NCBI GenBank assembly: GCA_029262295.1
Contig: JAJCZR010000068.1
Span: forward strand, 9,749 to 73,748
Source: Deltaproteobacteria bacterium
Lineage (GTDB): Bacteria > Desulfobacterota_D > UBA1144 > Nemesobacterales > Nemesobacteraceae
Length of the DNA: 64,000 nt
Direction of reading: 5' to 3'
Below, in pieces: positions 1 to 64,000 of this stretch (positions within the stretch are counted from its first letter, which is position 1; each line of letters begins with the position of its first letter). The translations under genes and the position numbers were made by a program. Below the pieces are notes generated by a model. The model saw only the letters and a list, made by a program, of their open reading frames with translations, did no database searches and had not been told where the DNA came from.

Positions 1-1316
1 CCGCTAGTTTTTGTTTTATAAACCGTAGTTCCCATAAGAGCTTTCCAGAGAACTGAATTCCAGTAGTCAGGTCTTGGATCGAATGTTTCCTCATCAAGAA
101 GCCCGTAATCAAGGCCTACTAATGTTTGTCTTATTACAACTTCATGATCGTAAAGCGCAAGAATTCCCAATTGATCAAGCCACCAGAGCCCGCTTATATA
201 AACATCCGAAACGCCAGGTTCTCCTCCAAACTGAGCATTACCGGTTTCTCCCATCCAGATTGGTTTTTCGGGAGCAAACTTATCACGCCAATTTATTATC
301 TGCTTTGCCCAGTGTGCCACCTCATCAAGATATTCAGGATTTAATAGTCTAGTCGGGTTTGCCCTTCTTGTAGCAATTGGGCCTCTTCTTGACTGCTGTG
401 GATAGTAATGCCATAAAATCTTATCAATATCGTTACCTGAAAGAGTTAGATATTCTTCGGTAAATTTATAAAAAAATGAGAGCGGTTCACCTATCATCGG
501 CCAATATGCACTTCCTTGACCGTTGAAATCTGCTTCAGGATAATATTTATCAACTAATTTTTTTGCCTCTTCACCATCTTCTTTGTACTGAATAGGTTTT
601 ATAAAATTTGAGGGCCCAAAGATATACCAGTAAACATTCAGCTCATTTCCAAGCTCCCATGCACTGATTTTATAGTTTTGTTCTTTGCTGTAACGAAGCA
701 GTTCTTCTGCATTTTCGTTGTTCCAGCTTCCATCATTATTTCTTTCGGAAGGGCCCGAGTTGAGTGTGAAAATCAAATCGAGTTTATTTCTTTCAGCAAA
801 TCTGTTTACTTCATCCCATCTTTTTTTTGTGAGAGTAGATTCATAATTTTTATCCTGGTAGTTTTTTTCAGTCCCAAGATCATAAAATATTTTATCGGAT
901 TCAGAACCGCCTATTCTCAAATAAGCAGGTGCAAGGTTTTTTGTAAGCTGATTAAGTTTAGGATTTTCAAGGTCTATAAGATTGGCATTTCTGGAGCCTG
1001 ATCTCAGTTCCTTTTCATCTGCTTCAGGGTCCCACCACTTTCCCCCAACAATACTTGAAACATCCAATGAAAATGAGAGAAATTTATCTGAAATTTTATT
1101 AACGGGATTTTTAAGGTCTATTTCCAGTTCAACATTATATGGATCTTCTTTTCCACCTTCTAAGGAAATATCTCTTTTTAAATCGGGTTGTGTAAGATTG
1201 GTTTGTCCTTTTATAAATTCGCTGATGCCACCTCTGCTGTTGGGCATTAGTATAAATTTAAATAGAACAGTTAATAAAACTACTGCTAAAAGCAGGATGA
1301 AAAAAAGCTTTTTCAT
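1..1316 (-). CDS. Glycoside hydrolase family 79 (heparanase/beta-glucuronidase-like), signal-anchored; C-terminus runs off the window start
   Basis: Reverse-strand translation from the ATG at 1316-1314 gives MKKLFFILLLAVVLL... It contains IGGSESDKIFY, WELGNELN (acid/base Glu motif of heparanase, WELGNEPN in the human enzyme) and WMGETG...LWWLDQLG...IRQT...DYGLLDEETFDPRPDYW, closely matching the heparanase nucleophile region. It is not in the ORF track because there is no stop inside the window. The plus-strand ORFs 678..1001 and 982..1350 are antisense artefacts. Confidence 0.8.
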   Translation of the reverse strand, partial: MKKLFFILLLAVVLLTVLFKFILMPNSRGGISEFIKGQTNLTQPDLKRDISLEGGKEDPYNVELEIDLKNPVNKISDKFLSFSLDVSSIVGGKWWDPEADEKELRSGSRNANLIDLENPKLNQLTKNLAPAYLRIGGSESDKIFYDLGTEKNYQDKNYESTLTKKRWDEVNRFAERNKLDLIFTLNSGPSERNNDGSWNNENAEELLRYSKEQNYKISAWELGNELNVYWYIFGPSNFIKPIQYKEDGEEAKKLVDKYYPEADFNGQGSAYWPMIGEPLSFFYKFTEEYLTLSGNDIDKILWHYYPQQSRRGPIATRRANPTRLLNPEYLDEVAHWAKQIINWRDKFAPEKPIWMGETGNAQFGGEPGVSDVYISGLWWLDQLGILALYDHEVVIRQTLVGLDYGLLDEETFDPRPDYWNSVLWKALMGTTVYKTKTS

Positions 1317-1327
1317 TAAAACCTATT

Positions 1328-2725
1328 TTATAGAACTGGTGATTTTATGACCATTAATTTTTCGTGAGTCATGTCATGCATAGAGTAAGGGATTCCGCCA
1401 ATTCCAATCCCGGATTCCTTAGCCCCTCTAAATGGCATCCAATCAACCCTAAATGCAGTGTGATCATTAACCATTACAGATGTGGCATTTATTCTTTTCA
1501 CAGTATCGAGGGCATTATCTATATTCTTTGTGAACACAGATGCCTGGAAAGAAAAAGGAAGGCTATTTGCAAGTGCAATTGCCTCATGCCTGTCTTTGTA
1601 GGAATATACTGCAATTACAGGTCCGAAAATTTCTTCTTTAGAAATTTTAGTGTTTTGAGGTGGATCAAGAATGACTGTTGGTTCATAACATGTATTACTT
1701 ATTTTTTTGCCCCCGCAAAGAAGGGTTCCCCCCTTTCTTACAGCTTCTTTTACCCAGTCATGAACTCTGTCATTTTCTTTAGGTGAAATCAACGGACCTA
1801 CTTCTGTATCTTCGTTAAGCGGATCGCCAACTTTAAGATTCGTTGCAAGTTTTTTAAGGCCGTTTGCTACTTTCTTTACTATCGATTTGTGAGCAAACAC
1901 CCTTTGCACTGAAACACAGACCTGTCCTGCATGGTAATAACCACCTTTGGCAAGAAGAGGAAGCATATCATCAATATCTGCATCCGGCTCAACAATCACT
2001 GGCGCGTTTCCACCATGCTCCATAGCGCACCTGGTCCCAGGAGCTATGCTTGATCTTAAGTGCCAGCCAACTCGAGCTGAGCCGATAAAAGTCAGAAAAT
2101 CCACACGTGGATCAGTGACCAACTTCTCAGAAATTTCATTATTTGCAATGATTACCTGGGCCCACTCTTTTGGAAGTCCAGCTTCATACAATGCAATAAG
2201 TAAATTAATGGTGGAAAGCGGCGTTGAGCTTGCCGGTTTAATTATCACAGGGCAGCCTGTGGCAACCGCAGGGATTACCTGATGGATTGCAAGGTTAAAG
2301 GGATGATTAAATGCACATATTGCAGCCACAACTCCGATTGGTTCTCTGAAAGTGAATGCCATTCTGTTTAAAGAAGCTTCATTAATGCCCATAGGTATTT
2401 CAGTGCCTCTCATATTTCCAATTTCTTCTATAGCTACTTTTATTCCATTTATTGCCCTTGTGACTTCAGCTTTGGTATCAATTAAAGGTTTTCCGCCTTC
2501 CATTACAGCGTCTTTTACAATGTCATCATAGTTTTCCTTTATGTATTCTCTGGCTTTTTCCAGTATCTCTATTCTCTTCGGAATCGGGATTCTTTTTGAC
2601 GGGTCGTCTGCAAGAGCCCTTGCTGTTGAAAGTGCTTTCTCAACTTTTTTTGGCCCCATTGTTTTTAGTTTCTTTATAAATTTTTCATCGTAAGCTGTAT
2701 ATACTTCTAAATCATTTGATGCCAT
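1328..2725 (-). CDS. NAD(P)-dependent aldehyde dehydrogenase family protein
   Basis: 465 aa with ALDH-family motifs (FTFREPIGVVAAICAFNHPFNL; MEHGGNAPVIVEPDADID; catalytic Cys context GQVCVSVQRV). Lies 11 nt upstream of the GH79 gene and 14 nt downstream of the TPP enzyme, all on the same strand. Confidence 0.85.
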   Translation of the reverse strand: MASNDLEVYTAYDEKFIKKLKTMGPKKVEKALSTARALADDPSKRIPIPKRIEILEKAREYIKENYDDIVKDAVMEGGKPLIDTKAEVTRAINGIKVAIEEIGNMRGTEIPMGINEASLNRMAFTFREPIGVVAAICAFNHPFNLAIHQVIPAVATGCPVIIKPASSTPLSTINLLIALYEAGLPKEWAQVIIANNEISEKLVTDPRVDFLTFIGSARVGWHLRSSIAPGTRCAMEHGGNAPVIVEPDADIDDMLPLLAKGGYYHAGQVCVSVQRVFAHKSIVKKVANGLKKLATNLKVGDPLNEDTEVGPLISPKENDRVHDWVKEAVRKGGTLLCGGKKISNTCYEPTVILDPPQNTKISKEEIFGPVIAVYSYKDRHEAIALANSLPFSFQASVFTKNIDNALDTVKRINATSVMVNDHTAFRVDWMPFRGAKESGIGIGGIPYSMHDMTHEKLMVIKSPVL

Positions 2726-2739
2726 ATCATAATCTCCTT

Positions 2740-4386
2740 TTATACAACAAGATCACATGTCAGATTTTTAAGTTCTTCTAATAATATTTTTTCATTTTCT
2801 GAATAGTCGACAGGCACTTCTATAAGATGAACGCCCTTGCTGTTGATACACTCATCAAGTTTATCATAAAGCCCTTTGTTGCTTTTAATTCTGTGTCCGT
2901 GTGCACCGTAACTCTCAGCATATTTCACAAAGTCGGGGTTGCCAAAATCAAGACCAAAATAATCAAAACCCTCTCCTCCCTGTTTCCACTTAATCATGCC
3001 ATAAGCATTGTCTCTGAGCACCACAACTACTAGATCAAGACCAAGCCTCACAGCAGTTTCCATTTCCTGTGAGTTCATCATGAACCCTCCATCTCCACAG
3101 ACGGTTAAAACTTTTTTATCTGGCTTCACAATCTTTGCCCCGATTGCCGATGGAAGCCCTGCCCCCATAGTTGCAAGTGCATTATCGAGGATAAGTGTGT
3201 TTGGCATATATGCCTTATAGTTTCTTGCAAACCATATTTTGTAGATGCCGTTGTCTAGAGTAACTATTCCATCATCGGGCATAATTTTTCTGACATCAGC
3301 AACAATTTTTTGAGGAATTATTGGGAATCTTTCATCATCAATGCTTCTGTATATGTTTTCATCCAGACTTTCTTTAATTGTGCCAAAACCTGCAGGACAA
3401 TGTACTTTATCTTCAGTCAGTTCCTTTGTGATCTCTTCAATTGAGTTTGCGATATCGCCTATCACTTCTAATTGTGGAAAATAAACATCATCCACATTAG
3501 CACTAAAATTATTTATATGAATTACTTTCAATCCATTGTTGTGCATAAAAAACGGAGGTTTTTCAATAACATCATGGCCAACATTAATTATCAGATCAGC
3601 CTGTTCTATTGCACAGTGAATATAGTCGTGATCGGATAGAGCTGAAGTGCCAAGAAAATACTGGCTTTTCTCATCAACAACCCCTTTTCCCATTTGTGTA
3701 TTAAAAAAGAATATGCCAATATCATTAACGAATTTTGATAGTGCTTTGGAAGTCCTGTTTCTATTCGCAGCTGCCCCAATTAAAAGAAGAGGTTTTTCAG
3801 CTTCACTAATAAGTCTTACCGCATGCTCAATTGAATCATCATTGGCATGAGGCCTCATTCTGAAAGAAGGTTTGAAATAGTTTTCCTCTGCATCTTCGGT
3901 TGCCACATCTTCCGGGAGTTCGAGATGTACTGCCCCAGGGCGTTCTTCTTCGGCAATTCTCACTGATTCCCTAACAAGGCTCGGGATATTATTCGCGTCT
4001 ACAATTTGTTTTGTAAATTTTGTTAACGGACGCATCATATCCACAATATCAACTATTTGAAAGCGTCCCTGCTTGCTTTGCTTTATTGGTTTTTGCCCTG
4101 TTATCATCATCATAGGCATTGCACCCAGTTGAGCATACGCTGCAGGAGTGACTAAATTTGTAGCTCCGGGGCCAAGTGTGGAAAGGCAGACCCCAACTTT
4201 TCCTGTGAGCCTTCCATAGGTTGCAGCCATGAAACCTGCCCCCTGTTCATGTCGGGTGAGAATTAGTTTTATGCTTGAGTCTTTTAATGAATTGAGAAAA
4301 TCAAGATTCTCCTCTCCGGGGATTCCGAATATATACTCAACCCCCTCATTTTCCAGTGCTTTTACGAAAAGATCGGATGCTTTCAT
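2740..4386 (-). CDS. Thiamine-pyrophosphate-dependent enzyme, acetolactate synthase large subunit-like (IlvB/AlsS/Xsc superfamily)
   Basis: 548 aa. N-terminal TPP pyrimidine-binding region (GIPGEENLDFLNSL), central domain, and C-terminal TPP-binding motif GDGGFMMNSQEMETAVRLGLDLVVVVLRDNAYGMIKW. Confidence 0.8.
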   Translation of the reverse strand: MKASDLFVKALENEGVEYIFGIPGEENLDFLNSLKDSSIKLILTRHEQGAGFMAATYGRLTGKVGVCLSTLGPGATNLVTPAAYAQLGAMPMMMITGQKPIKQSKQGRFQIVDIVDMMRPLTKFTKQIVDANNIPSLVRESVRIAEEERPGAVHLELPEDVATEDAEENYFKPSFRMRPHANDDSIEHAVRLISEAEKPLLLIGAAANRNRTSKALSKFVNDIGIFFFNTQMGKGVVDEKSQYFLGTSALSDHDYIHCAIEQADLIINVGHDVIEKPPFFMHNNGLKVIHINNFSANVDDVYFPQLEVIGDIANSIEEITKELTEDKVHCPAGFGTIKESLDENIYRSIDDERFPIIPQKIVADVRKIMPDDGIVTLDNGIYKIWFARNYKAYMPNTLILDNALATMGAGLPSAIGAKIVKPDKKVLTVCGDGGFMMNSQEMETAVRLGLDLVVVVLRDNAYGMIKWKQGGEGFDYFGLDFGNPDFVKYAESYGAHGHRIKSNKGLYDKLDECINSKGVHLIEVPVDYSENEKILLEELKNLTCDLVV

Positions 4387-4606
4387 GTTTGCTCCTCATT
4401 ATTTAAGCTGTTTTATCATTTTAAACTCTGCTAACTATAAATCCAATTAAATTCCGAGTTTTCTTAAGAATTTACGTTTTGCAATGTAGAATAGTTTTGA
4501 AATCCAAAACTAAATTGAGAAAATTCATTATATTAAACTTACCAAAAACCTGTTTAGAAGTTTTTCCGTATATGTTTTTGATAAGTAAATTTTTGAGGAA
4601 TAAAAA

Positions 4607-5128
4607 ATGAAAAATATAAAACTGACTTTTATAATACTGATTGGGCTATTGCTTGTTTCATTTTTATTAAACTTTGCATTTAATTCTGCCGTGCATTCAA
4701 GTGATAGTAATAGCAAAAAACTTCCTGAAGGAGTTCTGGGGCTTACAACTAAAGAGTGGAAAGAAAAACTTACACCACTTGAATATGAAGTTTTATGGAA
4801 AAAAGGAACTGAAAGCCCTTATTCAGGTGATCTTCTTAAGAACAAGAAAGAAGGTGTTTATATATCAGCAGGTTGTAAACAGCCTGTGTTTAGTTCTGAA
4901 CATAAATTTGATTCTAAAACAGGTTGGCCGAGTTTTTGGAAACCAGTATCTGAAGATGCAATAAAACTTGTTCCCGACTATGCTTTTGGTATAAAGCGCA
5001 TGGAAATAGTTTCAAGTAAATGCGGTGAACATCTTGGACATGTATTTAACGATGGTCCGCCTCCAACCGGCTTAAGATACTGTATAAATTCTGCTGCTTT
5101 GGATTTTGTTGAGGAAGAAAATAAGTAG
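4607..5128 (+). CDS. msrB: Peptide methionine-(R)-S-oxide reductase MsrB with N-terminal signal peptide/anchor
   Basis: 173 aa. SelR/MsrB signature GWPSF ... HLGHVFNDGPPPTGLRYCINSAAL. Hydrophobic N-terminus MKNIKLTFIILIGLLLVSFLL suggests export. Confidence 0.85.
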   Translation: MKNIKLTFIILIGLLLVSFLLNFAFNSAVHSSDSNSKKLPEGVLGLTTKEWKEKLTPLEYEVLWKKGTESPYSGDLLKNKKEGVYISAGCKQPVFSSEHKFDSKTGWPSFWKPVSEDAIKLVPDYAFGIKRMEIVSSKCGEHLGHVFNDGPPPTGLRYCINSAALDFVEEENK

Positions 5129-5136
5129 TATTTGTT

Positions 5137-5262
5137 ATCTAAAATAAACAAAAATCCTTCCCCAGTTTTTGGCATCTTTTTTATATCTATGATATTTCAT
5201 GCGGGTGTCTCTTTGTTCAAGAAACCGCAAAACCTTTTTTTGAGTTGGACTCTTCCTTATTC
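5137..5262. repeat. Degenerate second copy (about 85% identity) of the last ~125 bp of the smr gene (6163-6292), with a frameshift; gene-3'-end remnant
   Basis: Direct comparison: tatctaaaataaacaaaaatccttccccagttttt(g/a)gcatctttttt... is shared by 5137-5262 and 6163-6292. The 6163-6292 copy encodes the Smr C-terminus (...YHRYKKDAKNWGRIFVYFR*). The 5137-5262 copy has a 1-nt deletion and an in-frame stop. Confidence 0.8.
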
Positions 5263-5496
5263 TATTGTAGGTGAAAATTCACAATATTCTGAAACAAGGC
5301 AGTGCTGAATTTATTTCAGCATTTAGTAAATGATTAACCATAATGTTATTCCGTGAAGCTCTTTCTTTGAAGATAAATGTTGAAAAGAAATTTTTCAATA
5401 CAGCCATTATTGATTTAAAGTTGCAATTGATTTATCTTTTCTTTCTATATACTAACAATTAAAAAAAATCATATAATTGTTTTCGGAGATATTTAA

Positions 5497-6111
5497 ATGT
5501 CCAATTTTCCTTCACCTTTTTACAGATGGCGTCCACATCCCTGGCATGGTCTTGATATAGGGCCAGATGCTCCCAGGATTATACATGCTTACATTGAGAT
5601 AACGCCGTTTGACTTTGTTAAGTATGAAGTAGATAAAGTTACCGGTTATCTTCGTGTTGACCGCCCGCAGCGTACATCATCACAACCGCCTACTCTTTAT
5701 GGTTTTATTCCCAGGACTTACTGTGGCAACAATGTTGGAAGCCTTTCACCTAATGCAAATAAGGGTGACAATGATCCGCTTGATATATGCGTTTTTAGTG
5801 AGAGGCCAATTAACCGCTCGGAAGTGATTTTAAATGCTAGAGTTGTTGGCGGACTGCTTGGAGTCGACGGTGGGGATGCAGATGATAAAATCGTTGCAGT
5901 GCTTGAGAATGATAATGTCTGGGGAGATATTAATGATATATCCGAGCTTCCTGAAGTTTTAGTAGAACGTTTAAGACATTATTTTAGTACCTACAAGCTA
6001 GTACCCGGCGAGGAGCCTCGCATGGTTGTAGAAGATTTTTACGGACGTGAACACGCGATGAAAGTTGTAGAGGCTGCAATTAGGGATTACGATGAAGTTT
6101 ATGGAGAGTAA
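5497..6111 (+). CDS. ppa: Inorganic pyrophosphatase (family I) with an internal insertion
   Basis: 204 aa. [39 protein letters not shown] and KIVAV match the soluble PPase active-site region. Confidence 0.8.
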
Positions 6112-6158
6112 TCTCTTTACCTTATATATTTTCTGAAAAGCGAAATATAATTTTTTAA

Positions 6159-6410
6159 TTATCTAAAATAAACAAAAATCCTTCCCCAGTTTTTAGCATC
6201 TTTTTTGTATCTATGATATTTTTTGCGGGTTTCTTTTTGCTCAAGAAATCGTAAAACCCTTTTTTTAAGCTGGCCGCTTCCCTTTCCACATATTATTTCA
6301 AGTTCATCTATTTTATTCTCTGATGCTTCATTTACATAGTTGCTAAGTTCTTTTTCGATAAGATTTCCTTTGTTGTAGATAGGGTGAAGGTCTAGTTTTA
6401 TCTTGCTCAT
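6159..6410 (-). CDS. Smr (small MutS-related) domain protein
   Basis: 83 aa. LDLHPIYN...LEIICGKGSGQLKKRV matches the Smr domain LDLHG...IIHGKG.G.L pattern. Confidence 0.65.
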   Translation of the reverse strand: MSKIKLDLHPIYNKGNLIEKELSNYVNEASENKIDELEIICGKGSGQLKKRVLRFLEQKETRKKYHRYKKDAKNWGRIFVYFR

Positions 6411-6455
6411 TGTTTTTAGATCCTAAAACAAGTTCATAATAACACGGAATCAAAA

Positions 6456-8165
6456 TTACCAGCTTCCACCACCGCCGCCGCCAAAGCCTCCTCCGCTAAA
6501 TCCCCCACCACTAAAACCTCCTGCACTTATTCCCCTGCTGCCTGCTGCATTTTTGGGTGAGGAGTAAAGGCTTTTGTTCATAATACTTATGCTTCTACCT
6601 AAATCATTGATAAAGATATGAGAATTAAAACTGGTCCCATAACTGGAAGAGTAATACCAGTCTGGTGGTTCCAAATAGAGTTCATCAAATGCATTTGCCC
6701 ATTTTTCTTCAAGTCCGAATACAAGTGCATATGGAAGAATTCTATCGAACACTTTGGGATCCTCTTTGGAGAGCCGTTTTATCCTGTCTGTCTCCGCTCT
6801 TTCTATAAACTCTCTGAAACCTCTTAAATGATTGTTAGTAATTGAACCTTTTCTTGTTTTCCTTGGCATATATCTAGAAAATATTATAAAAAGTATTCCA
6901 CATATTGCTCCTACTATTTTGTATTGAAAAAATGGTAAAAACGTTAAGCTTAAAATTAATGCTCCAATTCCAAAAAATTTAAAAACTTTTCTTATGTTTT
7001 CCGGACTTGAAGGAAAATACTTAGCTTCTACTAATTGATCGTAAAGAGATTCCTCTATTCCGGGGAGATGCGTGTAAAAGGTGTTTTTAAGTTTTGAAAC
7101 AAAAGTTTCGTTTTTGTTTCCAGAAAATAAACCATTGAGTATTTTTATCTCATGCCACTTTAGCTCTGAACCATCTCCGTCTTTAATCTTGATTAGTTTA
7201 TAATCTTTATCTGAGAGAAATAGAAACTTTGTTGTAGTAATCTCTTCAATTTTCAAAAATCCTCTTACTGCAAGATCTACAACTGTGGAAGTTATATCTA
7301 TCATATCGGCTCTTTCATCAAAAAGAGTGCCTGCCTCTGCTGGTGTGAGATCTGCAGGTGGCTCATATCTCACGGCCACCGTATCCCCGTGATATGGATC
7401 TTTTCCTTCTTTTTTCCAGAACCCATAGAGAAATGCAAATACAACAAGTGGTATTGAATAGATTGAATTTTGTTTCAGAAATCTAAAGGCTTTTGATATA
7501 AAAGAAGGCTCTTTAATAAATCCTTTTGGAAGGGCAATATCTATAGTGAGCCTAGCTCCCCTCAATAGCCTTTCTTGTGTGATGAAATTTATTATTTCTT
7601 CATCTTTAACTATCTCACAATTTTGATTTTTTGATCCAGTTTCTCCAGTAAAACACTGCGTTTTTGTTTCTTCAGGTACAGCACTATCTAAATAAACTTT
7701 TGCCCTGCTCTTGAGTATTGGAATATTCCACCAATCATTTCCTGTGGCGTTCCAATAAAACTCATCATAATTTTCTAAAAAAAGGATGGCGTTTTCAGCG
7801 CTGTATTCAATAACGTATGTGTTTATCCCCGTAATTGTTTTTTTAGGATCTCCGATCTTTATATGGATTTTGCCATTTTCTCTTTTTACTTTGTATTTGT
7901 AGGAATTCCCATTTTCATCTCTCACATCCAGAATGTTTATTCTTAGATTGTAGTTGTTAATTCCTTTCTTGTATTTATATGGAATTTCCCTGAAGATGCC
8001 GTGACGATATGTGTTTTTAAAATCATATTTAATATCTTCTTCTACCCTTATCCAGCCGGATTTATCAAGAAAAATATCAACATTGAATCTTTTAATTTCA
8101 TCGCTGGCAAAAGCAAAGGAATTTTGTAAGAAAATAAGTAGAAGCAGTAAAAGGAGCTTTTTCAT
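6456..8165 (-). CDS. DUF2207-type membrane protein (signal peptide, large extracytoplasmic domain, TM helices, C-terminal Gly-rich tail)
   Basis: 569 aa. Signal MKKLLLLLLLIFLQNSFAFA, internal hydrophobic helices, C-terminal GGFSGGGFSGGGFGGGGGGSW tail. Immediately downstream of lemA, the classic LemA/DUF2207 pairing. Confidence 0.6.
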   Translation of the reverse strand: MKKLLLLLLLIFLQNSFAFASDEIKRFNVDIFLDKSGWIRVEEDIKYDFKNTYRHGIFREIPYKYKKGINNYNLRINILDVRDENGNSYKYKVKRENGKIHIKIGDPKKTITGINTYVIEYSAENAILFLENYDEFYWNATGNDWWNIPILKSRAKVYLDSAVPEETKTQCFTGETGSKNQNCEIVKDEEIINFITQERLLRGARLTIDIALPKGFIKEPSFISKAFRFLKQNSIYSIPLVVFAFLYGFWKKEGKDPYHGDTVAVRYEPPADLTPAEAGTLFDERADMIDITSTVVDLAVRGFLKIEEITTTKFLFLSDKDYKLIKIKDGDGSELKWHEIKILNGLFSGNKNETFVSKLKNTFYTHLPGIEESLYDQLVEAKYFPSSPENIRKVFKFFGIGALILSLTFLPFFQYKIVGAICGILFIIFSRYMPRKTRKGSITNNHLRGFREFIERAETDRIKRLSKEDPKVFDRILPYALVFGLEEKWANAFDELYLEPPDWYYSSSYGTSFNSHIFINDLGRSISIMNKSLYSSPKNAAGSRGISAGGFSGGGFSGGGFGGGGGGSW

Positions 8166-8180
8166 CTGAGGCTCCTAATT

Positions 8181-8735
8181 CTAATTAAAGCTAACCTGAG
8201 GAGCTGCCGATTCTTCAGGTGAGTCGAGCTCAAAATACTCTTTTTTGGAAAAACCAAACTTATTTGCAACAATATTACTCGGCACAGTTTCTATCTTTGT
8301 ATTGAGGTCTCTCACAACGGCGTTGTAATACCTTCTTGCCATCTGAATTTTATCTTCAATGTCTGAAAGATCATTTTGAAGATCAAGAAAGTTCTGGTTG
8401 GCTTTAAGGTCAGGATAACTTTCAGACAGAGCAAAAAGGCTTTTAAGGGCAGATTGCAAAAAGTTTTCAGTTTGTGCTTGTTCTTCCGGCCCGCTTGCCC
8501 CCATTGCAGAATTTCTTGCCTGTACTACTTTTTCAAAAGTTTCTTTTTCATGAGAGGCATAACCTTTAACGGTTTCCACAAGGTTGGGAATAAGATCGTA
8601 TCTTCTTTTGAGTTGCACATCCACATCCGACCACGCCTGCTCCGATCTATTTCTAAGGCTCACAAGTCCGTTGTAAATCGCAACAAGGAAAAGTGCTATA
8701 GCAACTATTACACCTAAAACAATTAGTGCTGACAT
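8181..8735 (-). CDS. lemA: LemA family protein
   Basis: 184 aa. N-terminal TM followed by YNGLVSLRNRSEQAWSDVDVQLKRRYDLIPNLVETVKGYASHEKETFEKVVQARN, the conserved LemA core. Confidence 0.85.
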   Translation of the reverse strand: MSALIVLGVIVAIALFLVAIYNGLVSLRNRSEQAWSDVDVQLKRRYDLIPNLVETVKGYASHEKETFEKVVQARNSAMGASGPEEQAQTENFLQSALKSLFALSESYPDLKANQNFLDLQNDLSDIEDKIQMARRYYNAVVRDLNTKIETVPSNIVANKFGFSKKEYFELDSPEESAAPQVSFN

Positions 8736-8839
8736 AACTTTAACCCCCTTAATTTGGTTTTAGTATTAAAATAATAATTTAAAACCCTTAATCAAGTCGA
8801 AAGTTAATAGGTCAGTTTAATATCTGATATTTAGAATAA

Positions 8840-10060
8840 TTACCAAAGCGGATTAAAAACAAGTCCCGACATTATTTTTGGATAAAAATAAGTCGTTTTA
8901 TGAGGCATTTTTACCCCATCAAGAACAACTTCAAAAATATCATCAGCGCTGAGTTTTGGAAGTAAGAAGCCAATCTTAAAATCACCTTTTATAACATCAT
9001 TAAATACTTCTTCTGTGAATTTTGAAAACTTTACTCCAGCACTTTTTTCGTTAATGATTTTGCCGAATATCTCACTATGAAGAAGCATTACACCAAGGTT
9101 TTCATAATGCTTTTGTTTAGTTTCTTTGGGAGTTAATTTGTAGATTCCATCTTCATTATCTGTAACTATAGCAATCTGGTTAAATTCAAGGTCTGTCGCA
9201 TCTTCAAGATCAGACTTTTCAATTTTAAAAAACTTTCCAATTTCTTCCATAATTTTATAATCATTCAGTGCCCCAAGATTTTTTATAATCCTGTGTGTTG
9301 GATTAATTATTAATCCCTCTCCCTCACCCCTTGAAAGATACATCATCACATAATCGTAGGGCTTTGTGCCAGAATTTTCTCCGAATTTTTCTCTTTGTTG
9401 ATTTCTATAATTCATCGAGGTTTCATAACGATGATGTCCGTCGGCAATCAAAAGGCTTTTGCCTTTAAGATGATTTTGTATTTCAGAGATAATCCCTGGA
9501 TCAGAAATTTGCCAGAATGTATTTTTAATGCCGTCTTCAGCTTCAATATCAATTAATGGGTTTCCAAGATTGTCGTCTATAAGCTTTTCAACAGCACCTT
9601 CTTTATCTGAATAGACACTGAAAACCTGGCTCATATTTGCGTTACATGCGCTCGTTAGTTTTAGGCGATCTTCTTTATGTTCTTTAAAAGTTTGCTCGTG
9701 AGGTAGGACCGTTTTAGTCTCAAAATCTTCATTTTTCACAACGGCTATAAATCCCTTTCTTTTATAATGTTGACCTTCAAATTCAAATTCCTGATAGTAA
9801 GGATAAATTGAAGGTTCATCTTCCAGGGTTAGTGTATTATTTTCGAGCCATTCTTTGAAAGTAGCACTTGCATTTATATATTTTTCATCTCCCGCACCTT
9901 TGGAAAGGATTAGTCTGATTACATTTAATGGGTCTTTTTGGTAATAGCTTTCCTGTTGCTCACTGTTTATAACATCATAAGGAGGTGCCACCACTTTTGT
10001 GAAATCATTTATTTTGTCCTGATTATAACGAATTCCTTTAAAACCATTAATTTCAGCCAT
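8840..10060 (-). CDS. DUF1015 domain protein
   Basis: 406 aa with the conserved LLIADGHHRYETS motif typical of DUF1015/COG4198. Overlaps tsaC by 8 nt (operon). Confidence 0.55.
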   Translation of the reverse strand: MAEINGFKGIRYNQDKINDFTKVVAPPYDVINSEQQESYYQKDPLNVIRLILSKGAGDEKYINASATFKEWLENNTLTLEDEPSIYPYYQEFEFEGQHYKRKGFIAVVKNEDFETKTVLPHEQTFKEHKEDRLKLTSACNANMSQVFSVYSDKEGAVEKLIDDNLGNPLIDIEAEDGIKNTFWQISDPGIISEIQNHLKGKSLLIADGHHRYETSMNYRNQQREKFGENSGTKPYDYVMMYLSRGEGEGLIINPTHRIIKNLGALNDYKIMEEIGKFFKIEKSDLEDATDLEFNQIAIVTDNEDGIYKLTPKETKQKHYENLGVMLLHSEIFGKIINEKSAGVKFSKFTEEVFNDVIKGDFKIGFLLPKLSADDIFEVVLDGVKMPHKTTYFYPKIMSGLVFNPLW

Positions 10061-10670
10061 GAGTAAATTCCTTTAGTTCGTCTTTGGTTAAGTCCCCTTC
10101 TCTAAGCACTTTAGGAGGGGTTTGAGTAAGGTCGAGGATCGTCGATCCCAACGAAGGGGGAAGGCTACCCGAATCAACAATAAGATCAACTTTGTTAATT
10201 AAACCTTTATAAATATCCTTGAAATCGTTTGAATTTGATTTTCCGCTTATGTTTGCACTTGTTGAGGTAAGAGGCTCATCAATATAATTGAAGAGTTGTT
10301 TTACAAAAGGATTCTTTGAAATTCTCACTGCAATATTTTTATTTTCGCCCACTATAGCAGCTGGAAAATCAACCTTACTCTCAAGAATTAGTGTCAAAGG
10401 TTTTTTTGTATTGATATATTCTTTAAGATATTTTCCTCGTATTTTAAAATATTTTTCCAACATTTTTTTGTCCCTAACAAGCAAAATCATTCCCTTATTT
10501 TCAGGACGGTTTTTGATCTCGAGAATTCTCTTGCAGGATTCACTATTAAATGCAAGACATCCAATCCCATACAGAGTTTCAGTCGGATAAATTATCACAC
10601 CATTTTTGTTCAGACAGTCCGCTGCCTTATTGGGTGTTTCCTTGTTTTTTACTTTAAATATTTTAGTCAA
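10053..10670 (-). CDS. tsaC: L-threonylcarbamoyladenylate synthase, TsaC/YrdC type
   Basis: 205 aa. VIIYPTETLYGIGCLAFNSES...ILEIKNRPENKGMILLV matches the YrdC/Sua5 domain. Confidence 0.8.
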   Translation of the reverse strand: MTKIFKVKNKETPNKAADCLNKNGVIIYPTETLYGIGCLAFNSESCKRILEIKNRPENKGMILLVRDKKMLEKYFKIRGKYLKEYINTKKPLTLILESKVDFPAAIVGENKNIAVRISKNPFVKQLFNYIDEPLTSTSANISGKSNSNDFKDIYKGLINKVDLIVDSGSLPPSLGSTILDLTQTPPKVLREGDLTKDELKEFTHG

Positions 10671-10712
10671 TTTTAAGATCGAATTTTTGAGGATATATTA
10701 TTAACTTAAATT

Positions 10713-12200
10713 ATGTCGAATCCAAATAAAAATAGAAACCATTTATGGAAATCTTCATTTGAGTCGAGGTTAGTCAAGATTCTTGGAAGAGAGCTTGTTA
10801 TTTCTCGTGAAGATGAACTTATTGCCTATGATTGTGATGGGCTCACAGGCTACAGGGTAAAACCCATATTTGTTGTACTTCCTGATACAACAGAGCAGGT
10901 GTCGAAAATTGTAAAACTCTGCCATGAAGAGAAAGTTCCGTTTGTCCCAAGGGGGGCAGGCACAGGGCTTTCCGGAGGAGCTTTGCCAACAGAGGAAGGA
11001 ATTGTTATTTCTCTTGCAAGAATGAATAAGATACTTGAGGTTGATATACCCAGCCGATGTGTTGTTGCTGAGCCTGGTGTTGTAAACGCATGGGTTACAA
11101 ATGAAGTAAGTTCTCGTGGATATTACTATGCTCCTGATCCTTCAAGCCAGGTTGTCTGCACTATCGGCGGGAATGTGGCTGAAAATTCAGGTGGTGTACA
11201 TTGCCTTAAATATGGAGTTACTGTAAATCACGTGCTCGGCGTTGAAATGATTTTGCCAGATGGTGAGATAGTGGAGCTAGGGGGTAAAACCCAGGAAAAT
11301 TTTGGATATGATCTTTTATCTTTAGTAGTGGGTTCAGAGGGGCTTTTGGGAATTGTTACAAAAGTTACTTTAAAAATTATTAAAAAACCTGGCGCAGTAA
11401 AAACACTTTTTGCATCTTTTGAAAAGATTGAAGATGCAGGGGAAGCCGTTTCGGGAATTATTTCAGGCGGAATTATTCCTGCCGGGATGGAGATAATGGA
11501 TAACGTGAGTATAAGGGCGGTCGAATCGACTGTAAACGCTGGTTATCCAGAAGATGCAGGAGCTATACTTTTAGTGGAGCTAGATGGTCCCCCCATAGAA
11601 GTGGAGCTTGAGCTTCCTCTTGTAGAGGATGTACTTAAAAAGAATAATGCTATTGAGATCAAAATTGCAAAAACCGAAACAGAAAGAGAGCTTTTTTGGA
11701 AAGGAAGGAAAAGCGCATTTGCTGCAATGGGGAGAATTAGTCCTGAATACTATGTGCAGGATGGAGTAATTCCAAGAAGTAAACTTGCCGAAGTGTTAGG
11801 AGAAATTGGTGAACTCAGCAAAAAATTTGATCTTATAGTTGCAAATGTTTTTCATGCAGGCGACGGTAATCTTCACCCACTAATACTTTATAACTCAAAA
11901 AATGAAGGTGAACTTGAACGGGCAGAAGTACTTGCAGGAGAGATATTGAATGTGTGTGTTGATGCCGGCGGAAGTATTACAGGTGAGCATGGAGTTGGTT
12001 TTGATAAGAAAAGGTTTATGTCAAAAATGTTTAGTGAACAGGATATAGATACAATGAACCTTGTACGTTGCACTTTTGATAGTGAAGGTCTTTGTAATCC
12101 GGGAAAGGTTTTTCCCACTCCAAGGACATGTGTTGAGCCAGGAATGAAAAAATTTGAAGTTCACCCAATTCAAAAAGAAGGCCGTGGAGAGATGTATTAA
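10713..12200 (+). CDS. glcD: Glycolate oxidase subunit GlcD / FAD-linked oxidase
   Basis: 495 aa. FAD-binding PCMH domain (PRGAGTGLSGGALP) and the C-terminal FAD-oxidase domain. Confidence 0.85.
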   Translation: MSNPNKNRNHLWKSSFESRLVKILGRELVISREDELIAYDCDGLTGYRVKPIFVVLPDTTEQVSKIVKLCHEEKVPFVPRGAGTGLSGGALPTEEGIVISLARMNKILEVDIPSRCVVAEPGVVNAWVTNEVSSRGYYYAPDPSSQVVCTIGGNVAENSGGVHCLKYGVTVNHVLGVEMILPDGEIVELGGKTQENFGYDLLSLVVGSEGLLGIVTKVTLKIIKKPGAVKTLFASFEKIEDAGEAVSGIISGGIIPAGMEIMDNVSIRAVESTVNAGYPEDAGAILLVELDGPPIEVELELPLVEDVLKKNNAIEIKIAKTETERELFWKGRKSAFAAMGRISPEYYVQDGVIPRSKLAEVLGEIGELSKKFDLIVANVFHAGDGNLHPLILYNSKNEGELERAEVLAGEILNVCVDAGGSITGEHGVGFDKKRFMSKMFSEQDIDTMNLVRCTFDSEGLCNPGKVFPTPRTCVEPGMKKFEVHPIQKEGRGEMY

Positions 12201-12208
12201 TTATTAAA

Positions 12209-13501
12209 ATGTCTGATCTCAAGCAACTTTCAAAAATAGTATCTGAATTTGAATTTCTTCAACCTGGAGATGAAAGATTTAATGATGCAGGATTTTCTCC
12301 AAAGCTTTTGCTCTTCCCTGCAAATGTTGAAGAGTTATCTGAGTCTATTAAATTTTGTAATAAATCGAAAATACCTCTTGTTCCAATTGGAAATGGCACT
12401 AAACTTTTTATTGGGAATCCGGTTTCAGATGTGAAAGTGGTTGTCTCGCTCAGGGTTATGAACAAGGTTCTTCAATATGAAACTGCTGATCTGGTCTCAA
12501 CAGTGCAGTGTGGAATACTATTTAAAAAGTTTCAACGTTCACTTAATAAGAAAGGGCAAATGTTACCAATCAATAGCCCCTTTGAAGATAACTCGACAAT
12601 GGGCGGGATTATATCCACAAACCTTTCGGGCCCACTTGCCACCAGATATGGAAGTTGCAGGGAGCTTCTTTTGGGAATCAAGGCTGTTAGGGCAGATGGC
12701 GAAATAATAAATTGTGGTGCAAAAGTTGTAAAAAATGTTGCTGGTTATGACATTCCAAAGCTCATGGTTGGAGCACTTGGCACTCTCATAGTTTTGGCTG
12801 AAGCCACATTCAGGCTCTATCCACGCCAGGAGTTTTCAAAAACAGCAATAATGGTTTTAAATGAAAATCAGGATATTAATGATCTTTTTAATAAAATCTG
12901 CGATATAGATGTTATCCCATCATCATTTGAGATACTTGATAAAAACCTTACGGCAAGATTTTTACCCAAAGTAAAAAATTCAATCTGTGTACTTTATAGA
13001 ATTGAAAGTCTCGAAGATGCTGTTGTAAAACAGATGAAAGATCTTCACAAAATAGTTGGTAAAAAGGTAAATGAATTTTTTGAAATTGATGAAAAATCTG
13101 AAAAAAACCTTTGGAAAAAGGTAAGCAGTTTTCCATTTAATACCAAAAGTAAACTAACTTGCAGGGTAAATTTACCGATTGCTAACTCTTTTAAACTTCT
13201 TGAAATACTTAAAGAGATCAATAAAAGCATGAAAGTGAAAATTGAGTTTCTCTTAAGGCCACAAAGAGGGACCACCTTATTTTCGATTGATGGAGAGCCT
13301 GGTGATATTGTTTATGGAGTCAACCTAATTAGAAGCCAGGTAAAAGCGCTTAAAGGCGCAGTTGCACTTACCTCAGTTGCAGATGAACTTAAAGGGCAGG
13401 TAGATGTATTTGGTGATTTTGGGAGTTCTAAGTTGATTATGAAAAATCTTAAAAATCATTTTGATCCGAACAATATACTTAGCCCGGGAAGGATTTTTTA
13501 G
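12209..13501 (+). CDS. glcE: Glycolate oxidase FAD-binding subunit GlcE-like
   Basis: 430 aa FAD-binding PCMH-type protein (PIGNGTKLFIGNP; ISTNLSGP...VVKNVAGYDIPKLMVGALGTL) immediately after glcD. Confidence 0.75.
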   Translation: MSDLKQLSKIVSEFEFLQPGDERFNDAGFSPKLLLFPANVEELSESIKFCNKSKIPLVPIGNGTKLFIGNPVSDVKVVVSLRVMNKVLQYETADLVSTVQCGILFKKFQRSLNKKGQMLPINSPFEDNSTMGGIISTNLSGPLATRYGSCRELLLGIKAVRADGEIINCGAKVVKNVAGYDIPKLMVGALGTLIVLAEATFRLYPRQEFSKTAIMVLNENQDINDLFNKICDIDVIPSSFEILDKNLTARFLPKVKNSICVLYRIESLEDAVVKQMKDLHKIVGKKVNEFFEIDEKSEKNLWKKVSSFPFNTKSKLTCRVNLPIANSFKLLEILKEINKSMKVKIEFLLRPQRGTTLFSIDGEPGDIVYGVNLIRSQVKALKGAVALTSVADELKGQVDVFGDFGSSKLIMKNLKNHFDPNNILSPGRIF

Positions 13502-13507
13502 TTAATT

Positions 13508-14293
13508 ATGATAAGAAGAGATATAGATGGGGGTTGGATACTTATTACCCAGGACGACCATGCAGTCCTTTCTTTTGATATTATGAAAAACTGGGGAAAT
13601 AGTAGGTTCGAGGAAATTATTCCAAATGAGCAGGTTTTAACTGCAATTAAAGAACATGATTGCGGTTGGAAAAAATGGGATAGCAGTTCCGTATTAAATA
13701 AGCAGAATAACTACCCTACCAATTTTATCGAGATGTACACTAACGATCAATATGTAATATGGAAAAACTCTTATGAAAGTCTGAGAGATGATTCAAGTTA
13801 CGCAGCATCACTTGTAGCTCTTCACTTCTCAAAGTTTAATAATAATACTCTTACTAAAAACCCTGATAATCGGACTGCAAAAATATTGAGGGATAAAATA
13901 AATAAATTTGTTCAAAGGAATCTTAAATTAAACTCAGATAATAAAGATAAAAATGGGTTTCTTCCAATTGATGTTAGGATAAATCTCAGGTTTTTGCAAA
14001 TAGGTGATATTGTTTCTCTTGCACTTTGCCATGGTTGGAGTTCAACTGAGATTGAAAATGTGCCGCTAAACTATCATGATGATAATGTGATTTTAAAACT
14101 GAGTTCGCAGGATGGTTTAAACTATGAAATAGACCCAAATCCTTTTCCTGAGAATAATCTAGAATTTAAAGTTAAAGGAAAAAAGCTTCTGAAAAAAGAG
14201 TTTAAGTCACAAGATGAGCTAGACATGGCTTTCAGTGATGCAACAGAACAAATTCTTTCGTTTTCAATTTGCAGCTGCCAGGAGGAAAGATAA
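13508..14293 (+). CDS. Hypothetical protein embedded in the glc operon (possibly DUF3891-like; assignment uncertain)
   Basis: 261 aa ORF tightly packed between glcE (7-nt gap) and glcF (0-nt gap). No recognisable catalytic motif. C-terminal CSC. Confidence 0.5.
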   Translation: MIRRDIDGGWILITQDDHAVLSFDIMKNWGNSRFEEIIPNEQVLTAIKEHDCGWKKWDSSSVLNKQNNYPTNFIEMYTNDQYVIWKNSYESLRDDSSYAASLVALHFSKFNNNTLTKNPDNRTAKILRDKINKFVQRNLKLNSDNKDKNGFLPIDVRINLRFLQIGDIVSLALCHGWSSTEIENVPLNYHDDNVILKLSSQDGLNYEIDPNPFPENNLEFKVKGKKLLKKEFKSQDELDMAFSDATEQILSFSICSCQEER

Positions 14294-15589
14294 ATACCTA
14301 CTTTTAAAGCTTTTGATGAAATAGATAAACCGGATAAAAAAATAATTGATGATTGCGTTCACTGCGGGTTTTGTCTGTCTGCATGTCCGACTTATCTTCA
14401 GACAGGAAATGAACTTGATTCCCCAAGGGGAAGAATTTATTTAATTAAGTCTGCAGCAGCCGGTGAAATAGATATGGACCTCTCACTTGTTAATCATCTT
14501 GATTTGTGCCTTGGTTGCCTTGCTTGTGAGACAGCATGTCCATCAGGGGTTAAATACGGAAGCCTTATTGAGACTGCAAGGGCACAGATAGAAAGAAGAT
14601 ATGAGAGGGGATGGTTCGATAAGGCTTTTAAATCTTTACTGTTTAGTTTGTTTCCTTACGCATCAAGACTAAAATTGATGCTACCCTTTTTCTACCTGTT
14701 AAATCTTTTGAAACTGAAAAGCGTAATAAAACCTGAGTTTTTATACAGAATAAATCCAAAGCTGGGAGCACTTTTTGATGTTCTTCCCGAAGTTAGCACC
14801 CCATTTGTAGAAAAACTTGGGGAATTAATTCCATCAAAGACAGAGAAAAAGTACAGGGTTGCAATGCTTACCGGATGTGTTCAAAGTGCGTTTTTTTCAA
14901 AAACTAACCAGGCGACTGTTAATGTATTAACAAGTAATGGGTGCGAAGTTGTAATCCCTAAAGGACAGGGTTGTTGTGGCGCACTTTCAATTCACTCAGG
15001 AAGGCTTAGTGAAGGTAAAGAGTTTGCAAGAAAGTTGATTGATACATTCACAAAACTTGATGTGGATGCAATTGTTGTTAACTCTGCAGGTTGCGGCTCA
15101 TCAATGAAAGAGTATGGATATATTTTTAAAAATGACCCAGCTTACAAAATAAAAGCAGAAAAGTTATCTCAAAAAACTAAAGATATAATGGAGTTTCTCT
15201 CAGAAATAGGGATTGAAAGTGAACTGCAACCTCTCGATTTAAAAATTACTTATCAGGATGCTTGTCATATTATTCATGGACAAAGAATAAAAAATGAGCC
15301 GCGTGAGATCCTCGAAAAAATTCCAGAACTTAAACTTATAGAAATGAAAAACTCTGATAGATGCTGCGGGAGCGCTGGAATTTATAATATTACCCAGCCG
15401 GATATGTCTCAAAAAATCCTGCATGAGAAAGTGGAAAATATAGAACAAACAGGTTCAGATTATCTTGTTGCCGGTAACCCGGGGTGTCTTTTGCAGATTA
15501 AAAAGGGTTTTACTAAAAACCAAAAAAGCATAAAAACTGCACATCCAGTTGAAATTCTCAACTGGTCAATCAAAGGCAAAATAAGCTAA
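14294..15589 (+). CDS. glcF: Glycolate oxidase iron-sulfur subunit GlcF; start codon non-canonical (AUA at 14294?) or the gene is disrupted
   Basis: The first 4Fe-4S motif CVHCGFCLSACPTY (14354-14395) and ELDSPRGRIYLIK lie upstream of the first ATG (14474). The second cluster CLGCLACETACPSG and the CCG domains follow. The frame is open back to the TAA of the upstream ORF. AGGAGG at 14280-14285 lies 8 nt before ATA at 14294. Confidence 0.75.
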   Translation: MPTFKAFDEIDKPDKKIIDDCVHCGFCLSACPTYLQTGNELDSPRGRIYLIKSAAAGEIDMDLSLVNHLDLCLGCLACETACPSGVKYGSLIETARAQIERRYERGWFDKAFKSLLFSLFPYASRLKLMLPFFYLLNLLKLKSVIKPEFLYRINPKLGALFDVLPEVSTPFVEKLGELIPSKTEKKYRVAMLTGCVQSAFFSKTNQATVNVLTSNGCEVVIPKGQGCCGALSIHSGRLSEGKEFARKLIDTFTKLDVDAIVVNSAGCGSSMKEYGYIFKNDPAYKIKAEKLSQKTKDIMEFLSEIGIESELQPLDLKITYQDACHIIHGQRIKNEPREILEKIPELKLIEMKNSDRCCGSAGIYNITQPDMSQKILHEKVENIEQTGSDYLVAGNPGCLLQIKKGFTKNQKSIKTAHPVEILNWSIKGKIS

Positions 15590-15593
15590 AGTT

Positions 15594-15620
15594 CCAACCC
15601 TAAATCTGACTTAGGGTTGG
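15594..15620. terminator. Perfect 10-bp inverted repeat (CCAACCCTAA-N7-TTAGGGTTGG) between convergent glcF and the HU gene; candidate bidirectional terminator hairpin
   Basis: Seen directly in the sequence between the glcF stop (15589) and the HU stop (15635). Confidence 0.45.
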
Positions 15621-15634
15621 AAAGTATTACAAAA

Positions 15635-15925
15635 TTAACCTAAAATTGCGTCTTTACAGGCTTTTGCTACTCTGAATTTCACGACTTTTTTAGCTGGAAT
15701 CTGAATTACTTCACCTGTGGCAGGGTTTCTTCCAGTTCTTGCTTTTCTGTCGCTTAAAACTAGTTTACCAATTCCAGGTAATGTGAATTGACCTTTTTTC
15801 TTTGCTTCACCACAAGCAATTTCTGCTATTTCATCGAGCAGATCATTTGCGGCTTTTTTTGTAAGACCTGTTCTTTCAGCAATTTCACCTGAAAGAGCTG
15901 ATTTAGTCATGGGTTTATTATCCAT
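15635..15925 (-). CDS. hup: HU/IHF family nucleoid-associated DNA-binding protein
   Basis: 96 aa. MTKSALSGEIAERTGLTKKAANDLLDEI...FTLPGIGKLVLSDRKARTGRNPATGEVIQIPAKKVVKFRVAKA matches the HU fold and arm. Confidence 0.85.
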   Translation of the reverse strand: MDNKPMTKSALSGEIAERTGLTKKAANDLLDEIAEIACGEAKKKGQFTLPGIGKLVLSDRKARTGRNPATGEVIQIPAKKVVKFRVAKACKDAILG

Positions 15926-16106
15926 TACTCCTCCTATTAATAAAGTAATAAAAAATCTATACTAATGTAAATATTGAGAAAAATCAACTTCAAGCTTTGT
16001 AGGCTTTTTGAAAATGATTTTTAAACTTATCAAATATCGATAAACTATTATCCATATCTATTTTATATTGAATTTTAAACTTTTTCCAGCCAATTGGTGT
16101 AATAGC

Positions 16107-17234
16107 ATGAAATTAACAAAAGACACGAAAAACAAAAAGTGGTTTGTATTCTTTTTAATATTTATTGGATTCATTGTATTTCTCGGATTTTTGTATCTAA
16201 GGCTTTTATCTGTGAGGTCTGAAGCTGCAAAAAGTTTTAACAATGATTCTGCTAAACCTGTAAAAGTAATTCCCCTGGAAAAAACAGAAGGGTGGCTTTA
16301 TAGAGAAGTTTTGGGAAGAGTGGAAGGGAATCAACAGATAGACATTAAAACAAATGTGAGTGGCTGGGTTGAGGGCAAAAATTTAAAAAGAGGAAACCCG
16401 GTTAATAAAGATGAGGTAATACTTACACTTTATGATGACAGGACCGAAGCTTCTCTTACAGAAGCTCAGTTTAATCTTAAATCTGCTAAGGCAAAGCTCA
16501 AAGAAAGCAAAAGAAAATACAATCAGAATAAACTATTGCTCGAAAAGGGTATTGTTTCAAAAGATACTGTGGATGAGAGTGAAAACCTTGTAAGTATTGA
16601 TAACGCTAATGTCAGGTCACTTGAAGCCTCACTTAAAAAGATGCAGTTTGATTTTGATAAACTTAATGTTCGCTCTCCTATTTCAGGACAGGTTGTTGAA
16701 GTGCTTCCGGATGTGGGCCAGGAGGTAATAGAAGGAGAGGTTGTTGCTAAAGTTGTAAATCTTTCGTCTATTCATATTATTGTCGGTGTTGATGCCTCTC
16801 TCGCAAGATCTATAGATACGAACTCGCCAGTCGAACTTACGCTCAAGCTTAATGGTGATATTGAAAAAACCACTGGTAGGGTAGTGGGCGTGAGTAAGGA
16901 TTTTGCTGCTAACTCAGGGATATATGAAGTTGAAATAAAGATTGATGATAAAGATGTAAATTGGTGGCCAGGTGAGATTGTGTCTGTAAAAATACCTACA
17001 AAGAAGTTTCGTGATGTTGTAAGAATTCCAAGATCTGCAGTGTTGTCAGATAGCAGCGAGATATTTATTTTTGTAGTGAATGAAGGACTTTCTTTAAAAG
17101 TACCAATAAATGTAACCTGGATTGATGATAAATATGGTTTTACTAATGCAGATAATATTCCACTTAACTCACAAATAATTACCGAAGGTGCTTCCGGGCT
17201 TACATCCGGCCAGCAGGTAAAAATTCTCAATTAA
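16107..17234 (+). CDS. RND efflux periplasmic adaptor (membrane fusion protein, HlyD family)
   Basis: N-terminal TM, coiled-coil (EASLTEAQFNLKSAKAKLKESKRKYNQNKLLLEKGIVSKDTVDE), lipoyl/beta-barrel motifs (VRSPISGQVVEV). Directly upstream of the RND pump. The ATG at 16107 is preferred over 16068. Confidence 0.8.
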   Translation: MKLTKDTKNKKWFVFFLIFIGFIVFLGFLYLRLLSVRSEAAKSFNNDSAKPVKVIPLEKTEGWLYREVLGRVEGNQQIDIKTNVSGWVEGKNLKRGNPVNKDEVILTLYDDRTEASLTEAQFNLKSAKAKLKESKRKYNQNKLLLEKGIVSKDTVDESENLVSIDNANVRSLEASLKKMQFDFDKLNVRSPISGQVVEVLPDVGQEVIEGEVVAKVVNLSSIHIIVGVDASLARSIDTNSPVELTLKLNGDIEKTTGRVVGVSKDFAANSGIYEVEIKIDDKDVNWWPGEIVSVKIPTKKFRDVVRIPRSAVLSDSSEIFIFVVNEGLSLKVPINVTWIDDKYGFTNADNIPLNSQIITEGASGLTSGQQVKILN

Positions 17235-17240
17235 TAGCTA

Positions 17241-20200
17241 ATGCATATTGCTGATTTTTCTGTAAAAAATTCAGTCCTTGTAAACCTTCTAATGGGAGCA
17301 ATTCTTGTTATTGGGTTTGTTTTTGCGCTTGTGCTTCCACTTGAACTCTTCCCCTCAATTAATCTTGAAATTGTAACTGTTAAAACAGTGTTCCCGGGTG
17401 CATCTGCTGAAGATATAGAGCAGCTAATTACTATCCCGATTGAAGAAGAGATAAAGAACATCTCGGGAATAAAGGTTCTAAAATCAACTTCTTCCGAAGG
17501 CTTATCCTCGGTGACAGCTGAGCTGTATACAGGTGAGGATATAAAAAAGATATCCCAGGATATTGATTCAAATATTTCAAGAATAAAAGATAAACTTCCG
17601 GGTGATTCTGAAGAACCTATTGTTGAAGAAGTTGATGCCAATTTCCCTTTAATAAACGTGGCTATTTCAGGTGATGTTCCCCGAGCAGTTCTTCGAGATA
17701 ATGCCCTTCGCCTTGAAGATGAACTTCTACTTGTAAGCGGCGTTGACAATATTATTCCATCCGGGCTTGAAGAACCTGTATTTTGGGTCTATCTCGATTA
17801 TGCAAAGATGCGCCAGTTTGGTCTTAATGTGGATCAGGTCTCTTCTGCAATCAGTCAGAAAAACCTTGATCTTCCAGGCGGAGGTTTTAAACAGGGCGAT
17901 GTAGAATTGATAGTGAGAACTAAAGGAAAAGTAAAATCTATTGAAGATCTTTTAGATATTCCCGTAAATAGTGATCAGATGGGGAGGCAGGCTTTTTTAA
18001 GGGATATTGCCACGATAGAGCTTGGAGAAGAAAAGGCCTCTTCTTTATCAAGGGTAAACGGACTTTCTGCTATAACTTTCTGGGTAAACAAGCAAAAAAA
18101 TGTTGATGCAATTGATACAGTAAAGAAGATTGAAGAACTGACAAAAGAGTTTGAAAAAACGCTTCCGGATTCAATAGAGATTTATCTTACAAACGACGAA
18201 TCCTACTGGGTAAAAAAACGTTTTGAGACAATGCTAAAAAGCGGTGCTGCAGGGTTGATACTGGTGCTTATCTTCCTTGGACTTTTTCTAAATAAAAAGG
18301 CTGCACTTATTGCCGCTCTTGGTATACCGGTTTCCTTTTTGGGCGCTTTTATTCTTATGCAGTTAAATGGGGTCACAATAAATCTTCTCTCGATGTTCGG
18401 GCTTATTATGGTGCTTGGGATTGTTGTGGATGACTCAATTATAGTTGTAGAAAATGTGGAAAGATATATAGCTCAGGGTATGAAGCCGAGAGCTGCAGCT
18501 ATAAAAGGCACAAAGGAAGTTGCACTGCCTGTTTTGGCAACAGTGCTTACAAATATTGCGGCATTTATACCTCTTTTATTTGCAACTGGTCTTGTGGGTG
18601 AATTTTTATCTATAATTCCCACTGTAGCCATCTTTGCACTTCTTTTTTCTCTTGTAGAGGCTCTTCTAATAATGCCTGCTCATTGTGCTGAATGGCTTAG
18701 CCCGAGAAAGGCAATTAAGAAAAGGTATACCTGGTTTCATAAAATCAGATCTTATTACTTAAAGGGTTTGGTTTTTGTACTTGGAAACAGATATGTAGTT
18801 GTTCCTTGTTTCTTTATAATTTTTTTCATCACCATATATATTTTCTCGCAAATTCCAAATGTAATGTTTTATCAGCATGACACTTCTGAGCTTCGAATAA
18901 GGGTTGAAAATCCTGCACAATCTAATCTTGAGTATACGGCTTCATCTGTTAAGCAGGTTGAAGACATTATAAAAAAGAATGTGCCTGAGCATGTGCTTAA
19001 AAATATAGTATCTCTTGTGGGACTCGATCTTACAGGCCAGGCAACTGCTACAGGTGATCATCTTGCAACAATCATTGTCCAGTATGAAGATTTTGAAAAA
19101 AGAAAAGAAAATGCAATTGAGCTTAGTAATCTTGCCCGTGATGATACGCTTGCCAATGTAGCCGGTCCAAAGCAGGTGGATTACATAATTGAGGCAGGGC
19201 TTCCCACAGGTAAGCCGGTTGAAGTGAGAATTCAGGGGAAAAATCTTAATGTTCTAAAAGAAATATCTTATAAGACCCAGGAGTATTTAGAAAAGCAAAA
19301 AGGTGTTTCAGGAATAAGCGATGATCTTCTCTGGGGAAAACCGGAAGTGCGGGTGGAAGTTGATCCCAGAAAAGCTGCAATTTTTGGTCTCGATACAACA
19401 AAAATAGCGCAGGAAGTGAGGACACTTGTGGATGGGCTTACAGTTGCACAGACTCGTATTGGAAAAGAAGAAGCTGATATTAATCTTAAGTACCGCACTG
19501 GTGATGTAAATTTTGTTTCTCTTTTAGAATCTCATCAGATGCAAACTTCTTCAAATGGTCTGGTTTCCCTTGGTGCAGTTGCAAATATTGTGAATGCACC
19601 CAGCATTCTCGATATAAAAAGATATGATTCACAAAGAGCTGCGACTGTAAAAGCTGAAGTTGACCAGAAAATTACAACTTCTGTGGAAGTAAATAAAAAG
19701 TTAAAAGAGTATTTAAACGAATTGATAAAAAGCTATAGTGGATACAGTTTTAATTTTGGTGGTGAAGCAGAGGAATATAAGCAGACAATTGGAGATATTA
19801 TGAGAGCTGCCCTTGCTGCAATTATTCTTATATATTTAATTCTTGCCAGTATTTTAAGATCATATTTTCAGCCTTTTATCATTATGAGCATATTGCCTTT
19901 TACACTTATCGGTGTAATTACAGGAATATTAATTAGAGGCGAACCAATAACTCTTCCGGCAATTATTGGGACAGTGGCCCTTCTTGGAATTGTGGTGAAT
20001 GACAGCCTTGTTTTAATGGATTTTATAAATAAACGTGTAAAAACAATGAGAAGCAAAGTAATGGCAGTGGCTTTTTCAGCCAAACACCGCTTCAGACCAA
20101 TTATTCTTACCACTCTAACGACTTTTGGAGGCCTCTCTTCGCTTATGTTTGTTTACAGAGGTGAATCATCGTTTCTTGCTCCAATGGCCATCTCACTCGG

Positions 20201-20327
20201 CTTTGGGCTTCTATTTGCCACAGTGATTCTTTTATATTTAATCCCAGCCCTTTATTTGATATTGGATGATATAATTGGGTTTGTAAAAAGAAAGATTGGA
20301 AAATATAGAGTTCAATTTACGTCTTGA
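17241..20327 (+). CDS. RND family efflux transporter permease (AcrB/CzcA superfamily)
   Basis: 1028 aa, 12-TM architecture with two large periplasmic loops. Typical motifs (GIVVDDSIIVVENVERY; GIVVNDSLVLMDFIN). Confidence 0.85.
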   Translation: MHIADFSVKNSVLVNLLMGAILVIGFVFALVLPLELFPSINLEIVTVKTVFPGASAEDIEQLITIPIEEEIKNISGIKVLKSTSSEGLSSVTAELYTGEDIKKISQDIDSNISRIKDKLPGDSEEPIVEEVDANFPLINVAISGDVPRAVLRDNALRLEDELLLVSGVDNIIPSGLEEPVFWVYLDYAKMRQFGLNVDQVSSAISQKNLDLPGGGFKQGDVELIVRTKGKVKSIEDLLDIPVNSDQMGRQAFLRDIATIELGEEKASSLSRVNGLSAITFWVNKQKNVDAIDTVKKIEELTKEFEKTLPDSIEIYLTNDESYWVKKRFETMLKSGAAGLILVLIFLGLFLNKKAALIAALGIPVSFLGAFILMQLNGVTINLLSMFGLIMVLGIVVDDSIIVVENVERYIAQGMKPRAAAIKGTKEVALPVLATVLTNIAAFIPLLFATGLVGEFLSIIPTVAIFALLFSLVEALLIMPAHCAEWLSPRKAIKKRYTWFHKIRSYYLKGLVFVLGNRYVVVPCFFIIFFITIYIFSQIPNVMFYQHDTSELRIRVENPAQSNLEYTASSVKQVEDIIKKNVPEHVLKNIVSLVGLDLTGQATATGDHLATIIVQYEDFEKRKENAIELSNLARDDTLANVAGPKQVDYIIEAGLPTGKPVEVRIQGKNLNVLKEISYKTQEYLEKQKGVSGISDDLLWGKPEVRVEVDPRKAAIFGLDTTKIAQEVRTLVDGLTVAQTRIGKEEADINLKYRTGDVNFVSLLESHQMQTSSNGLVSLGAVANIVNAPSILDIKRYDSQRAATVKAEVDQKITTSVEVNKKLKEYLNELIKSYSGYSFNFGGEAEEYKQTIGDIMRAALAAIILIYLILASILRSYFQPFIIMSILPFTLIGVITGILIRGEPITLPAIIGTVALLGIVVNDSLVLMDFINKRVKTMRSKVMAVAFSAKHRFRPIILTTLTTFGGLSSLMFVYRGESSFLAPMAISLGFGLLFATVILLYLIPALYLILDDIIGFVKRKIGKYRVQFTS

Positions 20328-20348
20328 AATAAGCATAAAATAAAAAAT

Positions 20349-20834
20349 TTGATATTTGTTATTTTGTTATATTTTTTATTTTTTAATGAATGTGTAGCTA
20401 ATAACAGTTCTGATTTGGAGTCTATAGAAAATAACCCCAAAATTATTAATGATATTCCAAGTGACATGTATTGGTTTTCATTTTTTATGGGTTTACTAAA
20501 AGATGTAAAAGAGAATGAGAAGTTTGTATATGGAAAAGTTTTCGCTTACCATGGGTATGCTGATTTCAAGATTAACAAAAATGATATAGATAATTTGGAA
20601 TCTAAAACACAAGGTGCAATACGTACTATAAAACACAATATCTCCATTATTAAATACTCATCTGATTATAGTCAACAAAAAAAAAGTGCAATACAAAGAC
20701 TATATGAAATAACTGGAAGTAACTTTGATTCTTATGAAAAGTGGGACGATTGGTTCATTAATAATCAGAAAAATCTAGTCTGGTCAAATAAGCTTGATCA
20801 ATTGGTAATAAAAATAGTAATGAATAAATTGTAA
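20349..20834 (+). CDS. Hypothetical secreted protein in a very AT-rich segment
   Basis: 161 aa ORF with a hydrophobic N-terminus. No recognisable domain. Local composition is much more AT-rich than the flanking genes. Confidence 0.35.
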   Translation: MIFVILLYFLFFNECVANNSSDLESIENNPKIINDIPSDMYWFSFFMGLLKDVKENEKFVYGKVFAYHGYADFKINKNDIDNLESKTQGAIRTIKHNISIIKYSSDYSQQKKSAIQRLYEITGSNFDSYEKWDDWFINNQKNLVWSNKLDQLVIKIVMNKL

Positions 20835-20914
20835 ATTATATATTTTGTCTTTGTACCTTTAAAGCTTACTCAGATTCTCACACCTCTATCTGTTTGTTTC
20901 AACAACTATTTCAA

Positions 20915-20953
20915 TTGACAATAAACTTATCTGTATTACATTTGTATTACATA
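20915..20953 (+). promoter_or_regulatory. Candidate promoter (TTGACA-N16-TACATT) with tandem TGTATTACAT direct repeats (likely antitoxin operator) upstream of the RHH/PIN pair
   Basis: TTGACA at 20915-20920. TGTATTACAT at 20933-20942 and again at 20944-20953, just upstream of the GGGAG SD and the ATG at 20969. Confidence 0.4.
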
Positions 20954-20968
20954 TCTGGGAGTTTAAAA

Positions 20969-21229
20969 ATGAGTACTAAAACTGTGCGTTTAGATAATGA
21001 AACTGAAGAGGCTTTGAGAGAAATTAGAAAGCAAACAGGGCTTTCCATATCTGAAGTTCTCAAAGAGGGAATTCTTGTACTTAAAAAAGAAGTTGATGAT
21101 AAGAATAGGCAAAGCCCCTTTGATGTTTATAAAAGCCTCGATTTAGGTGAAGGTGGTTATTCCATAGCACCATCAACAGATACTCGAAAGGGAGTAAGGG
21201 CTGCAATTAAAAAGAAGTTAAATAAATGA
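20969..21229 (+). CDS. Ribbon-helix-helix (CopG/VapB-like) antitoxin
   Basis: About 87 aa from the ATG at 20969. MSTKTVRLDNETEEALREIRKQTGLSISEVLKEGI is a typical RHH N-terminus. Overlaps the downstream PIN gene by 4 nt (ATGA). Confidence 0.7.
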   Translation: MSTKTVRLDNETEEALREIRKQTGLSISEVLKEGILVLKKEVDDKNRQSPFDVYKSLDLGEGGYSIAPSTDTRKGVRAAIKKKLNK

Positions 21230-21639
21230 TCCTTGTAGATACGGGCCCACTCATTGCTCTTTTTGATCCAAAAGACAAAATGCATGAAAGTTGCAAAGAA
21301 ATACTCAAAACTATTGAAGAAAAAATTTGCACTACCATCCCTGTCCTCACTGAAGCTTTTCATATACTAACTCCGGAAAGCATAAGTTCAGACAGATTAA
21401 AAGATTTTATAGTAAAAGGCGGATTATCAATCCTCTTTATGGATGAGAAAGTAATAGAAAGATGCTTTGAATTAATGGAAAAGTATAAAGATCATCCAAT
21501 GGACCTTGCTGATGCTTCATTAATAGCTTCAGCCGAAAAGCTAGAAACCAGAAAAATATTTACAATAGATAGAAATGATTTTGAAACATATCGAATACAA
21601 AAGGGGCATAAATATCTTTCGCCAGAGATTCTAAGTTAA
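21226..21639 (+). CDS. vapC: PIN-domain toxin VapC
   Basis: 137 aa. MILVDTGPLIALF (Asp5), TEAF, DLADAS and TIDRNDF supply the PIN acidic residues. Confidence 0.8.
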   Translation: MILVDTGPLIALFDPKDKMHESCKEILKTIEEKICTTIPVLTEAFHILTPESISSDRLKDFIVKGGLSILFMDEKVIERCFELMEKYKDHPMDLADASLIASAEKLETRKIFTIDRNDFETYRIQKGHKYLSPEILS

Positions 21640-21695
21640 AACTTGCTCCAACTCTCGCAGCCTTTTCTTATTATCTCCACTCTTATGTTCTACCT
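21636..21695. repeat. Degenerate copy (about 85% identity, ~60 bp) of the 3' end of the cysteine desulfurase gene whose intact copy is at 22412-22471
   Basis: aaaacttgctccaactctcgcagccttttcttattatctccac versus aaaacttactcaaactctcgcagctttccctgattatttccac. Reverse translation of the remnant gives VEIIRKGCESWSKF*, compared with the genuine C-terminus VEIIRESCESLSKF*. Confidence 0.75.
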
Positions 21696-22364
21696 TTTAA
21701 AACTGAATTTTACAGCACCTCGTTCGGGATCATTTTCAGTATCGTATTCAAATTCAAGATTTACATTCAATATATCAGCCGGAATTCTTTTAAAGTATAT
21801 AAAACCTTTTACAGTTGAGCCGGGATAAACCACACCGGGGAAAAGTGCTTCAGAATAAACTTCACTCACATTTTCAGCCTGTCCGTACGCTTGAGGATAA
21901 TCGTAGGGATATGGATCATCATAATAGTAATGAAAACGACTTCTGAAAGGACTGTGGTATCGATGATGACTTCTGTAATAACCGCCATGATAATGGCCAA
22001 CGCCAATTCCAATTGAAATTCGTGGGAAAAATCTTGGGCGTGAACTCTCTTTCACAATCTCAGCAGCAATATTGGGGCTTAAAAGATTGTATTGATTATT
22101 TAATTCGTCGATCAGCACAATATCATTGGAATTGAAAGTAATCTCGTTTTTCGATTGATTCTCAATCTCTACATAAAAGGTTGTAAGGTATTTAGAAACC
22201 TTGTAATCACCAATCCCTGAAGATGGAGTGACTTTTATTTCCACACCTTCATCAGTCTTAAATTTCTGAAACGGTATAAACGGGGCTGCTGTTTTCTGCT
22301 TGTATGCACAACCTGAGATCGCAAATATTAAAATTAGGACTATTGGAAATACTTTTTTTGTCAT
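21690..22364 (-). CDS. Lipoprotein with DUF4352-like beta domain and His/Tyr-rich C-terminal region
   Basis: Lipobox MTKKVFPIVLILIFAISGC. C-terminal GVGHYHGGYYRSHHRYHSPFRSRFHYYYDDPYPYDYP. Confidence 0.6.
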   Translation of the reverse strand: MTKKVFPIVLILIFAISGCAYKQKTAAPFIPFQKFKTDEGVEIKVTPSSGIGDYKVSKYLTTFYVEIENQSKNEITFNSNDIVLIDELNNQYNLLSPNIAAEIVKESSRPRFFPRISIGIGVGHYHGGYYRSHHRYHSPFRSRFHYYYDDPYPYDYPQAYGQAENVSEVYSEALFPGVVYPGSTVKGFIYFKRIPADILNVNLEFEYDTENDPERGAVKFSFKR

Positions 22365-22413
22365 ACAAAATATTATAATGACAAAGTGCTTGAACTGTAC
22401 TTTTTTTGCAACT

Positions 22414-23580
22414 TTAAAACTTACTCAAACTCTCGCAGCTTTCCCTGATTATTTCCACCGCTCTGTTAACTTCTTCAAAAGTGTTTTCAGGGCTGAAGCT
22501 GAATCTGATGCTTGAATATGCTTCTTTTTCACTTAATCCCATTGCCATTAAGACGTATGAAGGAGTGCTGTCAAAATTAGTGCAGGCTGAGCTTTGAGAG
22601 CACCTGATTCCTCTTTTATCAAGGAGTTGAAGAAGTCTTCTCCCATCAAGATCATCAAATTTGATATTGGTTGTATTACATATTCTGTTTTTTGGACATC
22701 CGTTTACTTTTGTGCCTGGGATAAAATCAAGAAGCATTGCTTCAAATCGGTCGCGAATCTCTTTCATCTTCATTTTTAGCTTTCTAAGGTTTTCATGCCT
22801 GATCTCGGAGGCTTTTCCGATACCAACAATTCCGGGGAGGTTCTCTGTGCCGGGCCTAAAGCCTTCTTCCTGAAAACCACCAAATAAAATTGGGTTTACA
22901 AGAAACCTGTCTTTTGCATAAAGCACTCCACAACCTTGGGGAGCATTGTATTTATGTCCTGTGAAAGAAAGAAAATCGACTGATAGTTTATCAATATCAA
23001 TCTCCATTTTGCCTACAGCCTGAGCTGCATCAGTGTGGAAAATTACACCTTTTTCCATACAGAGTTTTGATATCGATTCTAAATCCTGAATAACTCCTGT
23101 TTCGTTATTTACCCACTGTACAGAAACTAAATCCACTTTTTTTTGATCCAATATCTTTTCAAGATCATCTATAATCACAAAACCGTTTTCATCTACACCA
23201 AGCATTTCCACTTCGACATTGTTTATCTTGAGATAGCTGCACATTTTTAATATAGAAGAATGTTCAACCATTGTTGTGACAACTTTTTTAGAGCCATTTC
23301 CATTTTTTGTGCAGGAATAAAAAGCCATATTGTTGGATTCAGTGCCCGAGCTAGTAAAAATAATGTGATCTGGACAACAGCCAATGAGGCTTCCTGTGCA
23401 CTCTCGAGACTTTTTAAGATGTTCTCTTGCCCTTTCTCCACCTGAGTGGGCACTTGATGGGTTTCCAAATTCTTTGCTTAATACTTTTATAACTGCTTCG
23501 CGCACTTCTTTCGAAGGCATGGTTGTGGCATTATTATCAAAATAGATTTCTGCAGAACTTTGTTTACACCCCATACTCAT
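22414..23580 (-). CDS. Cysteine desulfurase, NifS/IscS family (class V aminotransferase)
   Basis: 388 aa. PLP-lysine motif SFTGHKYNAPQGCGVLYAK. Active-site Cys loop SSACTNFDSTPSYVLMAMG. Confidence 0.85.
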   Translation of the reverse strand: MSMGCKQSSAEIYFDNNATTMPSKEVREAVIKVLSKEFGNPSSAHSGGERAREHLKKSRECTGSLIGCCPDHIIFTSSGTESNNMAFYSCTKNGNGSKKVVTTMVEHSSILKMCSYLKINNVEVEMLGVDENGFVIIDDLEKILDQKKVDLVSVQWVNNETGVIQDLESISKLCMEKGVIFHTDAAQAVGKMEIDIDKLSVDFLSFTGHKYNAPQGCGVLYAKDRFLVNPILFGGFQEEGFRPGTENLPGIVGIGKASEIRHENLRKLKMKMKEIRDRFEAMLLDFIPGTKVNGCPKNRICNTTNIKFDDLDGRRLLQLLDKRGIRCSQSSACTNFDSTPSYVLMAMGLSEKEAYSSIRFSFSPENTFEEVNRAVEIIRESCESLSKF

Positions 23581-23628
23581 GAGTATAATCGATAATTGCA
23601 GACAGTAGCAATTAGAAAAAATAGCGTT

Positions 23629-24012
23629 TTATTCATACAAATCAGCCGGAGTAAAAAGTGTGATGCATGGATTTTTATTTTCTTTGCTTACAGGGCCAAT
23701 AAAAGATGAAACCTCTGTGTTTTCACTCTTTCCATCTTTGGTAAATGATGCATTAAAATTTATAATGTTTGTTTTCTTGGTTTGCCTACTGAGTCTAATT
23801 GCCATTACGAGCTGAGATAGTATCTCTTTTGTCCTTCCATTTTCGTTCTCCCCCATTTTTACTGCTTCCTCATCAGGTTGGATAATCCCGTTCCATATAC
23901 TTGATGTTAAAAATACGGGCATAAGAAGCCCGGAATTTTTTGCCTGTTCTGAAATATCAATTTGATTTTCATTCTCCAGATCTTCACTTCTATTAATGTA
24001 AAAATTCTCCAT
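23629..24012 (-). CDS. Hypothetical protein
   Basis: 127 aa ORF. No recognisable motif. Confidence 0.35.
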   Translation of the reverse strand: MENFYINRSEDLENENQIDISEQAKNSGLLMPVFLTSSIWNGIIQPDEEAVKMGENENGRTKEILSQLVMAIRLSRQTKKTNIINFNASFTKDGKSENTEVSSFIGPVSKENKNPCITLFTPADLYE

Positions 24013-24138
24013 TGTCTAATCTCCAGAAATGTATTAGATTCCATTATGATCGAAAAGAATCTATTTGCAAAAATTTAGCTTATATATTGTAAGTGATATA
24101 ATTAGTTTTGGCAGGAACATTTTGGTGATGAGGTCTAT

Positions 24139-24693
24139 TTGAGAAAAATTTCTTTATTTTTGCTTATAACTTTTCTATTTTTACCCTACAACTCCTTTTC
24201 AATGAGTGACGAAGAGATCAACTACAGGTATAGCATTGCTTCAACCACAAGCGATCTTCTTGCAATCCGAAGAATATTTGGCGAAATCCTTCAATCAGGT
24301 GATCTTGATTACAGTTTCCAGGCCGCAAGAGATGTTATTTCCACACTTGATAAAATAGGAAAAGATCTTGATGATCTGGTTGTTCCCGGGAAAATGGAAG
24401 ATCCCTATAATGTGTTTTTGGAATCCGTAAAATCCTATAGAAAAAGTGCTACATGCATCAGAAATTCTGCTGAGATAATGCTTGGCTATTTTGATGGAAC
24501 AGAAGAAGATGCAGCTAGTCTTATGAAAAGAAGCACTGATTATGTGGAGCTTGCAAATAAATATTTTGATCTTAGCTTTGATCTTCACTCCGAGGTTTTT
24601 GATAAAGAAAAAAAAGAAGGTTTTCCAAAAGACTTTTTTAAAGAAAAAGATATTGAAAATCCAGAAAAAGATTCAGAAAAACTCTCTATTTAG
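24139..24693 (+). CDS. Hypothetical secreted protein
   Basis: 184 aa with signal peptide MRKISLFLLITFLFLPYNSFS. Acidic C-terminus. Confidence 0.4.
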   Translation: MRKISLFLLITFLFLPYNSFSMSDEEINYRYSIASTTSDLLAIRRIFGEILQSGDLDYSFQAARDVISTLDKIGKDLDDLVVPGKMEDPYNVFLESVKSYRKSATCIRNSAEIMLGYFDGTEEDAASLMKRSTDYVELANKYFDLSFDLHSEVFDKEKKEGFPKDFFKEKDIENPEKDSEKLSI

Positions 24694-24704
24694 CACCCAA
24701 ATTA

Positions 24705-25484
24705 ATGAGTAGAAAAGTAAAACAACTAGAGTTAATTCCAGTGTATGGAATTCCTGAGCTTAAGCCGAAAGATAACCTTGCACAAATAATAGTGTCTTCA
24801 ATAAAAAATGAAGATATTGAGATTAAAAATAAAGATATTTTAGTAATTGCTCAAAAAATTGTCTCAAAAGCCGAAAACAGAATTGTAGACTTAAAGAAGA
24901 TCAAACCTTCCAAATTTGCAAAAAAATTGTCTGAAGAAATATCAAAAGATCCCCGTCTTTTGGAAGTTATTCTTGGTGAGACAACAAAAATAATTAAAAT
25001 GGATGAAAGGGTAAGTGGCAAAGGAAGGTTGATTGTGGAAACTATTGGAGGACTTATATCTGCAAATGCTGGGGTGGACGCTTCAAATGTTTCAGGAGGG
25101 GATCATGTAACTCTTCTACCTCTTGATTCTGACAAGTCTGCCAAGGAGATAAGAAAAGGGCTGAAGTCAGCCACGAAAAAAAATGTGGCTGTAATAATCA
25201 GTGATACAGTGGGCAGGCCGTGGAGAAATGGTTTAGTGGATATAGCAATAGGCTGCGCCGGGATAAACCCACTCAGGGACCAAAGGGGTGAGCTTGATTC
25301 AAAGGGGCTTCAGCTTGTTGCCACAGAAATGGCCACTGCCGATCAGGTTGCCTGTGCAGCGGGGCTACTAATGGAAAAATCAGAAGGGATTCCGGTTGTA
25401 ATTGTAAGAGGCTGTAATTATTTATCTGGAAATAAGGGTTCTGGAAATCTTATAAGAGATCCTAAAGAAGATTTATTTAGATGA
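24705..25484 (+). CDS. CofE-like protein (F420-0:gamma-glutamyl ligase family fold)
   Basis: 259 aa. LISANAGVDASNVSGGDHVTLLPLDSDKSAKEIR ... VAVIISDTVGRPWRNGLVDIAIGCAGINPLRDQRGELDSKG ... ATADQVACAAGLLMEKSEGIPVVIVRG matches the conserved CofE core. Confidence 0.7.
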   Translation: MSRKVKQLELIPVYGIPELKPKDNLAQIIVSSIKNEDIEIKNKDILVIAQKIVSKAENRIVDLKKIKPSKFAKKLSEEISKDPRLLEVILGETTKIIKMDERVSGKGRLIVETIGGLISANAGVDASNVSGGDHVTLLPLDSDKSAKEIRKGLKSATKKNVAVIISDTVGRPWRNGLVDIAIGCAGINPLRDQRGELDSKGLQLVATEMATADQVACAAGLLMEKSEGIPVVIVRGCNYLSGNKGSGNLIRDPKEDLFR

Positions 25485-25491
25485 TAATTTT

Positions 25492-26349
25492 CTAGATATA
25501 AATAATAAGTCCAAATAAGATTATCCAACTCAACACACATACAAAAAGCCACTTGTCTTTTAAAAGAACTTCTGTGGGATCACCTTCAGACTTATTTCTT
25601 ATTATGTATAAATACCTTAGTGTTCCGAAGCAAACAAAAGGGGTTGTCGTAAAAAAAATCTTCCATCCTTTATTTAAAGAGTAGATTGAAAATGTAATTA
25701 TTGATCCTAAAGAGAGTAAGATAGATGCAACATCAAGAAACTTCTTGTTGTAATGTTCAAGTACTTCCCTGAAATGATGCCCTTGCCGTGCAACCCCGAG
25801 TTCCACTTTTCTTTTTCCGAATGCAAGAAGAAGGGAAAGAAACAGTGTAGTTATATAAAGCCAGTTTGATACATCTACGTTTAGGGCAAGCCCACCAGCA
25901 ATTATTCTTAATAAAAAACCTGTGGCAATACAAAGTGAGTCTACAATGAATATCTTCTTTAATACAAGTGAATAAAGAACCGTGATAGCTAGATAGACCA
26001 AAGTTGTAAGCAGAAAATAAAAATTAACTTTTAAAGATATAAAAATTGATAAGATCAAAAGAAATCCGGCAATGATGATAACTGTGTTTTTACTAATTCT
26101 TCTCGAAGCAACCGGCCTGTTTCTCTTTTTTGGGTGAAGCCTGTCATTTTTAGCATCAAGAAGATCATTTATGAGATAACCTACTGATGACATTAATGAA
26201 AACGAGATAAAGGCAAGAAATATAGTGAGAAAATTTTCAGAATTAAGGAAAACAATTCCGCCAAAAAAAGGTGGTGCTACTACAAGAAGATTCTTTATCC
26301 AGTGGTGAGGGCGAATTAAAATAATGATGTCTTTAAGTCGTGAAAACAT
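25492..26349 (-). CDS. UbiA-family transferase, decaprenyl-phosphate phosphoribosyltransferase (DPPR synthase, Rv3806c/NoeC)-like
   Basis: 285 aa polytopic membrane protein with the characteristic NDLLDAKNDRLHPKKRNRPVASRRIS motif (ND..D...DR.HP.K..RP.AS). Confidence 0.7.
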   Translation of the reverse strand: MFSRLKDIIILIRPHHWIKNLLVVAPPFFGGIVFLNSENFLTIFLAFISFSLMSSVGYLINDLLDAKNDRLHPKKRNRPVASRRISKNTVIIIAGFLLILSIFISLKVNFYFLLTTLVYLAITVLYSLVLKKIFIVDSLCIATGFLLRIIAGGLALNVDVSNWLYITTLFLSLLLAFGKRKVELGVARQGHHFREVLEHYNKKFLDVASILLSLGSIITFSIYSLNKGWKIFFTTTPFVCFGTLRYLYIIRNKSEGDPTEVLLKDKWLFVCVLSWIILFGLIIYI

Positions 26350-26390
26350 TTTTTACCATTCTACTATCTTGCTAATACATTTCAATCAGA

Positions 26391-27098
26391 GTGAGTATAT
26401 TTAGGCTTATGGATAATACTTTTGATGATGGATTCATATTGATTGCGCACAGAGGTGCGAGTTCTTACAAACCCGAAAATACAATGCTTTCCTTTCAGAA
26501 GGCAATTGAACTTGGAGCAAAAATAATTGAGTTTGATGTCAGAAAAAGCCTGGATGGCCATCTTGTAGTTATGCACGACAGTAAAGTTAATAGAACGACT
26601 AATGGGGATGGTAAGGTCAATAATATAAACCTGGCTGAACTAAATAACCTCGATGCGGGAAATGGTGAGAAAATACCAACTGTTGAAGATGTTCTTATTT
26701 TGTTTAAAGGCAAGGGTAAATTTGTTATAGAACTTAAAGAAGAGAATACGGAAAAGCAGATTCTGGACATGATATATAAATATGATCTTGCAAATGATGT
26801 GATTTTGGTTTCTTTTAAAAAAAGGGTTTTAAAAAGACTGCGGGCCCTTGATGGCAATATTACGACTGGCTTAATAACACTCACTGGTATTGGTTGTGTA
26901 AGGACTGCGGTTGAACTAGGATGTAGGGCAGTTGCAACACATGTTTATCTTGCAACAAAAAACAAGGTGCAAAATGCACATGAAAACGGGCTTCTTTTTT
27001 TCTGCTGGACTACAGATGACAAGAGAAAATGTTTGGAACTAAAAAGAAAAGGTGTAGATGGTGTAATTACCAATAAGCCTGACCTTTTGGAAAGATAA
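26391..27098 (+). CDS. Glycerophosphodiester phosphodiesterase (GDPD) family protein
   Basis: 235 aa. LIAHRGASSYKPENTMLSFQKAIELGAKIIEFDVRKSLDGHLVVMHD carries the GDPD catalytic His/Arg/Glu/Asp motif. Confidence 0.8.
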   Translation: MSIFRLMDNTFDDGFILIAHRGASSYKPENTMLSFQKAIELGAKIIEFDVRKSLDGHLVVMHDSKVNRTTNGDGKVNNINLAELNNLDAGNGEKIPTVEDVLILFKGKGKFVIELKEENTEKQILDMIYKYDLANDVILVSFKKRVLKRLRALDGNITTGLITLTGIGCVRTAVELGCRAVATHVYLATKNKVQNAHENGLLFFCWTTDDKRKCLELKRKGVDGVITNKPDLLER

Positions 27099-28246
27099 TG
27101 GAAAAAATATATCTCGATTACAACGCCACAACACCTCTTGATCCCCGGGTCTTTGATGCAATGATTCCATACTTAAAAACCAATTATGGTAATCCATCAA
27201 GTATTCACTCTTATGGAAATATTGCTAAAGCAGCACTTGATGAATCAAGAGAGCGAGTTGCAGAATTTATTGGTTCCAAGCCACGAGAAATAGTATTTAC
27301 TACTGGTGGAAGTGAAAGCAACAACTTTGCTATTAAAGGCGTGGCATATTCTTTGAAAGAGAAGGGCAACCATCTGATTACTGTTGAAACCGAACATGCA
27401 TCCTGTCTTGAGGTATTCAGATTCTTAGAAAAACAAGGTTTTGAGGTTACCTATCTTCCGGTTGATAGCTTTGGTTTAATTGATTTAGATGAGCTGGCTG
27501 ATTCTGTTACGGATAAAACAATATTAATATCCTGTATGTATGTAAACAATGAGACAGGTGTAATAAACCCAATTTCGAAAGTTGGTGAAATTGCAAGAGA
27601 AAAAGGTGTGCTCTTTCACTCTGATATGGTGCAGGCAGCAGGAAAGATGGAGGTTGATCTTTCAGAGTTGTCTGTTGATTTAGCATCTTTTTCTTCACAT
27701 AAGGTTTATGGTCCTAAAGGAGTTGGTGCATTATATATAAAAAAAGGTGTCAACCTGGATTCTCTAATTCATGGTGGTGGACAGGAGCGTGGAAGAAGAT
27801 CAGGCACTGAAAATGTTGCAGGAATATTTGGATTTGGAAATGCCTGTGAGTTTACAAAAAAGGAATTTAAAGAAGAACAAGACAGGCTATTAGGTCTGAG
27901 GGAACTTCTTTCTGAAAATATATCAAAGGTAGAAGGAACTTACCTGAATGGCCATCCTGACCTCAGAGTTTCAAACACTTTAAATATTGGATTTGAAGAT
28001 ATTGAGGGTGAATCCCTTGTTATGAACCTTGATCTTGAAGGAATCGCAGTTTCAACTGGTTCTGCCTGCTCTGAAGGAAATGTTGATCCCTCACATGTAC
28101 TTTTGGCTATGGGTCTTCAAAAGAAAGAGGCAATCTCGTCATTGAGGATCAGTTTTGGAAGGTTTACAAAGAAAGAGGAAATCGAAAAAATTATACATGC
28201 TCTACCAAAAGTGGTTGAAAGAATAAGAGGTATAAAAGAGTTTTAG
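27098..28246 (+). CDS. Cysteine desulfurase, NifS/IscS family (second, divergent paralog)
   Basis: 382 aa. SFSSHKVYGPKGVGALYIKKG. Active-site loop STGSACSEGNVDPSHVLLAMG. Confidence 0.85.
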   Translation: MEKIYLDYNATTPLDPRVFDAMIPYLKTNYGNPSSIHSYGNIAKAALDESRERVAEFIGSKPREIVFTTGGSESNNFAIKGVAYSLKEKGNHLITVETEHASCLEVFRFLEKQGFEVTYLPVDSFGLIDLDELADSVTDKTILISCMYVNNETGVINPISKVGEIAREKGVLFHSDMVQAAGKMEVDLSELSVDLASFSSHKVYGPKGVGALYIKKGVNLDSLIHGGGQERGRRSGTENVAGIFGFGNACEFTKKEFKEEQDRLLGLRELLSENISKVEGTYLNGHPDLRVSNTLNIGFEDIEGESLVMNLDLEGIAVSTGSACSEGNVDPSHVLLAMGLQKKEAISSLRISFGRFTKKEEIEKIIHALPKVVERIRGIKEF

Positions 28247-28259
28247 TTTGGAAAAAACC

Positions 28260-29003
28260 TCAGCGGCAAATAAGTGTGTTTTTACTATCAATATGAAAGT
28301 GATTTGCGTGAAGTGAATTATATTCCGGGCCAAGAACTGTTCCAAAGAATTTGCAAGCTCCATCTTTAAATTGAAATAAAAAATCAGATTTTTCCGCCTC
28401 ATTCTCATTATCCCAGTGTTTTAAAACTGAGACTGTTCTTCCATCACTCAGCTTTAAACCTGCAATATCTAAAGCGGAAGCAGTTGCGTGCTCACTCTTT
28501 TTGCCAACAACGCTATTGTTGATATTACGGCAAGCAAAGCTTCCATAGTGATTGATTTTATCTACTGATTTTCCAAATACTTCTTTTGCCAGTGGTTGTA
28601 GGCTTTGTTGTTCAAACATAAGCCATGCAACAGTAAGCGGGCAGCTCAAAATAAACTCTCTATTGAATTTTACTCCCGTGTTTTTTATTTTAATAACATT
28701 GGTTAAAGGGCATCCTTCAACAGGGGTGTAATCTCGAAGGGATTTGTAGTTAATGTCTTTTGGATAAACTTCAGACAGTATTTGAAGGCACTCATCCGGA
28801 TTTTGCTTTAGGTTATTTAACTTCCATTTTGTAATAAGGTTTATCGGCTGGTTAATTGTGAGAGGTGCCCAGGGATTCCAGTGAGGAGGTATTTTAGACC
28901 AGTTGTGTTTTATGATAAGTGTGAGGAATGAAAAAGTGGCTATAAACAAAAGCATAATAGTTAATTTCCAGATCTTCCCTTTTTTATTCATCTGCAAAGT
29001 CAT
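28260..29003 (-). CDS. Extensin-like C-terminal domain protein (membrane-anchored)
   Basis: 247 aa. N-terminal TM. LSCPLTVAW ... SFACRNINNSVVGKKSEHATASALDIAGL ... NHFHID matches the extensin-like_C (COG3921) pattern. Confidence 0.55.
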   Translation of the reverse strand: MTLQMNKKGKIWKLTIMLLFIATFSFLTLIIKHNWSKIPPHWNPWAPLTINQPINLITKWKLNNLKQNPDECLQILSEVYPKDINYKSLRDYTPVEGCPLTNVIKIKNTGVKFNREFILSCPLTVAWLMFEQQSLQPLAKEVFGKSVDKINHYGSFACRNINNSVVGKKSEHATASALDIAGLKLSDGRTVSVLKHWDNENEAEKSDFLFQFKDGACKFFGTVLGPEYNSLHANHFHIDSKNTLICR

Positions 29004-29159
29004 TTCTAAATTTGTTGCTTTGAATCTTTTGCATCTCTGCCAGTTCTCTGCAAGGGTAAATACTTAAACTCTTTGTGTTATGCCATTGTTGCTTTTAAGT
29101 TTTACAAACGAAGTATTGCTAAAATAATATCTAATTGACTCAACCTAATTTATCTTTAT

Positions 29160-29405
29160 TTACAACCACTCCCACTCATTTTCATCAAACTTATTTTGAA
29201 TGTAAACATTAGTTTCTTTTCCCATTTTTTTAAACTTTTTATTCCATCCATCTCTAGGGTTATTGCTCTTTGAAATTACTACCTTTTTATTTACGACCTC
29301 AATATCCAGTTGATTTTCAATTTCGCATTGCTTGATTATAGAATTTGGAATTATAATCCCTTTTGAGTTACCAATATCTATAAGTTTAATTTTCATTTTA
29401 TACAC
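29160..29405 (-). CDS. MazE/AbrB/SpoVT-type DNA-binding protein (orphan antitoxin-like)
   Basis: 81 aa. KLIDIGNSKGIIIPNSIIKQCEIENQLDIEVVNKKVVI resembles the MazE swapped-hairpin fold. The C-terminus FDENEWEWL resembles the MazE tail. No mazF-like partner adjacent. Confidence 0.55.
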   Translation of the reverse strand: MYKMKIKLIDIGNSKGIIIPNSIIKQCEIENQLDIEVVNKKVVISKSNNPRDGWNKKFKKMGKETNVYIQNKFDENEWEWL

Positions 29406-29436
29406 TTTTATTGTTTAACTTGTCTTGTCAATAATT

Positions 29437-30477
29437 TTATGGATAAAGAGGTAGGCCATTAATCCCAGTTGTTTCAGGTAAATCAAGCATAATGTTCATA
29501 TTTTGGATTGCCTGGCCTGATGCGCCTTTAACAAGATTATCAATAGCTGAGATGATAATTGCGGTTTTATTCTCAGGGTTTGATTTAACACCTATATCAC
29601 AGAAATTAGAGCCTCGAACATAAGATGTATTGGGATACTTTCCTTCAGGATAAATCCTGATAAAATGAGAGTTTTTATAAAAATCCTCATAAACTTTAAT
29701 TAGATCGGAAGTTGTCTGCTTTTCTTTCAGATTTACATATATAGTTGATAAAATTCCCCTATCTATCGGAATAAGATGAGGGGTGAAAGTCACGTTTACA
29801 TCAAAACCAGTATAATCCGAAAGCTGCTGCTCAATTTCAGGGCAATGACGGTGCTCTCCTACCTTATATGCTTTAAATCCTTCGTTAACTTCAGAAAAAT
29901 GAGTATCAAGAGATGGCGAACGGCCTGCTCCCGTTACTCCTGATTTTGAATCAATAATAATATTGTCTTCATTAATAACCCCGCTTTTTAGTAAAGGAGC
30001 GAGAGGCAGAATTGCTGATGTGGGATAACAGCCCGGGTTTGCCACAAGTTTTGCAGTGGCAATTTGCTCTTTATTGAGTTCAGATATTCCATATACAGCA
30101 TTATCAAGCAGTTCTGTACAAGGATGATCTCCATACCAATCTTTATAATTTTTAGCATTAAGCCTGAAATCAGCGCCAAGATCGATAATTTTTATATCCC
30201 TTTTATAGATTTTATTAATGATTTCAGCGGAAGCACCGTGAGGTAGTGCTGCAAAAACAACATCAGTGTCTTCTGGGATATTTGATGGAGCAAGTTGTTC
30301 AAGTTTTAAATTAATAGAATTATTCAAATGAGGAAAAACCTCAGAAATTTCCTTATTTGCATGTTTTGATGCGGTAATATGGTTTATAATTGTGTTTGGA
30401 TGTTGATGAAGTAACCTTATCAGTTCACTGCCGGTGTAGCCACTCGCACCTAGTATCGATACCTTGTATTTATGCAT
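29437..30477 (-). CDS. argC: N-acetyl-gamma-glutamyl-phosphate reductase
   Basis: 346 aa. Rossmann N-terminus ILGASGYTGSELIRLL. Catalytic Cys motif ANPGCYPTS. Confidence 0.9.
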   Translation of the reverse strand: MHKYKVSILGASGYTGSELIRLLHQHPNTIINHITASKHANKEISEVFPHLNNSINLKLEQLAPSNIPEDTDVVFAALPHGASAEIINKIYKRDIKIIDLGADFRLNAKNYKDWYGDHPCTELLDNAVYGISELNKEQIATAKLVANPGCYPTSAILPLAPLLKSGVINEDNIIIDSKSGVTGAGRSPSLDTHFSEVNEGFKAYKVGEHRHCPEIEQQLSDYTGFDVNVTFTPHLIPIDRGILSTIYVNLKEKQTTSDLIKVYEDFYKNSHFIRIYPEGKYPNTSYVRGSNFCDIGVKSNPENKTAIIISAIDNLVKGASGQAIQNMNIMLDLPETTGINGLPLYP

Positions 30478-30614
30478 GTTTGAACCATATCTGGAAATAA
30501 AAAAAAAGACAATATTCCAAATATTTTACACCCTTTTAGTTGCTTCCTTGACTAATAATAAGCAGAGGGTAGCTTAAATTTTAATTTTGTATATTTGTAA
30601 ATTTTGGAGGTTCA

Positions 30615-31622
30615 TTGATGTCAATCAAAGTTGGAATAAATGGTTTTGGAAGAATCGGGAGACATATACTTAGAATAGCGCTTGATAGAAAAGATGTTGA
30701 GGTTGTCGGTGTTAATGATATTACTGATGCAGCCACTATGGCCCATCTTTTTAAATATGATTCAGTTTTTGGAAAATATAAAGAAGATGTTGTTTGTGAA
30801 GGTGAGAATATAGTAGTTGGTGAAAAAACAATAAAGGTATTCTCTGAAAGAGAGCCAAAAAATATTCCCTGGGATGATCTGGGTGCTGATATTGTAGCAG
30901 AATCCACAGGAGTATTCAGAACAAAAAAGACTGCCTCTGCACATCTTGGTGGAAGTGTAAAAAAAGTAATTATTACAGCTCCTTCAGGAGATATTGACTT
31001 AACAGTAGTTATGGGAATAAATGAGCAAGATTATGATCCTTCGAATCATCATATAATCTCAAATGCTTCATGTACAACCAACTGTTTTAGTATGCTTGTT
31101 AAAGTTCTTCACGATAATTTTGTTATAACCCGTGGGGATATGACTACTGTACATTCCTACACAAGCGATCAAAGATTACTTGATGCTCCACATAAGGATT
31201 TAAGAAGGGCCAGGTCAGCGGCATTATCAATTATTCCTACAAGCACCGGAGCTGCTGATGCAATAGTAAAAGTATTTCCCGAACTCAAAGGTAAACTTAC
31301 TGCAATTGCACTTCGCGTGCCAACGCCTAATGTTTCTCTTGTGGATTTTTCCTGCGAAGTTGAAAAAAATACAACTCCTGAAGAAATAAATTCCAAGTTT
31401 AAAGAAGCTTCGAAGGGTAACTTAAAAGGATTTCTGGGCTATCTTGAAGATGAAGTAGTATCCTCTGACCTTATTGGTGATTCAAATTCTGCTTCATTTG
31501 ATCCATTTTTAACATCGGTTGTTGAAGGCAATTTGGTTAAAGCAATTGCCTGGTATGACAATGAGTATGGCTACACTTCAAGAGTTGTTGATCTCATAGG
31601 ACATGTTGGGGGGAAGCTTTGA
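30615..31622 (+). CDS. gap: Glyceraldehyde-3-phosphate dehydrogenase
   Basis: 335 aa. INGFGRIGR; active-site ASCTTNC. Confidence 0.95.
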   Translation: MMSIKVGINGFGRIGRHILRIALDRKDVEVVGVNDITDAATMAHLFKYDSVFGKYKEDVVCEGENIVVGEKTIKVFSEREPKNIPWDDLGADIVAESTGVFRTKKTASAHLGGSVKKVIITAPSGDIDLTVVMGINEQDYDPSNHHIISNASCTTNCFSMLVKVLHDNFVITRGDMTTVHSYTSDQRLLDAPHKDLRRARSAALSIIPTSTGAADAIVKVFPELKGKLTAIALRVPTPNVSLVDFSCEVEKNTTPEEINSKFKEASKGNLKGFLGYLEDEVVSSDLIGDSNSASFDPFLTSVVEGNLVKAIAWYDNEYGYTSRVVDLIGHVGGKL

Positions 31623-32815
31623 GCACAAAGCTGTCAATAACTGATCTTCCTGATTCAGAATATAAAGGTAAAAGGGTTTTTGTAAGGGTTGATTTTAATG
31701 TTCCGATAAAAGATGGAAATATCAGCGAAGATTACAGAATTAGACAAGCCATTCCGACCATTGATTATCTTATAGAAAAAGGTGCAAAAGTGATTGTGGC
31801 ATCTCATCTTGGAAGGCCCAAAGGAAGGAATATTCCAGGGTTCTCTCTCAAACCTGTTGCTGAAAGGTTAAACGAAATATTAGATATAGAAGTGAATTTT
31901 CCTGGAGAAGTGTTTAGCGACAAAGTGAGAAATGCAGCAAATAACCTCAATGAAGGTGAGGTCATGCTGCTCGAAAACTTAAGATTTCACAAGGAAGAGA
32001 CAGATAATGATGAAGAGTTTGCAGAAAATTTGGCTTCATTAGCTGATATTTATGTTAATGATGCTTTTGGTACCTGCCACAGGGCACATGCCTCCACTTA
32101 TGGAATGGCAAAATATTTTGATAAAAGGCTAGCAGGTTTTGTTATTAGTAAAGAACTTGAATTTCTGGGAGCACTCCTTCAGAATCCAGATAGGCCGTAT
32201 CTTGTGATTGTGGGTGGGGCCAAGATAAAAGATAAGATTAATGCATTAAAAAATCTTTTAGAAACAGCAGATAAAGTTTTAATAGGCGGCTGTGTTGCCT
32301 ATACTTTTCTTGCAGCAAAAGGAGTAAAAGTGGGTAAGTCACTTGTTGAAAAAGAGATGATCCCCTGGGCAAAAGAGGCACTAAAAAATTATAGTGATAA
32401 AATTGAGTTACCCATAGACCATGTTGTTGCAGACAGCGTAGAAAATAGCAGGGTGATGATGGTAGTTGATAGAGAAATTCCGGAAGACCTGATGGGCTTT
32501 GATATTGGTCCTAAAACAGTTTCTAACTTTAATTCTCATATAAAGGGAAATGGCACAGTTTTTTGGAATGGACCAATGGGGCTTTTTGAAATGAACGATT
32601 TTTCAAATGGCACCTCGTCTATAGCAAGATCGGTTGCACTTGCCACTTGGAGAGGTGCCACAACAGTTGTTGGAGGAGGAGATAGTACTTCAGCGCTTAG
32701 AAGGGCAGAAGTGCTTATTTCCGAAATAAAACATGTTTCCACAGGTGGAGGGGCATCACTTGAGTTTCTAGGCGGGGATGAACTTCCGGGGATCTCTGTT
32801 TTAAGTGACAAATAA
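31619..32815 (+). CDS. pgk: Phosphoglycerate kinase
   Basis: 398 aa. RVDFNVP; ASHLGRPKG; GGGDS motifs. Overlaps gap by 4 nt. Confidence 0.95.
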   Translation: MSTKLSITDLPDSEYKGKRVFVRVDFNVPIKDGNISEDYRIRQAIPTIDYLIEKGAKVIVASHLGRPKGRNIPGFSLKPVAERLNEILDIEVNFPGEVFSDKVRNAANNLNEGEVMLLENLRFHKEETDNDEEFAENLASLADIYVNDAFGTCHRAHASTYGMAKYFDKRLAGFVISKELEFLGALLQNPDRPYLVIVGGAKIKDKINALKNLLETADKVLIGGCVAYTFLAAKGVKVGKSLVEKEMIPWAKEALKNYSDKIELPIDHVVADSVENSRVMMVVDREIPEDLMGFDIGPKTVSNFNSHIKGNGTVFWNGPMGLFEMNDFSNGTSSIARSVALATWRGATTVVGGGDSTSALRRAEVLISEIKHVSTGGGASLEFLGGDELPGISVLSDK

Positions 32816-32834
32816 ATAACTAAAGGGGAAAAAT

Positions 32835-33908
32835 ATGACAATTAAAGAAATTAAAGGAATAAAAGATATTGAAGAAACTCTTGGAAAAGAGGCAAAATAC
32901 TTTTTAAGTCATAATAGTAAGACAATAAATAAAAATGATTTACATCTTCCTGGCCCGAATTACATTGATGATATTTTCATTCAGACAGACAGGCCAACTC
33001 CAGTACTAAGAAATTTGCAATCACTTTTTGATCATGGCAGATTAGCTGGCACAGGTTACCTTTCAATTCTTCCAATAGATCAGGGAATTGAACATTCAGC
33101 AGGAGCTTCTTTTGCCCCAAACCCTATTTATTTTGATCCTGAAAACATAGTTAAGCTTGCAATTGAGGGTGGTTGTAATGCTGTGGCTTCCACACTTGGA
33201 GTATTAGGTTCGGTTGCAAGAAAATATGCACATAGAATTCCTTTTATAGTAAAAATAAATCATAACGAACTTCTTTCATATCCAAATACACATGATCAAA
33301 TAATGTTTGCAAGTATTGATCAGGCATTTCAAATGGGTGCTGTGGCAGTGGGTGCAACTATTTATTTTGGCTCTGAAGAAAGCGGCCGCCAGATTCAGGA
33401 AATATCAGAAGCATTTCACTATGCTCATGGTCTTGGTTTAGCAACGATACTCTGGGCTTATCTAAGAAACCCTGCCTTTTCCACAAAAGAAAAAGATTAT
33501 CATCTTGCCGCTGATCTGACAGGGCAGGCAAATCATCTTTCTGCCACAATAGAAGCCGATATAGTGAAACAAAAACAGCCTATAAATAATGGTGGTTATA
33601 ATGCAATAAAGTTTGGAAAGACCCATCCCAAAGTTTATTCAAAACTTACTTCAGACCATCCAATTGACCTTACACGTTATCAACTTGCAAATTGTTATAT
33701 GGGTAGGGCAGGGCTTATTAATTCTGGTGGAGCTTCAGGCGATAATGATCTCGAGGATGCTGTTAGGACTGCTGTAATAAACAAAAGGGCAGGTGGCATG
33801 GGACTTATTTCAGGCAGAAAATCATTTCAACGTCCAATGAAAGATGGAATTGCACTACTTAATTCTATTCAAAATGTTTATCTTGAAAAAGAGGTTAGTG
33901 TAGCTTAG
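32835..33908 (+). CDS. fbaB: Class I fructose-bisphosphate aldolase (FbaB/DhnA type)
   Basis: 357 aa. [11 protein letters not shown]...[68 protein letters not shown] is near-identical in pattern to E. coli FbaB. Confidence 0.85.
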
Positions 33909-34922
33909 TTATTCATTAACAAAATTTAAAACCCTGTTTACCATATTGTATGAGCCAATATAGATAGAGACTCTTTGATGAATATCCTTTGGTTCAATGT
34001 CCAGAATTCTTTTCGTTCCACTGGATGCTACTCCTCCTGCTTGTTCAACAATATAGGCAAGAGGGTTACATTCATAAAGTAATCTCAGCTTTCCTTCAGG
34101 AGCGTCATCTGTTGGTGGGTACATGAATATCCCCCCTTTTAGAATACTTCTATGAATATCGGCTACCATTGAACCCACATACCTCATTGAATAAGGCCTT
34201 CCTGTTTCGGGATCAACTTCATTACAGTAATCCAGATATTTTTTTACTCCTGGTGACAGAAATCTTGCGTAATTACCAAAATTTATTGAATAGGTATTTC
34301 CCTGTTGAGGCATCTGGATATTTTCGTGTGAAAGGCAAAACTCACCGATTGAAGGGTCAAGGGTAAATCCATTTACACCTCTTCCAGTAGTATAAACAAG
34401 CATCGTAGATGAGCCGTAAATCACGTAACCGGCAGCTGCCTGATTTATACCACTTTGAAGAAAATCTTCCATAGTGCACTTTGAGTTTGGATCAGATTTT
34501 CTTCTATATATGGAAAAAATTGTGCCTACCGAAACATTCACATCAATATTGGATGATCCATCGAGAGGATCCATGGCAATTATATACTTTGAGCTTATTG
34601 AGTTTTTATGATCAAAGATTATAGGTTCTTCATTTTCTTCTGAGACAACACCTGCACATTCTCCATCAAGCTCAAGGGCATTTAAAAATTTTTCGTTAGC
34701 ATAGCTATCAAGTTTTTGAACTTCCTCACCCTGCACATTAGTATTTCCCGTTTTTCCAAGGATATTCCTTATGAGTCCAGCCTTGTTTACTTCCCTATGG
34801 ACAATTTTTGCAGCAAAGCCAATATCTCTAAGAAGCCTCGACAATTCTCCTGTGGAATAAGGAAAATCAGCCTGTTTTTTGATTATAAATTCATCAAGAG
34901 TTGTAATTCCAGATACATTCAC
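33909..34922 (-). CDS. fbp: Fructose-1,6-bisphosphatase class 1
   Basis: 337 aa. [15 protein letters not shown]; [15 protein letters not shown]; metal-binding DPLDGSSN. Confidence 0.9.
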
Positions 34923-34963
34923 AGATATATAATTTAACCGAATTTAGTTATTTGATAAAAAGT

Positions 34964-35491
34964 TTAGGATTCGTTGGAATCAGGTGCTTTTCTTTCAGAT
35001 TTTTTAAAAAATGATTTTATATCTTCAGGAATATTCTCATCAATTTTCTCATAACCTTTTTTTACATACGGAAGCACTTTGGAGTCTATAATTAAAGGAT
35101 CATCCAGGTTTATAAAGAAAGTTAATCCTGCAATAGCAAAATGCGAAAAAATAATTCCCATAATTATTCCAAGAAAACCGCCAGCCAGCCTGTTTACCCA
35201 ACCAAGCATAAGTTTGCCTATCATCTTTGTTAGAAACCATGCAATTATCTGTATCAAAATATAGTAAGAAACTGCAATTGCTATAAAACCCATCACTGCT
35301 GCCACTGATTTATCATCTGTGAGGTCATACTTTAATATTTGCACAGCTGCAATATTGTAAAAGATAAAGCCTACAATTATCCCACCAACAATAGCTATAA
35401 AAGAGAAAAGCTGCTTTATAAGCCCTCTCCATATCCCAATTAAAAAGAATAAGGATATTATTGCAATAAGTATGATGTCGAGAATGTTCAA
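34964..35491 (-). CDS. cvpA: CvpA family membrane protein
   Basis: 175 aa, 4 TM. N-terminus MNILDIILIAIISLFFLIGIWRGLIKQLFSF. Confidence 0.7.
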   Translation of the reverse strand: MNILDIILIAIISLFFLIGIWRGLIKQLFSFIAIVGGIIVGFIFYNIAAVQILKYDLTDDKSVAAVMGFIAIAVSYYILIQIIAWFLTKMIGKLMLGWVNRLAGGFLGIIMGIIFSHFAIAGLTFFINLDDPLIIDSKVLPYVKKGYEKIDENIPEDIKSFFKKSERKAPDSNES

Positions 35492-35604
35492 TTTAGCTCC
35501 TTAAATAAGTGACTTCTTAAAACTCAGTATGGTATGACATTTTATCGTAATGTAACACTTCCTCAAAGTTTTGACATATTTATACCTTCAGATACCTTAT
35601 CGAC

Positions 35605-36588
35605 TTGATGAACCTGAGTGAAATTTTAAGCGTAATTTCAAGCGATTTAAGTGGAGTGGAAGACAGGATTGAAAAGGAAATTCAATCTGATATTCCTCTT
35701 GTTTATGAAATATCAAAATATCTTCTTGGAAGTGGTGGTAAAAGGTTAAGGCCATCTGTATTACTTCTTTCGAGTGGTGCCTGCGGGCTTTTGGAGGGTG
35801 AGAACAGAGTTGCTGCCGCTACTGCGCTTGAACTTATTCATACTGCCACACTTCTTCATGATGATGTTGTGGATGATGCAACACTCAGGAGGGGAAAGAC
35901 TTCTTCTAACGTTCGTTGGGGAAATAAACCAACAGTACTTGTTGGAGATTTTATGCTTGCAAAAGCGCTTAGTCTACTTCAAAGTTGCGGAAATCTGGAG
36001 CTTATAAAGGCAGTTACAGATGCTTCGGCAAAACTTGCTGAGGGGCAGGTGTTGGAAGTAATGAGTGGAAAAAATATGGTGGACGTTTCTGAAGATATAT
36101 GTTTTTCAATTATAGATCACAAGACTGCATCTTTAATAGAAAGTTGTGGAAAAGTTGGGGCACTTCTTTCTAACGCCGGAAATGGTTCAGTAAAGGCACT
36201 TTCTGAATATGGCCAGAATATAGGCATTGCGTTTCAGTTAATAGATGATGCTCTTGATTATACATCAAGTGAAAAAGAATTTGGTAAACAGGTTGGCCAT
36301 GATCTTTTAGAGCGAAAGATGACACTTCCTCTTTATTATTCATTGGAAAAAGCCCCTCAATCAACAAGGAGAAATGCAAGGGCAATACTTGAAAAAGACA
36401 GCTTTGAGAACTCAGAGGTTGAGGAGCTAAGAGCAATTGTGGATAAATTTAATGGCGTGAAAATTACTTATAACGTTGCTTCTGATTTTATAAAAAAAGC
36501 AAAAAGCTCAATAAAAATAATTCCTGAAAACAGCTACAAAGATTCTCTGAATAAACTTGCCGATTATGTTGTGGACAGAAATTTTTGA
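35605..36588 (+). CDS. ispB: Polyprenyl diphosphate synthase (octaprenyl/heptaprenyl, IspB-like)
   Basis: 327 aa. First DDxxD (LLHDDVVDD) and second (FQLIDDALD) aspartate-rich motifs. Confidence 0.85.
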   Translation: MMNLSEILSVISSDLSGVEDRIEKEIQSDIPLVYEISKYLLGSGGKRLRPSVLLLSSGACGLLEGENRVAAATALELIHTATLLHDDVVDDATLRRGKTSSNVRWGNKPTVLVGDFMLAKALSLLQSCGNLELIKAVTDASAKLAEGQVLEVMSGKNMVDVSEDICFSIIDHKTASLIESCGKVGALLSNAGNGSVKALSEYGQNIGIAFQLIDDALDYTSSEKEFGKQVGHDLLERKMTLPLYYSLEKAPQSTRRNARAILEKDSFENSEVEELRAIVDKFNGVKITYNVASDFIKKAKSSIKIIPENSYKDSLNKLADYVVDRNF

Positions 36589-37046
36589 AAGTAATCATCT
36601 AAATTTATAAACATCACAAGCGCATCTTCTTTTGTAGTTTGATAATAGTTTTTCCTGACTCTGAGGGCTTCAAAACCTATTTTTTTATATAGATTTATTG
36701 CACTTTCATTGCTGACCCTTACTTCGAGTATTGCATTTTTTGCCCCTTTTTCTTTATAGAAATAAAAAGCATCTTCAAGCAAATATTTTGCTATCCCTTT
36801 TCTTCTATGGTTCTCGTGTACAGCAACTTTAAATATATGAAGTTCATCAAATATTAGATTTGAAATGCAGTATCCTGCAACAATATCCTCCTGTAGCGCA
36901 ATTCTGCAAAAAGATTTCCCTTTTTCAATTTCAGCCAGGAATATTTGTTTAGGCCAGGGCGTTTTGAATGAAGAGTTTTCAATGTCTACGACCTTATCAA
37001 CCTGTTTAGTATTAAGCTGTTCAATAAAAATACTGTTGTTCTCCAT
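36564..37046 (-). CDS. rimI: GNAT N-acetyltransferase, RimI-like
   Basis: 160 aa. VHENHRRKGIAKYLL matches the acetyl-CoA-binding motif. Confidence 0.65.
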   Translation of the reverse strand: MENNSIFIEQLNTKQVDKVVDIENSSFKTPWPKQIFLAEIEKGKSFCRIALQEDIVAGYCISNLIFDELHIFKVAVHENHRRKGIAKYLLEDAFYFYKEKGAKNAILEVRVSNESAINLYKKIGFEALRVRKNYYQTTKEDALVMFINLDDYFQKFLSTT

Positions 37047-37058
37047 ATCATAAGGGAC

Positions 37059-38072
37059 CTAACTTATTAGTTTGGAGTAGATTTTTAAAAGTTTATTTGC
37101 TGCTACAGTCGAGCTGGTTTTCCCTTTCATAACTTTTTCTTCCAGTTTTACTATATTCTTTTTAATCTCTTCATTTTTATAAAAGCTTGTTTCAAGTATG
37201 TCTTTAACTGTTTCGTGCATCCAAAATTTTGCCTGCTGCTTTCTTTTTTTTATAAAATAATTTTTATTTTTTGCTAATTTTTTGTAGTCTGAAATAGTTT
37301 TCCATATCTCTTTTATTCCAATGTTTTCCATTGATGAACAAGTTGAAACCCTTGGTTTCCAGCCGAGATCATTTGATGGAAAGAGTGAAAGCGCATTTTC
37401 AAATTCTTTTTTAGCAAGGCTTGCATTTTTTTTATTTTTTCCATCTGCTTTTGTGATAGCAATAGCATCTGCCATTTCCATAATTCCTCTTTTAATTCCC
37501 TGCATTTCATCGCCTGCACCAGCAAGTTGTAATAATAAAAAGAAATCAACCATTGAGTGGACTTTTATTTCAGACTGCCCAACACCAACTGTCTCAACAA
37601 TTATCACATCAAATCCTGCAGCTTCACAAAGAAGGATTGTTTCTCTGGTTTTTCTTGCAACGCCACCCAGTGAACCTGATGATGGAGTTGGCCTGATATA
37701 TGCATTTTTATGGGAAGATAGTGTTTCCATACGCACTTTGTCAGCAAGAATGCTTCCTTTTGTAATTTCACTGGTTGGATCAATTGTAAGAACTGCAAGT
37801 TTCTTCTTTTCTTTGTTTACAAGGTGGCTGCCAAAAGATTCAATAAATGTGCTTTTACCTGCACCAGGTGCCCCAGTTATGGCAATTCTTATTGAATTAC
37901 CGGTTTGAGGAAGGCAACTGTTAACAATTTTCTGAGCGATTTCAGAATGTTTAGGCAAAGTGCTTTCTACAAGGGTAATTGCCTGGCTCAAGATAGTAAT
38001 ATTTCCATCCAGAATACCATCAACATATTCTTTAGCTTTTAATTTTTTTTTGCCAGGAGATTTTTTGGTCAT
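37059..38072 (-). CDS. meaB: Methylmalonyl-CoA mutase-associated GTPase MeaB/ArgK
   Basis: 337 aa. P-loop GAPGAGKST; LAVLTIDPTS; NKAD-like KAD. Overlaps the mutase alpha gene by 1 nt. Confidence 0.85.
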   Translation of the reverse strand: MTKKSPGKKKLKAKEYVDGILDGNITILSQAITLVESTLPKHSEIAQKIVNSCLPQTGNSIRIAITGAPGAGKSTFIESFGSHLVNKEKKKLAVLTIDPTSEITKGSILADKVRMETLSSHKNAYIRPTPSSGSLGGVARKTRETILLCEAAGFDVIIVETVGVGQSEIKVHSMVDFFLLLQLAGAGDEMQGIKRGIMEMADAIAITKADGKNKKNASLAKKEFENALSLFPSNDLGWKPRVSTCSSMENIGIKEIWKTISDYKKLAKNKNYFIKKRKQQAKFWMHETVKDILETSFYKNEEIKKNIVKLEEKVMKGKTSSTVAANKLLKIYSKLIS

Positions 38073-40207
38073 TATATATGGCTTTTTATTAATGGTTGAA
38101 GAATTTTCTGAGCTGCAACTGAAATTACGGTACCAGGCCCAAAAATTTCAGAAACCCCGGTTTTATAAAGAAAGTCATAATCTTTTTTAGGAATAACCCC
38201 GCCTGCTATAATTCTAATATCTTCCCTACCAAGTTTTTCAAGTTGCTCAATTAATGCGGGTATAAGGGTTTTGTGCCCAGCAGCAAGGCTAGATATACCA
38301 ATTAGATGAACGTCATTTTCAACTGCCTGTTTTGCAGCTTCGGCTGGAGTCTGAAAAAGCGGGCCAATATCAACATCAAACCCAAGGTCTGCAAAGCTGG
38401 TGGCTATTACTTTTGCTCCGCGATCATGCCCATCCTGGCCTATTTTGGCAACTAAGATTCTAGGACGTCTTCCCTCAAGTTCAGAAAATTTATCAGCTAA
38501 AGCCTTTGCTTTTATAAATTCTTTATCTTTTGAAATTTCCGAAGAGTAAACTCCCGAGATGGAGCGTATCACTGCTTTATACCTCCCACAGACTTTTTCA
38601 CAGGCATAGGATATTTCTCCTAATGTTGCCCTTTTTCTTGCAGCATCCACAGCCAGCATGAGAAGGTTGTCTTTACCGCTTTTGCTTGCTTCTGTGATTT
38701 TTGAAAGCGCCTTCTCAACAGATTTATTATTCCTTTCTTTTTTTAATTTTTCTAATCTTTTGAGCTGTTTTTTCATAACAGCAGTGTTGTCAATTTCCAG
38801 AGTTTCAATCTCTTCTTCTCTTTTTGTCTGATATTTATTTACACCTACAATTATATCTTTCCCTGAATCAATTCTTGCCTGTTTTTTTGCGGCAGCTTCT
38901 TCTATCCTCATCTTTGGGATACCGGTATCTATGGCCTTTGCCATTCCCCCAAGTTCTTCAATTTCCTCAATAAGTTTCCAGGCTCTTTTAGCAAGGGCAT
39001 CTGTGAGGTATTCAACATAGTAAGAACCTGCCCACGGGTCAACTGACTTGCATATATTTGTTTCATTCTGAATATAAATCTGAGTGTTCCTTGCAATTCT
39101 TGCCGAAAAATCTGTTGGAAGTGCTATTGCTTCATCAAGGGCATTTGTGTGAAGTGATTGAGTGCCACCAAAGACTGCTGCAAGTGCTTCCACGCATGTT
39201 CTTGTAACATTATTAAATGGATCCTGTTCTGTAAGGCTCCAGCCTGAAGTTTGGCAGTGAGTCCTGAGAGCGAGTGACTTGGGGTTTTTAGGTTTAAATT
39301 CATTTACTATTTTTGCCCAGAGCAATCTTCCAGCCCTGAGTTTAGCAATTTCCATGAAGTGGTTCATTCCAATTCCCCAGAAAAAAGAGATTCTGGGTGC
39401 GAAATCATCAATATCAAGGCCAGCTTTTATTCCTGTTCTGATATAGTCGAGACCATCCGCCAGAGTATATGCAAGTTCTATATCTGCAGTGGCACCCGCT
39501 TCTTGCATGTGATAGCCACTTACACTTATTGAATTAAATTTAGGCATGTTTTGAGATGTATATTCAAATATGTCCGCAATAATTTTCATTGAAAAATCAG
39601 GTGGGTAGATGTAAGTATTTCTAACCATAAACTCTTTTAAAACATCATTTTGAATAGTCCCGTTAAGCTTTTCTGGCGAAACTCCCTGCTCCTCAGCAGC
39701 AACAATATAAAAAGCCATTATTGGAAGCACTGCTCCATTCATTGTCATTGAAACAGATATCTCATCAAGCGGAATCTGATCAAAAAGAATTTTCATATCA
39801 AGGACTGAATCTATTGCCACACCAGCTTTTCCCACATCTCCAACAACGCGTTTGTGATCAGAGTCATATCCTCTATGAGTGGGAAGATCAAAAGCAACTG
39901 AAAGCCCTTTTTGCCCTGACTGCAGGTTCCTTCTGTAAAATGCGTTTGATTCTTCTGCGGTTGAAAATCCTGCATATTGCCTGATTGTCCACGGCCTTGT
40001 CACATACATTGTTGAGTATGGGCCTCTTAGGTACGGCGGAATTCCAGCGGCGAAATTCAGATGTTCAATGTCTTTTAAATCTTCATAGTTGTAAAAAGGT
40101 CTTACGGGAATTTCTTCAGGGGTTTCCCAAAAATTATCATAATGTTTATTCTTATGGGACTTTTCTTTTTTAATATTGAGTTTGATTTTAGAGAAGTCAG
40201 GGCGCAT
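38072..40207 (-). CDS. mutB: Methylmalonyl-CoA mutase large (alpha) subunit with C-terminal B12-binding domain
   Basis: 711 aa. TIM-barrel substrate domain and C-terminal cobalamin-binding Rossmann domain ([13 protein letters not shown]; His in the DxHxxG context). Confidence 0.9.
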
Positions 40208-40208
40208 T

Positions 40209-42062
40209 TTAATTTACACCTATTCCAAAGAGTTTTTGGTATTTCGACAGTATTTCTATCATATTTGAGCGAGCATAGATAAAATCATCAATTTTTTGGC
40301 ACTGCAGGTTCTCAAGAAGTTTTTTAGAATACCCTGCAACTATAATTTTAATCTTTGGATTTGCTGACCTGAGTTTTTTTACAGCTTTTGGAACAATTTC
40401 CAGGTAATCGTGGTTTGAGCTGCAAATTACGACAATTTCTGATTTACTATTTAGTGCTGCTTTTACACCCACTTCAACAGTTTCAAAGCCTGAGTTGTCA
40501 ATTACTTCAAAGCTGGCACACCCAAAAAAATTACGTGTGAAATTTGCCCTTGCATTTCTCATGGCAACATTCCCTAGCTGAAGGAGAAAAACTTTTGGGG
40601 GCTTTCTTCTAGATCTTTCTGTAGCCAGCCGTAGTTCTTCAAATATTTCACTTCCCCGCTGCGGTTTTAATGTTTCAAACTTATTTATGGATTCAGGATT
40701 TACGTTTGATTTACTTATTTTTTTAAAAATAGTTTCTTCGTTATTAGGGTACTTATTTGTTCCCAAAAACACTTCTTTTGCAGTTTGAATATTTTTTTCA
40801 AGGTATTTTCTGTTTTTATGTGTCTCACTTTGTATAGTTCCTTTTCTTAACTCTTTAACAAAGCCGCCAGATTTCTCTATTTTCTGAAATAGTTTAAGAG
40901 ATTCATTGGCAATAGAATTTGTAAGGGTTTCGATATAGTAAGAGCCAGCTCCTGGGTCAATTACTTTATCAAGATAAGCTTCCTCTCTTATTACAAGCTG
41001 TGAGTTACGGGATATTCTTTTAGAAAACTGATCAGGGTTTTTATAGTAATAATCAAATGGCATAACAGTGATGGAATTAGCCCCCCCAATTGCTGCTGCC
41101 ATTGTTTCAGTTGCGCCCCTCAAAATATTTATATGTGGATCGTAGATCGTTTTATTAAAGTGAGCTGTATGGGTGTGAACATACATTTTGAGGGACTCAT
41201 TATCTTTTGGTTTGTATTGTTTAATTATGTTTGCCCAGAGAAGCCTTGCTGCTCTTAGCTTGGCAACTTCCATGAAGAAGTTGGAACTTACTGAGAATGA
41301 AAAAGCCAATTTGCTGGATATAAAGTCAATATTGAACCCTAATTCTGAAAGCCTCGTTATATATTCTACTGCTGAGCTGAGTGAGAAAGCCACTTCCTGG
41401 ACAATGTTCCCTCCTGATGATTTAAAGTGATAACTATGAACCGTAAATAATTTGTAATCAGGAAGTACCTCGTTAAAAAGGGTAATGCTCTGTTTTAGAT
41501 CTTTAAAAATTGTTTCATTTAAATGTCCATTTAAAGCCAAATCTTTAAGGGGATCAAAAAAATAACAGCCTTTTAATTTGTCTTGCCTGCTTTTCCCATA
41601 TTTTATTAATAAGGACAGAAACTTTTTTGAATCTTCTGTTTTTGTAAAGTTTATTTCAATTTTTTCGGTATCAATCTTGTTTAGTAAAGACTCAAGGTCT
41701 TCTTTATCTTTAATAACAGCTGAATCAAAAGTGATAGAACCTGCACCATTATTAATGGAATTAATAGCTTGAGAGTTGGCCTTTTTTGGGTTGAGTTCAT
41801 TAATGTTTTCATTTATGAGCCAGGTGTTTTGCTCAGTTTTATTTCCCCTAATATAAGGAAACTCTCCTGGGGATGATTTGGAAATATCAATATCTTCTTT
41901 TCTGTAAAACGGTTGTACATCAAAACCTTCATAGGTTTTCCAGACAACTGTTTTATCAAAGTCACTGCCTTTCAGGTCTTTTTCAACAACTGATTTCCAC
42001 TCTTTAGTTTTTACAGGAGGAAACTCTGCAAACAATTTGTCTTTTATTTTTTTCTCACCCAT
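40209..42062 (-). CDS. mutA: Methylmalonyl-CoA mutase small (beta) subunit
   Basis: 617 aa mutase-fold protein lacking the canonical B12-binding motif, directly upstream of mutB (2-nt gap). Confidence 0.75.
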
Positions 42063-42167
42063 TTCTCACTCTTAATGTGTCAGATCGACAGTTAATAATA
42101 ATTGAACCATTTATACAATCAAATTGTTAATTTGTTTATCAGAATCATCAAAATATAATATAGTCTC

Positions 42168-42842
42168 ATGAAAAATAGTGCGGTTGTAATATTATCAGGT
42201 GGCATAGATAGTTGTGTTCTTGCTTTTAAAGCTGTAGGTAAGGGGATAGAGGTATATCCACTCACTTTTGTTTATGGACAAAAACACAGCAAAGAGATTG
42301 ATTCTGCAAAAAAAATCTGTGAAGAATTAAAACTTGACCCTAAAATTATAGATATATCTTCAATAAAAGAACTGTTAAAAGGTTCTGCTCTTACGGATGC
42401 TACAGTAAAAATCCCCGAAGTTGCTGCGGAAGTAGAAAATTATGAAACCCTTAAAACAACTGTTGTGCCAAACAGAAATGCAATTTTCCTTTCAATTGCG
42501 GTTGGTTATTCAGAGAGTATGGGTGTGAACAAGGTTTTATACGGGGCACACCATTCGGATAGAGGCGTATATCCTGATTGTAGAGTTGAGTTTGTTGAGG
42601 CTTTTGAAAGTGCTGAGCGAATTGCAAATGATAATGAAAATCTTGCTATAGAAGCTCCTTTTGTGAATATGGATAAGTCTCAAATCATAAAACTTGGAGA
42701 TAAACTGGGAGTACCATTTGCCGATACATGGTCATGTTATGTTGGCACGGATATTCATTGTGGCACTTGTAGTTCGTGTAGGGAAAGAAAAAGGGCCTTT
42801 CTTGAAGCTAATGTTATAGATCCAACGGAATATTTGAAATGA
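42168..42842 (+). CDS. queC: 7-cyano-7-deazaguanine synthase
   Basis: 224 aa. PP-loop ILSGGIDS. C-terminal zinc motif CGTCSSCRERKRAF. Confidence 0.9.
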   Translation: MKNSAVVILSGGIDSCVLAFKAVGKGIEVYPLTFVYGQKHSKEIDSAKKICEELKLDPKIIDISSIKELLKGSALTDATVKIPEVAAEVENYETLKTTVVPNRNAIFLSIAVGYSESMGVNKVLYGAHHSDRGVYPDCRVEFVEAFESAERIANDNENLAIEAPFVNMDKSQIIKLGDKLGVPFADTWSCYVGTDIHCGTCSSCRERKRAFLEANVIDPTEYLK

Positions 42843-43480
42843 AAGTAAATGAAATATTTTATTCTATACAAGGTGAAGGTTTGCAAGTCGGGCTTCCCAC
42901 TGTATTTCTAAGGCTTTTTGCATGTGATCTCAGGTGCAGTTGGTGTGACACTATGTATGCAGTTGAGGGAAGGGGTTTTAAGGATCTTGAAGAAAAAGAA
43001 GTTTTGGATGAGATATATAAATACAACTGTAAAAGACTTTGTATAACCGGCGGGGAACCCCTTCTTCAGGCAAATGAAGTTGAAAAATTATCCAAAAAAC
43101 TGTCTCAAGATGGTTTTTTTATAGTTTTAGAGACAAGCGGGCATAAAAAACCACCTGATATATTTGGAGAAAGTAACTTCTTGATAAGTATGGATTGTAA
43201 ATGTCCGAGTTCAGGAATGGAGAAAAGGATGAACTTTGATTTGTTTAAGCAACTTGATGAGAAAGATCAGCTAAAGTTTGTGATTGCAGATAAAAACGAT
43301 TATGAATATGCAAAGAAAGTCTTGAAGGAATATTGTGTAAAAGCTGCAGTTATATTTCAGCCTGTTTATGGTGAGACTTTTCAGTGGCTTGCAGAACTTG
43401 TTTTAAAGGATAACCTTACTCATCTAAGGATAATTCCGCAGGTGCACAAAGTAATATGGGGTGAGAAAAGAGGGGTTTAG
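42839..43480 (+). CDS. queE: 7-carboxy-7-deazaguanine synthase (radical SAM)
   Basis: 213 aa. Cx14CxxC-type QueE cluster motif FLRLFACDLRCSWCDT. Overlaps queC by 4 nt. Confidence 0.85.
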   Translation: MKVNEIFYSIQGEGLQVGLPTVFLRLFACDLRCSWCDTMYAVEGRGFKDLEEKEVLDEIYKYNCKRLCITGGEPLLQANEVEKLSKKLSQDGFFIVLETSGHKKPPDIFGESNFLISMDCKCPSSGMEKRMNFDLFKQLDEKDQLKFVIADKNDYEYAKKVLKEYCVKAAVIFQPVYGETFQWLAELVLKDNLTHLRIIPQVHKVIWGEKRGV

Positions 43481-43575
43481 TTTTAAGTTAACAATTGAAT
43501 GATTTTTCTTTCAAATTGTAGTATAATAAAGATTGTGTAGAAACAACCTATGTTTTTGTTTTTTTGGAGGCAACA

Positions 43576-44439
43576 ATGAGTAACGAAGTTGAAAAATATG
43601 ATTATGAACCCTTCGCTGACACCGAAGAATATAAAAAGGTGAACAGTGACATTATCACTACCTGGATTCAAATAATGATAGATAAGGGTACAAAAAGTGT
43701 AGATAAATTATTGGACATAGCTACAGGTGCAGGCACTATGGTGCAACTGTTTTTTAACCTTCTACCTTCTAATTTAAAAGAGTCGGCGGTTTTATGTCTT
43801 GATCAGTCTGGTGAAGCTTTGAAATTAGCTCAAGAAAGGCTTGGAAAGGAAATAAAAAAATTAAACCTTATTAACTCACAAATACAGGATATGGATCTTC
43901 CAGATAAGAGCGTTGATGTGGCACTTTGGGGAAATGGCATTCATTATCTTTGTGAAGAAGAACAGATTGAATGTTTAAAAAGAATTAAAAGGGTTCTAAA
44001 ACCAGGCGGCATGTTCTTTTTCAATACAGCTTTTTATGAAGAAGCAAGACCCGCAGACACTCTCCCATTTTATAGATCACAGGTAAAAAATGCAGTTCAA
44101 TATCTGAGAGATAAAGGAATAAAAAGAGAAAAAACCGAGAAAAAAGCAGAGGCAGGTAAATTTCTTCCACGCTCACATTATGAAAGCCTTGTCAGCAAAG
44201 CAGGTTTTAGTCTTGTAGAAGCACAGGAATTTGCTGCCGACCTCACAAAAGATGCCTGGGAACATATAAGCGCATTTCAACAGTATGCTTCAGGAGCCCT
44301 AGGTGGTTATCCATTGGAACATGCTTCTACAGCTATGAAAAATGCTGTTGGGCCAGCAATTCAGCAACATGGTGAAGTGGATAATAGCGGAACTTTCTTT
44401 GTAACAAGAAACTGGCTTGCTATTAGTGCACAAGCCTAA
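43576..44439 (+). CDS. Class I SAM-dependent methyltransferase
   Basis: Motif I LDIATGAGTMVQLF. GGAGG SD 5 nt before the ATG at 43576. The track start at 43564 is a TTG. Confidence 0.65.
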   Translation: MSNEVEKYDYEPFADTEEYKKVNSDIITTWIQIMIDKGTKSVDKLLDIATGAGTMVQLFFNLLPSNLKESAVLCLDQSGEALKLAQERLGKEIKKLNLINSQIQDMDLPDKSVDVALWGNGIHYLCEEEQIECLKRIKRVLKPGGMFFFNTAFYEEARPADTLPFYRSQVKNAVQYLRDKGIKREKTEKKAEAGKFLPRSHYESLVSKAGFSLVEAQEFAADLTKDAWEHISAFQQYASGALGGYPLEHASTAMKNAVGPAIQQHGEVDNSGTFFVTRNWLAISAQA

Positions 44440-44488
44440 GCTTATACAGATTTCTTCTAAAACCAATTTAAGTTAAACTTGTTAACTT

Positions 44489-45442
44489 ATGATGGTTGAC
44501 AAAAGTAAAGAAGTCTCTCCAAACGAATTTGAAATAGGCGCTGTTTCAAAAATTACAGGGATATCGCAGCATCGACTTCGAGTCTGGGAAAGACGTTATG
44601 ATGTTGTAAGTCCAAGAAGAAGTGAATCAAATAGAAGATACTATTCCGGGCAAGATGTAAGAAAACTCCTTTTAATAAAAAGCTTACTTGATGGTGGTAA
44701 CTCTATTGGATCTATTGCCTCTCTTTCAATTAAACAACTTGAAGAAAAGATAAAGAGTGATCCATATCTTAAAACTTCTGACAATAAGAAAAAAAGTTTT
44801 GTAATTAAGGCTGCTGTATGCGGGTTTGATGTTGTAAGCAAAATTGAAAATAATTCCAGAAATTTAAAAAACCTTAAAGTACAACTTCTTGAAACTGATT
44901 TTACTACTTTAAAAAACAAAATTTCTAAAATTGATGTGGAATTACTAATTCTCGAATATGAAACTCTTGAGAACCAAAATATTCAGGAAATTTATAATTT
45001 CATAGGTGAGTCGGGAGCGAACCACGCAGTTCTAATTTATTGGTTTTCAGAAAGTAAAATTCTGGAATCAATAAATAAATCTTTAATTACACCTGTTAGA
45101 TCTCCAATTGAATTGGATGAACTTCTTATTATCTGTAACAATCTTTATAATTTATGCACAGATTTTGAATTAGATTTAAAAAATGAGGCAAGAATTTTTA
45201 ATTTTTCACAGCTAGCAAGTATAGCTTCGTGTACACCTACTGTTGAATGTGAATGTCCCCATCAGCTTGTTACTTTAATATATGGACTTCTAGCTTTTGA
45301 AAAATATAGTGCCGAGTGTGAAAGTAGGAATATTCAGGATGCAAAGCTTCACAGGTTTTTGTATGAGACCACTTCCAAAGCAAGGTCTCTAATAGAAAAA
45401 GCACTGGAAAAAGTAGCAGAAATTGAAGGGATTGAATACTAA
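44489..45442 (+). CDS. MerR-family HTH transcriptional regulator with a long C-terminal domain of unknown function
   Basis: 317 aa. FEIGAVSKITGISQHRLRVWERRYDVVSPRRSESNRRYYSGQDVRKL is a MerR-type HTH. A 7-bp inverted repeat AAGTTAA-N5-TTAACTT abuts the start codon. Confidence 0.65.
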   Translation: MMVDKSKEVSPNEFEIGAVSKITGISQHRLRVWERRYDVVSPRRSESNRRYYSGQDVRKLLLIKSLLDGGNSIGSIASLSIKQLEEKIKSDPYLKTSDNKKKSFVIKAAVCGFDVVSKIENNSRNLKNLKVQLLETDFTTLKNKISKIDVELLILEYETLENQNIQEIYNFIGESGANHAVLIYWFSESKILESINKSLITPVRSPIELDELLIICNNLYNLCTDFELDLKNEARIFNFSQLASIASCTPTVECECPHQLVTLIYGLLAFEKYSAECESRNIQDAKLHRFLYETTSKARSLIEKALEKVAEIEGIEY

Positions 45443-45670
45443 TTGTCAGCCAACTTTTAAAAGAAAATTCTGTAATAACTGCAATTCAAGATGGATAATA
45501 TAACCATGTGGATTTACCTCATTTGTAAATTCAAAAATGTATAAAATTTTGTTAATGGACTCTTTTTAAAATTGCTGGTTATGTAAACATATTTCTGGAA
45601 AGAAGCATTTATTTTGTGACGTTATTAAATAAATCTGGTTTAATGTTTTTGTGTAAGATTAAATTTAAAA

Positions 45671-46387
45671 ATGGAGATAAACATGATTAATAAAAGAATA
45701 ATAACAGTTTTAGGTATTTTGATTTTTTGTTTTTCAATAAATGCAACTGCCGATGAGTTTAGTAAAAGCACAATTCAGGTAAATGGAAAAGGTGAGATCA
45801 CAGCCGAACCTGATGTTGCGTATATAAATATATCTGTGGAAACAAGCTCAAAAGTTGCAGCTGATGCAGTGAGGCAAAATGCTGAAAAAACAACAAATGT
45901 GATTAAAAAAATAAAATCTGTAATCAGTGGGAATGATAAGGTGAAAACTACAAACTACAATCTTTCACCTGTTTATGAATACAACAGCACTACAAAAAAG
46001 CAGTATTTAAAGGAATATAGAGTTGTAAATGAAGTTTTGGTTGAAACTTATAATCTTGATAATATTGGCAAACTTATTGATTCCACTACCACTCTTGGAG
46101 CCAACAGGATAAGCGGGCCAAGGTTTGGAATTAAAAATTCAGATGAACTCGAGAGAAAAGCTTTAGTAAAGGCTGTGGAGGATGCAAAAAAAACAGCTGA
46201 GACTGTAGCCCTTGCTTCGGGTACTAATATTATTAAAATTCTCAGAATTAATCCAAGTTATAACAGACCAGCCCCTCATTTTAACAGGTCTTTCGAGTCT
46301 AGGGCTGTTGCTGATTCTTCTACTCCGATTGAGGCTGGAGATCTAACCATCACAGCGAATGTAACAATTGTTTATGAGATTGAGTAA
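45671..46387 (+). CDS. SIMPL (DUF541) domain periplasmic protein
   Basis: 238 aa. Signal peptide. VNGKGEITAEPDVAYINISVET matches the SIMPL/BP26 N-terminal region. Confidence 0.75.
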   Translation: MEINMINKRIITVLGILIFCFSINATADEFSKSTIQVNGKGEITAEPDVAYINISVETSSKVAADAVRQNAEKTTNVIKKIKSVISGNDKVKTTNYNLSPVYEYNSTTKKQYLKEYRVVNEVLVETYNLDNIGKLIDSTTTLGANRISGPRFGIKNSDELERKALVKAVEDAKKTAETVALASGTNIIKILRINPSYNRPAPHFNRSFESRAVADSSTPIEAGDLTITANVTIVYEIE

Positions 46388-46392
46388 TCGAT

Positions 46393-46713
46393 TTATTCCA
46401 GATTGGAATCGTTTTCTCTTAAAAAATCAAAGGTGTAAAAGCCGGTATCACACCAGTTTTCGCCAACAAATTTTATTGCATAGTTACCAATAAACTCAAT
46501 TTTTTCGGGGCTCATACCTTGTGAACCAAGTGGTATCTTCTTTTTGAAAGGAAGTTTACCTGTCCTGCTTTTTTTTCTTAATCTTCTACAGCTTGCACAT
46601 GGGCAAATCGCTCTTAAATCTTCGTAAAGGAATATACTTTCATGCCCATCGTCCCAAATAATTTGAAGTGTGGTATCTGTAAACTCATTTATTTCTTTAG
46701 GTGTGTGTTCCAT
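46393..46713 (-). CDS. DUF971 domain protein
   Basis: 106 aa with the conserved ICPCASC cysteine motif of DUF971. Confidence 0.55.
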   Translation of the reverse strand: MEHTPKEINEFTDTTLQIIWDDGHESIFLYEDLRAICPCASCRRLRKKSRTGKLPFKKKIPLGSQGMSPEKIEFIGNYAIKFVGENWCDTGFYTFDFLRENDSNLE

Positions 46714-46820
46714 TTGTAATTGTATCCTACCTGAATTCTTTAGAATTTAGTATTAGAGAGTTGCTCATAGAGTATTTCAAGTTGTTGCTATCAAACCTGC
46801 TGGATAGTATAATCAAAACT

Positions 46821-47573
46821 ATGGAACAAGATGCAGTTTCTACTCTTATTGAATGGATTAAAACTTCATCACAGATTGTTTTTCTAACTGGTTCAGAACT
46901 TTGTTATGAAGCTGGTATTCCGGATGTTGCCGATAAAAATTTTAACCCTGATATTAATCAGTATAAAAATATTCCAGAGGTAAGAAAAAAGTACTGGAAC
47001 AAGATCAAAGAGTATTATCCAAAAATTTCATCTGCAAAGCCTTCTCCAACACATGAAGCAATTTATGAGATGGAGCTTTTATACAATGTGGATTGTGTTC
47101 TCACGCAGTGTGCAGACGGGCTTCATCTGAAAACTGGTTCTGAAAAAGTAATAGAGATATATGCATCAATAAACTGGGTTACCTGCCCAAATTGTGGAAA
47201 GGACTATAAGATTGAAGAAGTTATATCAGAGCTTGAAAAAGGTGCTGAAGTTCCAAGTTGCAAGGAATGTGGAAATGACAGGATAAAGCCACCTATTTCT
47301 TTTCCTGGTCAGGCTCTTCCCCACTGGGAGATTAGAGAGTCGTGGATGAGATTACAAAACTGTGATCTTCTAATAATTGTTGGTGCGAATCTTGAAGATG
47401 AACCTGTTGCATCGTTTCCATTTCAGGTCATGAATAACGAGAATAAAGTTGCAATAATTGGTGAAGCTGCCACACTGGCTGATGACTATGTAAGTGCTGT
47501 AATAAATGGGAAACCAAGTCATGTTTTGCCATATATTTTAAAGCAGCTTAAAGAAACAACCATTGTTTCATAA
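46821..47573 (+). CDS. Sir2-family NAD-dependent protein deacylase (sirtuin/CobB-like)
   Basis: About 250 aa from the ATG at 46821. Catalytic QCADGLH. Zn ribbon CPNCG...CKECG. The track start at 46701 overlaps the DUF971 gene and is unlikely. Confidence 0.65.
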   Translation: MEQDAVSTLIEWIKTSSQIVFLTGSELCYEAGIPDVADKNFNPDINQYKNIPEVRKKYWNKIKEYYPKISSAKPSPTHEAIYEMELLYNVDCVLTQCADGLHLKTGSEKVIEIYASINWVTCPNCGKDYKIEEVISELEKGAEVPSCKECGNDRIKPPISFPGQALPHWEIRESWMRLQNCDLLIIVGANLEDEPVASFPFQVMNNENKVAIIGEAATLADDYVSAVINGKPSHVLPYILKQLKETTIVS

Positions 47574-47622
47574 GTTTAAATCCATTAGTATTATAAACCT
47601 AAAAATTAGCGGAGTTTTTTAA

Positions 47623-49086
47623 GTGGATAATGAAGTTTTGTCAGAAGAACTAAAAAAGTATGTATCAAATATTGATAAAGATATTTACACTGTAAGTAAT
47701 ATCCCCGAAGAAGTAATTGCCGTAATATTTGCTTATGTGAGCAGGAGTTCCAAAGGGTTTAGAGAAAATATTGATGTAGTAATAAAAGAGGAGCAACACG
47801 GTAGGGAAAGGGCAGCGAAGTTTCATGAAAAATGGGTTCTAAATTATGGCCACGCATCTGTGGCTGAACATGCCGCTGTACACATGGGTGTTGAAAAAGT
47901 ATCAAGGCTTTTTTCTTCCATATTTGAACTTAGTAATGAATTTCTGTCTTTTACTGAATATTCTCAAAGATACCAAAGACCAAAAAAAGGCGATTTTTAT
48001 GTACCTGATGAACTTTCATCAAATCAAACTCTAAAAACAGAATTTACTCAGCTTTGTGACTATCAGTATGACATTTATGCAAGACTTAACTCAAAGCTTT
48101 TAGAATATCTCAAAGATAAAAATCCAGTACCTTCTGATCAAGACGAGAAAAGACACATCTCAGCACTTGAAAAAATTGCTTTTGAAGATGCAAGGTATGC
48201 ACTCAACCTTGCTACTCTTACCAATCTTGGGATGACAGCCAATGCAAGGGCAATTGAAGACTGTATCTCCAGCCTTCTTTCATCAAAGTATCCAGAAGTA
48301 AGGAAAAGAGCTCGGGAAATGAAAGATGAAGTTAAGTTTTCCGTGCCCACACTCGTAAAGTATGCAAATGAAAATGAATATATAGTTAATACAAGAAAGG
48401 AGTTTTCCCATTTTGATTTAAAAGTTTCTGAATCTGCCCTGAATGGCCCTACTGCAAATCTTTTAGACTTTACGGGAAGGGAAAATGCTAAGCCTGAGAA
48501 TGAGGCTATTAGAAAAGTTTTGCAGGCACTTTTTTATAAATATTCAGAGGCTGATCTTGAGAGTATCAATAGTGAAACTTCCGTTGAACCAGTTGAACTT
48601 GTAGGGCTTTTTGAAAAAGCAGTGAATAGCCTTAGTAAACATGATAATCCAACGAATATATTTAAACTCATAAAGTATGAAGCTGAATTTATACTGAGTG
48701 AAGCCAACTGGCATCAACTTCTTCGCCATAGAAAAGTAAACTGGATTGTAAAAGATCCGTCTGTGAAGAATGGTATAACCGTTCCCCCCAATATCACTGA
48801 GTCAGGCAACACTGATCTTTTAATGAAGGCAGTGGAAATGAGCGAAAGGCTGTATAATAAATTAGTTGAGAGCGGTTTTGAAACTACTGCCCATTATGTT
48901 GTTACAAATGCCCATAATAGAAGAGTAATTGGGGATTTTGATCTTTGGGAACTTTATCATCTTATAAATCTCAGAATGTCTGAGGGTGCGCAGTGGGACA
49001 TTAAAAAGCTTATAGCTGATCTTGCGGAAAAGATTGCTAAATATCACCCTAATCTTGTAAAACCAGCTTTATTGAGGGTTCATTAG
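47623..49086 (+). CDS. ThyX-like (flavin-dependent thymidylate synthase) long-form protein
   Basis: 487 aa. The first half has ThyX-like NYGHASVAEH and YSQRY but no RHR. The second half has LLRHRKVNWIVKDPS (RHRx7-9S-like) and a WDIKKLIADLAEKIAKYHP C-terminal segment. Confidence 0.5.
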   Translation: MDNEVLSEELKKYVSNIDKDIYTVSNIPEEVIAVIFAYVSRSSKGFRENIDVVIKEEQHGRERAAKFHEKWVLNYGHASVAEHAAVHMGVEKVSRLFSSIFELSNEFLSFTEYSQRYQRPKKGDFYVPDELSSNQTLKTEFTQLCDYQYDIYARLNSKLLEYLKDKNPVPSDQDEKRHISALEKIAFEDARYALNLATLTNLGMTANARAIEDCISSLLSSKYPEVRKRAREMKDEVKFSVPTLVKYANENEYIVNTRKEFSHFDLKVSESALNGPTANLLDFTGRENAKPENEAIRKVLQALFYKYSEADLESINSETSVEPVELVGLFEKAVNSLSKHDNPTNIFKLIKYEAEFILSEANWHQLLRHRKVNWIVKDPSVKNGITVPPNITESGNTDLLMKAVEMSERLYNKLVESGFETTAHYVVTNAHNRRVIGDFDLWELYHLINLRMSEGAQWDIKKLIADLAEKIAKYHPNLVKPALLRVH

Positions 49087-49089
49087 ATC

Positions 49090-49284
49090 ATGTCTAAAAT
49101 GCATTTAACAAAATGTGAAGAGTGCGGATACGAAATTACAATGAAGACAAAAACCTGTCTTAATTGTGGAGAGCGAATCGGTGGTATAACTAAATCTGGA
49201 TACAAAGGTTTTATTAGAAAAATATTTTTCATTCTTTTTGCTATCTATATGCTTGCATCCGCACTATGGGGTTTTTGGAAGTAA
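49090..49284 (+). CDS. Small zinc-ribbon protein with C-terminal TM helix
   Basis: 64 aa. CEECG...CLNCG. Hydrophobic tail. Confidence 0.4.
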   Translation: MSKMHLTKCEECGYEITMKTKTCLNCGERIGGITKSGYKGFIRKIFFILFAIYMLASALWGFWK

Positions 49285-49290
49285 ATAATA

Positions 49291-49788
49291 ATGGCAAACC
49301 CGGATCATGTTAATAAGATAAAAGAAGGTGTTTCAAGTTGGAATGAGTGGAGAGAGAAAAACCCTGAGATAAAGCCTGATCTTGGATGGGCAAATCTTGT
49401 ATCACTTGACCTTAAAGAAGTGCACTTTAACGAATCTAATTTAAAACTTGCCTTTTGTAGGGATTCAAACTTTACTAATGCTGATTTCTCGAATGCCAAT
49501 CTGTATGGAACCAATTTCCAAAATGCTGATCTTAAAGATGCAAACTTTGAAAATTCTAATTTGGAAGGCGCACACATTACGAATGCCAATCTCAAAGGGG
49601 CTAATCTTAAAGGTGTAAACCTCAAACTTGCTAATTTTGATGGCTCCGATCTCTCTGATGTAGATCTTATAGGAGCAAAAAAACTAAAGTTTAAACAACT
49701 TTTGAATGTTAATAGTTTAAAAAATACCAAGCTTGATGGTGACTTGCTTGAACAGGTAAAAGCAAATGCACCTCATCTTCTGGATTAA
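49291..49788 (+). CDS. Pentapeptide repeat protein
   Basis: 165 aa with tandem A(N/D)LxG-type pentapeptides (ANLYGTNFQNADLKDANFENSNLEGAHITNANLKGANLKGVNLKLANF). Confidence 0.85.
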   Translation: MANPDHVNKIKEGVSSWNEWREKNPEIKPDLGWANLVSLDLKEVHFNESNLKLAFCRDSNFTNADFSNANLYGTNFQNADLKDANFENSNLEGAHITNANLKGANLKGVNLKLANFDGSDLSDVDLIGAKKLKFKQLLNVNSLKNTKLDGDLLEQVKANAPHLLD

Positions 49789-49790
49789 CT

Positions 49791-50954
49791 ATGGAAGATC
49801 TCCCTTCATTTAAAGATATTCCCCAAAAAAAAGTTTACGCAGTATCCGAACTTAACTCAGAAATAAAATCAATTATTGACGAAGGCTTTGAATCAAAGCA
49901 TATCCTTGTCGCAGGTGAAATTTCAAACTTCAGGGGTAACTATGCAAGTGGTCATTGGTATTTTTCCCTAAAAGATGATCAAAGCCAGATATCCGCTGTT
50001 TCATTTAAGTGGGCCAATAGCCATATAAAGTTTGAGCCTGAAAATGGGATGGAAGTAATCTGCAATGTCCAGGTCTCTGTTTATGAAAAAGGTGGCACTT
50101 ATCAACTTAATGTAAAGCATATTGAACCAAAAGGGGTAGGGGCGCATGCACTTGCCCTTGAGCAGCTCAAAGAAAAACTTTTAAAAGAAGGTCTATTTGA
50201 TCCTGAAAGAAAAAGGCAACTACCTTTTTTGCCGAGTAAAATTGGTGTAGTTACTTCTCCCACTGGTGCAGCTATTAAAGATGTGCTCAAAGTTATTGAT
50301 AGCCGTTTCCCCAATATTCATGTTTTGGTTTCTCCGGCAAGAGTGCAGGGCGGGAGTGCAGCAATTGAGATTATTAAGGCACTTGAAATTCTATACAAAA
50401 TAAAAGACCTTGATTTAATAATTCTAACAAGAGGTGGTGGTTCAAAAGAAGATCTTTGGGTCTTTAATGATGAGAATGTCGCCAGAACAATAGTTAAATC
50501 CCCTGTGCCGCTTATTTCTGCTATTGGACATGAGATAGATATTACTATTTCTGATCTTGTTGCCGATGTAAGGGCTGCCACTCCTTCTAATGCTGCTGAA
50601 CTTGCAGTCAGAGAAAAAACTGAACTTATTTATGGGCTCATTGATTTTAAAAAGAGGATGAATTCTTCATTGAAAAATAAAGTGAATATTGTTGGTTATG
50701 AGCTTGATCAGTATGTTAATCGGATAAAATGGAATATTAATTCAAAACTTGAAGCCATTGAATCTGAAATGAGAAACTTGTCCGGCAAACTGGATTCCCT
50801 AAGTCCACTGAAAGTATTGAGCAGAGGCTACAGTGTTGTAACTAAGAACAAAAAAGTTGTTATCGACTCAAGTAAACTTAAAGCAAAAGATAAGTTAGAG
50901 GTTAGATTTCATATCGGAAAAGCTTTTTGTTCTGTGGATAAAACGGAAAAATAA
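49791..50954 (+). CDS. xseA: Exodeoxyribonuclease VII large subunit
   Basis: 387 aa. OB-fold N-terminus. Catalytic region ILTRGGGSKEDLWVFNDE. Confidence 0.9.
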   Translation: MEDLPSFKDIPQKKVYAVSELNSEIKSIIDEGFESKHILVAGEISNFRGNYASGHWYFSLKDDQSQISAVSFKWANSHIKFEPENGMEVICNVQVSVYEKGGTYQLNVKHIEPKGVGAHALALEQLKEKLLKEGLFDPERKRQLPFLPSKIGVVTSPTGAAIKDVLKVIDSRFPNIHVLVSPARVQGGSAAIEIIKALEILYKIKDLDLIILTRGGGSKEDLWVFNDENVARTIVKSPVPLISAIGHEIDITISDLVADVRAATPSNAAELAVREKTELIYGLIDFKKRMNSSLKNKVNIVGYELDQYVNRIKWNINSKLEAIESEMRNLSGKLDSLSPLKVLSRGYSVVTKNKKVVIDSSKLKAKDKLEVRFHIGKAFCSVDKTEK

Positions 50955-51023
50955 CAAACTCAACATATTTTATACACTGTGATATATTATAATTATTAAG
51001 TTTAGTAAGTTTTTTGAGAAAAT

Positions 51024-51254
51024 TTGATGTCAATCCAGCGTAAAGAATACACATCTCCTGTTGAAGCTCTTGCTTCTATTATTCGTTCGTTGTTTGAATA
51101 CGAGCGAAAGTATAAAATATCTTCAGATGATTTTTTCAATCGTTACCAAGAGGGTAAGATGGAAGATTCTGCTGATTTTGTGGAGTGGGCTGGAGATTAT
51201 CAACATTATATAAATCTTAAAGAAGAATTGGAACGAAAGCTCATTGCAGTATGA
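51024..51254 (+). CDS. Small hypothetical protein, upstream partner of an overlapping two-gene (toxin/antitoxin-like) module
   Basis: 76 aa. Overlaps the downstream ORF by 11 nt. Confidence 0.45.
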   Translation: MMSIQRKEYTSPVEALASIIRSLFEYERKYKISSDDFFNRYQEGKMEDSADFVEWAGDYQHYINLKEELERKLIAV

Positions 51255-51630
51255 TAAATCTCTTCTGGAATATCTTGAGTATGTCCGTCACCTAATACAG
51301 GATTTTAATGATTCAAAAATAGAACAGTATCAAGAAGAGATTCTCTCAAATAATAGAATTAATATTCGGGTAAGGCTTAGGTTTTCTGATAATTCTCTAT
51401 TGCAAATAAGTGAAGCTATCTTTTTGAAAGCTGAAGAAAGTTCTTGGCTTAGTTATCGTTATCATTACCAAGATTCTTCAAAAAAGTTAGTCTTTCGTTA
51501 TGATAATACTCCACATTATCCTGATATTTCTACTCATCCAGATCATAAACATGAAGGTGATCAAGTTTTGGAAAGTTCAAGGCCAACAATTGAGCAGGTA
51601 TTGTTAGAAATAAAAAACTTTTTAAAATAA
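51244..51630 (+). CDS. Hypothetical protein with C-terminal His-rich motif (YDNTPHYPDISTHPDHKHEGD); resembles DUF6516/TumE-like toxin family (tentative)
   Basis: 128 aa. TTG start in the track. Conserved-looking HYP...HPDHKH motif. Confidence 0.45.
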   Translation: MQYDKSLLEYLEYVRHLIQDFNDSKIEQYQEEILSNNRINIRVRLRFSDNSLLQISEAIFLKAEESSWLSYRYHYQDSSKKLVFRYDNTPHYPDISTHPDHKHEGDQVLESSRPTIEQVLLEIKNFLK

Positions 51631-51684
51631 AAGCAAGTAAGAAATTTTAAGAATAAGGGGTAAGGATTTACATTAAAGCTTTTG

Positions 51685-52078
51685 ATGAAGAAATTAAAGA
51701 AAAAAAATAGATGTAACGGTTGAAAAAACAAAAACGGGCTATTCTGCGTATGCAGATGATCTTCCTGTATTTAGCACTGCTGAAAATATATCGGCTTTAT
51801 ATGAAAATTTGATTGAAGCATTAAACCTTCATTATGAAGAAAAGGCTTACGTAGTTGAAGAGAACAACTTAAAATTGAATATTGATTTACAACAATTTTT
51901 TCAATATTACAGGGTTTTGAATGCAAAATTCCTAGCTGAAAGAATTGGTATGAACCCTACGCTGCTTTCTCAATATGTAACTGGGAAAAAACGTCCATCA
52001 AAGAAACAAACTCTAAAGATTATTAAAGGCATTAATAAAGTTGGGAAAGAGCTCTCTAAGATCAATCTTGTAAGTTAA
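51685..52078 (+). pseudogene. hicB: hicB-like antitoxin (UPF0150 N-domain plus XRE-type HTH) disrupted by a frameshift in an A8 tract
   Basis: From the ATG at 51685 the frame stops after 12 codons. The -1 frame from 51707 reads IDVTVEKTKTGYSAYADDLPVFSTAENISALYENLIEALNLHYEE... (HicB fold) and then LAERIGMNPTLLSQYVTGKKRPS (HTH). Removing one A from the run at 51700-51707 fuses them. No hicA nearby. Confidence 0.55.
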
Positions 52079-52242
52079 GTGGTGTAAAGTGTCAGTCTGG
52101 GGCCCATTGTTCACTAATGTTTGGTGGATCAAAGAAAAGATTAATTCTATAAAAATTTATTTGAAAATTGTGTAAAATGTATTGTTGTTTTAATGTGAAT
52201 AATTGTAAAAGTGCTTATTAAGTCTAAGACGGAGAATTTTTT

Positions 52243-53193
52243 GTGATTATTTGTGATAAATGTCAGGCTAATATAACACCAGATTCAAAGTATTGTCCGC
52301 AATGTGGTGATCCTGTTACAGAAGCTGATATATCTAATAAACCAATTGTTGAAGGAAAAATCCCAAGAGCAATAATAGAATTTGGCTATAGTTCGTCTCC
52401 ATCCTATGATAAAGCTGTAAACATAGTTAGTAATATTGACACTTATTCAAGTAGTGGTAATGAAAAGGAAATTAAACATAGAATAGATCTTCCTGTTACT
52501 GAAGTTGAACTTCTAATAACTATTTATGATTTAGTAGGAGGTTGGAAATCTTCATCTATGCTTATTGATGGAAAAAGAGCAACTAAAAGGAATCTAACTT
52601 ATTATGGACTAGGATGTTATAGAAAGAGACAGGAATCGGTTAACCCTAAGCAATATTGCTATGGAGAAGAACAATGGTCTGCAAATATATGGGGATGTTC
52701 CAAACTTAATATGCCTGTTATTACGTGGGGTGGATGGTTAGATTATGGTAGGTTTGATGATGAAGGTATTTGGCACTTTGACAAAGATAAAATTAAAGAA
52801 GAACTGCTTAAAGGGATTAATGAAAATGAATTATGTCCAGTGTTAAATCCCACAAAAATATTTGAGACTCTTGATAAGCTTCCTAATACAATAAATCCAA
52901 AAACTGATAAAAATTGGGAATATAAGGAAACTTACGAAGAGATAGATGGCGAATATAAGAAAGTAGCCAAAGGTATAACACCTATAATAAATAAGATTGA
53001 TACTTTCATACTAGATGATTTTAAGCCACAATGGAAAATTGAATTAGAAAATGATAGAGAAGAACAGAAAATTAGTACTATGGAACTTTCTATTGACCTT
53101 ACAGATCTTCCTAAAAAGAAAAAAACTGGAACTGGATGTCTTGTAAATATTCTTATCTTAATTTCATTGATTAGTGCATGGATCTTTATATAG
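52243..53193 (+). CDS. Hypothetical protein with N-terminal double zinc ribbon and C-terminal TM anchor
   Basis: 316 aa. CDKCQANITPDSKYCPQCGDP at the N-terminus. GCLVNILILISLISAWIFI at the C-terminus. Unknown central domain. Confidence 0.5.
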   Translation: MIICDKCQANITPDSKYCPQCGDPVTEADISNKPIVEGKIPRAIIEFGYSSSPSYDKAVNIVSNIDTYSSSGNEKEIKHRIDLPVTEVELLITIYDLVGGWKSSSMLIDGKRATKRNLTYYGLGCYRKRQESVNPKQYCYGEEQWSANIWGCSKLNMPVITWGGWLDYGRFDDEGIWHFDKDKIKEELLKGINENELCPVLNPTKIFETLDKLPNTINPKTDKNWEYKETYEEIDGEYKKVAKGITPIINKIDTFILDDFKPQWKIELENDREEQKISTMELSIDLTDLPKKKKTGTGCLVNILILISLISAWIFI

Positions 53194-53228
53194 AAGGCAA
53201 ATTATATCTTATTCATGCAAAAATTTTA

Positions 53229-54290
53229 TCAACTCTCAACCAATGCAAGCTGATTAAGTTCAATTACAGTAATTCCATTTTTTACAAGATCAGTTTTGAT
53301 ATTATCTCCCGGCATAGTATCAGTAAAAATATACTTTGATCTCCCGCCGAAGTTTTCTTTTATGGATCCATCTCTGCTTTTGAATTCTTTTGTAATCTTC
53401 TCGAGTTGATCCTTTGTAAGAAAAAGTATTTGAGGCATTACTTCTCTTACATCATCAAAAAAATCTTTTAGGTTTGCTGCAATTGCACCTCTGTTACCTA
53501 ACTGCACATTAAGAACATTTGCAAATTTTGAGAATGAATCTATTGCAGGAAGATATGAAAAAGACTGTGATTCTTCGGTTATAAACTTCAATTTCTTTTG
53601 AATAACTTTTAAAAGATTTATTATTTTTTCCTGTGAGAATTTTTGTGCTTTTGGTTCTACATTTTCACTAAATTTATAAAAAATGGTTGCAGTTGCTTCC
53701 TGTGAAACAGATTGTGAATGTTCATCAAGAGTATCTTTTAGTTTTTTTCTCTTTAGAAAACCAAACTTTACAACGTTAAGGTAGTTAAGGAACTTTTCTT
53801 CAATCTTGATTTTATCTTCTGTAACAATGAAGCCTTTGATTATTCTATTTCTGATTAAATCGTCTTTTGAAATATGTTCGATAATTTCCGGCTTGTCAGA
53901 GAATATGTAATAACTATCTTCAGAGCTATCAACAATTTTGCTTATATCGGAGTATTTTTTGATCGGAATTGTAATTCCGCCCAGTAAGAAAACTGCAAGC
54001 TCAAAAAATAAACTCTCCAAAGTGTTTGTTGAATAAAAAATGATTTTATCTTCTTTCTTAAATTCAAGATCAAGAAGAAAGCAGGCAATGCTTTTCACTT
54101 CAGTTTCAAAGTCGAGCCAGGTTATCTGTTTCCAACTCCAGCCGTCTCTTTTCTGAAATATAAGTTTGGATTTATTTTCTTTAATCCTTTTCTGTAGCAG
54201 GTTATGAAAGTTGTTTTCATTCATGTTATATTGGTTTTCCGGCTTTGGGTTTAAGCTAAAATTAGCAGTTATATTAACTGTTTTAAACAT
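53229..54290 (-). CDS. Truncated AMP-binding (acyl-CoA synthetase, ACSL/FadD-like) N-terminal homolog with degenerate ATP-binding motif; probable pseudoenzyme or gene remnant
   Basis: Aligns to the N-terminal ~350 aa of long-chain acyl-CoA synthetases (KLIFQKRDGWSWKQITWLDFETEVKSIACFL...GGITIPIKKYSD...). Where TSGTTGxPKG is expected it reads KFSENVEPKAQKF. The whole C-terminal half is absent. The likely start is the ATG at 54224. Confidence 0.5.
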   Translation of the reverse strand: MFKTVNITANFSLNPKPENQYNMNENNFHNLLQKRIKENKSKLIFQKRDGWSWKQITWLDFETEVKSIACFLLDLEFKKEDKIIFYSTNTLESLFFELAVFLLGGITIPIKKYSDISKIVDSSEDSYYIFSDKPEIIEHISKDDLIRNRIIKGFIVTEDKIKIEEKFLNYLNVVKFGFLKRKKLKDTLDEHSQSVSQEATATIFYKFSENVEPKAQKFSQEKIINLLKVIQKKLKFITEESQSFSYLPAIDSFSKFANVLNVQLGNRGAIAANLKDFFDDVREVMPQILFLTKDQLEKITKEFKSRDGSIKENFGGRSKYIFTDTMPGDNIKTDLVKNGITVIELNQLALVES

Positions 54291-54303
54291 TAAGTTGAAT
54301 CAA

Positions 54304-55653
54304 ATGAAAAAAATACTCGATTTTGAAAAAGAAAGTTACGCAGAAGCTTTAAAAATAGTGGATAAGCTCCGTTCAAAAGGGCATAAAGCCTTTTTTGTGG
54401 GAGGCTGCGTGAGAGACTCTCTTCTTGGTTTTAAACCTAAAGAGATTGATATTACAACAAGCGCCAATCCAGATGAAGTTCAAAGAATGTTTTTGCGAAC
54501 AGTACCAATAGGAGAGAGTTTTGGAGTTGTATTAGTCCTAGAAGGTGAACATCAGTTTGAGGTGGCAACATTCAGAACAGAATCAAAATATGAAGATGGA
54601 AGGCATCCCGAACATGTTGAATACAGTGAAAGTGAAAAAGAAGATGTATTAAGAAGGGATTTCACAATAAACGGTCTTTTGTATGATCCACTTGAAAGTG
54701 ATTTGTTTGACTATACCGATGGCATTTCTGATCTTGATTCTAAAATAATCAGGACAATTGGTGATCCTTCTGAGAGGTTTTCTGAAGATAAACTCAGAAT
54801 GATAAGAGCTATTAGGTTTGCCTCTAGATTTGGTTTTGAAATTGAAGCTGAAACATACTCTGCCATAACAAGTATGGCTTCTGATATCAATAAAATAAGT
54901 GTTGAGAGATTAAGAGATGAGATTGTAAAGATAATAACTCAAAAGAATCCAGGCAAAGGGTTGAATGGGCTTTATGATTCTGGGCTTCTAAAGCAGGTAC
55001 TCTCCGAAGTCGCAGAGATGAGCGGGGTCCCCCAACCTGCTGAGTTTCACCCTGAAGGTGATGTGTTTGTTCACACGTGCCTTGTGCTGGATAAGCTCTA
55101 TGAAAATACTAATGGAGAGTACTCAGATGAACTTGCAATAGCTGCCCTTTTGCACGATGTTGGCAAACCTCCTACCTTTGAAGAGCTCGACAGAATAAGG
55201 TTTAACGGCCACGACAGGGTAGGGGCGAAAATGGCACAGGTAATTTGTAAAAGACTTCGATTTTCGAAAAAGCAGATTGAGATAATTTCAGGTATCGTTA
55301 GAGATCACTTGAAATTTAAAGATGCTTTTAATATGCGTGAAAGCACTTTGAAAAGGTTTTTGGGCCAGCACCGTTTTGAAGAACATCTTGAGATGCACCT
55401 TGCAGACTGTATGGCAAGCCACGGCATGACAAAAGTTTACTATTTTCTTAAAGATAAGCTTGAAGAGTATAGTGAGGTTGATATCAGGCCGGAACCACTT
55501 TTAAATGGAAAAGATCTTATTTCTATGGGTTATAAACCCGGGCCTATTTTTACTGAAATACTTAATGAAATTGAAGAAAAGCAGCTCGAAGGAAATTTGA
55601 GTTCTAAAGAGGAAGCTATGGACTTTGTTGCAAATACTTTTGTGAATAATTAA
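54304..55653 (+). CDS. cca: CCA tRNA nucleotidyltransferase (class II, with HD domain)
   Basis: Pol-beta head FFVGGCVRDSLLG..DIDITT. HD motif LLHDVGK. Start taken at MKKILDF (54304). Confidence 0.85.
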   Translation: MKKILDFEKESYAEALKIVDKLRSKGHKAFFVGGCVRDSLLGFKPKEIDITTSANPDEVQRMFLRTVPIGESFGVVLVLEGEHQFEVATFRTESKYEDGRHPEHVEYSESEKEDVLRRDFTINGLLYDPLESDLFDYTDGISDLDSKIIRTIGDPSERFSEDKLRMIRAIRFASRFGFEIEAETYSAITSMASDINKISVERLRDEIVKIITQKNPGKGLNGLYDSGLLKQVLSEVAEMSGVPQPAEFHPEGDVFVHTCLVLDKLYENTNGEYSDELAIAALLHDVGKPPTFEELDRIRFNGHDRVGAKMAQVICKRLRFSKKQIEIISGIVRDHLKFKDAFNMRESTLKRFLGQHRFEEHLEMHLADCMASHGMTKVYYFLKDKLEEYSEVDIRPEPLLNGKDLISMGYKPGPIFTEILNEIEEKQLEGNLSSKEEAMDFVANTFVNN

Positions 55654-56126
55654 TTCAGTTCTTCCCGTGTGAAATCACTTGTCAAAAACTCATAATTAAC
55701 AAACCAGGCCTCATTGACTTTATTCCATTCGTTCCACAAAGTAAGTTTTTTTTCTACCACTGAGGGATACCTGTAAAAGGTAATTAGTACTTTTACTTTT
55801 GCATTTTCTTCATCAATAGGTGTGTAATCCTTAATTTCATAACCTGTAATGTTAAGATCATCCTCGTTTTCAGTTGTAAAAGTATCATAAGCTACCAACT
55901 GATCGTGATGAACAAAAGCTGCAGCCCTATCGTAATATTTCCACATCAGCATTTTGTAAAAAGTATCGGCAGTTTTTAGGGGCGTCTCATCCTCTTTATT
56001 AAAAGGTGATTTTGAACTACAACCTGGTGAGAACAATATCCCTAAAACAAGAAATAAAAAGATAGATCTTTTAAAAGTCTGCATCGCAATTAATATAACT
56101 GCTATGAAAGGAGAAAGGGAACTCAC
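55650..56126 (-). CDS. Hypothetical lipoprotein
   Basis: 158 aa. Lipobox LGILFSPGC. Confidence 0.5.
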   Translation of the reverse strand: MSSLSPFIAVILIAMQTFKRSIFLFLVLGILFSPGCSSKSPFNKEDETPLKTADTFYKMLMWKYYDRAAAFVHHDQLVAYDTFTTENEDDLNITGYEIKDYTPIDEENAKVKVLITFYRYPSVVEKKLTLWNEWNKVNEAWFVNYEFLTSDFTREELN

Positions 56127-56154
56127 TTTCGTAAGCCCCCACTTCTTTTTAAAG

Positions 56155-56472
56155 TTAGATTTTTCCCTGAAGCAAAAATGCTATGAGAAGGGCGTAGATT
56201 ACAAGTGACTCAATAAGAGCAAGACCGATAATCATAGGTGTCTGAATCTTTGATGCTGCACCCGGGTTTCTTGCAATTCCGTCTAGAGCTGCGGCAGTTG
56301 CTCTTCCCTGACCTAATCCGCCAAATGCTGCGGCAAGACCAATAGCAATACCAGCTCCGATAGCAATACCCATCTTTGCCAAGTCTCCGCCCTCAGTTGC
56401 AGCAAAAGCACTTGGAGCTACACCAATAGATGCAATAACAGTCAACACAATAAAAGAGAATAACCTCTTCAT
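56155..56472 (-). CDS. atpE: F0F1 ATP synthase subunit c with N-terminal extension
   Basis: 105 aa. [19 protein letters not shown] ... [19 protein letters not shown] is the c-subunit hairpin with its carboxylate Glu. About 25-aa signal-like N-terminal extension. Confidence 0.85.
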
Positions 56473-56517
56473 TTTTTACCTCCTAAAAGTAATGAAATAT
56501 TCTAATTTAATTTAGCC

Positions 56518-57207
56518 TTAATGTTCATGTGCCTCAGACAATGCTATGTATATACTTGAGAGCACGGTAAATATAAATGCCTGTAAAAACGATACAAAGA
56601 TACCTAATCCCACAAATAAAGCAGGTATTAAAAAATGTGTAAGATCAGTAAACACCCCAAGCACTAGATGGTCACCTGTAATATTCATAAAAAGCCTGAG
56701 GGAAAGCGAAATTGGCCTTACAATATGGCTTATTACCTCAATTATAATCATTAGTGGTGCAAGAAAGATTACTGGCCCCATAAAGTGTTTAAGGTATGAG
56801 ATGCCATGTTCTTTAAATCCATAGTAGTTATACATAAAGAATATTACAGCACTGCAGGCAAGAGTTGTGTTTAAATTGCCTGTTGGTGGAAGAAACCCTG
56901 GAACAATTCCAAGTAAGTTGCCAAACAAAATAAAGAAAAAACATCCTGCAAGCAAAGGAAAATATTTTTTAGTTTTTTCTCTGGAACCAATTATATTTTC
57001 AAGAGTATTAAACAGAAACTCCAAACCCAGAATTTCGAATACATTATTGAAAGTGGGTTTTTCATCAGGAATTACAGAAGATTCCTTTTGATAATTTTTT
57101 TTGATTTTAAATCCTATCAGGGTGAGTAAAACAACAACTAATATTGCGCCCAAGATATGATCGTATTCTATAAGGTTTAGGAGTGTAAACCAGCTAAAGT
57201 GTCCCAT
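56518..57207 (-). CDS. atpB: F0F1 ATP synthase subunit a
   Basis: 229 aa. Conserved Arg in ISLSLRLFMNITGDH. Confidence 0.85.
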   Translation of the reverse strand: MGHFSWFTLLNLIEYDHILGAILVVVLLTLIGFKIKKNYQKESSVIPDEKPTFNNVFEILGLEFLFNTLENIIGSREKTKKYFPLLAGCFFFILFGNLLGIVPGFLPPTGNLNTTLACSAVIFFMYNYYGFKEHGISYLKHFMGPVIFLAPLMIIIEVISHIVRPISLSLRLFMNITGDHLVLGVFTDLTHFLIPALFVGLGIFVSFLQAFIFTVLSSIYIALSEAHEH

Positions 57208-57555
57208 TTAAACTTGATCCTTTAAATTTTTCCCTATGATTATTATTACTACCGAAGTAAGCCCTATAATGAAACCATAAAAATTCACTTTTGCAAATAA
57301 AAACAGGCTTGCAATTATTCCGAGCAGTATTAGTAGTTTAAGTGCAATTAAAAATAGGCTAAAACCAATATTATATTTTTTTTCAGTAAGCGATATTACA
57401 ATAAATCTTATAACTGTGTAGTCGAGAGTAAAAAGTATTCCACCTAATGCTATACCGAGTGCAATTTCTTTTTGTCCAATTAATAAGTTTATGACACTGA
57501 AGAGTGAAATTACAACAATGGCAATTTTTTCTACACCTGAAATTATGTTATTCAT
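57208..57555 (-). CDS. atpI: ATP synthase protein I-like (AtpI/AtpR) small membrane protein
   Basis: 115 aa, 4 TM, immediately upstream of atpB. Confidence 0.55.
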   Translation of the reverse strand: MNNIISGVEKIAIVVISLFSVINLLIGQKEIALGIALGGILFTLDYTVIRFIVISLTEKKYNIGFSLFLIALKLLILLGIIASLFLFAKVNFYGFIIGLTSVVIIIIGKNLKDQV

Positions 57556-57760
57556 CGTTTTTATTTTTTATCTTTAGTAGTTTTATTAGCACTGTAAATC
57601 CTGTAAACACACCTACAATTAAGCCAATTAATGTAAAATAAGGTGTTTTGTTTGCAAACTTTTCATCCAGATAACTTCCAAGTAAAAGCCCCACAGCTAC
57701 AGAGGTGGCTAGTTCAAATCCAATTACAATATAGAAAGTCCATTTTTGGTTATTAATAAT
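57548..57760 (-). CDS. AtpZ/ATPase_gene1-like small membrane protein with probable AUU start
   Basis: Minus-strand frame reads IINNQKWTFYIVIGFELATSVAVGLLLGSYLDEKFANKTPYFTLIGLIVGVFTGFTVLIKLL... (matches the AtpZ pattern G.E....G..LD..F.T.P). Its stop overlaps the atpI ATG (GATGAATAA). No ATG/GTG/TTG in frame. The frame opens at the hemL stop. AAGGA lies 4 nt upstream of ATT at 57760-57758. Confidence 0.4.
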   Translation of the reverse strand: MINNQKWTFYIVIGFELATSVAVGLLLGSYLDEKFANKTPYFTLIGLIVGVFTGFTVLIKLLKIKNKNDE

Positions 57761-57769
57761 CTTTTCCTT

Positions 57770-59059
57770 TTAATTCAAATCTTTAAATGATTTATAAACA
57801 GCATCCAACGTTTTATTAACCTCTTTTTTTGTATGAGAAGTGGAAACAAATACTGCCTCAAATTGAGATGGCGGAAACATTACGCCATTTTCAAGAAGAT
57901 TTTTAAAGAAGGCGCCATATTTTTTGGTATCGCACTTGAGTGCACTTTTGTAGTTTACAACTTCATTCTTTGTGAAAAAGATTGTAAACATAGATCCAAT
58001 CTGGTTTATATTTGCATCAATTCTGGATTTTGAAATTATATCTTCTATTCCATCCACAAGTTCCGCAGTTGTATCTTCAAGGTATTTATAAGTTTTTGAA
58101 TTGAGTTTTTTTAAGGTTGCAAACCCTGCCGACATTGCAAGCGGATTTCCTGAAAGTGTGCCTGCCTGATACATCGGGCCTTCTGGGGAAACCATTTTCA
58201 TTATCTTTTTACTTGCCCCGTAAGCTCCCACTGGCAAACCACCGCCAATAATTTTCCCGAGGCATGTAATATCTGGGATTACACCAAATCTTTTTTGAAC
58301 ACCACCCATATCTAATCTAAAGCCTGTCATAACTTCATCGAATATTAAAAGTGATTTGTGCTTTTTGGTGATTCTTTTAAGATCCGCAAGAAACTTCTTT
58401 TCAGGAACCACAACTCCCATATTCCCGCAAACAGGCTCAATTATTATTCCAGCGATATTATCCGGGTATTTTTTGAATAGTTTTTCTACCGAATTTATAT
58501 CACCGTATTTTGCAAGAAGGGTTTTGTCTGTGAAAGATTTTGGCACTCCGGGGCTGCTTGGGTTTCCAAAGGTTGTGGCGCCCGAGCCTGCTTTTACAAG
58601 CAGGTAATCAGGGTGTCCATGATAGCAACCTTCAAACTTAACAATGTAGTCATTTCCTGTATAAGCCCTTGCGAGCCTTATTGCACTCATGGTGGCTTCT
58701 GTACCAGAGTTGGTCATTCTCACTTTTTCTATCGAAGGTACGCTTTTCACAACAAGTTTTGCCACTTCTATTTCCAGCTCGCACGGAGCTCCATAGCTTG
58801 TGCCCTTGGAAGCAGTTTTTTTAATAGCACTTACAACATCTTTATCTGAGTGCCCAAGTATTAACGGGCCCCATGAACCTATATAATCAATAAATTTGTT
58901 GCCGTCTTCATCATAAATATAAGGCCCTTTGGCTTTTGAGATAAACAGAGGTGAGCCCTGCACAGCATTGAATGACCTGACCGGGCTGTTTACACCACCT
59001 ACAAGATAGTTTTGTGCCTTTTTAAATAATCTTTTTGAGGTTTTGTTGTTAAGCTTCAT
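57770..59059 (-). CDS. hemL: Glutamate-1-semialdehyde 2,1-aminomutase
   Basis: LVGGVNSPVRSF N-terminus. PLP-lysine region. Start taken at MKLNNKTSKRLF (59059) rather than the extended track start 59128. Confidence 0.9.
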   Translation of the reverse strand: MKLNNKTSKRLFKKAQNYLVGGVNSPVRSFNAVQGSPLFISKAKGPYIYDEDGNKFIDYIGSWGPLILGHSDKDVVSAIKKTASKGTSYGAPCELEIEVAKLVVKSVPSIEKVRMTNSGTEATMSAIRLARAYTGNDYIVKFEGCYHGHPDYLLVKAGSGATTFGNPSSPGVPKSFTDKTLLAKYGDINSVEKLFKKYPDNIAGIIIEPVCGNMGVVVPEKKFLADLKRITKKHKSLLIFDEVMTGFRLDMGGVQKRFGVIPDITCLGKIIGGGLPVGAYGASKKIMKMVSPEGPMYQAGTLSGNPLAMSAGFATLKKLNSKTYKYLEDTTAELVDGIEDIISKSRIDANINQIGSMFTIFFTKNEVVNYKSALKCDTKKYGAFFKNLLENGVMFPPSQFEAVFVSTSHTKKEVNKTLDAVYKSFKDLN

Positions 59060-59100
59060 AAGTGTATAAGAATGGACGAGTTTAAGTCTATAATCAAGAA

Positions 59101-59129
59101 AATGGATAAAAAAAAGGGAAAAGATCAAA
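59101..59129 (-). terminator. Rho-independent terminator for the pal-like gene (GGGAAAAGAT-caa-ATCTTTTCCC followed by a U-run on the minus strand), embedded in a triplicated ~18-bp repeat (59107-59165)
   Basis: Minus-strand transcript reads ...gggaaaagatttgatcttttcccttttttt. The plus strand shows three copies of the aaagggaaaagattt(acc/gatc) unit. Confidence 0.6.
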
Positions 59130-59196
59130 TCTTTTCCCTTTGGTAAATCTTTTCCCTTTGGTAAATCTTTTCTTTTAATTAATAAATACTTTCTAT

Positions 59197-59904
59197 TTAT
59201 TTATTAACAACAAAAATTAGTCTTGCTCCAACACTTGCAGAACCTGAAGGTACTACAAAATGAGCTCTTCTGTTCAACTGATAAGATTCTTCAGTTGATC
59301 CTGCAGCAAACTGACTTGTTTCACCACCACTTGTAGTAGTGACTCTTGATGAATCAACACCAAGTCCTGTCAAGAATGCTTTAGTAGAATCTGCTCTTCT
59401 TTGAGCAAGCCTTAAGTTGTATGCCGATGAACCTCTAATGTCTGCATAGCCTTCAATAACTACGCTTATGTTAGGATTATCATTTAATACTTTTGCGTTT
59501 TCTTCCAAAACCGCAGCAGCATCACTTCTTATATTTGATCTATCAAAATCAAAGAAGACATCTTTTAATCCCACTTCCTCACCAGAACTCATCATTGGGC
59601 TTGCGCATTTTGCTATTGCTTCTTCAGCTTTAGCTCTTGCGTCAACCAGCATCCTTCTTGCTTCTAACTCACTGCAAAATTCAGATGCTAATGCCTTTCC
59701 TCTTGCTAGTGCTGCTTCTGCAGCTGCAAGATCATCCGGTGCACATTGAGCTGCTCCCGCATCCTTTGCTTGGGCAACTGCCTGTTCAGCTTCTCCGATT
59801 TCTTCGGTTGGTGGCGGAACTGCGCAACTTGCTAGATATATTATTGAGACCAATAATAAAGGAAGAGCTAATAGTAGTTTCTTCTCCCTTCTCATAATAA
59901 ACAC
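59197..59904 (-). CDS. OmpA-family (Pal-like) lipoprotein with N-terminal Ala-rich DUF4398-like domain
   Basis: Lipobox LASCAVPP. C-terminal OmpA_C motif (NLRLAQRRADSTKAFL...NRRAHFVV). N-terminal domain AEQAVAQAKDAGAAQCAPDDLAAAEAALARGKALA. Confidence 0.75.
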   Translation of the reverse strand: MFIMRREKKLLLALPLLLVSIIYLASCAVPPPTEEIGEAEQAVAQAKDAGAAQCAPDDLAAAEAALARGKALASEFCSELEARRMLVDARAKAEEAIAKCASPMMSSGEEVGLKDVFFDFDRSNIRSDAAAVLEENAKVLNDNPNISVVIEGYADIRGSSAYNLRLAQRRADSTKAFLTGLGVDSSRVTTTSGGETSQFAAGSTEESYQLNRRAHFVVPSGSASVGARLIFVVNK

Positions 59905-59976
59905 CTCCTTTAAGAGTTTATAAAAGTTATTATAATATAAAAATCAATTTGTTGCTATAGTAAATTTAAAACTATC

Positions 59977-60756
59977 TTATGTTTCCAGTTCAGACAGTTT
60001 TTCCCTTGCCTCATCCGCTTCCTGCGAACTTGGGTACTTATCGATCAGAGACTCAAGAAAAAGCTTGGCCTCTTCCACCCTATTTATTTTAATTAAAGAA
60101 AGCCCTTGTTTCAAATATGATAAAGGCACTCTACTGTTTTTAGGGTACCTATCTATCAAAGTTTGATATTCTAAAATAGCTTCTTCATACAGACCTTCCC
60201 TGTAATATGAATCTGCAATAAGGAAAACTGCCTCGGGCACTTTCTCTCCATCTTTGTTGTTTGCTACATATGCCTTGAAATTTTTTCTTGCAGATGAATA
60301 GTCTCCCCTTGCTAGTGCAGAGTAGGCTAGATCGTATTTATTTTTTTCCGGTGGAGGGGGAGGAATAACTTCCGGCTCCGGTCTACTTACTACAGGTGGG
60401 GGTTGAGTTCTCAAATTTGGTTTAGGACTAGTTTGTCGCGGCGCTGGCGGCGGGGCGTATGAAAGATTTAAAATCTTGTCGTTTAAGTCCGCAATTGATT
60501 GCTCAAGCTCAAAAACCTTATTTTCAAGCTGGAATATTTGTTCACTGTAATCAATTGCCGGTGCCGCACTTACCTCATTATTTGAACTTGAGGAAGTAAG
60601 CTGCTTTGTTAGCCTGTCTACCTTTGCTTCAAGCCTGCTTTGCCTTGAGTAAAGCCCACCAACATCATCCTGCGTGGCAACACATCCAGAAGCCATCACT
60701 GATATTAGTAGGGTTATAAGTGGATATCTGTATTTAATATTCATATTTACATTCAC
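59977..60756 (-). CDS. cpoB: Tol-Pal system protein CpoB/YbgF (coiled-coil plus TPR)
   Basis: 259 aa. Signal peptide, coiled-coil, Pro-rich linker, C-terminal TPR (YDLAYSALARGDYSSARKNFKAYVANNKDGEKVPEAVFLIADSYYREGLYEEAILEYQTLIDRYP). Confidence 0.75.
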   Translation of the reverse strand: MNVNMNIKYRYPLITLLISVMASGCVATQDDVGGLYSRQSRLEAKVDRLTKQLTSSSSNNEVSAAPAIDYSEQIFQLENKVFELEQSIADLNDKILNLSYAPPPAPRQTSPKPNLRTQPPPVVSRPEPEVIPPPPPEKNKYDLAYSALARGDYSSARKNFKAYVANNKDGEKVPEAVFLIADSYYREGLYEEAILEYQTLIDRYPKNSRVPLSYLKQGLSLIKINRVEEAKLFLESLIDKYPSSQEADEAREKLSELET

Positions 60757-60768
60757 AAAATCTTAAGA

Positions 60769-61515
60769 CTATTTTGCAAGTAAAATAAAATGAGCTCTTC
60801 TGTTTTGCTGATAAGCATATTCAGAAGTTCCTGAACCCCATTTTTCTGTTTCACCCTTACTTACTGCCTGCACCATCGATGGAGAAATTCCTGTGCCCAC
60901 CATATATGATTTTACAGATTCTGCCCTTCTTTGACCAAGAGCCAGATTATATTCATCTGTGCCTCTTGTATCACAATATCCTTCAATTATAATAGCCTGA
61001 AGGCCGGATATTCTGTTTAATATAGCAGTTGCATTCTGATCAAGTGCACCTTGTGTGTCAGACCTTACAGAAGCCTGGTCATAGTCAAAATACACATCCA
61101 CAATATTAAGGGTTGGATCTTTTTGGGGAGTTAACTCTTTTCCCTGGGAAAGTTCCTGGGATAAGGTTTGACCTTCCACATCCTGCTGTTCTACACTCAC
61201 TGTGGAGTCAAAAGACTGGGTCTTTGCCGCACCTTTAGCCTGTATTGCTTTAAACCTTGCTTCTTCAAGAAGCTCTCTAGCTTCTTTTTGTTTACCTTCA
61301 GCCATAAGTTGTTTGGCTCTAGCAATAAGTTCTTCAGCTTCTTTATATTCAAAGGTGTTTTCTGCTCCTTCACTCTGGGCCGCGGCAAGTGCACTTTCTG
61401 CATCCGCCAACTCTTTATCTGGTTTGGAAGCACATCCAATTATACTAAAGGCTACAAAGAAGATGGATAAAAGAATAAAAGTTCTGTTCCTGCTCAACAT
61501 AGTTAATTCCTCCAC
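60769..61515 (-). CDS. pal: Peptidoglycan-associated lipoprotein (Pal-like OmpA family) with N-terminal DUF4398-like domain
   Basis: Lipobox IIGCAS. OmpA_C motif GYCDTRGTDEYNLALGQRRAESVKSYM...NRRAHFILL. N-terminal ELADAESALAAAQSEGAENTFEYKEAEELIARAKQLMAEGKQKEARELLEEARFKA. Confidence 0.8.
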   Translation of the reverse strand: MEELTMLSRNRTFILLSIFFVAFSIIGCASKPDKELADAESALAAAQSEGAENTFEYKEAEELIARAKQLMAEGKQKEARELLEEARFKAIQAKGAAKTQSFDSTVSVEQQDVEGQTLSQELSQGKELTPQKDPTLNIVDVYFDYDQASVRSDTQGALDQNATAILNRISGLQAIIIEGYCDTRGTDEYNLALGQRRAESVKSYMVGTGISPSMVQAVSKGETEKWGSGTSEYAYQQNRRAHFILLAK

Positions 61516-61802
61516 TTAATTTAGGTAATTAATGAATATTACCCTAGAATATTATTATTGCTACATAATTAATGGTTTATTCAAAATATTTTACTAACTT
61601 TACTTGTGTTTACAATAAATAATATTAAAGAGATGATAACAATCTAAAGAGTTAAAAGTCTTTATAATTCTTATATATTACGAACGAATATAGAAATAAA
61701 GACTTTTTAGTTCCTGTTTTTTATAAGAAATGTTTTTGATACATATTTTACTATTTCCTTTGAGTAAAACATGTGCATTGTAGTTTCTCTTTTAATTGCT
61801 TG

Positions 61803-62108
61803 TTACTGATTTGCAGGATTCCTTGCTTCGTATGCATTTACTTTTGCCTCTTCAAGCAATTTCCTTGCTTCAGCTTTTCTCCTGTTCTTCATGAGTATTT
61901 TTGCTCTAATAATATACCTTTCAGCTTGTTTATATTTAATAGAGTTTTCAGCACCTTGGGCTTTTGCCTCTGCAAGTGCAGCTTCAGCATCTGCGAGTTC
62001 AAAATTTGGTGAAGAATGACAACCAATTAAATTCAGTGATAAAAAAAGCACCAAAAATGTGATTAAGAGCTTGTATTTATTTAACATAATTATCAGCCTC
62101 CATATCAA
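61803..62108 (-). CDS. Small lipoprotein consisting of a stand-alone DUF4398-like domain
   Basis: 101 aa. Lipobox LIGCHSS. ELADAEAALAEAKAQGAENSIKYKQAERYIIRAKILMKNRRKAEARKLLEEAKVNA is paralogous to the N-domains of both Pal-like proteins. Confidence 0.65.
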   Translation of the reverse strand: MIWRLIIMLNKYKLLITFLVLFLSLNLIGCHSSPNFELADAEAALAEAKAQGAENSIKYKQAERYIIRAKILMKNRRKAEARKLLEEAKVNAYEARNPANQ

Positions 62109-62236
62109 AATATGGGTAAATGTACCTAAAAAAATAAGAAACGTGTAAAAAGTCTTAAAAAATTACTTTGATAGTTTTAGTTTTTTTTTATGATTTGGGA
62201 AATGAGAAAGCTTTATTTATGTTAAAATAAAATGTT

Positions 62237-62812
62237 ATGAATGAAGCCTCAATGTTCTCAGGAATTTTCTGGCATAACTCACCCGTTGTGATTGTCACAA
62301 GCAGGTTTGATGGCAAAATAAATGGCCAGGTGGCTGTTACAGTGGTCACTTCTTCCCTTGTGCCAAGTAAGCCCAGGCTCATTCTGGGGATATGGAAAAA
62401 AAATTACACACAGCAGTTTATAAAAAAAAGTAAAGTCCTAAACCTCCATCTTTTAAAAAAAGATCAGATTGATCTTGTAAAAAACTTTGGTTTTTACACT
62501 GGCCGGGAAAAAGACAAATTCGAGAATATTACTTTTTCAGATGGTCAAAATGGCTGCCCTATAATAAAAGGTGTTCATTCTTATGCAGAGTGCCGAGTGC
62601 TTAATGCGATGGATGGAGGAGATATGACAGTTTTTTTGCTGGACGTAGTTCACGGTAATGTCTTAAGTGGTGGCGGCTGGATGACCCTTAATGATTTTTA
62701 TTCAACAGCACCTCAGGAGTGGATTGAGCAGTATAGCGAGAAAGTGGGTGAATCAATTGAGTATTCACTTCCAATAATTGATAAAATCAGCCATGAGCCT
62801 TTTGAGCCTTGA
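62237..62812 (+). CDS. Flavin reductase-like (FMN-binding split-barrel) protein
   Basis: 191 aa. PVVIVTSRFDGKINGQVAVTVVTSSLVPSKPRLILGI...GCPIIKGVHSYAECRV matches the flavin reductase domain. Confidence 0.7.
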   Translation: MNEASMFSGIFWHNSPVVIVTSRFDGKINGQVAVTVVTSSLVPSKPRLILGIWKKNYTQQFIKKSKVLNLHLLKKDQIDLVKNFGFYTGREKDKFENITFSDGQNGCPIIKGVHSYAECRVLNAMDGGDMTVFLLDVVHGNVLSGGGWMTLNDFYSTAPQEWIEQYSEKVGESIEYSLPIIDKISHEPFEP

Positions 62813-63040
62813 TTTACTGCTTAGGATTGATAGCAACCCTCTTTCATTTTATCTAAAATAACTCGATTTTTCGTATAGTTTGTGTTTGGATATCTTTAGG
62901 CACTACATGTTGTGTTTTAGTGGGTAAAACTAATTTAAGTATTTTTATTAAATTTTCCTTGACTTCTTGCTAAACTAGCTTAAATTATATTTACAGATTA
63001 AGAATTTATATATCATCCTCCATCCTCCTTTAAGAGATCG

Positions 63041-63080
63041 GGAGTGTTTCCAAGAGCTTGGGAATACTCCTGTTTTTTTT
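63041..63080 (+). terminator. Strong intrinsic terminator hairpin (14-bp stem, agc loop) followed by a T8 run
   Basis: GGAGTGTTTCCAAG-agc-CTTGGGAATACTCC then TGTTTTTTTT. Lies about 230 nt after the flavin reductase stop and abuts the fxsA stop. Confidence 0.6.
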
Positions 63081-63082
63081 AT

Positions 63083-63481
63083 CTAGTGAATTGTAATTGT
63101 GGTCTCTGTCTTGTTTTGATCTACTTTTTGTTTGAGCTTCTTCTTTAATATTTTTTTAAACTGATCTCTGGTTTGGGGTATTAAAAGAAGAAAACCGAAG
63201 GTATCTGTCAAAAGCCCTGGAGTTAGCAAAACGATACCACCCACTAAAATAAGAACACCATTTATAAGGTTTTCAGCAGGCACTTTGCCAAGGGAAAGTT
63301 GTGCCTGTATTTTATTTAAAGTGGAAAGTCCTTGTTGCCTTGTAAGCCATGCACCTAAAATTCCTGTTGTAACAACAAGAAAAAGTGTCGGTATAAGCCC
63401 CACAATATTTCCGAGCTTTATAAGAATTATTAGTTCAATAAGCGGAATTAATGTGAAAATGAGAATAAGTTTTATAAACAT
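63083..63481 (-). CDS. fxsA: FxsA family membrane protein
   Basis: 132 aa. MFIKLILIFTLIPLIELIILIKLGNIVG...LLTPGLLTDTFGFLLLIP is the conserved FxsA core. Confidence 0.8.
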   Translation of the reverse strand: MFIKLILIFTLIPLIELIILIKLGNIVGLIPTLFLVVTTGILGAWLTRQQGLSTLNKIQAQLSLGKVPAENLINGVLILVGGIVLLTPGLLTDTFGFLLLIPQTRDQFKKILKKKLKQKVDQNKTETTITIH

Positions 63482-63563
63482 TATTAAAAAAGTGTAGTTA
63501 GAAGTTATAAATTATCAATAATAATATTAACCTGTAGATTTTTAATATCAGAGGAAAAGTTTA

Positions 63564-64000
63564 TTGCTAAGAAGTAAAAAGAAAATTGCCTTCGTTTTAA
63601 TCATATTAATATTTTCATTGTCGGGCTGCCTACTTTTTCGTTTCCTTGAATTCAGGGATCAGCTTAAGGATTTTGAAAAAAACTTTGAGATTGATGATAA
63701 AGATGGTCTTGAACTTATATTTAAAGATCCGGTTTTGAAAGGGAGCGATATGGTTTGGCTTATGAGAACTGAGCCATCTATAAAGAAAAGTAAAGAGGAG
63801 TGGACATACAATTTTATTAAAAGATACAAGGGAAGAAAAAACGAAAAAGGCGATTTCAATATTCCAGTGAAAATGAAGTATGAAAACAATCTTTTAAAAT
63901 CAATGGCTTTTCCTGAAAGGTTTTTAAAATATTTTTCGAAAGAGCTTTTTGCAAAGTTTATGGAATCTATGGGTGAAACCCAGGTCAAAAAACTTAGCAA
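63564..64000 (+). CDS. Hypothetical lipoprotein (TTG start; continues beyond the window end)
   Basis: GAGGA SD then TTG at 63564. LLRSKKKIAFVLIILIFSLSGCLLF lipobox. The frame is open to the end of the window. The track's minus ORF 63659..64000 is judged antisense noise. Confidence 0.45.
   Translation, partial: MLRSKKKIAFVLIILIFSLSGCLLFRFLEFRDQLKDFEKNFEIDDKDGLELIFKDPVLKGSDMVWLMRTEPSIKKSKEEWTYNFIKRYKGRKNEKGDFNIPVKMKYENNLLKSMAFPERFLKYFSKELFAKFMESMGETQVKKLS

What the first reader, a model, noticed from the sequence alone, without database searches (positions are those of the whole stretch)
51024..51630. Overlapping two-gene module resembling a toxin-antitoxin pair (76 aa plus 128 aa with HYP...HPDHKH motif)
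Two small ORFs overlap by 11 nt. The larger one ends in a conserved-looking His cluster (YDNTPHYPDISTHPDHKHEGD) reminiscent of the DUF6516/TumE-like family. The smaller has no recognisable fold. It sits at the edge of a decayed accessory islet that also holds the broken hicB. It is a candidate uncharacterised TA or stress module.
Basis: inference. Interest (0 to 1): 0.5.

Follow-up and report, generated by a model that had tools for sequence, protein, structure and literature searches.

The report
Known TumA-TumE toxin-antitoxin gene pair

Summary
Both ORFs are real: tumA at 51027..51254 (75 aa from the ATG) and tumE at 51244..51630 (128 aa, TTG start), overlapping by 11 nt.

**Family assignment**
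- The larger protein matches Pfam PF20126 "Toxin TumE" (5e-23). It also passes the NCBIfam TumE equivalog model (143 bits, cut-off 90).
- The smaller protein matches NCBIfam "antitoxin TumA" (98.8 bits, cut-off 100).
- Both match the PADLOC phage-defence candidate PDC-M44A/B.

**What is known about the family**
TumE-TumA (formerly DUF6516) was shown in 2023 to be a translation-inhibiting type II toxin-antitoxin system. The window proteins align without gaps, at 43% and 39% identity, to what is very probably one of the tested pairs, from Crenothrix sp. D3. That pair also overlaps by 11 nt.

**Conservation of the pairing**
In 79 of 80 other genomes a tumA homologue lies directly upstream of tumE. 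The one exception is cut by a contig end.

**Structure**
The TumE model (pLDDT 88) has the published helix, seven-strand sheet, helix fold and keeps every invariant residue.

**Genomic setting**
The pair sits in a 2.3-kb variable islet between xseA and an AMP-binding-enzyme gene. In close relatives this site is empty, holds hicAB, or holds a tumA remnant.

The toxin's biochemical mechanism is unsolved for the whole family. This copy adds nothing new to that question.

The parts
50960..50988 (+). Promoter-like site (TCAACA, 17 nt, TATATT, with TG before the -10) about 40 nt upstream of tumA. Candidate operon promoter only.
   Evidence: Consensus scan. The region gave 10 such sites against 6.3 expected, so this is weak evidence. 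The xseA-tumA spacer is conserved in relative L081.
51027..51254 (+). tumA antitoxin gene (75 aa from the ATG; an in-frame TTG lies one codon upstream at 51024).
   Evidence: NCBIfam NF045776 TumA 1.5e-28, 98.8 bits, cut-off 100. PADLOC PDC-M44A 8.5e-29. 81 homologues, nearly all 76 aa, with an invariant FVEWAxDY motif. 39% identical without gaps to the Crenothrix sp. D3 TumA. Three-helix model, pLDDT 83.9.
51244..51254 (+). 11-nt overlap of the tumA 3' end with the tumE 5' end (translational coupling).
   Evidence: All 76 measurable homologous loci overlap, by 4 to 32 nt; 11 nt is the commonest value (37 of 76), and the Crenothrix locus L031 is among those.
51244..51630 (+). tumE toxin gene (128 aa, TTG start).
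   Evidence: Pfam PF20126 TumE 5.3e-23. NCBIfam NF045777 TumE 143.3 bits, cut-off 90. PADLOC PDC-M44B 8.2e-44. All invariant residues kept. AlphaFold2 model pLDDT 88.2, helix, seven strands, helix. 43% identical without gaps over 116 aa to the Crenothrix sp. D3 TumE.
51685..52078 (+). hicB-like antitoxin gene with a C-terminal HTH, frameshifted in an A8 run at 51700..51707. There is no partner hicA. It is a neighbour in the same islet, not part of the TumAE module.
   Evidence: 82% DNA identity to the intact hicB of L082. A8 versus A7 in the alignment. HTH_3 hit. L082 carries hicA (PF07927) directly upstream of hicB.
50955..53235 (.). Variable islet of 2.28 kb between the xseA stop and the 3' end of the AMP-binding-enzyme gene. 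It holds tumA, tumE, the broken hicB and a 316-aa zinc-ribbon ORF (52243..53193).
   Evidence: Absent from relative L083, where about 20 nt join the flanks. Also absent from L085, L086 and apparently L087. Different cargo in L082, L081 and L084. GC is 30.7% against 35.7% for the whole window.

Best explanation
This is an intact two-gene type II toxin-antitoxin operon of the TumE-TumA family. Transcription probably starts in the 70-nt spacer after xseA. tumA is translated first, and tumE is translationally coupled to it through the 11-nt overlap, so antitoxin is made at least as fast as toxin. TumA, a small three-helix protein, binds TumE and keeps it inactive. When TumA falls short, for example through proteolysis, a shut-off of host expression, or loss of the locus, free TumE blocks protein synthesis and stops growth. 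The likeliest chemistry is RNA cleavage, carried out by conserved Glu, Arg, His, Asp and Lys residues. These lie on strands 1 and 4 to 6 of its sheet and the loop after strand 5: E31, R72, H74, R85, D87, N88, H91, H101, K102, H103.

At this locus the pair is accessory cargo in a small variable islet. It acts as a selfish stabilising module, an abortive-infection module, or both.

Shown here: family membership, operon anatomy, conserved pairing, predicted fold, and accessory status of the islet. Taken from the literature for tested homologues: toxicity, neutralisation and translation inhibition.
For: Curated profile hits to both proteins. All 18 invariant and 23 near-invariant TumE positions are retained, and the ORF is full length against the model, positions 4-122 of 122. 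A tumA homologue lies immediately upstream on the same strand in 79 of 80 genome loci from many phyla; the one exception is truncated by a contig end. The genes overlap in all 76 measurable loci, most often by 11 nt. Locus L031 comes from Crenothrix sp. D3, one of the six species whose pair was shown to be toxic and neutralised in E. coli. Its gene lengths fit the published synthetic fragments. The window proteins align to it without gaps at 43% and 39% identity. The predicted TumE fold matches the published description of two helices packed on a seven-stranded antiparallel sheet. RefSeq already annotates homologues on cyanobacterial plasmids as 'toxin TumE'. The islet is missing from close relatives with 66-91% identical XseA.
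Against: Nothing was tested on this particular pair, and it is only 39-43% identical to a tested one. TumA scores 1.2 bits under the NCBIfam equivalog cut-off. The tumE start is a TTG with no clear Shine-Dalgarno sequence. RNase activity is explicitly unproven even for the tested homologues. Neither protein resembles any solved structure, so nothing independent supports the chemistry. The surrounding islet is decaying: hicB is frameshifted, and a close relative has lost tumE. Selection on the module may therefore be weak.
Confidence: 0.85

Rival explanations
1. The main role of the pair is anti-phage abortive infection, not plasmid-like addiction or stress response. Infection depletes or displaces TumA, and TumE shuts down translation before the phage completes its cycle. 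This differs from the best explanation in biological role, not in molecular mechanism.
For: Both proteins match PADLOC phage-defence candidate PDC-M44A/B. These models were built from gene cassettes found embedded inside BREX, DISARM or type I R-M systems. In relatives the same chromosomal slot holds other defence-type cargo: hicAB in L082 and dcm methylase fragments in L081.
Against: PDC systems are explicitly untested candidates. No recognised defence system flanks the pair in this window. No phage assay exists for any TumAE in the literature searched.
Confidence: 0.3
2. The module is a non-functional relic. The reading frames are intact, but the pair is no longer expressed or no longer toxic, and it is on its way to the decay already seen in its neighbours.
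For: The adjacent hicB is frameshifted and hicA is gone. In relative L081 the last codons of tumA and all of tumE are replaced by unrelated DNA. tumE has a TTG start and a weak ribosome-binding context. Some homologous loci have tumE split across two frames (L008, L010, L060).
Against: Both ORFs are full length and retain every invariant residue. The coupled-overlap architecture is preserved. TTG starts are chosen for 34 of 76 homologous tumE genes by the same criterion.
Confidence: 0.1
3. The pair is not a toxin-antitoxin system but a small enzyme with a helper or regulator, serving ordinary metabolism or nucleic-acid processing linked to the neighbouring xseA.
For: The biochemical activity of TumE is unknown and it sits next to a DNA-repair nuclease gene.
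Against: The pair is absent from close relatives that keep xseA. Homologues occur in unrelated contexts in many phyla. There is no housekeeping family hit. Six homologous toxins arrested E. coli growth and were rescued by their partners.
Confidence: 0.03

Closest known systems
TumE-TumA type II toxin-antitoxin system (Pfam PF20126, formerly DUF6516; NCBIfam NF045777 and NF045776; Durairaj et al., Nature 2023, PMC10584680)
   Same: Same toxin domain, above the curated cut-offs. Same 76-aa-class antitoxin family. Same gene order, antitoxin first. Same 11-nt overlap as the Crenothrix sp. D3 locus. Same predicted toxin fold of helix, seven strands, helix. All invariant residues present.
   Different: Only 43% (toxin) and 39% (antitoxin) identical to the Crenothrix pair. 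The host is an uncultured low-GC bacterium whose XseA is closest to MAGs labelled Thermodesulfobacteriota or Candidatus Dadabacteria, not a gammaproteobacterium. TumA falls 1.2 bits under the equivalog cut-off. Not tested experimentally.
PADLOC phage-defence candidate PDC-M44 (Payne et al. 2024, bioRxiv 10.1101/2024.01.29.577857)
   Same: Both genes hit the two PDC-M44 models nearly end to end, at 8.5e-29 and 8.2e-44.
   Different: PDC-M44 is a computational candidate defined by being embedded in BREX, DISARM or type I R-M loci. The window copy is not embedded in such a system, and no anti-phage activity has been shown.
RelBE-type type II toxin-antitoxin modules (translation-targeting mRNA interferases)
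   Same: Works like them: a small upstream antitoxin, a translationally coupled downstream toxin, and translation as the target. One TumE partner class was reported to be a remote RelB homologue.
   Different: No sequence or fold similarity of this TumE or TumA to RelE, RelB or any solved structure. Not a member.
HicAB toxin-antitoxin system (neighbouring remnant)
   Same: The gene just downstream (51685..52078) is a HicB-type antitoxin with a C-terminal HTH, 82% identical in DNA to the hicB of an intact hicAB pair at the same site in relative L082.
   Different: hicA is absent and hicB is frameshifted. The TumAE proteins themselves are unrelated to HicA and HicB.

Membership tests
TumE-TumA toxin-antitoxin system | Toxin carries the TumE (PF20126 / DUF6516) domain above curated thresholds | tested here: met
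   Pfam 81.3 bits against a cut-off of 23.4. NCBIfam TumE equivalog 143.3 bits against a cut-off of 90, model positions 4-122 of 122.
TumE-TumA toxin-antitoxin system | Partner is a TumA-family antitoxin (NCBIfam NF045776) | tested here: inconclusive
   98.8 bits against an equivalog cut-off of 100, E 1.5e-28, model positions 1-73 of 76. Homology itself is clear: PADLOC PDC-M44A 8.5e-29, and 39% identity without gaps to the Crenothrix sp. D3 TumA. The curated cut-off is narrowly missed.
TumE-TumA toxin-antitoxin system | Bicistronic arrangement with the partner gene directly upstream of tumE on the same strand | tested here: met
   The window genes overlap by 11 nt. 79 of 80 homologous loci show the same order, and the exception is cut by a contig end. 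All 76 measurable loci overlap, by 4-32 nt.
TumE-TumA toxin-antitoxin system | Alpha+beta fold with two helices packed against a seven-stranded antiparallel sheet and no PDB relative | tested here: met
TumE-TumA toxin-antitoxin system | Conserved YRYH...RYDNxPH...PxHKH residues retained | tested here: met
   All 18 invariant columns of a 24-sequence alignment are present in the window protein.
TumE-TumA toxin-antitoxin system | Toxin arrests growth, cognate antitoxin neutralises it, and translation is inhibited | not testable with these tools
   Shown only for six gammaproteobacterial pairs, with metabolic labelling for A. tepidum TumE alone.
PADLOC PDC-M44 phage-defence candidate | Both component HMMs hit adjacent genes | tested here: met
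   PDC-M44A 8.5e-29 and PDC-M44B 8.2e-44 on the two overlapping genes.
PADLOC PDC-M44 phage-defence candidate | Protection against phage | not testable with these tools
   PDCs are untested candidates by their authors' own description.
HicAB toxin-antitoxin system (neighbour at 51685..52078) | Intact hicA toxin gene adjacent to an intact hicB | tested here: not met
   No hicA homologue in the window islet. hicB has a +1 frameshift in an A8 run compared with the intact L082 copy.

The most novel reading that the evidence does not exclude
The xseA / AMP-binding-gene junction in this lineage is a recombination hotspot where toxin-antitoxin and restriction-modification cassettes replace one another with gene-boundary precision. 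tumAE sits exactly where hicA sits in a relative, with homology resuming at the hicA-stop/hicB-start ATGA. In another relative tumE alone has been excised between the last codons of tumA and the tumE stop. If such swaps are adaptive, for example if TumAE took over an orphan HicB-HTH regulator or toxins are exchanged under phage pressure, the locus would be a natural example of modular toxin exchange in an uncultured lineage. It would also be circumstantial support for TumAE as a defence system.
Probability: 0.12. Interest if true: 0.45.

Novelty: already known. Interest (0 to 1): 0.15.

Why it matters
It matters little beyond correct annotation. The pair should be labelled tumA/tumE, not hypothetical. 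It extends a family whose tested members are all Gammaproteobacteria, though homologues are already known across many phyla, to an uncultured low-GC lineage near Dadabacteria/Thermodesulfobacteriota. The comparison with relatives gives a clean empty-site versus filled-site picture of a small hotspot that carries toxin-antitoxin and methylase cargo. The real open question is what TumE does chemically: its fold has no solved relative and its RNase activity is unproven. That question belongs to the whole family, and this copy makes it no easier to test.

Tried and rejected
- **Source record.** I looked for the window's own contig by exact protein look-up of TumE, TumA and XseA. None was on record. 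The organism was therefore inferred only from named XseA homologues.
- **Cluster look-up.** It gave no names for the window proteins.
- **Later literature.** A search for TumE or DUF6516 mechanism work after 2023 found none in the held library.
- **Insertion signatures.** I looked for target-site duplications, att-like repeats or mobility genes around the islet. Only short repeats at chance level turned up, with no integrase or transposase.
- **Other copies and RNAs.** Rfam found nothing in the whole window. There is no second tumE or tumA copy in the window.
- **L081 tumE.** I first read the weak DNA matches in L081 as a decayed tumE. The alignment shows instead that unrelated DNA replaces it.
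- **Organism guess.** My first guess from base composition was Leptospira. The XseA homologues contradict it.
- **Not run.** The 1.84-billion-protein representative search was not used, because family membership was already decisive.

Full report
**1. The observation**

ORF 51024..51254 (+) codes for 76 aa from a TTG, and an ATG follows immediately at 51027, giving 75 aa. ORF 51244..51630 (+) codes for 128 aa from a TTG. They overlap by 11 nt. The quoted His-rich string is present.

**2. What the proteins are**

The 128-aa protein matches Pfam PF20126 "Toxin TumE" at E 5.3e-23 (81.3 bits, gathering score 23.4). It also matches the NCBIfam equivalog model NF045777 "toxin TumE" at 143.3 bits (cut-off 90), covering model positions 4-122 of 122.

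The 76-aa protein has no Pfam hit. It matches NCBIfam NF045776 "antitoxin TumA" at 98.8 bits, E 1.5e-28, which is just under the cut-off of 100.

Both proteins also hit the paired PADLOC models PDC-M44A and PDC-M44B, at 8.5e-29 and 8.2e-44.

**3. What is known about the family**

TumE-TumA was defined by Durairaj et al. (Nature 2023, PMC10584680).
- DUF6516 proteins adopt an alpha+beta fold with two helices on a seven-stranded antiparallel sheet, and have no PDB relative.
- They usually lie downstream of a small partner gene.
- Six gammaproteobacterial toxins arrested E. coli growth and were fully neutralised by their cognate partners.
- The Allochromatium tepidum toxin reduced 35S-methionine incorporation.
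- An RNase activity was proposed and described as not yet proven.

I found no later mechanistic paper in the held library. PDC-M44 belongs to a set of 145 untested "phage defence candidates". These were derived from cassettes embedded in BREX, DISARM or type I R-M loci.

**4. Tests of membership beyond profile hits**

*Homologues.* TumE has 41 relatives and TumA 81 in the large protein collection. The exact window sequences are on one 124-kb NCBI contig. The next-closest relatives are only 65% (TumE) and 72% (TumA) identical.

*Conserved residues.* A 24-sequence TumE alignment has 18 invariant columns: Y10, E31, F47, L53, Y71-R72-Y73-H74, R85-Y86-D87-N88, P90, H91, P99, H101, K102 and P114. 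All are present in the window protein. TumA has an invariant F51-V52-E53-W54-A55 run, followed by D57 and Y58, in its last helix.

*Pairing.* A scan of one genome per species found at least 573 TumE-encoding stretches. Of the 80 best loci, drawn from Nitrospirota, Desulfobacterota, Cyanobacteria, Bacteroidota, Gammaproteobacteria and others, 79 have a TumA-profile hit immediately upstream on the same strand. The exception, L053, starts inside tumE at a contig end.

*Overlap.* In all 76 loci where the start could be assigned, the two genes overlap: by 4 nt in 8 loci, 8 nt in 25, 11 nt in 37, 14 nt in 4, and 20 and 32 nt in one each. The window's 11-nt overlap is therefore the family's usual translational-coupling arrangement.

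*Comparison with a tested pair.* The paper's supplementary table lists Crenothrix sp. D3 among the six tested pairs. My locus L031 is from Crenothrix sp. D3 and carries a 76-aa tumA and a 129-aa tumE that also overlap by 11 nt. These lengths fit the published synthetic fragments of 289 and 440 bp. That L031 is the tested pair is my inference from organism and lengths, because accession numbers could not be checked. The window TumE is 43% identical to it over 116 residues, and the window TumA 39% over 72 residues, both without gaps.

*Existing annotation.* RefSeq already labels homologues on Nostoc plasmids "toxin TumE".

**5. Genomic context**

*Host.* The upstream gene is xseA. Its closest named relatives are MAGs labelled Thermodesulfobacteriota or Candidatus Dadabacteria, so the host is an uncultured low-GC bacterium of that neighbourhood.

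*The same site in relatives.* Contigs of relatives show the same backbone: thyX, a pentapeptide-repeat gene, xseA, then a convergent AMP-binding-enzyme gene and a CCA-adding-enzyme gene. They differ between xseA and the AMP-binding gene:

| Locus | XseA identity to window | Content of the site |
|---|---|---|
| L083 | 91% | empty, about 20 nt |
| L085, L086 | 66% | empty |
| L087 | 78% | apparently empty |
| L082 | 90% | hicA, hicB and a 190-aa ORF |
| L084 | 82% | an unrelated 345-aa ORF |
| L081 | 89% | tumA remnant followed by unrelated DNA |

*L081 in detail.* Its tumA is 96% identical at protein level over residues 1-68. Unrelated DNA with broken cytosine-methylase fragments then replaces the tumA 3' end and all of tumE. 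Homology resumes at window position 51608.

*The islet.* The window's 2.28-kb block 50955..53235 is therefore an accessory islet in a variable slot. Its GC content is 30.7%, against 35.7% for the whole window. I found no flanking repeats or mobility genes.

*The hicB remnant.* The window's hicB matches the L082 hicB from exactly the hicA-stop/hicB-start ATGA onward. It has A8 where L082 has A7 (51700..51707), which breaks the frame. Whether this is a real mutation or a homopolymer assembly error cannot be decided here.

**6. Mechanism**

I take this to be a working type II toxin-antitoxin operon. tumA and tumE are co-transcribed from the spacer after xseA. A promoter-like site lies at 50960..50988, which is weak evidence. 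tumE translation is coupled to that of tumA. TumA binds and silences TumE, and free TumE blocks translation.

The conserved charged and histidine residues lie on strands 1 and 4 to 6 and in the loop after strand 5. Residues E27/E31, R72/H74, R85/D87 and H101/H103 alternate in phase along their strands. This would put them on one face of the sheet and suggests a hydrolytic active site. The family literature calls RNase activity unproven.

My confidence by step:
- Family membership: about 0.95.
- The general toxin-antitoxin mechanism for this copy: about 0.8.
- RNA cleavage as the chemistry: about 0.4.

The biological role is open. It could be selfish stabilisation of the islet or abortive-infection defence. 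The PDC-M44 match and the defence-type cargo at the same site in relatives lean towards defence, but nothing has been tested.

**7. Verdict**

The system is already described and is named by standard annotation models. This copy is an untested but typical member in a new host lineage. Interest is low. The only mildly notable point is the cassette turnover at the xseA hotspot.

Noticed in passing
window 51685..52078 (A-run 51700..51707): The hicB-type antitoxin gene (HicB N-terminal part plus HTH_3) is intact except for one extra A in a homopolymer: A8 here, A7 in relative L082. hicA is missing. Similarity to L082 begins exactly at the hicA-stop/hicB-start ATGA, so tumAE occupies the position of hicA. 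This could be a real pseudogene, a slippage-prone tract or an assembly error.
   Followed up: partly
L081 1270..2120 (corresponds to window 51024..51647): In a close relative tumA is 96% identical at protein level for 68 residues and then acquires a different C-terminus. All of tumE is replaced by about 600 nt of unrelated DNA, and homology resumes at the tumE stop region. This leaves an orphan, altered antitoxin. The contig name suggests low (4x) coverage.
   Followed up: partly
L081 3000..4300: The same slot in L081 holds fragments of a C-5 cytosine DNA methylase (PF00145), broken into several short ORFs. An 80-aa ORF there (4000..4242, minus strand) looked to me like a Vsr-type endonuclease, from memory only, and it had no Pfam hit.
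   Followed up: partly
window 52243..53193: A 316-aa ORF with an N-terminal zinc-ribbon (CxxC...CxxC) and a hydrophobic C-terminal tail. Apart from the ribbon it has no family match. It is unrelated to the ORFs at the same position in L082 and L084, and only a decayed fragment of it is recognisable in L081.
   Followed up: partly
window 50955..53235 versus L083 6165..6184, L085 5162..5171: The xseA / AMP-binding-gene junction is a variable hotspot in this lineage: empty in three or four relatives and filled with different cargo in four others. No repeats, integrase or transposase were found.
   Followed up: yes
L008 4001..4369, L010 3927..4258, L060 2293..2666: In these genomes the TumE profile hit is split across two reading frames while tumA is intact. 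These may be toxin pseudogenes or assembly frameshifts.
   Followed up: no
window 49090..49284: A 64-aa ORF with a CxxC...CxxC zinc-ribbon and a hydrophobic tail lies between thyX and the pentapeptide-repeat gene. A 64-67-aa gene is called at the same position in L084, L085 and L087, so it is probably a real conserved small protein.
   Followed up: no
phage record BK065154.1 7190..7390 (hit H10): The only phage-collection hit to TumE is a partial match (40% identity over 56% of the query, E 4e-6) in Archaeoglobus profundus pleomorphic provirus 1. Only 9 of 72,556 plasmids carry a homologue, and all 9 are cyanobacterial.
   Followed up: no
window 1..64000: No Rfam family reaches its gathering score anywhere in the 64-kb window.
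   Followed up: no
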